Shown here piece by piece: positions 1 to 64,000 of a stretch of DNA of 64,000 bases. Within the stretch, counting starts at the first letter, position 1; every line of letters starts with the position of its first letter. Source of the DNA: Schmidtea polychroa (lineage: Eukaryota); the NCBI GenBank assembly GCA_044892525.1, contig CM097885.1, forward strand, positions 27,902,001 to 27,966,000, given 5' to 3'. The notes beneath the pieces are model-generated. The model made no database searches and was not told the origin of the DNA. It saw nothing but the letters and a program-made list of their open reading frames with translations. The translations under genes were made by a program, and so were the position numbers.

Positions 1-307
1 TATCTGTCATTTCACAAAAATATTAATGCTCGAATTATTATAAACACATGATATAACCGTTGTATTTAAGTAACAAGAAATTATATAAATTAAAAATACT
101 TCTATTCATTCATTAAACATTGTTAGTCAGACTTTATTCAACACATAGGCACTTATGATCTACTCTATATAATTATCTGAAGGATCATAATCCAGATTAT
201 ATTGGGGTTGGGTAAAGCGGTCAGGTTTTACTCTATTTTACATTATAAAGGTTTTATAGTCGGTGATTGATCACCGTATAATTTTACACCAATTTCTAAG
301 ACCGAAT

Positions 308-3648
<3,341 letters not shown>

Positions 3649-4854
3649 CCGAATCACCAACCATGAATCCTTTACCCATTTCTGGTAAGTACGGTCAGAT
3701 ATCTTTTCGTTACTTTTTACTTCGCATTTTTTCCCAGCGGCTTTGAAACTAAGATTAAAATAATGAATCAAAATTGATGTTTTAAATCCATAGTCCAAAG
3801 TACAATTAAATCTTATTTTTTGCTGCCTTTCAAAAATGTTAATATAACACTTGATAAATTTTGTGATCTCTTGTCAGAATGCAAATAAATAAAATAATGT
3901 TCCGTGTTAATGTTAAGGAAGATAATTATATTATTATATTTTATTACAACACATTACATGTAGCTGCCGAAACTAACGCAACGTAATATATTCTTAACTG
4001 CAAAAGGTCGATTGAATAACATCGCTACAAGACGCTATTACGTAACCTTATAAAACAAAATTAAATTAAATATTATCAACAATATACAGCGTATCTGTAT
4101 TGATGATCGAAACTAACTTAACTAATTTTTATTAGAGTCATAAAAAGTTTGATGTTGTTGTGCAATGAAATTTCGAGTAAAAGTTAAGAAATCCTAAAAT
4201 AACGAAGAGAAAATTTTGTAATATTTGTTTCAGTATATTAAATCATAGTTTTATTAATTATTAATTTGCTGGTCACAAAAATATTATTAAAATTTGTCTA
4301 TAAATTATGAGATGTATTTAAAATAGTTATTATATATCTGTATGTTTGTGGTATGTTGAAATTGTATAATTACATCGCTCGGGATATTATTTATATTTAG
4401 TTAAATTCTCCACGTATATTAGATTGGAAAATTATTTTTGTTTTAATAATATATTCTGGAAACACTTATGAATAAAGTTAAATCATGGCACGCGTTAGCC
4501 CTTTTATTGGCACTCTTTAAACTTCCATATTTGTTAATGTTTTCGAAACAATTACCCTAAAGTTGAAATCAATAATTATTGTTTTTTATTAATCTACAAT
4601 TAAAATAGATTAAAAAGCAAAAAAGAATAAATAGGTGTAAAATATCAATATGGAATTTTTATCTTTAATACTAAAATGATGTTATATAATATGTATTTAT
4701 TTACTATTGATGTTGAAACCATTCCTGTTGCTGTTTTGTTTTGTTTTAGCTATTTAAAAAAAATATGAAAAGCAAGCAAATTTTCAATAAAGGTAAGAAG
4801 TTCTCTTATTGATTTCATTTTTTTATGTATAATCATTTCAACAAAAAATTAGTT

Positions 4855-5045
4855 ATGCCGAAGAAGCAGAGAGTGGACAATAGCTGTCGTTTCCTTCAAA
4901 GTAACTGGGAAAAAAGATTATTTCTTTATCGAGATTGTAAATAAACCAATTTCCTTAATTTGTCTAAGTTCTGTTTCTTGTAAGAAAAAATGGAGTCTCG
5001 AAAGAAATTTTTTACATGCCATGAAAATTATTCTTAACATTCTAA
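4855..5045 (+). pseudogene. Degenerate N-terminus of a hAT (SPIN/Charlie/GTF2IRD2-like) transposase
   Basis: With one frameshift it translates to MPKKQRVDNSCRFLQSNWEK/DYFFIEIVNKPISLICLSSVSCKKKWSLERNF, matching the KRKV..CR.F...W...YFF......CLIC...V...K..NL.RH zinc-finger pattern. Confidence 0.6.
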
Positions 5046-7001
5046 TGAGCCTAAAGAAATTGAACTTCAAAAATTATAGACAGTATTTTCAAAAGTCAAA
5101 TTTAATGAAATGAATGATGATCCAATTGATTTTGATAAATTACCCAATAATATTAATGAATGATTTTAATAAAAAATTTGAATTTTTTAAATTGCCACAA
5201 TTTATTTAAGAAAATTTTTTTTGGCACTTGTTGAAAATATTGTGGGCATTACTGTGTTTCAATATATTTTATTATTTATATCAATTAAATGTTTATACCA
5301 CGTTCCAATTTAATCATATCAAACAAAATTACTCAAGTTGATGGCAAAACCGATCAAGTCTCAAAAATCTTCGAAAATTTGAAATGAAGAATCATTTTGG
5401 CCATTTTCATTTATTATAAAATTCTTTAATCATAGGAAGAATAATAATTTTCATTTTCAATGATGGTGAAAATTTCAAAATTTCGCTAATTTGAAAACGT
5501 ATTGAAGATGGTGACTATTGCATAGTCAAAGAAATTCGTGGTAGTTTTTTATTTTGGGATTTTTTACACTAAAAAACATTCCAAGTTTTGAAAATGCCCA
5601 CTAGTTAAGAGAAATAAGTTTTTGAATATAAAATCAGTAATTTTTTATATATTCAAAATTCTTATTAGATTATTAACTGTAAATGTTGAAAAATGTTCAC
5701 GGCATCTTAAAATTATTTTTTAAATATGTTTCCATCTTGACAATCATTTTCTTTTCCAGTTTTTATCAATACTACGGTTTGAGATGGAAAAATTCTCATG
5801 TATTTGCAGAGGCACTCCTCGTTGGCGTGTATTTCACACAGGCGGCCGTTTGAAAGTGCGGCAAATTTAAAATAAAAACAATTTGCAAAAAAAATTACAT
5901 TTTGTAAAATAAAAAAAAATTACGACTATTTTGTCATTGTACTCATTGTGCATGTGATGGTGTCATTGAACACACTCCAGCTTAATTTGCATATATCTGT
6001 AATTATCTTGTCAAAGTTATTTGGTGTTTTAAGGTATTATGATACAGTATTTGTATGAGTATTTGGAGGAAAAGAGTTGTTTGAAAATTTGAAAAAAAAT
6101 TATTTGAAAATTTCGGGTTTTATGAGGTTTTTGGACTATGTGTTTTAGGAAAATAAATGCAGGAAAATACAGTAACTACATAATAAAAAACCGCTCAATT
6201 TCAGGAATTACTGTATTTAAATACATCTGGAAATGTAAAACAAGCCTGTTTTGCAAGTTTTTATTAATTGAATATTTTTGGTCATTATATTATTCTAAAT
6301 TGAATTGTATCTGAAATTTTAATTATAATCGTACAAATTAACTTCCTCCTTAAAATCTATTCTTGTTTTGTTCCTCTCTTTTTCAATCCTTCGACGGGCG
6401 CAAATAATCTAATAGATTCTTCGTCATACCTTAATGTAAACAATGTGCATGTTTATATTTTTTAGTTGGTTACAATATGAATAAAATATCATTATAAGAA
6501 CTTTTTTCCAATTTCACCACTGATTTCTTTTCCATTGTATTTATTAAAAAGCTATGAAACAGTTAATATATCGATGTTTTTGATATATTTACTGATTCAT
6601 AGTCTTCAAGCTTTTTAATAAAGAAAACATCTGTTTAGTTACTTTATAAGGTTTTTTCTTTAATTTTCATTTCAAGTAATTTCTTAATTGTGCCTTAACC
6701 CGTGTCATTCTGAATTGTGTCCATCGAAGGGTTTATATCTGAATTAAAAAAAACATTTTTTTTATATTTTAAAGATTTTTATTTATCTAAATTTCGTACA
6801 TCCGACTTATTCCAGATGCATTTCTTTTGTAATCTCCTTTCTAAGACCTGTAAATATTCTTGTCTTCCATGTCAAAATTCAAGTAATCGAATTTTAATTT
6901 ACTTAATTAAACATTTTTACAGTTATTTGTATATAACTGTAATGCTAATGCAATCGAATTATTGTAATATTTCTTCTGTTTAAACTAATATAATAATTTA
7001 G

Positions 7002-9441
7002 ATGATGGTTCAACGAGTGTTATCGGCGAAAAATCTTTCCCATGCCAAAGGTGGCACTATATTTGCAGGAATTTTGAAACTTCTACCTTTATTCGTAATG
7101 GTGATGCCTGGAATGATCAGTCGAATTTTATTCCCTGGTATTTATTATTATTTTTGTTGACCCCTAAAAATAGGATCAAATTTTATAAACATTTTTCATT
7201 CAAGTTATTTTTGATCATGGATATTTGGTCATAGTAATTTTTCTACAGTTTTCAAAAGATAAATTTTGAAAGACAATAAACATGCTTAGATGAAATTGGA
7301 CAGAAAATTAAAAAATAAAATAATAAAATAGTCATAAAAGCAACATATTTCATTGTAAAGAAAACTTTTGAAAGTGATCAAATATTTGCTAGCGAGCAGT
7401 AATATTAATGAAAAACTTAATTATTAAAAATTAATTAAAATAGGATTAATTAGGTAATTATTATTAGTTACAAATTATCAATTCGACAAACTCAGACAAT
7501 GAAAAGTAAATGTGTTCAATTGAATAGAAAAGCTTAGAACTTCAGTGGAAAGGTTCACAATTTAGAACTTTATAGTATAGTAATGTGCACTCCAGATCCT
7601 CGACTCATAAATCTTTTTTTATTTTTGGGAGAATGATGGAAGAGTACTTTTTAGCGAGACTCCTCCAAAAACTTTTTAAAAATTTTTATTTTAATCCACG
7701 ATCACATAATAATTTATAAAAACTTGTGTTTAAATGGAAGATTATGTAACTTTTAAATTTTTGTTTTAATCGAGGATTACGAGGATTACTCGATTGCTTG
7801 AAATTAAATTCTCTATTTAATAGGCATATTACATCATCACAACTTTGAAATTTATTTTTAGTGTACAGGCAACCCCAGTTCACCGCGACCCCGGCGAGTG
7901 CGAATTCGTTACAACGCGACCGACAATTTTAAAATAATATTTTTCAGACACCTTGACAGTGCGATAAATCTTCATAATGAGTGACGCATAATGTTCTTGC
8001 TCACTTGCATGCATATAAATGTACATAGTAAGTCATGAGAGTGAGTGAGACAAAATAACGTCGCTACGTGGCTCCTAGTAGATACAATTTACATACATAC
8101 AGTTGACCTAGTTTAGCTTATCATTCGAGAGATGGTATTCATACTTTGTTAAAATCACAAGGTGAACCCTTGACTAATGAAGAGCTTCGGGAAATGGACT
8201 GTATACATTCCTAGAAAATGACGTATCCGAACCTATTCCAGTCAGAAGTTTGACTGTAAAAACTATCGAAAAGGCCCTTTCTCTTCACAATCAATGCATG
8301 GAGTTGTTAGAAGAGAACGATGAAGATTAAGAGCGAGTAAATGCTATTAAATGTGGCTGTAATGCATTGCTTGATGGTTATCGGCAAATGTTGCGCAATA
8401 AACGTAGAGAAGCCAAACAAGGGAATCTAGATTCCTTTAGACAACGTCGCCAAAAATGAATAAATCCATTGTATTTTTTTAAAATTCTTAATGTTATTTT
8501 CAATGTTTATTTAATACATATAAAGTTTTCGAGTCTTTAAATGTTTTTTTCAAAAATCCTTCTTTGATCGCGATATTTCGATTAATGCGATCATGTCCAG
8601 AATGTATCCACTGCGTTGAATGGGGGTCACCTGTACCATTTTTTAAATTTTCATATCATTCATATGAAACAATGTACAGGTAGAATTAATTTCTCTACAA
8701 AATGACATCATTAATAATTTCAAATTCACAGTCTATACACATTAAACAGCGCCTTTCTGTCTACCAACTTTTACATATACACACATATTTCTAACATATA
8801 AAAAATACAAATTATTCATATATACTTAAGAAAACCCATTGTACTATAGAAAAATCATTTTAAAAGGCATTAAAAACTAATCATTTCACACTAGACTTTC
8901 ACGCATCGCACATTAATCTTTGTATATACAAAACTCCTTGATCGCTTGTGATCACTAATATTAATTTATTCCTCTGTCAACAGTGATTAAGAACTTGAAA
9001 ACGGAGGCAACTGGTAGTTATTCCTATGTATCTGGCATAGCACATATGGTATTTTAATTCATAACCAGTATTCGAACACGATCTAAGTTTAAATACACTA
9101 ATAAACACTAAGCACAATCAAAACCACTCGGAAACAATCTAAAATATAGAATATACACAACCGTGTACTGAACATCTTTGCCTAAAATATATGCATTCAA
9201 ATGATATTACCTAAAAATGTAAAAAAATTTTAAATGTATTTAAGAATATTTTTTTATATAAATTTAAAAATTTATAAATAATTTTATTCATTTAATATTT
9301 TAAAAAATTTTATAATTTTGTTCGAAAAAACAATTTAACATTTATATAGTTTTTTCGTTTCTACCTGATGATGACCGTCAATTTGTCGAAATGCATAGTA
9401 TAAAAGATGTTCGATTGGTGTTTTCAATTATTATAATTATA

Positions 9442-9513
<72 letters not shown>

Positions 9514-12081
9514 TTTATAGATGAAGTTGCTTGTGCCTCTGCCGAAGACTGTATTCGAGTTTGTGGGCAGGCGAGTGGCTGTTCAAATTTAGCATATCCA
9601 AAATTGGTTATCAAGCTTCTTCCTGATGGTAATTTTCTAAACTACTAATTGTAATTAATTGATAAATAATCAAAATAACGCAAAACGTGTTTGTTTTGCA
9701 CCACTAGCCACATAAACTATTTTTTAGCCGTCGTTCAGAATGTTTTCAATATCTTCGTTACAATTTAAGACAGAAATAAATAAAATACATAAATTTGTCC
9801 TTATAGGTTTTTTCACTCAAAACTATATTAACAAATAAAAAATATTTTAAGAAATTAAAACTAGAATAACCAAAAAATACTAGAATAAAAAAAATAAAAT
9901 CAATTATAAAAAATATACAACAAAATTTTGACTTTTAAAATGTTCTCTTAATACTTCTTTCGACTAGTCAGAGGGGGGGAATGACTTCAGCCTCTGGCTG
10001 GCGATGTGCGCGTTGTTTTGTGAGAGTTAAACTGCTTGTCAAATTGGTGTGCGTACACAGATGCGAGGAATAGGTAATTTATATTTTTTAATTTTATAAT
10101 GGATTGATTAGTGGGTTTTGTTTAAAAAGAGATTTTTTGAAAGGAATTTTGAAATGGTAGTTTTTCTAGAAAAGATAAAGTTTCTTTGTTAAATGGCTTC
10201 AGGTGTTAAATGTGAACCTTCAGTTGAAGAATATCTTAATTACATTAAATTACAACACAGATTTCAATATGCAATCTTTGAACTGAACAAACAGAAGGAT
10301 AGAATTATTCAATTAGAAAAGGGGGAATTAGGTACTCCTTATGAAAGATTCAGATTACACATGATCGAAACATATGGTAAAGAAGGTTGCTATGCATTAT
10401 ATGACTATCAGGGTACTTTGGCGTTTATATCGTGGAAACCAGAAACACTGAAAATCAATAGTCGTATGATTATGGGTGCTTCAAAATTAAAGATTGCAAC
10501 CAACATCTATCCAAACAGTCTTATTTCTTGGTTTCATAAATTGTTTGTTTCGAATTTCTATGAGTTTTCATTCCTTTTCATTTTTCTTCTTTTTATGGGA
10601 TTGATTTAATAATTACTGAAATGAGTTGCCTATAAATTGTCAAATTCAGGTTTACGTGGCTTGATGTTGTCGGTAATGTTAGCAGCTCTTGTGTCGGATT
10701 TGACATCAATTTTCAATTCTGCCAGTACCCTATTTACAATGGACATTTATCGGTTGATCCGGCCTCTGGCCAAGAATCGAGAATTAATGATTATCGGAAG
10801 GTTTAATTATTTTATTTTGAATTTTATTTTAATTGTCATAGACTATTTGTGTTGATTATGATTGGTTTGAGTATTCTATGGTTACCGGTGATTCAGAATA
10901 TGCAAGGGGGTCAATTGTTCATTTATATTCAATCTGTAGGTGGATACCTCTCACCACCAATCGCCGCATCATATATTGTGGCAATATTCTGGTCCCGGGG
11001 AAACGAAAAAGTTATTTTTAAAATATTTTAATATTCTGTTAAATTTAAAATTTCTCTCATTTTAATTAACGATAAAGAATTATATCGAAACAAACAATTT
11101 TTTTGATAAAATAGTTTGTCATAATTTTTATATATTGATTATGCACTCTTAATTTAATTGTTTAATAAATCTAAATTGACATATGGTTTTAATTAAAAGT
11201 TTTCAATAATATTCACTAAAAGTTATCTACCAATTAAATTTATTATTATTATTTTTAGTAGTTTTATTAATAATATTATTATTACTTGTATTATTATTAT
11301 TACTATTTTTTATTATTATTATTATGATTATGATTATGATTATGATTATCATAATGTAATGATTAATTGGTAGCAGCATTGATTAAATGATAAACAATTA
11401 AAGATTAGTATATTTTTCAATAAAATGAAATAATTTTCGATTATAACAATAATCTGGATCAATTTCTTGGAATTAAGCTCTTTCAATTTTCAAATGCATT
11501 TTGATCTTTTTTGTTTTCATGTGCTCTCTTCTCATTGGTTGAAATAAAAAAAATAAATCAAAATACAATTTTTTTCAAGAATTCGAAAATAAAGTTACTG
11601 TAAAACTCAAAATAAAAGAATATTACATTTTCAAAGCCTTTATAAATAGTTTTAATTATTTTATTAAAAAATATCATAAAATATTTGTTTATAAAAATAT
11701 TTAAATAAAACTTTTATTATATTTTGATTTTTATTCCTGGTGATTCTTAAATTTTTATTCAAAATTTAATCTACTTATGTATATTTTTAGATTTCAAAAA
11801 AATTATTTTAAAAAAAATTGTAAAAGTAAATAAAAATCAGACTGGTTATTTCAAATTTCGAATGTTTGATAAAAATTTTATTTTGATTTATTTTATTTAT
11901 TTCAACCAATGAGAAGAGATCACATGAAAACAAAAAAGAAGATCAAAAATCATTTAGAAAATTGAAACAGCTAAATTCTAAAAAATTCATCAGGATTATT
12001 TGTATAAATCGAAAATTATTTCATTTTATTGAATTTATTTTACTTTGCAGCAAAAGGATTATATTATCATTTATATCTTTA

Positions 12082-12179
<98 letters not shown>

Positions 12180-12680
12180 ATAGTTAAACATATATGGCAA
12201 TGATTTAATTATAAGATAACGCTAATCAAACATTCTTTTCACGATATATTTCGACAGTTTTCCTGTCATCATCAGGTGGGATATAATAACTATAAAAATT
12301 AAGGATTTTAAACAAATTTATTAATTATATATAAAATAATATTTTTTATTTAATAAAATTTCGATATTTCTTAGGAACGTTTGATTTGTGAGGCGTTCTT
12401 GATAAAGTCATTGAATCCGAAAATTAATGTGCAGAATGCAGTAAATACTTGTGTTTTGAGTGTTTTTAAATAATTTTTTTTGTATGTTGTATGTATTGAT
12501 TGCTGTATAAAATTAAATAATTAATAAAAATTTTAAATTATTAAGTTAAATTTTGAATGCTAAAATTTTAAAAAATAATATATTAATTTAATTATAATTT
12601 TTTAAAAAATAATTAAATGATTTTATTAAATAAAAAATATTTTTTTATATATAATTAATAAATATATAGTGAAAAGAATG

Positions 12681-12723
<43 letters not shown>

Positions 12724-13311
12724 CATTATTATCATTATTATTATTATTGTAATTAATACTAATATTACTAAACATTTTAATTGATTTTTTATATTGAGAA
12801 TTCCAAATTATAATTATTCTTGGAATTATTTATTTTAGGGTGCAATCACTAGTCTCATTTACGGATTAATAATCGGTGGAGTGCGAATGATCATGGATTT
12901 CATTTGGAAAGAAGTCCCTTGCGATCAAATGGATACTAGACCTCTGTTCTTACAAAAGTTTCATTACATGTATTTTGCATTGTTTTCATTTAGTTCTTGT
13001 TGCATTGTCATGATAGTAATTTCATTGCTTACTGAACCGTTATCTAAAAGCTTTACTGAAAGGACAACATATTGGAATTATTGGAAACAAGATATTGTTA
13101 CTCCAGAAGATATTATTTTTTCGGTTCCATTAAAAGAAAAGTCGATAGTTGCACCGAAAAGGACAGTAGAACTAGGTAATAATAATTATACATAATAATA
13201 ATAATAATAATAAAACAATAAAATCTATCTTATAGTCGAAAGTTATTTCATTAAATACATTATTGGCAGCAAAAGGCTTAAATTATCATTTTATTGTTTT
13301 AAATAATAATA

Positions 13312-13364
<53 letters not shown>

Positions 13365-13536
13365 CATTGTAGTCGTTAGAGACAATTAAATTCAAGTCTT
13401 CACCAAACTTTTATTTATAAATTACAATTTTACATTTCCTCGTTTTTCTCTGCAAATTTAAACAACTAAGCGTGGTAATTATTAATATTGATGAAACTAT
13501 TGATTATAAATATAATTTAATATCGATTTAAATATA

Positions 13537-13578
<42 letters not shown>

Positions 13579-13615
13579 TAATAATAATAATTAATAATAA
13601 TAACAAATAATAATA

Positions 13616-13666
<51 letters not shown>

Positions 13667-14006
13667 TATAATAATAAATTTAGAACTTGAAAATATTGGA
13701 GGTCGCCATAAATGCAAAATGATGTTCTTGCATTACTGGAACAAATTCCTTGGATTTAGTGACACTGCTGAAACGGGCTCGTATGTCGTTCCAATAACTG
13801 AGGAGCAATCTGAATTATTTCGTAAATCTATTTTAAATCGGCTTTACCAACGGAAACGGGATAGATACATTCTCAATGTTTTGATGGTTTCCCAAATCAT
13901 TTTTGTCTGTGTTTGTTTTATCGTGTTCTCAGTTGCGTTTCCAGAAATCAAGATCGGCAAGGTTCCATTTTACAATTCTACGGTTAACTCTAGGAAAATA
14001 TCATAA
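7002..14006 (+). CDS. SLC5A (SGLT/SMIT-like) sodium:solute symporter, 3' part; exons 7002-7137, 9521-9628, 10650-10800, 10842-11010, 12839-13175, 13684-14006
   Basis: Exons join in frame at GT-AG junctions: [101 protein letters not shown]. These are SLC5A signatures. The 5' exons are not found in the window. AATAAA near 14213. Confidence 0.93.
7866..8633 (+). mobile_element. Internally deleted Tigger/pogo (Tc1-mariner) element in an SLC5A intron
   Basis: TA-flanked imperfect TIRs (CAGGCAACCCCAGTTCACCGCG / CGTTGAATGGGGGTCACCTG). The interior encodes a Tigger-like C-terminus ([40 protein letters not shown]). Confidence 0.75.
9362..9400 (+). ncRNA. Minimal type I hammerhead ribozyme (Penelope-like element end)
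   Basis: tac-CTGATGA-T-GAC(loop)GTC-GAAA-TGCA-TA-gta. Stem III is palindromic (ATGCAT) and stem I is tac/gta. An (ATT)n tract follows. Confidence 0.65.
10193..10609 (+). pseudogene. ADF/cofilin-like gene fragment nested in an SLC5A intron (homology lost after ~10508)
   Basis: [47 protein letters not shown] is the ADF-H pattern. The last ~30 aa of the fold are replaced by hydrophobic intron-like sequence. Candidate 5'UTR intron ~10074-10169. Confidence 0.75.
12190..12690. mobile_element. Penelope-like element remnant: GIY-YIG C-terminus (+) with an inverted hammerhead-bearing terminal segment (-)
   Basis: ~12375-12469 reads [25 protein letters not shown], typical of a PLE endonuclease end. 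Minus strand 12278-12240 is cac-CTGATGA-T-GACAG-gaaaa-CTGTC-GAAA-TATA-TC-gtg. Flanked by (ATT)n. Confidence 0.65.
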
Positions 14007-16103
14007 TGTTTGAAATTGATTTTTATAAGTTTTTTGAAAGAATTCTTATTGTATTGTGGCACTTGATCAATGATTTTTGTAGCACAATAATAATATTAAA
14101 AAAATGTTTGATTTCTTTTTATTGTGTTTACTTTTTCAAAAATATTTCAATTTTACAATATGCGATTTTTAATTCAATTCTATCTGAAAATCGACTTTTT
14201 CTATCCAATGATAATAAATCCATTTTATAAATATAATTTGATTCAATTTGATTTTTAAAATTTTATAATAACTTTTAATTTTAATCGACTGCAGGAGCAT
14301 AAGAATAATTGAAGCATTTGAAATATATTTATTAACTAATACAATGTACTATATAGATTATAGTTTTGAAAGTTTGAATGACGATCGTTGGAATCTGAAT
14401 TAAGATCTTCGTTTCGTATCTGTTCCATTTCTGCGACTGAGATTGGCAAAAGCAAACAAGTGATCATATTGGTCCAAAAGAATGGTTTGGTCTTTCTTTT
14501 TCAAACTTCAAGTGTGAACTTTGAACACTGATAACACAGAAATACACAAAGAACAAAGAGATATATGTTGATAGGATACATTCGATGTTGAGTTTAAGTG
14601 GTACGATATCCCACAAACTGTTATGATTCCAGAGTTTTGAATAAATTTTATTTTCTTTTCTAAAATTGAAATACGATCTGATATTTCCATTAGGTGAACT
14701 TTGGACACTGATATAAAGAACAGAAAGATTGATGTTGGTGTGATTATAAGTCTGATTTAGATGTGAAGTGGTTCCATGTTTCACAAATTGTTATAATTCA
14801 AAAGTTTTAAGACATTTCTTTTGTCAGTTATGAAATAAAAGAAAGCAGACAATAATAATATTTAAACAACGTAATTTTAGTTTATTAAATCAATAATGCA
14901 TTTTTAATTTAAAATTAAATAATTAAAAATACTTAATAAAATTTAATGTACACAGGTTTCAAGCACTACATCGACAAATTGAAATATTTGATCAGGCATT
15001 CTGAAAATCTGAATGTTTCTATTTAACGATATATCTTAAGAAGTTGTGGATTTGAATTTTGCATAATGATCATGGTAATGGTAACTAAATTTAGAATATT
15101 ATATGTATAAAACTGAAATGCAACTATAGTAAGTAGTTAGTAGCACGACCACCCGGGGTAGCTCCATTCCCTATCCCCTAGAATTTCTTTTATTGCTCCC
15201 GGGACTGTACTTTTTTTTTCAAATTCACACTATAGTCAGGGGTCTCTTTGGTCTATGGATTTTTCTATACAAAAAGCCATTGTTCCAGAGGACTACAGTA
15301 TATTTTTTCACACTGCAGTCAGAGGACTATTTGATTACTGGAATTTCCTACACAAATCCTGGTCTCTAAATTTTTCTATATGAAAAGCCATTGCTCCAGA
15401 GGACTGCATGGTACTTTTCGCACAATAGTGAAACGATCACTTTGATCGCATTGGTTTTCGTATACTAAATCCAGGTATCGATAGAAAAGCCAAGGCATTT
15501 TTAAAGTCCCAGGATTTTTTGTATACAAAATCCGCTTGTCACTGAAAATTCAAAGATATTTTTAAGGTCTATATAATTTTTCCTATAGAAAATCCAGGTA
15601 TCGTTAAAAAGGCCTAAGTATAAGTAAATTAGTGTAATATTTTCAAAATAAGTATTAGATTTAAAATTTAGTTAGTTATTTAGAGGAATCGATGGGTATT
15701 GAGAAATTAAAGTAATAGTTTAAAATTAAAGCAAATTATGGTAAATTAAGGAAATATTTTAAGGCAAAGTAACAGGTTTAAAATTTTTAGTAAAATATTT
15801 AGTAAAACCAATGGATATTGAGACAATAAGGTTATAATTTAAAATTTTGTAAAATAAAGAAAATTAATGTAATATTTTAAATATAAGTAATAGATTTTAA
15901 ACAAGTAAAAGAGTATTTTTAAATTAAAGTAAATTAGATAAAATTTAAAATAAGTAAATTAAAGTAATAATTTAAAATTTATTGTCAGATATTTTAAAAA
16001 ATCAATGACTTCTGAGAAATTTAATTAAAGTTTAGAATTAGTTTTCAATAGATATTTTTTAAAACAAAGTTTTATGAAATAAATTTTTGTGAATATTAGT
16101 AAT

Positions 16104-16172
<69 letters not shown>

Positions 16173-18084
16173 TCAACCAAGTACTTACAACTAGGTACTA
16201 ACAAACACATAAAAATAATAACAATTAATAACAAAATAATAAGTTTATTCTTCATCACAAATTGGAATATAATATGCTCTTCTTAATTCGGCAAGTAGAT
16301 TGTGTGCTATTTATTTCTTAATATTTGTCTTGACAGCATCTAAAATGACAAGTTAACTTTGAAGGATCTGTACAGACCAAACAATCCTCCATACATTAAA
16401 TCATGTACACAATAACAAATTAACCAACTAAAAAGCTTATTTCTTCAGTATATTTTATCAAATGTTTTTTAAATAAAATTTTTTATTTTTGTTAGAATTC
16501 AAAAATATTTTTTTACTAAATTACAATAAGTAGTTACGAAAACTTTGACTGATTAATTAGAGTGTATAGTCTAAATTTAACAAAAATTGTAGATGAAAAA
16601 TAATTGTCAACTCAACCACTTTAAAATATTACAACACCACGTTGAAATGAATAGTGAAAAAATAAGTGAAATAATTTAAATATTTTAAAGTTACCCAAGT
16701 ATAGAATTCTAATTTTTATTCACAAAAGATCTGCTTAACTTCTTTCTTTGTATTGATTACTAACAACTAGTTTACACCCAATTAACATAATACTAAATTA
16801 TTAATAACCAATCAACTAAATAATTGAAAAAATGATGTTAATCAAGGACAAATTATTTTAAATTATTACCTTCATTTCTCAAATAACAAATACACTTCGT
16901 TCAAAATTTTGTGATAGATACCAAATGGATATCCTTTTAATTTATTCGATTTGCAATCTTTTGATTTGGAAATTCGCTATTCCTTTGCTTAGTAATATTG
17001 TAATTTTTCTTATTCACTGCTGTTATTTATACCACTTGTCTACCATAAATCATTTTTGTTAATGGGTACTGTTGATTGTTTTCTGGGTTGTTTTCTTCAT
17101 AATAATCTCTGTCTCCAATCAATTTGTCAAAACCATGATTTTTGATTTTTAATCCTAGACTCTCCTAGAAACATCATCATTTTAAAATCATTGTATTCGT
17201 CTTCAACTTTGTATTTGTCACCGGTTACCACTCCTTCCGAAATTTTCAATTTTTACATTTTGAATGAATATCTATTTTTAACTTATTTTAACCATTTTCA
17301 ATTTTTCATTTTATTTAATTCATTTTTAGTATAACCCCCAAAAATTTAGTAAACCAATATTGAAATAATTTCGGGCGAGGGTGTGAATTGGAGCATTATC
17401 TAAAATGGTCAGAATTTGCTTCTATAAATCATTGAATTTATTTACCGATTACGAAAATATTTCGTGGCATTCTAACATTTTTTGGGAATTTAATTAAAAT
17501 AACTTTTATTTTGAAAAATTTAGATTTCTTAATCTTCGTGAGCTTTAGTTGGTTTTGTCATTAAGAACTCAACTTTCTGGTAATGAAAAGTGCTCAAAAA
17601 ATAAAAAATTTATTCGCAAATATTTCAGTTGGTGAGATCATTGTATTTTGCGGTAAAAACTTGTTTAGTGTTCATTTTTTGATGAATCTTATTTCATGGT
17701 TCATATTCTTTTAAACTTTAAAGAAATACAAAATAATACAACAAATTTTACATTCATTTTCTACAACCTTTCTTTTTTACAATAGTTTTATTAATAATTT
17801 ACACTTATATACCTTTTTGCTTTCAAAAGATGTGACGATATTTCTTTTTGACATGAAATAACTAACTAAGAGTAACAATTAGTTTTCATCCCATCCTTTA
17901 TTTCAGGCGTCAACTAATCTTAGTTTATCCATTAAATTTGAAAATAAGGAATGATCTCGTATGAAATGAAAATTTTTCAAATGATTTTGTCACAAAAGAT
18001 TTGTGTAATAAATCTATTGGCATTGTTTAACTCATTTTTATTGTTATCCTTAAGCATTTTATTGATCTACTATAAAATCAAGAT

Positions 18085-18118
<34 letters not shown>

Positions 18119-18478
18119 TGGAATGGACAATGATAACATATTAACAAAATAATTTTATAATAGCTATATTGGAATTATTTCTTCAACTTCAGTCATATAT
18201 ATTTGAAGTTCCGACTCACATTACGCAAAAAGCACTTAAAAAATAATAATGCTATGATATAATTATGGTAAAAGAAAATTAATAAGATGGAAAAAATAGT
18301 TTTGAAATTTAAATATATCCGCTTAACAATGGAAAAGACGTTTGATTGCAATTGACATAAGGTAAGGTTCATGTTATTTTGTAAACATTACAATTCACTC
18401 AAAATCTACCTCATGCTCAAATAGTGAAGAAAAGTGAGAAATGTGAGAAAATCAAAGTGAAATTTAATTTAGAAAAAA

Positions 18479-22386
<3,908 letters not shown>

Positions 22387-23089
22387 GAAGAATTTGTTAT
22401 TGGGTTTTGAGGCACTTTGTTTTCTCTGAATCAATTGTGAAATATTTAGTTTGTGTTGTTTATTTATGTTCTGTGTAACATTGTTTTGTTAATGGGTTAC
22501 ATTTATTGATTGAATGGTGATTTGTCCCCAAATATGCCGTGCTAGAAGTGCTGCCGAATCACTGGAAATTGATTTGAGATTTATTTTGAAATAAATATAT
22601 TTTATCTCATTTTTTGTAGGGATTCCCCGAATTACACATTATTTTATTCTGTCGAATACTTAATCACATACATGAAATTCCGTTAAATGTGAAGCTTCGG
22701 TCCAATAGAAATTTGCTTGGTATGGCCAGTAGTAGCAACAGTAACTCACAATTTGGGACCATCATTTACATTATAATTTTTAATTTAATGTCATTTCAAA
22801 TATTAAATGGTCAGAGTAGTGATTGTCTTGAAATTGAAATCATACAAAAGTGCAAAGACTTGAGCAATATTGGTTACTTTAATTAAAATTGTTGGATTTA
22901 ATTTTCCTGGTAATTTTATGAAATCAATGCCAATGGAATGTGTGAATAAACTAGATATTAAGTTTTATAGAGAATATATACTATAATATACTATAATATA
23001 TTATAATGGCGTAATATTTATTTATTTTTTATTTATTTATCAAAATTATGTAATATAAATTAATTATTGAAAATCATAGTATTGTCGAG

Positions 23090-23530
23090 GTTCGACGAGA
23101 CAGGCACAAAAGCAAGGCAAAAATCAATAAAAACATTAAATTTAAGTTAATAATTTTAATTACAAAAAAATCAAAAAAATTAAAAATGAATATTTTCCGG
23201 GGTAAACTGCTATGGGCGGATACCGAACATTGAAACGAGTTCAAATATAATAAAAATAAAGTCAATGGGGTCCCTAGAAGGAAAAAATTACAAAACACTA
23301 AACTTAATTAAAAAATTAATTAGCTAATAGAAAAATCAACCTAATGGAAAACCCATGCAATGTGCGAGGACCCAAGTAGTCAATCAAATTAGGTAAAGGC
23401 AATCGGATTAGCGGACGAGTAATTAAATTACGGAAAAATATCAAAAATGATTAAATTGCCAAAACCAATTATGTAGGTAAAAACCCCGGGAAAATTATCC
23501 AAAAGTAATTTGATAAGGAGATAATAAAAT
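23090..23530. repeat. Older dispersed repeat interrupted by giant LTR copy A (resumes after 28934); inverted homolog at ~37990-38500
   Basis: For example AATATTTTCCGGGGTAAACTGCTATGGGCGG (~23190) matches the reverse complement of CCGCCCATACCAGTTTGCCCCAGAAAATATT (~38387). Confidence 0.6.
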
Positions 23531-23924
23531 TGGTGGGTTACAGGTGGTCGAATGATTAAGTGCTGCTACCAGCGTAACCCAACATGCAACATTGTTTTTC
23601 CGCTTGGTACCCGTTGAGTGATCAACGTTGGTAATGTACCAAGGGTTGAGTACCCGCAAAAAGTGAGCGCATCAACGCACTATAATTGTCGAGTACTCCA
23701 CGGGTTCACGGACTACCGTTAGAAGGTTTGTGTCCGATTTCCTCAGGTCCCCTATTCGAAATTGTTTTCCCAACTCTCAACACCTCGATTTTCAGTCACT
23801 CAACGTTTGCAAACAACATACTTCATCCATTAATTTAACTAAATTTGTATTTCGACATTAGCATTAAACAACCAAAGAAAAAACTCAATATATCTAGCAC
23901 AGGTGACTGTTCACATCGCGGGAA

Positions 23925-24313
23925 TTACATTGGTGTAGGTTTTTCTTGTCGCTCATACTCGGCTAACCTAGCCTTCTTTAACTTCTCCCGGATGTTCCGT
24001 CCTAACCGCTTTCTTTTGGGTTTCTCTTTCGCGGCCGGAGGGTATATTGCTGCTAGTTCCACAGTCAACGGCCGGATTTGGCTTATGGCGGCTCCGTGAA
24101 CTACTTGTTCATTTCGCTCGGTTTCTAACGCGCGGAGCTGGAGCTTCAGTTGAAGGACCTGCGCCACCTTCTTTTTCATATCCTCGGGACTAAACCAGGT
24201 GCTTTCTAGTTCCCGGCACCGTCCCTTGAGCTTGTCTACTCGTATGCGGAGCTCCTCGGCCTGTTTTTGGGCTTCTTCCCTGTCCTTTCGCAAATTTTCA
24301 AGTAGTTTGAACA
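23925..24313 (-). CDS. LTR ORF2 exon (copy A): coiled-coil protein with basic NLS-like tail
   Basis: LLENLRKDREEAQKQAEELR..LQLRALETE..IRPLTVELAAIYPP..KPKRKRLGRNIREKLKK. Conserved in B and C; begins at a conserved phase-1 splice acceptor. Confidence 0.7.
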
Positions 24314-24530
24314 CTAGATAAAAATTCAATGATTCATTCTTGCAGCATAACGCTCATCCCATTATATAATAAGATCAATATTATAAATAAACATAGTTTC
24401 AGATATTAAGCACGCAATTCATAAGATAATTTATTGAAAGGAATAAAATAATTCGTCACTAAAATTAAAGTTTAATTAAGTCGTAACTGATGATAATTGC
24501 AAAAAGAAATTTGACGATGAGTCAGGTCGG

Positions 24531-24887
24531 TCACTTGCGAGGCCTTCCCCTCTTCCGCGGGGTTATCTCGGCCTCTTCTAGGTCCTCTACGGTTTTCCCT
24601 TCCTTGTTTGCCCGGATTTGTAAGTCGATTTTCCTCAATCGCATCTGGGCTGCTTCTACCTCGATGGCCGCTCGGTCGCGGGCCTCTTGCAAAAAATCGT
24701 TTGTGGGCTCTGTTTTTACCCACACTGGGGCGTCCGGTTCCGGCCCACTCCTGATTACTGGGCCCCAGTTGTCGAGGTCCAAGCCCCGGTTCCAATCATG
24801 GATACGGTACCATATGTACCGTGTCCGGAGTCGTGTAAGCATCTGTCGGTCGGCTTCTTCGTTACTACCACTGTCAGAATAGGACAT
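24531..24887 (-). CDS. LTR ORF1 (copy A): 118-aa protein with C-terminal AT-hook
   Basis: TRLRTRYIWYRIHDWNRGLDLD, VKTEP (SUMO consensus) and PRKRGRPRK (AT-hook). The ATG sits 2 nt after a TTTGTAG acceptor. Confidence 0.75.
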   Translation of the reverse strand: MSYSDSGSNEEADRQMLTRLRTRYIWYRIHDWNRGLDLDNWGPVIRSGPEPDAPVWVKTEPTNDFLQEARDRAAIEVEAAQMRLRKIDLQIRANKEGKTVEDLEEAEITPRKRGRPRK

Positions 24888-25175
24888 TTCTACAAAAGAA
24901 CAATCAAGCCACTTTATACTGGTTGTAATACGACGTTAAACACAGGATTTTGTTGACCCTTTTTCCCTTTAAGAATTTGAAAATAAAAAGAAATATTTTA
25001 TTTTAAGACTAACATTTATAATCCTAGGAACAATAGAACGAAATTTCATATTTTGTCTACTAATAACCAAAAAAAAAATTTATCCACAATCCTCTTGTTT
25101 TAATTAGCTATTTTTCTCTAAATTTGTATTTATCACTAAGTGATCATTTAAATTATATTTTATGTATTTTAATTT

Positions 25176-25691
25176 AAATATTATAACGAATTAGAAATTT
25201 CAGGGTTTAAATCTTTTGCCACTAAATTCGGGTACGCTGAGGCGACAGGTATTAACAACGAGCTTAGCTTCTCGTCTGCTTGCCTTTCCTTCGGTTGTAC
25301 TCGTCATGAGTGGTATAGTCCGCTTTGATTTGCTTGTAAGTAGTTTAATTTTTTAACCATAGTTTTTCGATTTTAGAGATATTTGGTGGGAATCTTTCAC
25401 TCGGATGGTCATACAGAGTCATATAAAATTCCATTAAGGCTTTGAACAACCGGTCATTCCATCCGAGTGAAAGATTCCCACCAAATATCTCTAAAATCGA
25501 AAAACTATGGTTAAAAAATTAAACTACTTACAAGCAAATCAAAGCGGACTATACCACTCATGACGAGTACAACCGAAGGAAAGGCAAGCAGACGAGAAGC
25601 TAAGCTCGTTGTTAATACCTGTCGCCTCAGCGTACCCGAATTTAGTGGCAAAAGATTTAAACCCTGAAATTTCTAATTCGTTATAATATTT
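25176..25691. repeat. Near-perfect inverted repeat, ~233-bp arms with a 50-bp spacer
   Basis: 25176-25408 is the reverse complement of 25459-25691. Confidence 0.9.
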
Positions 25692-26346
25692 GATTTGTAT
25701 TTAGTGGTGTTAGAAGTTTTGTTGAATAATTTTAATTTAGCCTGTTCTTTGGCTAATCGCTTTTGATTTTTGTAAAATAAATTTTTGTCAGTTATCGATA
25801 ATTCATGCGACTGATTCCGTGTAGTTCCACGGTTGGTATCGACTGTCCCAATGTATTCCTAGTCCTCAATGAATTGATTTAGGTTAATGGAGGTTTTACC
25901 TGACTTTTAATTTCTGGGGCCGCTAAGTTAACTAAGATATATTCGTCACTGATGAGCCTGGGTTAAATTAACTTATTAGATACGTATAGTTACCTACATT
26001 TACACATGTCTATATATGCGCACCTACCCATGTTATTATTGTATTAATAGTCCTAGCATTTTCTCCGAGGGGGGGTTACTAAAAATAGATTTCTGGAATT
26101 ATGGTCATTTTTATTGGAGTAAAGGGGTAGGTTCTAAATTTAGTCGTGGGGGAAATCCTAAATCGATAATTCAATCAAATTTTGATTTTTGGAAATTAAT
26201 AATGAAATAATAGTAATAACAATAATGGTGATAATCATAATGTTGATAAGAATAACACTAGGAAGAATGATCATAGCAATAATTATGATAATAATAAAAA
26301 TGATAATAATAATAATAATAAATAAATCGTAATAATAATAATAATG

Positions 26347-26436
<90 letters not shown>

Positions 26437-28279
26437 CTGATCATACTGGTACTAATAATAATAGTAATAATAATAATAGTACTAATAATAATAATAATAA
26501 TACCAATAATAATAATAATAATAGTAATAGTAGTAATAATAATAATAATAATATAGTAATAATAATAACATTCATAATACTAGGGGTAATGAGAATAATA
26601 GTAATAACGATGGTAATATCAGCAATAATAACAATAATATTAGGGTTGATAATAATAATACTAGTAGTATAGTTTTATATGGTACAATTCGAAGTTTATA
26701 TTTCCCATTTTAGAGGTTCCTATTCTATGATTTAGGAAGTTACTTTTGTAATTTACAAATTTCTGTTTCTAATTTAAAATTTTCTAATTTCCAATTTATA
26801 AATTTATAATTTGTAATTATATATATTATAGTCTGTAATTTAATAATTTATGACTTTATATTTTATATTTTATAATTTTATATTTTACAATTTATAATTT
26901 TATATTTCGTAATTTATAAATTTATATTTTATAATTGCCAATTTTACATTTTATAATTTATAGTTTTTTAATTTTTTTTCAATTCCTAAGTTTATATTCT
27001 ATAAATTCTAATTCTATATTTTATAATTTATAATATTTATGAGTTTGTACTTTGAAATTTTTCGTTTCTATTTCTACAATTTGTCACTTTATTACTTCAC
27101 CACTCGTCATTTCAGAATTCAGGGTTTATAATTTTATATTCGACTCGTGTACTTCTTTACGAGTACCCCTTCTTTATCAACATTGTCTTCCGAAATTGTT
27201 TGCAGCATTCCTTGGTACTATTAGGTTATAATTTCAGAATATTGACGAATATACAGTCTATACATAACTAGTTCTAAGTTAATTGATCCTTATGCTAAAA
27301 TTTATCTACTACTATCCCCATCTAAAATTGGTTATCAAGACTTCTCCATTACCAATTTATAGTTTCAGGGTCGGTATGCTTTATATCTGAAATCTTATAA
27401 TTATCTACAACTTGCATTTTGATTATAATTAGTAAATTTTATAATAAGTACTTATATCTTTATAAATTTTTAAGATGGCGTTTGTAATTTAGTCGGTTAG
27501 ATTTGTAATATCTATAGGTAGACTGAATTTATTCCCATAGTAATTAATCTCGAAGTCCCAACTAGATGAAGTTATACCTACACTTATGCCGGACACTATA
27601 TCAATTCTATTACTTTGAGTTACTATAAATTCCTATTACCAAAATCGGATTCGGCATATGTTTAAGTACAACTGGAATTGCTATTATTGATCAACCGACT
27701 TCATTAAGGTGATTGTAGAATTGTGTAAGATTAGGTATGAGTTCTACTCAGATTAAGACCTTATTGTAGAGATATTTGACATGGATTTTTAATGTTGATT
27801 TTAAATTTGTATTACGTGCAAGGTCGGGAAGAATATTGCTTCCATGGCCCCACTGTGACCACTTCCACAAACCTTAGTGTTAAGTTTTGAGTCAACCATT
27901 TACGGTCGACCTTACATAAATACAAAGAGTCAGGCGGAGGGTTTCCTCGACCTAACTCCATGGCAGGACCATGAAGTAGTTCGACCTCCGAACTGACCCG
28001 AACAAAAAGAGTGTTATAGATAATCATAATGCATGTGTGCATGAGAAATCGAATTTAAAATTATATGCAGGACCGATCAGAGACGTACTCGGACGCCGCT
28101 GATCCGTCGAGAATTACTAAACATAAAATCTTAAAAATATTTTTAATAGATAAAAGGTCGATATTAATATAATTACATAACATAAAATTACAACAAATCA
28201 AAAGGCTTACTAATGATTCTCCAAAAAAATTTTTCAGCAAAATATTGGCATAAAGATTGATTTATGACCGAAACGTGTC

Positions 28280-28325
28280 GGTATATATACCTATTTTGTA
28301 CACGTGTATGTATTGATGCATTAAA
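28280..28325. promoter_or_regulatory. Palindromic TATA-like box plus ATTAAA in the giant LTR (also 61782-61838)
   Basis: GGTATATATACC is identical in copies A and C, followed by GATGCATTAAAACAAA and a T-rich tract. Confidence 0.5.
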
Positions 28326-30506
28326 ACAAACTCGAATTCTTTTTATTCCAGAATTTTCTATTTTACGATTTTGCTATTTTTAATGGCAATTTTTGTGCCA
28401 TAATTTTTGTTTTTATTTTTATATTTTTATTTTTTAATTATTTTTCATTAATTTTACGTCCATGATGGATTTGGAACGGTTCCAGAACATTCTATTTTAC
28501 TTTTAATTTAATTTTTATTCTAACTGATGTTTTATGAATTTCTCTCTAAGATTTATTATTTTTAATACTAATTTATTTATTTTCTCTAACTTTTATGGCT
28601 TTTGTGATGGTCATCGCCATTTTAATGGAATGTTCTGGGTTTTTCTGGAATTTGTTACTGTTTTTTCCATCTTTTAAGTTATTCGAGTTTGCTTTTTGTA
28701 ATTCTATGTTTATTTGGTTATTTTTGAGTTAGATTTTGCATCACTTCTTGCTTTTGTATAATTTTATTTAATTTCTGTGTTTTAGGTTTTTGTTGTTTTT
28801 CCTTTAATTACTATTGTTTATTTGATGTAATTTTAATATTTAACTATACTTTGGGCTTTTTTACTTGCTGTGTACCTACACATTTCAGTCAATTAGTATT
28901 TTGGGTCTAGAAATCAGTTCTAGCCCAACAAAATTACGAGACGGATATAAAAGCGACTGGCAAGTAAGCAGATTCGCCAGCATTTCGAAGTAAAATAAGT
29001 GATAGTATAGCAAAAGGGAGCAAAAGCAAATTTAACATAGTGCTATCCAAATCATTTTGAATCCAGCCTACCAGAAAGAGACATCTCTCGTTGGAATATT
29101 TGTCCCTGTGCAAGATTCAGGTTGGAATTGAAAAGTGTGCAGAGTAAAATGAGTTATTTAAAGTTTTGTAAACGGAGATTGTTTCATTAAAGTGTGTAAT
29201 AAAAGAAAAGTGTAATTGTGATAACTTCGAATAAATATTATTGTGTTTGGTTGTTAGATTCACCTAATATAAGGACACCAAGGAGTCAGATAGTGACACC
29301 GACTTGCGCAAAATAACCAACTAATCTGATTACTCTGATAAAAATTCTTTTCTTTCTCTCGTAATCTCTTTTCTCACTTTAACTCATTGTTCTATCTTTC
29401 TGTCTATGATTGTATAATTTGTTTAATTTGTTGATTACAATGAGCTGAAAATCTGTAGGTAAATTTAATTAACTTGACAGACTGACGTTTAACCTTGTTA
29501 GAAACCCCCAATCGATTTTATATTGTTATATTCGTCATTTCATTTCCCATTCACTCATATTCCTTTCCACCGAATAATATTAATTTTTAAAATTTTTAAT
29601 TAATTTTTTCAGTTTAATTATTAATTTTGAATTTTGTTAAATTATGCTTTCACTATTTTGCATATAGATTTCCCTCAATCCAGTCAACCCCACCAATAAA
29701 AATTTTCAATTCAATTCACTAAATATAAAGTATTTGGATTATGGAAAAGTAATGAATAGACACAGAATTATATGCAAAAAATTAAAATATAAAATTTAAT
29801 CTAAAAGATCTCAAAAAAAATTGATGTTTAAAATTAATTATAAATTATAAAATAATTAAAAATTAATATTTTTGATGGAAACGGTGTGGCAGATACCAAA
29901 AGAAGAGTTGAATTATATTAAATAATAATATTAAATCGGTCATGGGTTCCTATTGAATGATATTTAAGAAATAAAAATAAAAAAATAATAATAAACACAA
30001 ATCAATTTATTAAAAAACAAAATTCTTGATCCTGACAATCATGGTGTCAACCTGTAACACTATTTTATCAGACTTTTTTTGGATCCTCGTGGTTCCTCTA
30101 AAAACCAGCAAAATCAGTATTGAATTAAATGCACAACTTTAAAAAATATCATCACGAGTTATTGAACAATCATCAGTAATTTTACTTCTTATTGTCTTTC
30201 CTCACTCAATAGACAATTTTTCCTCCAAAATTCTTCCTCTCGTTGCCTCCTTTTACTATATATCTTTTTGCAAATTATTTTCACTGTGAATTCTGATTGA
30301 CTTTTATGATGACTTTCAAAAAATGTCAAAATTTCAAAATTTTAACTTAAAAACTAAGCCTGGTGCTATATCAAATATAACTGTCATCACATCAAAGATC
30401 ATTCGATGTGCTATGCATATCATATTGACATTTGGTTCAGATAGCAGTCGACGTGTATAGGGCAAGTGTTCAATTATATTTTAAGTTTATTTAAAATATA
30501 ATATTA

Positions 30507-30714
30507 AAGGGTTATTCAAGTCTGTATGTACTTTTATTCCAATATATGTACTGCTATGCAAATATTAATGTACATATTTAAAATTATGTTCCCGCGTAAA
30601 AATAATAATTCCAAATATTTTTATTAAAGTTTGATTTTTTAACTGTCAATGTAGCTTTTATTTACACATACATAAAGATTTGAGTAAAAGTACATATAAA
30701 CTGGAATAACCCTG
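30507..30714. mobile_element. Tc1/mariner-type MITE
   Basis: TA-flanked ~30-bp TIRs AGGGTTATTCAAGTCTGTATGTACTTTTA / TAAAAGTACATATAAACTGGAATAACCCTG. Confidence 0.65.
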
Positions 30715-31512
30715 TAAATACAAAAAGGTCATTTTTAATACAATATAAATAATTATAGATGAAATAACCTACTTTGAAATAATTAATTAAAAAAATTTTA
30801 AATTAAATTGATAAATTTAAACTCAAAAAAATATTTTTAATGAAGAAAATATAACCGTTTTAAAAAAAAACCAACTGAATAAATTTTAACAGCGATTTCT
30901 GCAAGAAACCTGAAACAAATTCCATAGAAAATATCACAAAACGACAATTTCCCCTTCAAATTTCTCCATCACAAAAATTGCATCTCAAAGGGGGGAAAAT
31001 TGAAATTGTTTGAATTGGTTATTTTAGGATCAAAATAGAATTTTTCTGAGATTCTGCTTCCAACGTTCTGTGTGTTTTTATGTTTTTGTATGTATGCGCG
31101 CGCGTGTGTGTGTGTCTGCACATGTTGCACTTTATATATTCGACATCAGCCGATCATATGGATTGTATTTTCTGTGAAATAGTTCCACTTCTCTGGGAAA
31201 AATACACACACACACAATCGGATCCAATAGTGATGTGCAAAATTATTGATTTTGTAATTTTTTTTTAATTGGAAACACAGAAGAGTGCAAACGACATGCC
31301 GAAATTATGTCCTTCCGATGGAATATACAGAATCACAATATAAACAAATGTAAAAGAAAATCACTTCAATTTTGGTTCGTTTCGAGTTTCGAAAATTTAT
31401 CGATTATATTTCCCGTTAATGTTCAAATTTTAAAAAAGAAAATTGATTTGTGATTTTTTATTTCCTGAAATTTCTGCAATCTTTCTCGACCTCACCATTC
31501 GAATAAAGAAAA

Positions 31513-41100
<9,588 letters not shown>

Positions 41101-41559
41101 TAACAATCTATTATTTTATTACTAACATTATTTTTATATACATCTACGGCGATCTTCTTAATTTCATATTTTTGTTTCGTTGAAGAAGCTTCGGTGTAAA
41201 ATAGTTTAAATGCACTTCTGGGCTCTGCCCGTTCTTTGACATGTTGGAATTAGAATAAGTTGAAACTGAAGCTTTTTGCTGCTCATTTAAAATGAATTTT
41301 TTTCAAGATTTAATAAGATTTGTTCATGAAAAATGGCTTATTTTTGGAAAATTAGTTTCAATAATTAGATGGCTGATAAATGATTTTATTCTGTGTTTAA
41401 TTGTATTTTATTTTTGGCTTTCTATTCAAATATTATGTATCATTTCGCTGTTTGTACAATCTATCAAACTCGTTTAATTGAAATATATTTTTGTTGAAAT
41501 TTTGTTTTTAGTAGGACAATACACAACCAATGCACTTGGAAAAGAAAATTAAAGAACTG

Positions 41560-42520
41560 ATAAAGAAAGTAATAAAGACTAATGTTATCCGGCGATCTAG
41601 GAGTCCGTTAAATGCTCTACTAGTAATAATAGGAAAGATAGGAAAGATTAAAGTAATTTTATTCCCAGGCATTGCTCTAATCTTTTAGAACAGATGATCA
41701 TGGATGTAGCTTATATGGAAATAAATACAATAAAAAATATATAGTGGTTGAGGTGGATTGGTGTTATAATTACGTAGTTTGAGTGTAATCACGAAACAGG
41801 ACGAAGAAACAATCTTTTAGACACGACTTAACAACTGGATGTACAGATTTGTGGCTATAATAAACTTCTCGGGGGCACATAAATAAATAAATTAATTAAT
41901 AATTAAATAATTAAAAAATTAAATAATTAAATATATAATTAAATAATTAATTAATTAATAATTAAATAAATAAATAATTAATTAAATAATTAATTAAATA
42001 AATAAATAATAATTCAATAATACACCGATCAAAACTATATATTAATAAAAAAAATAGTTTTTCTGTACAAAAAAAATATCATTTACAAAAGTTTGCATAT
42101 ATAAAACTCATTTAAAAAAATTAAAATCATTTAATTTATTAATTAATTAATTAATTTATTTATTTATGTACCCCCGAAAAGTTTACTATAGCCCATATTT
42201 GGTAAACCAAAATGCACAATAACAGACTGAGGCCAGAACTTTGAATAGAATTTCTTAAAGAAATACTTAATAAACTTGTTATCACCTTACCATCACCAGC
42301 GAAACAGTAAACGATTTCATAACAGCTATATTGGCAGGTGAGTGTTAAGAGAAAAACTAGCAGGAATTCATACCAATAATAGAATTCTTAATTATAATCT
42401 AAGTGGACCTTAAGGGGAGATTAAAGCCGCATAGTTTTCTATAGAAATTTTCACCTTTTTGCTGAATTTGAGGAGACAAACAGAGTGACTAATTTATAAG
42501 AAATTTTGTACAGGTATAAA
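41560..42520 (+). pseudogene. Decayed Ty3/gypsy integrase fragment split by a MITE
   Basis: Removing the MITE gives NNWMYRF-GKPKCTITD*GQNFE, an integrase core pattern. Confidence 0.5.
41853..42194. mobile_element. AT-rich MITE
   Basis: TIRs GGCTATAATAAACTTCTCGGGGGCACATAAAT / ATTTATGTACCCCCGAAAAGTTTACTATAGCC. Confidence 0.7.
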
Positions 42521-43458
42521 TTTTAAAAGTGTAAAAAACCTGACTGTGACTGACTAATAACGTGGGTAAGAAGAAAAACATAAAATCTCTCGCCGCGAAT
42601 AAACAAATTAAACTTCCGGTGACTGTGAGCAAAAATAAATCTTGACTATCATTATTTTAGAGAAATCAAATAAAAATTAAAACTTCAAAAACTGCACTTT
42701 TTTCTTGAAAAATTGTAAAATATTGTAAAAATGGAAAGACGGGAGATTTACATCTCCCGGGTCATAGTTAACCGGGAGACCGGAGACGAAAGCCGATTTT
42801 GGGAGACTCCCGGCGAAAAACGGGAGAGTTGGCAAGCCTAGTGTTTACATTTACTTTTTGAAAAAGTGAATACTTCTTCCTAAAGTATGCCTCAAAACGA
42901 ACAATTTTCCATGAAACCTGTTAATGTTATGCAAAACTATTAGGTTCACGCTGTTCTACATAAAATTTTATATTAGAACAACTTACTTATGACTTATTAG
43001 GGTAAAACACAATTCCTGGCTAATTCAAGGAAGACAGTATTTGTTTTGAGAAATAGCACATTTATCTGTAAATAATAAAGGCATTCAAGGTCACTTGTCA
43101 CTAATAATAGGTCATTTTCACCAAGTTGCTGACTTCACTAAACAGCATAATTTTGACGCAATGATTCATGGTCATGTACCTTGGAAAAAATGTAATAATT
43201 ATAATTTTGATAAAATTTTAATTTTTTACGCTTCAAACTCCCCTAGGGATTACACAAATTTTCACAATTCTATTTCAAACCAGAATGATTCCTTTTCCTT
43301 TTCGAAGCTTTCACTTATTTCTTTTTCGGAAAAAGCCTTTATAATATGATTAAAATTAGAAAGTGAACAAAGGTGTCTCTGTAGTGATTTTCTAAAATGT
43401 AATTAAATTGGTTAATCAAATTGTATGATAAATGTAAATCAATCAGTTAATTAATATC

Positions 43459-45861
43459 ATGAAGTTTTTATCTGAGGAATTGAGATATGCCTTGAATCTA
43501 CCGATCCCACCAATATTAAGTCTTCGTCAAGACAAGGGCCATTCTTTCAAAGTACCTGAATTTTTTGGGTATGAAAGTCCTGCAACAAGATGGATATTAG
43601 CGATGCTCACTAATAAGGTTAACTTGAAAAGATTGATTAAATGTGGAAAATCCCATAGCGAACTGTTTTCAAGGTATTATCAAGTACCTGATAGGCCGAT
43701 GGATCTTATGCCGGGTGATTATTCTTTGGAAACTCCGGCATATCATCAACAAACAGTTTTATATCTCACTCCATTGGCTTTGGCAGTTTATATGAAAGAA
43801 TTGTATGCTGTAGAAATGTTGTTAGCTTTGAAAGATGAGGCTGGACATAAAATAATCCATCCAGCCGAACCATGTTTCGTACAAAAAGTATTTAAAAAAG
43901 GTGCACGTCGAGTATCCAATGAATTATCCAATACTTTTCCTATTTTATTAGCTATTCGCAGAAACTTTTTTGATGGAATTCACATGCTATTAGAGTGCGG
44001 ATTTACACCTCAGAAGCAACTCTCTATAATTTGTAGAATGCCATTTAAAGAAACCATCAACTTATATAAAGATATATTAGATTACATGGTGGAATTATTA
44101 CGTCATAAACCTTGTTTAAATGTTACAAAAATAATGAAAATATTAACCGATCCATCAATCGGTTTAACAATGTTCGACATATTTGTATATGACCTCGAAT
44201 TAGATGACAACAGCAAATGGGACTATGTCAGTATTTTCCGCAGAGTCTGTCGAACTGGGTTGGGCACGAAATATTTCATAGAGGAAAGTGCAATACAACT
44301 GATAAACATTCTTGAACAAATTCAAAACATTGGATATTTTCGGGGTGTCACTTATTTGAAAGTGTTTTATACAACTAACCCTCCTACGAGCGGTGAAAAA
44401 ATATTATCACAGAAGACAATCGAAGAATTACAGTCAGAGCGCGTCAGTGTTATAATGGACAAAATTCCTACAATAATAAAAGCAAGCAGGGAAGATTTAT
44501 TTCAACTTGATCCGACTGAATTATCCACAAGAATAAACTATGACTACCAAGTTTGCATAGGATCTCTATTTTTATGGTACCAAAGATGCCAATACAATGA
44601 TAGATGTGGTCATTACATGAAACTGAGCCGATTAATGTCGAAAATTATTTTAGATACTCGAATAATTGAAGACTTTTTCGTCAAATCAGACGAAAGTTTA
44701 GCTTTAGTTTTCTCTGAATGGTGCCAGACTATCATTAAGCCAATTACAGTTTCAGATTTTCGGATCCGAATGCAGGACTATATTTTGTATACAGATTTCT
44801 TGTGCATAACATTCATCAATCGGTACGATAAAATTCCAAATATTTTATTAAATGCTCCAATATTACATGGGAGGGATCCAGCATATTCACCAATTGTACG
44901 AGAGCTCTTGCAACTTAATAGATCAAGCTTGACTGATGTTCTTTCTACCGTTAATAATAATAACCAAAATAATGTTGGAGTAAATCCCATGGTGTTTACG
45001 GTTGTCGATAAAGAAAATCATTGTTCATTAAAATTTATTCCAGCCAATCACGCGAGACACTTTTCATTGGATAATTATAATGATCCGTATTTGCTGCTAT
45101 CCAATAGAAATACGAACTCTTGTAAAGATTCTGGAGGTTATTGCAATAATGTTCGATCATTTCCAAAGTCGATGAAACGACCGCAATCTGTATCCAGGAA
45201 ATCAATACCTCTTAAACCTAAACGATTTTCGAATAACTCTAATTCATTAGAAAATCTTCAATCGTTATCCCAACACGACGAAAGGAATTTTTTATTAACT
45301 CCACCTGGTAACTGCCAACACGTGTCGGGAATAAAGTCTCCAAATGCAGATTTATACAACTCGATTGTTGCGTTAGCCACCAAACCGAAACGAAGATCTT
45401 CCAGATCAATTCTTTTATCCAACAAAAAACCGCCATATCACCACGTAACAAGAACGAAAAGTTCTTGTGAGTTGCTTCAAAAGCCAATGAAACCAGTGGA
45501 AATCCTGGAAAAATTCCCAAAATATTCCAATCAAAACAACTTTCAAACCGACATAAGCGATGATGAATTGAAAACGAGATTAAAAAATTTGCTCTCATCG
45601 AATGCTAAATACCGAGACGTCGACTTCGATATGCAAAAAAATAAAGTTCCATTGAAATCTTTGCGATCGGAAATATGCAAATTCAAATCCGTGGAAAACA
45701 TTATCCGAAAAATGCAGGCGAAAATCTCGACTCAACTCGACTGTTTGTCAAACAACATAATTGCTTCTTCAATGATTCGAATAATGGAAGAACTGTCAAT
45801 GGTCAATAAATCCAAATCTTCAAATCCCGATTTTTTTCGAGTATTCAAAAAAAAAACTTGA
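43459..45861 (+). CDS. 800-aa single-exon protein with ankyrin-like repeats and a Ser/Asn/Lys-rich C-terminal half
   Basis: Long uninterrupted ORF in AT-rich DNA. TPLALAVYMKELYAVEMLL and PILLAIRRNFFDGIHMLLECG resemble ankyrin repeats. Confidence 0.75.
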   Translation: MKFLSEELRYALNLPIPPILSLRQDKGHSFKVPEFFGYESPATRWILAMLTNKVNLKRLIKCGKSHSELFSRYYQVPDRPMDLMPGDYSLETPAYHQQTVLYLTPLALAVYMKELYAVEMLLALKDEAGHKIIHPAEPCFVQKVFKKGARRVSNELSNTFPILLAIRRNFFDGIHMLLECGFTPQKQLSIICRMPFKETINLYKDILDYMVELLRHKPCLNVTKIMKILTDPSIGLTMFDIFVYDLELDDNSKWDYVSIFRRVCRTGLGTKYFIEESAIQLINILEQIQNIGYFRGVTYLKVFYTTNPPTSGEKILSQKTIEELQSERVSVIMDKIPTIIKASREDLFQLDPTELSTRINYDYQVCIGSLFLWYQRCQYNDRCGHYMKLSRLMSKIILDTRIIEDFFVKSDESLALVFSEWCQTIIKPITVSDFRIRMQDYILYTDFLCITFINRYDKIPNILLNAPILHGRDPAYSPIVRELLQLNRSSLTDVLSTVNNNNQNNVGVNPMVFTVVDKENHCSLKFIPANHARHFSLDNYNDPYLLLSNRNTNSCKDSGGYCNNVRSFPKSMKRPQSVSRKSIPLKPKRFSNNSNSLENLQSLSQHDERNFLLTPPGNCQHVSGIKSPNADLYNSIVALATKPKRRSSRSILLSNKKPPYHHVTRTKSSCELLQKPMKPVEILEKFPKYSNQNNFQTDISDDELKTRLKNLLSSNAKYRDVDFDMQKNKVPLKSLRSEICKFKSVENIIRKMQAKISTQLDCLSNNIIASSMIRIMEELSMVNKSKSSNPDFFRVFKKKT

Positions 45862-46517
45862 ATAGTTTCTGAAAGTTTCCTTAACTTTCTTTAGTATTAA
45901 AATTTTAATTTAAAATGACCAAATAATTGCTGTTTTTCTTTGAAGAAAAACTAAACAGCTTCGATTGAAATTGAAATTTTAAAGTATCATTATATATTTC
46001 TTTGCAAAGGATTTTTTTGTCTTGTTTTATTTTATACAAACCTAGCAATCATTAAGATCTTATAAATCAGTAGCCTACTAGTGAATGAGACATAAATTGC
46101 ATCTCGTTGACAATAACAAAGTAGGGGGGGGATTGCAGGTAATCAACATTATACCCTTTCGTGCTGTTTCCAGCGCAAGCCAGAATAAAATTACTCGTTA
46201 CCACTCAACACATGCTGAAGGAACAACGTTGCTAATGTGCCGAATGGGGGAATACTTGCGAAAAGTCAGCGCGCTAAGAGCACTATAATTGTCGAGTACT
46301 CTTTGGGTTCACGGACGGCCGTTAGAAGGCATGTGTCCGATTTACTTCGGTCCCTTATCGAAATTACTCTCCCAAACACTCTTATATCAACCACATTGTT
46401 CTCAACAATCACAAGATTCAACCGCATACACATCAGATGGTGGTAATTATTTATTTAGTCATCACAATTTTACAATATATGTTTTACTCCAGGAGGGTTC
46501 GCACACTCAATCACACC

Positions 46518-46956
46518 TCAGGATCGTGGAGCTGCCTCGGACTCTTTCAGCTTTTCCTGTTCGGCCAGCCAGGCCCTTTTAAATTTCTCTCGGGTATTCC
46601 GCCCTAGCCGTTTGCGTTTCGGCTTGCTTGCTTGGGCCGGTGGATATATCTTGGCCAGCTCCACGGGTAATGGGCGAATCTGCGCTTGGAGAGTGTCCTG
46701 AATGAACCTTTCGTTCAGTTTGACCTCGAGCGTGCGCACTTGTAACTTCAGTGCCCGTATTTCCAGTTGATCCTGCTCCGCCTGGGTCTGGAGCTGCAAG
46801 ATGTGTGCTGTTCGTTTCTTCATCTCGACCGGCTGAACCAAGTGCCCTCGAGTTCTCGGCACTTCACTTTGAGTTTCACGACTCGGCCTCGGAGCTCTTC
46901 GGCCTGGGTTTGGGCCTGTTCCCGATCTTTGCGTAGATTTTCAAATATTTTAAACA
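46518..46956 (-). pseudogene. LTR ORF2, copy B (1-bp frameshift near 46832)
   Basis: VFKIFENLRKDREQAQTQAEELR../..EMKKRTAHILQLQ..IRPLPVELAKIYPP..KPKRKRLGRNTREKFKR. Confidence 0.7.
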
Positions 46957-47224
46957 CTAAAACATAAGAAATTTATTTACCGCATCCATACAAAAGAAAA
47001 TTCATTTAATCATGTAACAAAATTATCAATTAGCGTCGGTCGCCTGACCACCAAGGTATACTATAGGTGCTAAAACACATAACTTGACAATAAAATAATT
47101 TATTAAATGAAGTACATAAGAGTAATTGTAGTTAACTAAGTTATCGTACGGGATGCAAAAGAAAACTGTTTAGGACGAGTCAATTATCATTTATCACAAT
47201 ATGAGAGTACGGATCGACGAGGAT

Positions 47225-47590
47225 TCACGTTGGGCACTTGCGGGGCCTTCCTCTCTTCCGTGGGGTTGCTTCGACATCTTCCAACTCCTCCAAGGACACT
47301 CCTTCCCTTTTGGCCCGGAGCTGGAGCTCGATTTTCTTTAGCCGCATCTGGGCAGCCTCCACTTCGATGGCCGCTCGATCAGGGGCCTCCTGTAGTATAT
47401 CGTTCCTGGGTTTCGTTTTCACACACGCCGAGGCGTCAGGTTCTGGGCCACTTCGGATAACTGGGCCGAAGTTATCCAGATCCAACCCGCGGTTCCAATC
47501 ATGAATGCGGTACCAGGTGTACCGGGTACGGAGCCGGGTGATTATCTCCCTGTCGGCTTCGCCATCGCTGTAGTCGTCAGAGTGAGACAT
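47225..47590 (-). CDS. LTR ORF1, copy B (AT-hook protein)
   Basis: TRLRTRYTWYRIHDWNRGLDLDNFGPVIRSGPEPDA..PRKRGRPRK; ATG follows a TTGTAG acceptor. Confidence 0.75.
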   Translation of the reverse strand: MSHSDDYSDGEADREIITRLRTRYTWYRIHDWNRGLDLDNFGPVIRSGPEPDASACVKTKPRNDILQEAPDRAAIEVEAAQMRLKKIELQLRAKREGVSLEELEDVEATPRKRGRPRKCPT

Positions 47591-50500
47591 TTCTACAATA
47601 CAAAAGTCAGAACACTTTACACAGACTGAGATGAGTCTTTAAACACTGGTTTTTGTTAACCCTCCCCCCGACCTACTAACTCACGCTGCCATCGTTTGAC
47701 ACTACGAACTCTAAAATAACCGACGAAAACATTGACGAGCGGACGAAAGCAGGGGTAGTATTATGACATGAAGTTTATGAAATTTATCGAATAAAAGGAT
47801 GATAAGACGTACGGAGACAGGCATCAGTCACGGAGTTCTTCATTCCAACTTTTCATTCTAAATTAACTATTTCTTAGGTTTGTAATTTAGTTGACGAATT
47901 TAATGGAGTAATATAACTAGTGAAATAACTATAACTTAGAATTTCGAATTTAAGTTTTCTTATTTTATCCTTTTAATAAAAAAAAATAATTTCGGTTAAC
48001 CCTAATTATTAATATAATGAATCCTTATCTGATAATGTCCTAAAAATTTTCGAAAGGTCATTTTTGTTTAAAATAACTATTTTAAATTTAATATTTTTAT
48101 TTACCACTAGATGGCAATTTAAAATTTAGCATACTAAATTTTTATAAATTTTTTGAAAATCGGTAAATTACCATTAAATTCGGGTGGTACGTCGGGGCGA
48201 TGGATATTAGTGGCGAACTTAGTTTCTCGTTTGCTTACCCCTCCCTTGGTGGTACTCGTCATGAGTGGTACAATCTCCTTTTACGAGTTTGGAGGTAATT
48301 TATTTATTGTCAATAAATTTTCATTTTTAGGTACGTTACATGAGAAATTTTACTTGAACGGAGATGGATGGTTTTGACCTTACTAATCGTTTCCTTTTGT
48401 GATTCGTGGCGACTTCCCGCTTGCAATTTATTAATAATAAAATTTGGTGATTCCTTGCAACAATACTTTTATATTTTAGGTAAAGTGTACTTTCATAATT
48501 TATTAGTAATTTGTAAAGTTGTTTTATATGTTTCAATAATATGTATTAATTGGTTCTACACTTCCCTGGCAATCTAAGTAAACGTGATTACTCTTTTCAA
48601 GTTTCTTAAAGCGAATGTTATCTGGCTCCTAGTTTCAGGGGGTTGAGATAGCTAAGCTATCCCTTACTGTTAAGCTTGGCCAAATCAAATTATTATATGG
48701 GTATAGCAACTTACATTTACACATATACCTATATGTGTACATCTGCCTATATTCCTAATTAAAATTAGTAGCCCTAACATTTTCTCCTGGGGGTGTTACT
48801 AAAAATATATTTTAGGAATTATGATCATTCTTATTGGAGCAAAGGGGGTTGATGCTAAATTTAGTTGTGGGGGGAAATCCTAAATCGATATTTTGATCCA
48901 ATTTTGATTTTTGGTAGGTACTAATATAACAATAGTAATAATAATAATAATACTGATAATGATAATGACAATAATAATCATGATAATAACAATAAGGATA
49001 ATAATAACAACAACACTAATTATAATAATAATAGTAATAATAATAATAATAATAAATATAATGATAATCATAATATGAATTATATTTAATTTATATGCAT
49101 TTATAATTTATAATTTGACAAAATTTTATGTTCCAAATTCTTGGCATAGGATCGTATGTCTAAATGTAAACTATTATAGCTATTTATACTTATGTTTTTA
49201 TAGTCGTAATTGATTATAGCTAGTTATAATTTATTTTCTACATTTATAATTTATATTTACAACTATTTATAATTATATTTTATAATAAAAATTTATATAT
49301 AACTATTTGTAATTTATAGTTTTATAGTCAAATTTTGTATGCAACTACTTGTAATAAGATTCTATTCCACAATTCGGACATACTAGGCATTTATAAACTA
49401 GATATTTAAGTACAGTAGGAAATCATGATTATAAAATTACATATTCGAGTAAAATATAAAACGATAACCTATAATTCAAGTATCTATAAATTTCATAGTT
49501 AGATTGAGATATTTATACATTATATATAAAATTATGGTTTTTAATTTAGATCTTCCTAACTAATATACTTAAGCAAAGGATATAATTATAGTTTACAGTT
49601 TAGTCATTTGGGAAGTAGATATTAAGTAAAGCATAAAGTCATAAGGTATGATTATATATATTTATAAATTATGATTTTAACTTGGAATTTGATAGTACTC
49701 TACGATTTGACATTGATAGATTATAATTCCAGATTTAAAATTGATTATATTTTAGGATTATATGTTTATGAGCTGTACTTATTCAACTTAATAAAGAATT
49801 ATATGTAATCAAAAATTACATTTTTAACTTGCCAATACTTTATAGATGGTCATTTATCAATGAAAAATAGTTAGAAATTATACTACCTCAACTTGATGAC
49901 CAGAGTACATTTATCTACAACCGTTTTAGATTTATAATTGATATTTTGGAAATTAATGTGGATTCACAATTTGTAAAACTATTTTAGGGTGAAAATTTAG
50001 CTCGATATAGGTTCATGATTTATATTTGGAGGAGGTTAAATTTATGATATATATATATATATATATATACAGATTAGATTTATTAGTCATATAATTAATT
50101 CAATGGCCACTCAATTTATAGATTAAGTCCTACCTATACGTATGCCGAATATCTTTATGAGTATAATTTCAGTTACTTCAATCACAAAGAAAATTTTGCT
50201 TTACATTGTTACAGAAATCTACATTCGGCAAACGTATAAGTATGACTGAAATTTTTAATGATGTTCAACCGACTACATTACTAAATTGTCAGATTGTGTT
50301 AAGTTTGGGTCTGAGATCTACTCAAATTATGACCTTAGTGTGAAGCTATTGTAGAGAATTTTGAATGATGATTTTAACTATGTATTGCACATAAAATTGG
50401 GAAGAGCGTTTGCTTTCGCGGCCCCACTGTGACCACTAAGACAAGCCTTACTGTTGTGTTGGGTCGAAACCTACCGTGGTCGACCGATGATAAATAATTA

Positions 50501-50934
50501 AAGTCATAACGGAGGAATTTTATCGACACAACTCCAAGGCAGAACCATTGAAGTGGACGACCTCCGATGACCGAACAAAAAAAACTATAATATAGATAGT
50601 GCGTGTCTGCATGTGAAATGACTATAGTTATTTAAAATGTGGTTGAGGTAAATTTTATGAATGATCGAATGTAGGACTGATCAGAGACGTAGGTGTATCA
50701 ATACGCCGCTGATCATTCGTACATAAGATAAAAACACCAAATAAACAATATTAATTAAGAGAAACATGACTGAAAATAAAAACAGTGAAATTAAATAAAA
50801 TCCAACAAATGCAAGAAGTATTGCAAGAAAATCAACTCAAACATAACAGAGAAACATAAAAATATAAAAACAGACTTGAATAAAGTTAAAAGATAGTAGA
50901 AATGCTAAATTATATAAAAAACTTTACCGTTACT

Positions 50935-51711
50935 GAATAATTTTACCGTTCATTTTATATGGTTCACCTTCACAATCGCCATTTGCTTTCATAACTCCCT
51001 TTACAATTATTGTTTCTCGTATTCTATGGTTCAATTTTGCCTTTAAACGAATTTCTGGACTTATTTTTAATTCTCCTGTTTGAAATGCTGCTAGACAGTT
51101 TCTGGAAGCACCTCGACTGGCCTAGGTATCGCATGCATTTTTATGAGTGACGTATGGCTTCATTTACCACAATAGAATACAAATGTTGTATGTTTGACAA
51201 TACACTCTCTCACTTGAGTTCATCGCAAATCAGACTCTTGATACAGACAGTATTTTACGTCATTTTCTATTTTTAAACTGCTCGGATACGCACCTGGACA
51301 TTCCAACATATCTACTACCGAATAAAGTTTTCCCATTTCAATTTGGGAACAATCGTACGTAACTAAAGATGATGTCTGTGTAATTATTGCACAATACGTA
51401 ATCATCATAAACATCGCCCATGGAAATATCATAGTTTTTCTTAGTTCTGGCCTAACTCTTTCATTTACTCGTCTTTGTGGTGGACTCATTTCTTGCTTCT
51501 CATTTTTCTTTTCTGTTAGCGATGAACACAGTGTTTTCCAACCACCTTTTTCGTTTAACAAGCTTATTAAATATTCGTTTACTAGACGGGCAGCGATGTC
51601 TATCAAATTTTCTAATTTGTCTGACCTTGCGAACGTATGCGTTCCAATTTCTAAAACAACATAAGTTAAAGCTATTATTATAACTTCCTTATTAATTTCA
51701 TTTTTTGTCAA
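50935..51711 (-). pseudogene. Bcl-2-like domain fused to a chuvirus/BEL-type envelope glycoprotein N-terminus
   Basis: BH2-like LLNEKGGWKTL, a hydrophobic signal-like segment, then LVTYDC..YSVVDMLECP..LYQ. Past two stops and one frameshift it continues ECIVK..FYCGK*SHTS..CLAAFQTG..KG..NGDCEG..Y, a cysteine pattern typical of that glycoprotein class. Confidence 0.7.
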
Positions 51712-51779
<68 letters not shown>

Positions 51780-52066
51780 AGTAAAATATTTTTTACGGAT
51801 GTCTAACATTAAAATAATATAAACAATTTCGGATGCAATTTTTTTTACGGATGCGCTTGTAAACAGTTTCTGTGTATAGACGGTGTCTCTAGAGGCGAAT
51901 ATAGTTTTTCATACGCCATGTTTACAAGTTTGCAGATATTTTTTTCTGTGATTTAGCTAATTTGCAAGTGATGTGATTTCCAGTGTAACAGGGAAAGCAT
52001 GCAATAGAGTTTAATCAGCAATATTGTATACTTACCTGGCGCGAAGAGAAATCTTCGCGTCTCCTG

Positions 52067-52110
52067 CATAGTACTGATGAGAGCCAAAAGCTCGAAACTA
52101 GCCTACCATT
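52067..52110 (+). ncRNA. Minimal type I hammerhead ribozyme, cleavage triplet mutated to GCC
   Basis: atagta-CTGATGA-GAGC-caaaa-GCTC-GAAAC-TA-GCC-taccat, preceded by the hairpin CGCGAAGA-gaaa-TCTTCGCG. Lies between (TA)n tracts. Confidence 0.7.
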
Positions 52111-52145
52111 GGGATTTGCACTAGGTATCACAAAGCTGGTAATGT

Positions 52146-52228
<83 letters not shown>

Positions 52229-52634
52229 TATTTTTAGTAATTTTTATTATTATCTATGTATTATTATTATTATAACTATTGGTGGGTTACAGGTGGTCAG
52301 ACATCTTACCCTTTCGTGCTGTTTCCAGCGTAACCCAGAATACAAGGTTGATTCTGCCAAATGACACTTGATGAGCGATCATCATTGGTAATGTGTCAAC
52401 TGGGTGAGTCCTCGCAAAAAGTGAGCGCACTACTTGCACTATAATTGTCGAGTATTCTTTGGGTCCATGGACTATCGATAGAAGATTTGTGTCCGATTTC
52501 ATTGGTCCCTTGCCTCTATTGTTTTCCCAAAAACCCACTCCTCATCACTCAACTTCATCATTCAACACGCGAGATTTCAACATCAAAAGTTTGCAATTTT
52601 ATTTTACCATCAATTTGGTTCTGTCCATCAACCA

Positions 52635-53068
52635 TCAAGTGGTTTTAACTTTAACTGCTTCTGATTCCAGCCCTTCTTCGGCTAGCAGCAGGCGTTTAAT
52701 TCGCTCACGACCATCTCGGCCTAACCGCTTTCGTTTGGCTTTGGGCTTGGGTGGATGCATTTCGGCCCATTCGGTAGCCATAGGTCGGATGGCTGCCGTG
52801 ACATGTTCGTCAATAGTCTGTTGATTCAATTTGGTCTCCATGGCTCGCATCTGTAGTTTCAGGGCTCGTATCTCGGTTTTGTCTTGGGCGCTCTGGAGCT
52901 GCAGATGCTCAATCTGCTTCAAGTATTTATGCGCCACTTCGGAGAGAAACCAAGTTTGTTCCATGTTCCGGCAACGTTCTTTGAACTTGTTGACACTGGA
53001 CCCGAGTCGCTCGACCTGCTGGTGCGCCTGCTCCCTGTCTTTCCGGAGACCTTCGAATAGCTTATACT
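52635..53068 (-). CDS. LTR ORF2 exon, copy C
   Basis: YKLFEGLRKDREQAHQQVERL..EIRALKLQMRAMETKLN..IRPMATEWAEMHPPKPKAKRKRLGRDGRERIKR, open from the TTTTAG acceptor. Confidence 0.7.
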
Positions 53069-53242
53069 CTAAAACGAAACTATCATTAAATGACTTTTAC
53101 CATATATTGTTTCGCTATTGTTTGTAGGCGTCTCTGAGATAAAAACTTTTATATCCATATCCGAGATACTAAGCACCATATGGGAGCGGTTTAACCTTAG
53201 GGTTCAACTGTAAGAATATAATTTTAAAACAAAGTCATTTAT

Positions 53243-53695
53243 TTAATAATACAGCAGTCGGAGTTCATCAAAATCACTATAATCAACGGAGTATAAGCCC
53301 AAGTCCACTGAGATAGTCGGGGTTTTAGCTTCAGGGGGCCTTCTTGCGGGGTCGGTCCCATTTTTCTCGGGCTTCGGCTCAACTTCCGACTCTTCAATGG
53401 GTCGGCCGGCTTTGACGGCACGGAAATGAGCCTCAATCAAGCGGAGCTCATATTGCGCTCTGGTGATGGCACCCATGGTACGATCTCGGGCCTCTACGAG
53501 CCAATTGTTATCCGGCTCGGTCTTCACCCACGCCGGGGCCCTAGCCTCGGGGCCTTTCCGGATTACTCGATTCGAGCAGTCCAGGTCCCGACCCTGGCTC
53601 CATCGATGGATGTGGTGCCAGATAAGTCTGGAGTGGAGGCGCGTAGTCGTCGCGTCGCATCGGTCTTCCTCACTCTGCTCACTGGAATTCGACAT
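53243..53695 (-). CDS. LTR ORF1, copy C (AT-hook region shifted out of frame)
   Basis: TRLHSRLIWHHIHRWSQGRDLD..VIRKGPE..WVKTEPDNNWLVEARDR. The DRPRKK remnant lies in another frame. Confidence 0.65.
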   Translation of the reverse strand: MSNSSEQSEEDRCDATTTRLHSRLIWHHIHRWSQGRDLDCSNRVIRKGPEARAPAWVKTEPDNNWLVEARDRTMGAITRAQYELRLIEAHFRAVKAGRPIEESEVEPKPEKNGTDPARRPPEAKTPTISVDLGLYSVDYSDFDELRLLYY

Positions 53696-54325
53696 TCTAA
53701 ATTTTTATTAGAGATTACGGTTCTTTTAATTAATATATCACGTTGATTTCCATTTTCGCTCATTATATTCTCATTATTAGTTTTCTTTTCTTTCTACTTA
53801 AAGGGGTTCAGTTATGAAGAACTTTTAAATCGTAAATAATTTTAAAGGGAACATAATGTAACTGTATTACAATTGTATGGTACATAAATATTGACGACAA
53901 ATCAATGATGGAATGCGTATTTTGTAAACAAAGCCTACCGAAATTAAAATACCAAAGCTTAGTTAAATTGAGAATTTAAATCATAAAGTAAATGGTATGC
54001 TAAAATGGTGATAAATATAGAAGAAAGATCATTAAATAATAACTGAAGTCCTTGGTTTTCGAAAAACAAATCTATCGAATTAAAATTATGTACGTTTTAA
54101 AATTTTTAATTTTGTCTGTTTTTGAGTGGAAAAATATTTTTTGATAAAACATTAAAAAGTTTTTTCGAAAATTACTGTTGTTTCCCATCCGTTTTCTTCC
54201 TCCTTATAAGTGACTATTGTTGCACGTGTCGGAAAACAATTAATCGGTGAGAAAGATTTTCTTGTCTTTGATGACTCAATAAATTTTTATTCAAGTAGGA
54301 GAAGAGAAATTATTTTTACCCAATA

Positions 54326-55208
54326 CACCAAACACCACTGAGATACATTCTCTATAGTGGTGGTTGGCGTGTAAAGCAATTCACTCACTGTATTTACCGA
54401 TTGGCTATATTTACCAATTAATCATCATCAATTTGAATATGAATTTGATGTTTTTTGGAAATTTATTTTAGCCATTTTAGAAATGGCTTTCAGGTAAGAT
54501 ATTTAATTTTAAGTAAAGTTTAAGTCTTGAATTTTGATCCATATAGATATGAGATCATTATTCAAGTTCTTAAATATTACTTTTAATCAACAATATAATT
54601 ATAAATTATTTTTAATTAATTTTCAGGCTTTTTAGGAATTTTATGTCTTTTACTAAAGTATTTTGGAATTATTTCGAAAAAATGTGAGTCCAATATATTT
54701 TTAATTATAATTAATTAAATAAATCAATCAATGTATTTTTTTAAAACATTTTGGGAAAAATCGCTGATTAGAATAATTTTTTTAATTTTTGTAATTTTTT
54801 TTCTGAGCTCAATATGAGGGGATTCTTAAAGGAAATCAAATCTGGAGTAAAAAGATTTTGAACCAAATTCATCTGCTCTTGATATTTTCATTAAAAATAT
54901 AATTTAAAAAATTTTCAACGATCTTTTTTTTCTAAAAATTGTCTAAAATAGAATTATTATAGAAACGTATCTCATCGTTACAATTTTACGAATCAAAAGT
55001 TTGTATGTATTTTTTATTATGTGTTGTGCTTGTGTGCATTTTTTAATTTTCCTTCCACTTTTCAGATTTCTATAATATAAGATGTATCTCATTGAGCTAT
55101 AAATGAGAACATCAACCTGAAATCAAAGTAAGTATGTATGTTTCTATAATGTAAGATTATTGATTTTTTTGTTATATTATAGGAAATGCATCTCAGTGGT
55201 GTTTGGTG
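54326..55208. mobile_element. TA-flanked MITE, copy 1
   Basis: TIRs CACCAAACACCACTGAGAT / ATCTCAGTGGTGTTTGGTG with TA on both sides. Confidence 0.8.
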
Positions 55209-55257
55209 TAATTTTGCGACAAAGGATTCCAAATTTAGAAAATTGTTTCCTCATGTA

Positions 55258-56156
55258 CACCAAACCCCACTGAGATACGTTCTCTATAGTGGTGGTTTGC
55301 GTGTAGAGCGATTGCTCACTCACCAATTTACTGATGTTGATGATAAATTGTTGTTTAGCAAAGTTGTCAGTAATTTGTTTTACGTATGTTTTACATCATG
55401 AAATTTATTTTAGCCATTTTAGAAATGGTTTTCAGGTAAGATATTAAATTTAAAGTAAATTTTAAGACTTGAATTTTGATCCATATGGATATGAGATCAT
55501 TATTCAAGTTCTTAAATATTACTTTTAATCAACAATATAATTATAAATTATTTTTAATTAATTTTCAGGCATTTTTTAGGAATTTTATGTCTTTTATTAA
55601 AGTATTTTGGAATTATTTCGAAAAAATGTGAGTCCGATATATTTTTAATTATAATTAATTAAATAAATAAATCAATCAATGTATTTTTTTAAAACATTTT
55701 GGGAAAAATCGCTGATTAGAATAATTTTTTTAATTTTTGTAATTTTTTTTCTGAGCTCAATATGAGGGGATTCTTAAAGGAAATCAAATCTGGTGTAAAA
55801 AGATTTTGAACCAAATTCATCTGCTCTTGATATTTTCATTAAAAATATCATTTAAAAAATTTTCAACGATCTTTTTTTTCTAAAAATTGTCTAAAATAGA
55901 ATTATTATAGAAACGTATCTCATCGTTACAATTTTACGAATCAAAAGTTTGTATGTGTTTTTTATTATGGTTTGTGCTTGTGTGCATATTTTAATTTTCC
56001 TTCCACTTTTCAGATTTCTATAATATAAGATGTATCTCATTAAGCTATAAATGAGAACATCAACGTGAAATCAAAGTAAGTATGTATGTTTCTATAATGT
56101 AAGATTATTGATTTTTTTGTTATATTATAGGAAATGCATCTCAGTGGTGTTTGGTG
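55258..56156. mobile_element. TA-flanked MITE, copy 2 (near-identical to copy 1)
   Basis: Same TIRs and interior; starts 49 bp after copy 1 ends. Confidence 0.8.
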
Positions 56157-58135
56157 TATTGATGTTATCGTTCGTTGTTTAATGCATTTTGATTAATTCA
56201 AATTCTCAATTCTAATATTCAATTTGTTTTTAAACTTTTGTCAAGTTTGGTATTATGGACTCCAATCAACCGAATTCATCAGAGAATCACTCGACAATCG
56301 GATCTTTTAACGGCACATTTAGATCTACCGATTACACTCCTATGTTGAAACAGGAATTCATAAATCGAGATGGAAATTATATATTTCATGATTCCAGGAA
56401 AAATACAATCCTTTAAAAAAATCTTCTACTATTTGCAATGTATATTCATGTGTATTTTGCCCTTTTACACTTTGCTGCTCACTCTATAGATGCGTGATCT
56501 TCCTTAAGTTATGCAGGTAATCGAATCGGCGATAACAGAAGCTGTGCAAAAAGAAATTCATGCAGTTCAAAGTTAGCCTTTTCAGTGATCGTAATAGGAT
56601 TTCCTTTATTAATTGGAATATGTAACATAATGGAATTTTGTGGTTAGCGTAGATATATATTTGCAATTGACTTTATGAACGCTTTGGAAGCTCATTCTCA
56701 GGTTTAACGGTAAATAAATAAAAGTCTAGTGATTTTTGTATTAATAAATTTTTGTTACAGTTAATAACTGGTGCGTACAAATTTCTTAATGCAATTGCGT
56801 TTATCATCAAATCATTACAGCGGTAGTTCCAGTTAACCGATGGGTTTAATTTTTGAGCATTACTGATATTTTCACATTTTATTTTAATACCAATAATTTG
56901 TGGGTGTACACTTGAAGTAACCAAAATTAATGAGATTGTAAGTTATTGAATTAGATTTCTATGAGTTCATTTTTATGGTTTATTTTTAGCTTTTATACTT
57001 ATAAATTTACGAGTATTACATGTAGAAATAGTAGGTCCATTAATAACCATTTAGGTTCTAGGTTTAAGTTTACAAGTAGTAACTAAATAAATAATGCATT
57101 CATCGTAAGGAGTATATATATAAATAATACGTTTATTAATAATGATAGCCGATTTATAGGTTTATAAGTAGTATATATAAGTGATATTAATACGAATATT
57201 GGTATATGGAATTTTATGGGGCTTAATTTATAAAATCAATGTTATGAGCAATATATATATATATATATATATACAGATATATCAGTAGTCTATCTGGGAG
57301 TAAAGTTGGATAGATATATAATTTGAAGGGGGTCATTTAGGAAATTTGCACTCTATAGTTGTAACTATGATATAAATGGAGTATATATTAAGCTAATCTA
57401 GTATACTTGGTTAATGGCTAATGACTATGATTTTAAGGGGGTTCATTCATAAAAATTTACAATTTAACATTTTTTAAATATAGCATAAGATAAATATATA
57501 TTAAAATAGGCTAACTTAGAATATTTAGGTTGTAGTTGATGACTATATGATTTATGGGGGGAAGGTTTATAGAATATTTACACCTTATTATGAGATTATA
57601 TTTTTTCCGCTAAAGTAGTTTAGATTTTTACTGTTATGACCAAATTAAGCTTATAATTTATACTCTTACAGCTAATACAAGTTTATAATTTAAAATTTTA
57701 TGAAATTAAATTTATAGTTTATAATTTTAAAACTAATATAATTTTATAATTTATATTTTTATGAAGTTAAGTTAAATTTATAGTTCATATTTAAGGCTAA
57801 TATAATTTTATAATTTATATTTTTATGAAGTTAAGATTATAATTTATAGTCAATATAAATTTATATTTTTAGGAAGTTAAATTTATAATTTACACTTTTA
57901 TAACTAATTATAATTTATATCTTTATGCGATTAGGATTATAATTTATACTTTTATAATTAACTTAGATTTATAATTTTTAGTCAATATAAATTTGTAATT
58001 TATATACTTTTTTACAAATTTAAATTTATAATTTGTACCTTTATAGTTATGGAAAGTTGTTTGTTTTAATAATATTGGATTTAGCTTTTTCTGGAAAATA
58101 TATTTTAATTGCATTATTATTGATTTATTGATTTT

Positions 58136-59383
58136 ATGAATTTAGAAGTTGAAGACATCATAACTGGCGACCACGCCAAGGAAATCAATGCGATAGGAAA
58201 AAAGAAAGGAACTAAGAATATGTTAGATTCCTTGTCAAAACAAGCACGTGAGATGCTAAATTTTAATGTAAGAAAGTTTGACGGAAAAGTTGGATCTGAA
58301 GCCGAACTTTGGCTAAAGGATATTATGGAATGGCTGAGAATAGAAGGTCAAAGTCTAGTAGACGCATTGGATCTTTTGTTGGCAAATGCGGCATCGATGT
58401 TATGGGAAGCGGCGAAAATAGCGAAGGTGACCGATGAAATGGCAAAAGAGTGGTTTATAGAAACTTTTACAGTAAGGAAAACCATTACTAACAAGATTGC
58501 GGAACTAGCTCAAATTCAGCAAGAGAGAGATGAAAGATTCCAAGTCTTCGAAATACGAGTAAGAAGTTTAGTTAAAAGTGTATTTAGCTCTGGAATGTCT
58601 GATGAACAGATTGTTCGAGACATTATTTCAAACAGAGTGAAAGACGATAGAGTAAAAGAAATATTCTTATCAGGGAAAGTGACAAGTTTTGAAGATGCCA
58701 GGGATATGGCAAAAATTCAGGAGAAGATCGAGATGACGAATGACAATAAATTCAATATTGATGCCATAAGAAGAGACTCTTACGCATCAGTGATGAAAAA
58801 TGGTAAATTCGAGGGTAGACGAAACCAAAGAACAATTGTGAAGACAACTGCACATCAACGCGACGAACAACGAGAGATTAATCATGAGAGGAATAGACCT
58901 GGTAATGGTCGGTTTGTACCAATTGTAAATGAAGACAAGAATGAAAATGAGCGGTATAGAGGACGATATGAGACAGGAGAACCAGAGAGAAGAATACCTA
59001 CAGTATCGCTTAAAGATATTGCAAGAAGGTTATTTAATGACAGCAAGGGAAGAGATTCGCGTCATCCAGTGAAACTGACACCAGGTCAGTGTTTTTGTTG
59101 TGGAGAAAAAGGGCACCGGCGTTTTGAATGTCCTATGAAAGACAAATGTCTAATCTGTGGAAAAGAAGGTCATGGATTCAGAGATTGTTTTTTGGTTAAA
59201 AATAGAAATGGATATCAGAAGAGAGTGGCATGTATTTACGAAGAAGATCACGAAAGAAATAATGGTGATTTCACAGAAGATTTATACAGTAATTACGAAG
59301 AAACGATAAAAAAATCAATGGATAAACTAAAAAACAAGGACGATCCAATTGCTTTCATTTCGTCAGTGGGGTCGACACAATAA
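58136..59383 (+). CDS. gag: Gag with two CCHC zinc knuckles
   Basis: KFDG..AELWL, CFCCGEKGHRRFEC and CLICGKEGHGFRDC. The true start is probably downstream of the LTR. Confidence 0.88.
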   Translation: MNLEVEDIITGDHAKEINAIGKKKGTKNMLDSLSKQAREMLNFNVRKFDGKVGSEAELWLKDIMEWLRIEGQSLVDALDLLLANAASMLWEAAKIAKVTDEMAKEWFIETFTVRKTITNKIAELAQIQQERDERFQVFEIRVRSLVKSVFSSGMSDEQIVRDIISNRVKDDRVKEIFLSGKVTSFEDARDMAKIQEKIEMTNDNKFNIDAIRRDSYASVMKNGKFEGRRNQRTIVKTTAHQRDEQREINHERNRPGNGRFVPIVNEDKNENERYRGRYETGEPERRIPTVSLKDIARRLFNDSKGRDSRHPVKLTPGQCFCCGEKGHRRFECPMKDKCLICGKEGHGFRDCFLVKNRNGYQKRVACIYEEDHERNNGDFTEDLYSNYEETIKKSMDKLKNKDDPIAFISSVGSTQ

Positions 59384-60570
59384 TCAGTAGAAAGAAGCGA
59401 AATGAAGACATGATGCAGAAGATGTATGAGACGACAGACAGAAGAAAGTGGAGTAAGATTGTAATAAACATGACGGCGATTGACATGCTTTGGGACTCTG
59501 GAGCGTCAGTATCTGTTATGAGTGAAAAAAGTTGGACAAAGATCGGGAAACCGAGGTTGAAGCAGAGCACAATTTCTCTTTGTGGACTATTTTCGACGGG
59601 AATGGAAAGACCGTTAGGAGCAATGACGATAGAAGCTGATTGGAATGGGAAAAAAAGAATTATTAATGTTATAGTTGTCAAAGATATACGTCCAGATTTC
59701 ATTGGGGTGTAGATACAATGGAGAGATTTGGTATTCAACTGGTAGAGGTAGACAATATTGAAGCGTCACAAGTAGGGTTGACATATGTGGACTCAGAACG
59801 AGTAGAGAAAGCATTATTAATGCTTGGAGACAGGAAGAATGAACAGTTAGACATATTGCTACGGAAGTTCAAAGGTATTTTTATGGCTTCAACTTTTGAT
59901 CTCGGGTTTACGAAAGTTGTTCAACATGAAATGAATATAGTAGGTGGGCCTGTAATGTTACAGCCAAGAAGACAACCAATGCATTTAGAACAAAAGCTTG
60001 ACGAACTTGTCACGAACTTATTAGAAGCGAGAGTTATTAGAAAATGCAAAAGTGCATGGAACGCGCCACTAGTGATTGTGGCTAAGAAATATGGATCAAT
60101 AAGGATGTGTGTCGACTATAGAGGGTTGAATGCGATCACTGAAAAGATATATTTTCCAATGCCAGATACACGATTTCTACTGGATTGTCTGGCAGATTCA
60201 AAATATTTCACATTCATCGATCTAGGTCAAGCATATTATCAAGTTGGAATGGCGAAGGAAATTCAAGAGGTCACGGCTTTCAGTACAAGAAAGTACATTT
60301 GAGATACATAGATTGGTAAGAGAGAACAGTGAGAAAGCAGCTAAACGAATGAAAGAGATGGAAACAGAGAAGAGAACGAATCGATGTTTCACGGTGGGGG
60401 AGAAAGTATTAGTTCGGAAAGAACCACAAAATCGCGACAAAGATGGACTACAGTATGAAGGTCCTTTTGTCATATCAAAGTTTTTGTCAGAACACCAGGT
60501 GGAATTGAGTAACGGGACGACAAAGAAACTCAGACGAATTGAATGGCTTAAGAGATGGGCAGTTCCTTAA
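59329..60570 (+). pseudogene. pol: Truncated pol (protease, partial RT, integrase tail)
   Basis: The -1 frame is open from the slippery site to the protease. There is a 1-bp loss near 59705 and a large deletion near 60295 removing YxDD, RNase H and the integrase core. Confidence 0.85.
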
Positions 60571-63500
60571 AGAAGGGGAGAGTTATGGAAAGTTGTTTGT
60601 TTTAATAATATTGGATTTAGCGTTTTTTGGAAAATATATTTTAATTGCATTATTATTGATTTTATGAATTTAGAAGTTGAAGACATCATAACTTTTATAA
60701 CTACTTGTAATTTATATTCTTATGAAATTATGATCATAATCTATAATTTTGTAATTAACTCAGATTTATAACTTATAATTTTACAGTCAATATAAATTTG
60801 TAATTTATATTTTTCAAAAAATTAAATTTATAATTTATGCTTTTATAACCAATTATAATTTATATTTTTAAGAAAGTAAATCTATAAGTATAATTCATAT
60901 TTTTATGGAATTGAGATGATAATTTATACTTTTAGGGGTTTATGATTTGTATTTTTATAGTTAGTTTAGAGCCTATTTAAGATCCAAGTCTAGCCGATAC
61001 GCACGTTGAACACCTTTATGAATACTATCGCTGCTAAATCAATCATTAAAAGAAGGAATTTTTACTTTACACTATTACTAGAAATTTTACTTAGGACATT
61101 TTATCCATCTAGATTCGACGAACGTATAGGTAAAGTTGATTCTTGATGATATTCAGCCGACTACATAAGTTGTGAATTGTGATTAATTTGAGTCTGGAGC
61201 TTTACTCCGTTTACCATACCTAGGGTAATGTATCAATGTTGATTTTTAGTGTGTACGTTATGTGTATATTGTGCATGAGAAAAGTCGATTTACAGAAAAT
61301 TGCTTGCTTTCGTGGCCCCACTGTGCTCACTACGACAAGCTCTAATGTGAATGTACCCGGTAATATACTACCGTACTATAATATTGATAACGAGTTCCAA
61401 GAACTCCGCCGTCCCAGAGGTGATTTATCGACGAACCCAGTGGCCTATACCACTGGGTCGGTACGACCTCCGACGACCCCGAAATATAATATGAAGGTGC
61501 GTGCCAGGCAGTGGCCTGCATACATCAAGGCTGTGTGCACAGTGACGTTATAGTTGTTGATGAAAATTGGATGCAAGACGGATCAAAATCGACGGCCAGT
61601 TCGTTCGATGTTGATCCCTCTTGTATTATTTAAAAAGAAATGCATTTAACATATGATAATTATATTAATAATAATAAACGTAACGCAAATAATCTTCCTT
61701 ACTTTTATCAGGATCTCGAAAAATTTTCGTACAGAACAAATATTTTTGGCATAAAGATTACTTTTGTGACTAAAATGCGTTGGTATATATACCTATTTTT
61801 GTGCGTGCAAGTACACTTGTATGTATTGATGCATTAAAACAAATTCGAATTCTTTTTATTCTAGAATTTTCTATCTCTAATTTTGGTATTTTTTAATGAC
61901 AATTTTAGTGCCATAATTTTTATTTTTAAATTTTTATTTTCTAATTATTTTTTGTTAAATTTACCTCCATGATGGATTTGGAACGGTTCCAGAACATTCC
62001 ATATTAATTTTAAATTAATTTTTATTTTAATGATGTTTTCCTTATTTTCTTTTTCCCAAATTTTTATTTTAATAACTAATTTATTTATTTTGATGACTTT
62101 TATTGCTCTATGTGGCTTTTATGATGGTTATCGCCATTCCTATGAAATGTTCTGGGATTTTCTAGAATTTTTCAATGTTTTATCATCTTTCTAAGCTATT
62201 CGAGTCTGTTTTTTGTAATTTTGTGTTTCTTTGCTATTTTTTGAGTTAGTTTCTTGCACTACTTCTTGCATTGATATCATTTTATTTAATTTCTTTGTTT
62301 ATATTTTTGTTGTTTTTCCTCTTAATTAATATTGTTTATTTGGTGTATTTTTTTATATTTAACTGAACTTATTGCTATTTGCGTGCTAAATATCTACGTA
62401 CCTTAGTCAAAAATCAGAGTTTTGGGTCTAGAAATCAGTTCTAGTCCAACACTATCATCCTAGTCTCTATACGGCTAATGCAATTTCTCTCTAAGCGAGC
62501 CCAAACCCAAAAATTAGTATAAATAAAAATAATATGCAATCACACTTTATTGTTAAATCAGATTTTTTATAACTTTTATTTTTTCGAGTTTTAAGTAAAT
62601 TTTTGGAATGTGAGGCAATCCGTGACATAAAAATCCTTTATATTTTATATAACATGTTCCTGTTAGGGGTTACATTGCTGGTAAAAATATTTAGTCTTAA
62701 TATGGAATTCGAGTAGCATTATCACCATGATCATTCCCCCGTTTGACCTATACCTAAGCCGTTTTTCAAATTCAAATTTAATAGTTAATTGATACTTCTT
62801 TAATTTCGCATTCTTCGGCATTCCGTTTTCAATATAACCATTTTTTGATTGTTTCCAAGATTATTATTTTTTAAGATAAACTAATTTACCAAGCCCAAGA
62901 TCTCAATAAGAATTAAATTACCTTTTATTTATAATTTTTATAACTATGATTTATTTTTCAACATCACCTTTCAAAAAATGTAAATATAAATAACTAATTA
63001 TAATTACTTATCTCTCTCCTGAGGTCTACTTACTTATTAACTATAAATACGTATAATCCTATAATCTCATAAATTACAATGTTCAAAGCACCAAGCGTGC
63101 CTCTCCTTTAATTTCTAGATGCAACGGATCACATAGCAGCATCACATATGGAAACAACTCAACTTCAACTATCTGTAAATATCTTAACAATCAACATACC
63201 CGTCTAGCAATCAGAATCAAATGGCCGGATATCCACGTTTAAAATCAAAATTTCTTACCAATATACCTAATCTGCCCTACCGAATGGGTCTCTTCTTCAG
63301 ATACCACACAACCGGATGTCTATATCTGGAGTCTTTCGTTTTATTTTATTTCCTGATTGTTTGTATTGTATAAGCATGTGTATTTGTAGGGATATGTTGT
63401 GCCCGTTTAGTTGCATTTGACTTAATAAGGCATAAGTATCTGATACTTCTGTATATTATACTTTTTAACATTTCATACTACTCCTTCATACTACTCCTTA

Positions 63501-64000
63501 CCCTTCACAGTACTACTTACCTTTCATATTACTACTACATTTTACTCCTACTACTTCTTACCCCTCCTATCACTCCTTACCCCTCCTACTACTCCTTACC
63601 TTTCGTAATACTCCTTACCCATCCCATTACTCCATACTACTTGTTGTGGATTTTCCTTTCATCCACGCACTTTGTTACTTCATGTTTCTAGTAAGTAAGA
63701 AATACGGTACATCGCCTGTTTTAGTGTGCCCTAAAACTATTTTATACAGTAAATACACGGGATAGACGAAGCTACACAATATTTAGTGCAACTTTAACAC
63801 AATTAACCTGTCTGTTTCTTCATTTTCATTATATTTTTTCATACATTTAACATCTTACATTAAAATACTTTCTATCAAAACGGGGGCACCTCGCGACATC
63901 CCTGATTATCTATGTCCCATTTAAAAATAAGCAGTAATTTTATAAATTTAAATATTTTAAATATTTATATAAAATGTAAATATAAATAAATAATTATAAT

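Follow-up and report, generated by a model that had tools for sequence, protein, structure and literature searches.

The 64,000-nucleotide stretch of Schmidtea polychroa DNA analysed here (the window; positions count from its first letter) contains three long related units, A, B and C, each with two ORFs, called ORF-U and ORF-D, on the same strand. What kind of element do they belong to, and why are protein-coding segments kept inside it? A sequence-only reading had proposed solo LTRs of a giant retroelement, each LTR being an expression cassette that disperses its own accessory genes. The ends of two units agree with this proposal. Unit A (23531..28930, minus strand; 5,400 bp, its 5′ end in element sense at 28930) and unit C (52280..62451, minus strand; 5,682 bp once two nested inserts are subtracted) were again found to have TG...CA termini, 7-bp imperfect inverted termini and 4-bp target-site duplications (TSDs), AAAT for A (23527..23530 and again at 28931-28934) and CTAT for C (52276-52279 and 62452-62455). 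Element and both ORFs are oriented on the minus strand, and in the flanks checked beside A and C neither a primer site nor an interior junction was found.

A, B and C are collinear as separate blocks of 67-80% identity, so the description of three collinear units stands for all of them, but B lacks a TG end and a TSD and is a damaged LTR remnant (46122..50902, minus strand), in which most of the 5′ ~700 nt is missing and a ~170-nt piece is inverted (50729-50902). The broken polyprotein fragment that adjoins it (50930..51715, minus strand; Bcl-2-like/env junction) comes from a different, abundant Burro-type family. Nested in C are an abundant element with terminal inverted repeats, in two copies of ~0.9 kb each (54321..56161), and a small plus-strand gypsy element (58045..60693) with ~120-bp LTRs, gag, protease and a truncated reverse transcriptase (RT). 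The statement that the units hold no gag or pol of their own needs one qualification: C does hold gag-pol, though from the nested small gypsy element.

The nature of the units is settled by the same LTR elsewhere in the genome, where it occurs as direct pairs around gag-env-pol, 30-37 kb apart with interiors of ~25 kb, as had been predicted. A same-strand partner at 28-34 kb accompanies 104 of 150 ORF-U matches and an opposite-strand partner none of the 150; the median pair spacing is 30.0 kb, and one locus has an interior of 25.3 kb and a total length of 36.3 kb. In one interior, analysed in separate pieces, the domains on the strand of the ORFs comprise zf-CCHC, MATH, viral fusion protein, protease, RT, RNase H, integrase, ankyrin, TRAF and BIR+RING, with the order PR-RT-RH-IN as in Ty3/gypsy. 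The polyprotein spans 4,773 codons from stop to stop by coordinates, its frames agreeing across the pieces, and env lies in frame between gag and pol, the fusion-protein domain (E 4.8e-68) preceding the protease. Before env lies a possible BCL2-like motif, for which all 30 PDB matches are Bcl-xL, the best at an E of only 0.89.

In six of six pairs a primer site begins 7 nt past the 5′ LTR end, complementary to 21 nt of the 3′ end of host tRNA-Pro(TGG) including CCA, and 4-bp TSDs flank 10 of 10 other unpaired LTRs and five of six pairs. The polypurine tract anticipated alongside the primer site was not seen: all six pairs have a constant motif before the 3′ LTR that is not purine-rich. Its absence does not outweigh the evidence from RT, integrase, primer site and TSDs. 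Short inverted termini and TSDs would also suit non-autonomous DNA transposons, and the units might otherwise be independent gene duplicates; both ideas are almost certainly wrong, being excluded by the direct pairs that flank the primer site and retroelement polyprotein. We conclude that A and C are each a single LTR left by a giant gypsy element of Burro type. Such a solo LTR is produced when the paired LTRs of one element recombine with each other, according to the available text of PMC11998498.

In architecture the parent agrees with the published Burro, which makes the element itself a known one. Shared with Burro/GYPSM1, as far as the text of PMC6431247 describes it, are an interior of ~25 kb, a total of >30 kb, a single huge polyprotein, gag zinc knuckles, MATH, in-frame env, PR-RT-RH-IN, ankyrin, and BIR and RING accessory ORFs. 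We leave the family number unassigned because the polyprotein has 4,773 codons here against 4,873 aa in Burro1, and the likeness is judged by architecture. In contrast to our LTRs, none of the ORFs named in that text (figure aside) is placed within the LTR (PMC6431247), and our literature search, of incomplete coverage, found no published description of ORFs inside a Burro LTR.

What, then, are the two ORFs? ORF-U, typically of 118-123 aa, is 118 aa long in A (24531..24887, minus strand), where its Met start directly follows an AG, with the acceptor at 24889, and its C-terminus carries an AT-hook-like RGRP motif. It is open and retains RGRP in B (47225..47590, minus strand; 121 aa), and in C (53243..53695, minus strand; 150 aa) a late frame change has removed the AT-hook-like end. 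Across copies, the RGRP core is found in 15 of 18, an acceptor AG before the ORF in 17 of 18, and an AATAAA 72-126 nt past the stop in 11 of 12. The C-terminal RGRP core with basic flanks resembles HMGA-type AT-hook proteins, but ORF-U has a single motif, scoring 11.4 and 15 bits against a Pfam cut-off of 17.4 (AT_hook, PF02178), and the remainder matches nothing. Its structure model is weak (pLDDT 66, pTM 0.31); viral and PDB fold libraries gave no match at E<=0.001 (best Z 4.8), and it had no neighbours in the Atlas.

ORF-D reads as an exon and not as the free-standing ORF it had been taken for, because in 18 of 18 copies the first 30 codons lack a Met and in 17 of 18 an AG, a conserved splice acceptor, directly precedes its start. 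The exon of A (23925..24313, minus strand) accordingly has no start codon but a phase-1 acceptor at 24313, and encodes a coiled coil and a basic motif in 14 codons fewer than its sisters; that of B (46518..46956, minus strand) has a frame break near 46830; and that of C (52635..53068, minus strand) is open over 143 codons, with an altered base immediately after the acceptor. The earlier statement that all units keep two ORFs is right as to presence in A, B and C, but not all are intact: ORF-D of A, B and C and ORF-U of C, four of the six, are damaged or altered. The ORF-D structure model consists of long helices, and its Atlas neighbours are generic coiled coils only. The accessory protein HBZ of HTLV-1 is likewise small, helical, basic and tied to an LTR, but it is antisense; an analogy with it fails here, since both ORFs are sense to gag-pol.

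A 249-aa homologue of ORF-D lies within the LTR of a distant lineage. Neither it nor ORF-U nor ORF-D found a homologue in a protein collection searched at near lengths, no relatives of the two ORFs were found outside this genome, and a PDB sequence search gave no real match. The sole match of a profile search of 1.84 billion proteins was rejected, because this repetitive protein of 2,384 aa owed its score to the sum over six repeats.

Both ORFs are under purifying selection across subfamilies, to judge from their codon pattern, as the sequence-only reading had supposed. Between copies dN/dS is mostly 0.06-0.3 (A-B 0.08; A-C 0.25 and 0.14) and for 17 of 18 ORF-U pairs and 16 of 18 ORF-D pairs it is below 1 at P<0.05, although the pairs lack independence, several show saturation and two between close copies are non-significant. 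The spacers had been described as strongly diverged between A and C, and they are at chance level: identity is 54.3% in the U-D gap and 53.1% in the upstream 400 nt, against 53.6% in a shuffled control. A very improbable alternative is that the ORFs are untranslated and that RNA or DNA elements and a raised GC account for their conservation; the GC of the ORFs is indeed 51-55% against 32% for the LTR, and neither a homologue nor a known fold was found. Against it, 45-75% of residues are kept in spite of saturated synonymous sites, the positions of start, acceptor and stop are conserved, and a codon pattern of this kind is absent from two conserved non-coding blocks.

Outside the ORFs, LTR A has an A-rich 5′ block, a candidate U3 (28240..28930, minus strand; A-C identity 80%), and a terminal conserved block (23531..23775, minus strand; A-C identity 76%) with a motif common to two distant lineages; the conserved 5′ blocks have stop codons in every frame. 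A perfect 233-bp inverted duplication (25176..25691), missing from most sister copies, and a (TAA)n array with an AT-rich minisatellite (26197..27040) also lie within A.

Taken together, the evidence is very probably best explained by solo Burro-type LTRs with two selected coding segments in their last 1.4 kb, sense to gag-pol, and we infer that both segments are probably 3′ exons of spliced accessory mRNAs. The start of ORF-D would be supplied by an upstream exon or by the junction. Within the LTR no splice donor for ORF-D was found that fits all subfamilies. A conserved non-coding block of A (25210..25313, minus strand), a candidate donor or second promoter, holds a 5′ splice-site-like sequence with GC in A and GT in three other lineages sampled. 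We rejected this block as a coding upstream exon because several copies have lost its ATG, one lineage carries a stop in it, and no frame has a synonymous excess. When contigs of four sequencing runs (three presumed RNA) were placed on a 3.9 kb sister 5′ LTR with its leader, no acceptor joint was seen among the matches listed; one of these runs left two bins upstream of ORF-U with zero cover, which, coming from contigs of a single study, is neutral evidence.

Where transcription starts decides what a solo LTR could express. In A a candidate U3/R/U5 junction (28319..28347, minus strand) combines an AATAAA (28347-28342) with a match to the published planarian Initiator 17 nt downstream (28330-28319). 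This match reaches 13.5 of 14.6 bits; A, C (61832..61843, minus strand) and lineage L066 have it in identical form, and in each it is the top sense match, although the motif is AT-rich and antisense matches reach 12.5-13.1 bits in the same LTRs; five of the nine matches of at least 13 bits in the window lie outside LTRs. AATAAA is common in such AT-rich DNA. Downstream of the candidate junction lies a conserved RNA hairpin of ~70 nt (A, 27929..27998; B, 50503..50572; C, 61408..61477; all minus strand), in which A, B and C differ by compensatory changes. Folded without constraints, five of five sequences have the same long hairpin as their optimum, with z from -3.7 to -4.2 and the sense strand folding better than the antisense in three of three. 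It was not recovered by RNAalifold on a MAFFT alignment because that alignment was out of register, and no Rfam match for the LTR was found.

On this motif evidence, it is plausible that the ORFs lie downstream of the LTR promoter, making the LTR an expression cassette as first proposed. Under the preferred layout, U3 would span ~600 nt, the poly(A) signal would sit just upstream of the cap site, R would be very short, and a U5 of 3.7-4.8 kb would contain hairpin, introns and ORFs, such that a solo LTR would have the full set of cis parts. With a U5 of 4-5 kb, strong-stop DNA would be unusually long.

The other possibility, which we regard as doubtful, is that U3 holds the ORFs, as in the case of MMTV sag or HIV nef, with the promoter in the terminal ~250 nt; only the 3′ LTR of a full element would then express them, through splicing from leader or interior donors, and solo LTRs could not do so. 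The available text of PMC12789967 documents this arrangement for LTR-borne ORFs, and it would fit an ORF-D that has no start and no universal donor in the LTR, as well as a terminal block that is conserved in all lineages sampled. It is opposed by the top Initiator match and invariant AATAAA ~600 nt from the 5′ end, by the poly(A) signal after ORF-U in nearly every copy, and by a CCAAT and TATA pair ~1.07 kb before the LTR end in lineage L107, whose position suggests that long R/U5 regions occur in this group.

The ORF products may regulate the element itself, a suggestion we make tentatively. ORF-U would bind AT-rich LTR DNA through its predicted AT-hook, as an activator or anti-silencer, and ORF-D would form a dimer and serve as a nuclear or RNA-binding partner, perhaps for the hairpin. 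It is through the replicating elements that selection works, and the solo copies decay. In its fullest and rather speculative form, the Burro-type LTR could be a self-contained transcription unit, its U3 ~600 nt long, its R tiny and its U5 of 4-5 kb carrying hairpin, introns and two spliced regulators, an AT-hook protein and a basic coiled-coil protein, in a Tat/Rev-like circuit; each of the solo LTRs, which number hundreds to thousands, would be a potential source of the regulators in trans.

Do solo LTRs then spread working genes, as had been claimed? As DNA they do, but the solo copies in the window accumulate damage and the selection signal lies between replicating subfamilies; with four of six ORF copies damaged or altered, solo copies look like passengers. 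The contrary view, that solo LTRs are themselves selected and that ORF-U and ORF-D act in trans to benefit host or element, as helpers or dominant-negative restriction factors, appears unlikely. In its favour, all cis parts may be present, loose first-look counts give 2,723 candidate places for ORF-U and 6,664 for the distant ORF-D homologue, and private changes in close copies (29 of 30 loci for ORF-U, 27 for ORF-D) have a dN/dS of 0.30, a value biased by the choice of copies by protein score and by private changes that include unsampled lineages. Besides the damage in the window, piRNAs repress Burro (available text of PMC10558129 and PMC8532177), which also speaks against it. The ORFs may be dispensable, since in one copy of the most abundant lineage the final 1.95 kb contains no such ORF.

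Among known systems, MMTV sag and rem exon 2 and HIV-1 nef share an LTR accessory ORF that is reached by splicing, occurs at each end of the element and persists in solo LTRs, and in MMTV, too, the poly(A) signal precedes the cap site, by ~20 nt (available text of PMC12789967 and PMC11998498). Their ORFs lie in the U3 of retroviral LTRs of ~1.3 kb or shorter, whereas here two unrelated ORFs occupy the 3′ part, possibly U5, of a gypsy-type LTR of 4.3-5.7 kb. Of six MMTV solo LTRs, none was scored with a sag ORF among three table rows (PMC12789967, PMC11998498). Ogre, Grande, Retand and RIRE2 likewise have conserved lineage-specific extra ORFs of obscure origin, and Ogre LTRs reach 6.5 kb, but these ORFs lie in the internal region, outside the LTR (available text of PMC7264820 and PMC6431247).

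Burro elements are abundant in planarian genomes and are targets of piRNA silencing (PMC10558129, PMC8532177, in part), and one Burro is reported, second-hand, to support stem cells and regeneration (PMC13465017, in part). If the U5 location is true, the layout would be unlike the LTR-borne genes found in the literature, all of which are in U3; solo LTRs would be more than promoters alone, and reverse transcription would need to handle multi-kilobase strong-stop DNA without a purine tract. Selected LTR genes add to Burro biology two unannotated proteins, both of which repeat masking conceals.

The sequence-only reading took three units in the window for solo LTRs of a giant retroelement, and for two of them, A (23531-28930) and C (52280-62451), the TG...CA termini and 4-bp target site duplications (TSDs; AAAT for A, CTAT for C) were confirmed. 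A genome search with A, in which 31 of 9,317 candidate places were scored, returned several direct pairs at 30-37 kb spacing. Among the best 150 of 2,723 candidate matches to ORF-U, the upstream of two coding segments within the LTR, 104 are paired with a copy on the same strand 28.3-33.6 kb away and none with a copy on the opposite strand. TSDs were reproducible at other loci, being perfect over 4 bp at all ten unpaired LTRs checked (nine different 4-mers; chance per site 0.0075) and in five of six LTR pairs. A primer site complementary to a host tRNA-Pro(TGG) lies 7 nt past the 5′ LTR in each of the six pairs. The expectation of paired copies with gag-pol and both priming sites was borne out except for the polypurine tract, which is absent before the 3′ LTR in all six. 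Neither a primer-site nor an interior junction adjoins A or C, so both are solo LTRs, an identity well supported by these comparisons, and the minus strand is the element sense.

In place of the polypurine tract, the interior side of the 3′ LTR carries a constant GC-rich motif (comparison loci L002, L009, L011, L089, L093, L096, L100 and L104). By eye the motif shows partial complementarity to the primer-binding site, a possible sign of end-to-end pairing or of an unusual way of priming the plus strand. The 7-nt distance between LTR end and primer site recurs in all lineages seen (L014, L066, L107, L108), the usual distance being a shorter 2-3 nt. Genes for tRNA-Pro(TGG) form a tandem array of 475-bp period (L109; contig C1 from ∼130.90 Mb onward), and their pattern has 2,186 matches genome-wide. 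Elements of the group are also nested in one another (L095-L098 on contig C3, ∼81.43-81.47 Mb; C1, ∼138.15-138.22 Mb), one of them within the terminal block of another LTR.

One parental interior was read, as five separate pieces. Its minus-strand polyprotein, spanning 4,773 codons by coordinates, holds zinc knuckles, MATH, a viral fusion domain, protease, RT, RNase H, integrase and ankyrin repeats, and is followed by TRAF, BIR and RING ORFs; the LTRs of this element are 98.9-99.5% identical over two main aligned blocks. This architecture matches that of Burro, the giant gypsy-type retroelements of planarians, as outlined in a review (PMC6431247), and the assignment of the genome to planarians rests on that match. 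At L066 a 160-aa RING-finger ORF (2701-3180, minus strand; E 3.4e-12) lies between primer site and gag, in a leader of ∼3.5 kb.

The description of three collinear units with diverged spacers also held. After masking, A, B (46122-50902) and C align as separate blocks of 67-80% identity (A versus C, 80% in the 5′ block and 76% in the terminal block), and two A-C spacers are 54% and 53% identical, the same as a shuffled control (54%), in a window of 29% GC from a 781-Mb genome. C is long because two insertions are nested in it, a ∼0.9-kb inverted-repeat element present in double and a small gypsy element; with both removed it measures 5,682 bp. B has neither a TG end nor a TSD and is a remnant; the broken polyprotein fragment adjoining it matches an abundant family at 97% identity, and the family of A at only ∼30% in protein. 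Elsewhere in the window are an uninterrupted protein kinase ORF of 282 codons (32025-32873, plus strand; Pkinase E 3e-28), broken ORFs that by eye resemble a hAT-type transposase (34935-37401, minus strand; a Pfam scan of one piece gave no match), and an 807-codon open frame directly before B (43438-45861, plus strand) with nothing significant in Pfam. Arrays of 21/33/54-bp repeats in opposite orientations (308-800 and 2549-3648) could represent the two termini of a foldback-like element, and an inverted pair of 240-bp repeats (18956-19193 and 51905-52146) is 82% identical.

ORF-U and its downstream neighbour ORF-D occupy the final 1.4 kb of the LTR, in the sense of gag-pol, and are a real feature. 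In 17 of 18 copies the start Met of ORF-U falls 1-2 nt behind an AG, and an RGRP motif ends the ORF in 15 of 18, the three misses being frame-disrupted copies; the Pfam AT-hook model scores under its cut-off. ORF-D has no Met among its first 30 codons in any of 18 copies and begins behind an AG in a single phase in 17 of 18 (a count excluding B); its predicted structure runs from long helices through a basic motif to a last helix. Sequence, profile, language-model and fold searches found no relatives beyond this genome.

Selection on the two proteins, as first proposed, is well supported by Nei-Gojobori comparisons, which left out copies whose frames were short and broken (two for ORF-U, three for ORF-D). 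dN/dS was below 1 at P<0.05 in 17 of 18 ORF-U and 16 of 18 ORF-D pairs, the pairs being non-independent and several saturated; unsaturated examples gave 0.09-0.31 and 0.07-0.13, respectively, and the three non-significant pairs (0.39, 0.00 and 0.79) are very close copies. The claim that all three units keep both ORFs stood only in part: both are traceable throughout, but the window's own copies are decaying, with a frame break in ORF-D of B, the tail of ORF-U lost in C, an altered base after the ORF-D acceptor of C and 14 codons missing from ORF-D of A. Private changes in close copies, a biased sample, gave dN/dS of 0.30. Selection on the solo copies themselves may be at work, but their damage argues against it.

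The primer-site pattern revealed more than one LTR-end type in the genome, and two others were sampled, one copy each. L108 carries a 249-aa ORF (571-1317, plus strand) that has a Met of its own, preceded by a strong acceptor, and both ORF-D motifs; it matches ORF-D by profile (E 1.4e-9 within that locus) and hhalign (probability 83%). Internal stops are absent from 136 of its best 150 matches; among the top 70, 34 have a partner 26-29 kb away, the LTR spacing of this lineage being ∼26 kb. No ORF-D-like ORF occurs in the final 1.95 kb of L107, which represents the most abundant type. Together, these two copies suggest that LTR-borne ORFs are old in the group, perhaps not universal. L107 also shows CCAAT and TATA motifs ∼1.07 kb before the LTR end, with splice-like signals and no long ORF (800-1120).

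In 11 of 12 copies an AATAAA follows the ORF-U stop by 72-126 nt; with the acceptors, this fits alternative terminal exons, which ORF-U and ORF-D probably are. The published planarian Initiator matrix (PMC10558129) has its highest-scoring sense match, 13.5 of 14.6 bits, at LTR position 601-615 in A, C and L066. The match sits within a block that hardly varies, and an AATAAA precedes it by 17 nt; MMTV is arranged similarly, its poly(A) signal preceding the cap site by ∼20 nt (PMC12789967). A ∼70-nt hairpin ∼330 nt downstream of the match is the unconstrained optimum in five of five sequences, with compensatory changes visible among A, B and C, and in A a further non-coding block, also conserved and bearing a donor-like motif, precedes ORF-U by ∼400 nt. 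We somewhat favour a layout in which the ORFs lie downstream of an LTR promoter, where a U5 of 4-5 kb would hold them. Counting against it are the AT-richness of the motif, its strong antisense matches, the location of five of the nine top window matches outside LTRs, the lack of an ORF-D donor fitting all subfamilies and the extreme length of such a U5. Placement in U3, like the LTR-borne sag gene of MMTV, seems less likely. Both LTRs of the nested small gypsy element also carry one of the top-scoring Initiator matches (window 58060 and 60596), in each case 15 nt in from the 5′ end.

Neither Burro with its giant LTRs nor the presence of ORFs in retroviral LTRs is new. No description of ORFs inside Burro LTRs was found in the article listings and abstract openings searched; there is some chance, well short of even, that papers on these elements or Repbase already show them. 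A self-contained LTR cassette is a testable hypothesis. The AT-hook-like ORF-U product, encoded beside long AT-rich tracts, might activate the LTR or counter its silencing. That of ORF-D, which combines a coiled coil and a basic motif and whose unit also has a conserved hairpin, might handle RNA. These associations tentatively suggest that the two proteins might be self-regulators of the element.

Follow-up and report, generated by a model that had tools for sequence, protein, structure and literature searches.

The window analysed here, a stretch of 64,000 nucleotides from Schmidtea polychroa, raises the question of what kind of element joins a Bcl-2-like domain in frame to a viral-type envelope glycoprotein, and whether the Bcl-2-like part is a module in its own right. 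The first-pass annotation described the two as a fusion linked to a giant LTR, with the env signal peptide as a possible tail anchor for the Bcl-2-like part. We find that the segment at 50930-51715 is a dead, orphan piece of a Burro-type Ty3/Gypsy LTR retrotransposon, from a family that is young and present in high copy number. The explanation that we favor as a whole, with a probability of roughly 0.7, is a fragment of a Burro-type element in which the env signal would set the topology and the Bcl-2-like domain would be selected, ER-anchored cargo.

The window fragment and the intact 17.2-kb family

The feature is carried by the minus strand, the plus strand at 50935-51711 being closed, with stops throughout. 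The frame from 51714 (minus) is free of stops to 51223 and includes a BH1-like helix, a BH2-like GGW, a basic linker, a hydrophobic stretch, and a YDC motif; the remaining cysteine pattern is readable in this copy only across the TGA codons at 51220-51222 and 51160-51162 and a one-base frameshift near 51080-51120. The component parts are:

50930..51715, minus strand: 787-bp piece from the interior of a 17.2-kb Burro-like Ty3/Gypsy element; isolated, and the sole internal piece of the 17.2-kb family in the window
51517..51714, minus strand: Bcl-2-like domain, C-terminal half (end of a4 to a8, with BH1- and BH2-like parts); a1-a4 lost at the (TA)n
51433..51516, minus strand: polar/basic linker, doubling as n-region of the internal signal peptide; its length differs between families, and its pLDDT is low (model residues 131-158)
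51367..51432, minus strand: hydrophobic h-region and polar c-region of the env internal signal peptide, assigned from hydropathy and n/h/c layout, with a putative cleavage site; candidate anchor of the upstream product
50933..51366, minus strand: env (Monjiviricetes-type fusion glycoprotein), N-terminal ~145 codons, with two TGA codons and one frameshift; ends at about 50930
51715..51777, no strand: (TA)n microsatellite where the fragment is broken on its 5' side, seen in the sequence

The two TGA codons and the one-base frameshift, all in the env part, show that this copy is decayed, and its 5' side is cut by the microsatellite, both as originally annotated. The joined frame is nonetheless real, with kin genome-wide, and the env part, with X at the stops, matches PF24664 at E 2e-11, above the cut-off (Pfam; E 5e-4 for the frameshifted piece). 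The Bcl-2 half of the window copy has private substitutions, departs from the motif W-x4-GGW at one position, and when searched alone gives no Pfam Bcl-2 match, because only a5-a8 (about half of the domain) remain. The fragment is 95.9–96.8% identical to the other copies, with the same boundaries in 29 of 29, and a comparison of the window with eight 10-kb stretches around two intact copies gives 50930-51715 as the only internal match (96.3–96.6%). LTR-related sequence in the window is limited to two ~280-bp matches (76–79%) at 23083-23354 and 38247-38508, which resemble one LTR end and are probably remnants of the LTR of a sister family. Contigs of three runs guessed to be RNA and of one unlabelled run span the fragment wholly or in part, and these give no evidence on expression or splicing.

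Elsewhere in the window there is a separate, internally deleted Gypsy element (58045-60693) with ~120-bp direct repeats (92%), gag, protease, and partial RT genes, an intronless Ser/Thr kinase frame of 282 aa (32025-32873; Pkinase E 3e-28), and a set of frameshifted minus-strand frames (34935-37401) that we take to resemble a hAT transposase.

A search of the same genome with the 164-aa open part of the window copy yielded 2067 candidates, the best 150 of which (a biased sample) were scored. All 150 are 91–100% identical at the amino acid level and 147 have no stop across the Bcl-2/linker/signal/env junction; in intact copies the two domains lie in one frame. Frames of at least 3400 codons are present in 23 of the 150, and 16 of those have exactly 3437 codons. 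Two intact copies are 17,190 and 17,244 bp long and are flanked by ~850-bp repeats that are 99.4–99.9% alike. Paired direct-repeat LTRs (99.3–100% alike) are present in eight of ten copies tested, and in two of the ten the partner LTR is absent from the predicted 3' stretch. TG..CA LTR ends, a purine tract, and 4-bp target duplications can be read in four copies, and a candidate primer-binding site beside the 5' LTR (L125-L140 inner flanks) resembles a tRNA-Trp 3' end. The near-identical LTRs and open frames indicate that the family is young, with the window holding a single scrap of it.

The Pfam order in the intact 3437-codon frame is Retrotrans_gag (CA), CCHC knuckles, ubiquitin-like, Bcl-2, PF24664, protease, RT, RNase H, and integrase, followed by a second signal peptide, a glycosylation-rich ectodomain, and TM2. 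The ubiquitin-like match is weak in the 17.2-kb family (E 0.016) and stronger in a sister family (E 1e-4). Gag followed by PR-RT-RH-IN, together with the TG..CA LTRs and the 4-bp target duplication, places the family in Ty3/Gypsy on the basis of domain order and LTR ends. The fusion of Bcl-2-like domain and env is thus real and in frame, but it is not a two-domain protein, as it lies inside a Gag-...-Pol polyprotein. The post-integrase region is located at L031:1252-2400 (minus), at L152:1-2340, and in L159, as well as in the proteins P0019 and P0020, and a second frame downstream of the polyprotein (L031:1-834, L034:9344-10000 minus, and L152:2201-4366) has a weak match to an RNase T/DEDD exonuclease (E 0.09).

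The ~3-kb repeats A (23529-26373) and B (46127-49084) of the window are about 74% alike, with a third partial copy at 52278-53700. The repeat is abundant, with 6499 candidates in the same genome, and contains two short minus-strand frames, one coiled-coil-rich and one with an AT-hook-like end, with no convincing Pfam family. The distance from the fragment to repeat B is about 1.8 kb, and to the third partial copy at 52278 it is 0.5 kb. The reported adjacency to copy B is real, but membership in an element with such giant LTRs is refuted, the intact copies being tied to an unrelated LTR family of ~850 bp that shares nothing with repeat B. The reading of A and B as the LTRs of the Bcl-2/env element has adjacency in its favor and can be practically discarded, as ~850-bp LTRs bound the intact copies, A and B are just about 74% alike, none of six repeat B loci match element stretches, and none of ten 9.9-kb stretches flanking five other B copies contain a Bcl-2 or env part.

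The Bcl-2-like domain and its relatives

The intact 17.2-kb copies match the whole of the PF00452 model weakly (positions 1-100, excised region, E 2-3e-4), with scores of 21.6–22.3 bits that are below the gathering cut-off of 31.4. Sister families with the same junction were gathered via PF00452 and PF24664 searches; four sister sequences score 19.4–29.7 bits, and the relative P0002 reaches 31.4. For a profile of eight element domains compared with the PDB, each of the 60 matches listed is a chain of Bcl-2 or Bcl-xL (E 1e-4 to 1e-3). Compared with 1.84 billion proteins, the profile gives ten matches, of which five have Bcl-2-like, signal, and env parts, two are short Bcl-2-like pieces, two are cellular Bcl-2s (P0005 and P0008), and one (P0009) looks spurious; P0002 and P0010 cannot be judged for env, as that part is absent from them. 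A phmmer search of the PDB with one domain gives only matches at E>=0.2, yet all 60 listed belong to the Bcl-2 family, and a word-based search among long proteins with the Bcl-2 region found none in 1091 candidates.

A structure model built from an alignment of 13 element-type sequences has a pLDDT of 69.5, with domain blocks of 68–90, although three of the five models are much lower, and a single-sequence model gave a pLDDT of 39. The model has a helical bundle around a central hydrophobic a5, as in Bcl-2 proteins. In VIA-align, ranks 1–35 are all Bcl-2-fold chains, with the first unrelated chain at Z 5.7; the best match is Hydra Bcl-2-4 (6wgz; Z 15.0, rmsd 2.6 Å, 129 residues aligned), and the top matches (Z 13–15) are canonical cellular pro-survival and Bak-type proteins. 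Foldseek returns the same kind of matches, with a best E of 4.5e-3 and none at E<=0.001. We regard the Bcl-2 fold of the upstream domain, originally suggested by its motifs, as confirmed by the predicted structure and the profile matches.

The BH2 motif W-x4-GGW is invariant in the eight-row alignment of element domains, and both it and the fold are kept among sequences that are just 16–55% identical. The BH1 motif NWGR is present in none of the 13 rows of the element-domain alignment, and in the 17.2-kb family Val replaces the usual Arg; cellular-type Bcl-2 frames of the same genome keep NWGR or a close variant. Among the latter is a cluster of seven near-identical canonical Bcl-2-type frames with NWGR (L039-L045; C4, about 89.9–90.8 Mb). 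A further group of PF00452 matches near the cut-off (L054-L068 and others) has one TAG inside the match and frames of 170–186 codons, and is possibly a spliced or read-through multi-copy Bcl-2-like gene.

Pairwise dN/dS of the Bcl-2-like domain is 0.28, 0.34, 0.12, and 0.17 in four of six pairs, dS being saturated in the other two (usable loci 27/29, 23/30, and 5/8). In the same comparison env is under tighter constraint than the Bcl-2-like domain (0.05–0.09 for the five pairs that are closer), and constraint on the linker is weak. We conclude that purifying selection maintains the Bcl-2-like domain as a module.

The Bcl-2/signal/env junction is common to four other families in the same genome and to P0001, P0003, P0004, P0006, P0007, and P0011. 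The long relatives P0017-P0020 share the gag-env-pol order, and all four keep the signal peptide while lacking a Bcl-2 domain, indicating that the signal exists for env regardless. In an unrooted env tree of 14 rows the ten Bcl-2-bearing rows do not form one clade (three changes, p-AU 0.0009), which points to repeated loss or shuffling of the module; the tree fits either a single gain with losses or module shuffling. We also note that P0018, P0019, P0020, P0003, and P0017 carry retropepsin-like domains in two or three copies, of which one follows the integrase.

Proposed membrane topology and possible roles of the domain

The env of an intact copy matches PF24664 with 284.8 bits (E 1e-84), above the cut-off, and includes a signal peptide and a C-terminal TM; together with the match of the window copy, this bears out its assignment as a chuvirus/mononegavirus-type glycoprotein. 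By sequence it has no solved relative, with seven weak centrin-type or other matches. In the intact copy the hydrophobic segment before env has a Kyte-Doolittle 19-mer value of 1.99, and TM1, after env, has 2.19. Hydropathy gives four membrane-type segments besides helix a5. They lie before and after env, after the integrase, and at the C-terminus; the part between the third and the fourth (after signal 2) has 11 N-glycosylation sequons. This arrangement of a second signal, a sequon-rich ectodomain, and a TM recurs in sister families, in a 30-kb element, and in P0019/P0020. The post-integrase ectodomain has fibronectin-III-type look-alikes (0.85–0.90), which are a lead only.

The signal-like segment noted in the window between the Bcl-2-like domain and env is a consistent feature, with a tripartite n/h/c layout in all ten divergent sequences compared, in which an h-region is followed by a polar c-region that ends near YDC. 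The n-region is net positive in seven of the ten, and the GGW-to-YDC distance varies from 48 to 76 aa across families.

With Gag first in the frame, an internal signal is needed for env to reach the lumen. Gag would start in the cytosol, the hydrophobic stretch after the Bcl-2 domain would act as an internal signal threading env into the ER lumen, TM1 would return Pol to the cytosol, and the signal 2/TM2 pair would do likewise for a second type I membrane protein; with an even number of membrane segments Pol would stay cytosolic. On the order and hydropathy of these segments, an internal-signal topology of this kind (signal 1/TM1, then signal 2/TM2, with Pol cytosolic) is very probable.

A signal-peptidase cut near YDC would leave the signal as a C-terminal membrane anchor of the Gag-UBL-Bcl-2 part, from which the element protease could then free an ER-anchored Bcl-2-like protein; we put the chances of this reuse of the signal peptide at about even. 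In every Bcl-2-bearing element seen the domain directly precedes the signal, which lies at the site expected for a native tail anchor. A hydrophobic segment follows the domain in ten of ten sequences, but it is the signal of env. Mitochondrial tail anchors typically have a basic flank, and the c-region here is without one. As to function, the Bcl-2-like domain could be a selected host-modulating cargo that damps death or stress signalling in the expressing cell, with a groove that would be non-canonical because NWGR is gone, a role whose odds we place slightly under one half.

A less probable but serious alternative is that the signal serves env only, and that a cut by the protease or by signal peptide peptidase frees a soluble Bcl-2-fold domain that blocks signalling without binding BH3, like poxviral A52, B14, and N1. 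The variable and weakly constrained linker, the retention of the signal without Bcl-2 in all four long relatives, and the loss of NWGR are all consistent with this, and such poxviral proteins are among the fold matches at Z 6–8; the best fold matches are however the canonical pro-survival and Bak-type proteins, the domain is directly before the signal in every Bcl-2-bearing element seen, and no conserved protease-like motif is apparent by eye in the linker in a 13-row alignment, which is not a formal test.

It is unlikely that the domain is structural or pro-death, either as a matrix-like tether of Gag to the env membrane or through a Bak/Bok-like permeabilization that aids release. Its covalent link to Gag and to the signal of env would suit such a role, the group of tied fold matches includes Bak (Z 13.8) and Bok (Z 13.0), and its language-model neighbors are the BCL2L15 and BID clusters (0.91, weak recognition), but relatives with the same gag-env-pol layout manage without the domain, and the B-IAP cargo of the related Burro1 is reported to be protective. 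That the Bcl-2-like stretch is a neutral passenger, open merely because Pol lies downstream in frame, is very improbable: Pol does force an open frame, the domain evolves faster than env, and some lineages are without it, but dN/dS of 0.12–0.34 across saturating synonymous divergence largely refutes this, and the fold and W-x4-GGW are kept in spite of the low identity.

The ER-anchored, host-modulating reading can be extended, tentatively and with considerable doubt, to a clade of flatworm-type Gypsy elements whose four-pass polyprotein would yield an enveloped particle bearing a mononegavirus-type fusogen and, from the region after the integrase, a fibronectin-III-like type I protein as its two surface glycoproteins, and whose env signal, once cleaved, would serve as the tail anchor of an ER-resident, NWGR-less Bcl-2-like regulator. 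If this is true, these elements would have a second means of sustaining host stem cells, one that does not depend on BIR.

Comparison with known systems

The pairing of BCL2 with an in-frame env in the polyprotein of a planarian Gypsy element has already been published for Burro. The planarian Burro / GYPSM1 giant gypsy-like LTR elements are described as encoding one polyprotein with Gag, ubiquitin-like, BCL2-like, env, and PR-RT-RH-IN parts (PMC6431247, citing Grohme 2018 and Jurka 2007), and the same source matches the Burro env to mononegavirus-type fusion glycoproteins, presenting it as the first case of an in-frame env located between gag and pol. Its Burro section, in the available text, includes no signal peptides, anchors, four-segment topology, or post-integrase membrane protein. 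It is the only source found, with passages citing it, to combine Burro and Bcl, and the accessible parts of PMC8532177 and PMC11410931 add nothing further on these domains. With the headline in print and the window copy dead, the locus itself matters little. What is added is structural and selection support for the Bcl-2-like domain as a maintained module, a concrete four-segment topology that would account for the position of env between gag and pol, and a compact family without BIR, where the Bcl-2 cargo can be studied apart from the IAP cargo of Burro1.

The 17.2-kb family, set against Burro-1 to -4 by published description only, shares with Burro the in-frame env between gag and pol, after ubiquitin-like and BCL2-like domains. 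It differs in size, at 17.2 kb with ~850-bp LTRs and 3437 codons compared with over 30 kb and 4873–5140 aa, and the Burro cargo domains BIR, MATH, and ankyrin have no match in its long and second frames (Pfam; 3' frames <165 aa were outside the scan). A 30-kb Burro-type copy in the same genome has the same Bcl-2/signal/YDC junction, with env 37–38% and Pol 42–55% identical to the 17.2-kb family, and includes ankyrin repeats and a RING-MATH frame. Burro1 B-IAP (BIR+RING, a caspase inhibitor; Dev Cell 2026) is reported, in the available part of PMC13465017, to protect stem cells and to be functionally tested. Both Burro1 and the 17.2-kb family are thus planarian Gypsy elements with an apoptosis-related module, which is BIR+RING as described for Burro1 in that text and a Bcl-2 fold without BIR here. 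A BIR+RING frame of 392–393 codons was seen just after a TRAF/MATH frame (L099-L104), with at least 150 scored matches, as a Burro1-type B-IAP cargo in a separate frame.

The mosquito BEL/Pao elements named Anakin, which have a captured chuvirus glycoprotein (PMC7642597), share a retrotransposon-captured Monjiviricetes-type env, but they are Pao elements, and the portion of that source available describes no Bcl-2 domain or gag-env-pol fusion. The viral Bcl-2 homologues KsBcl-2, BHRF1, A179L, M11L, and ORFV125 have the same fold as the element domain (Z 6.6–13.1), but in large DNA viruses they are stand-alone genes with their own tail anchors. ORFV125 has a divergent yet functional BH1, SPGR (PMC7719400, in part), which keeps the Gly-Arg, whereas the 17.2-kb family is without that Arg.

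We found nothing in the literature on a signal peptide serving as a tail anchor in this way, and the primary Burro papers or their supplements may describe the signals or the family. If the anchor model is true, it would be an unusual reuse of a signal peptide and would bear on the control of death by retroelements in planarian stem cells. Its closest parallels are the capsid anchor of hepaciviruses and flaviviruses and the foamy-virus Env leader, where the envelope signal peptide remains behind and anchors, or pairs with, the structural protein upstream of it; the sequences are unrelated to the element signal, and the likeness is one of analogy only.
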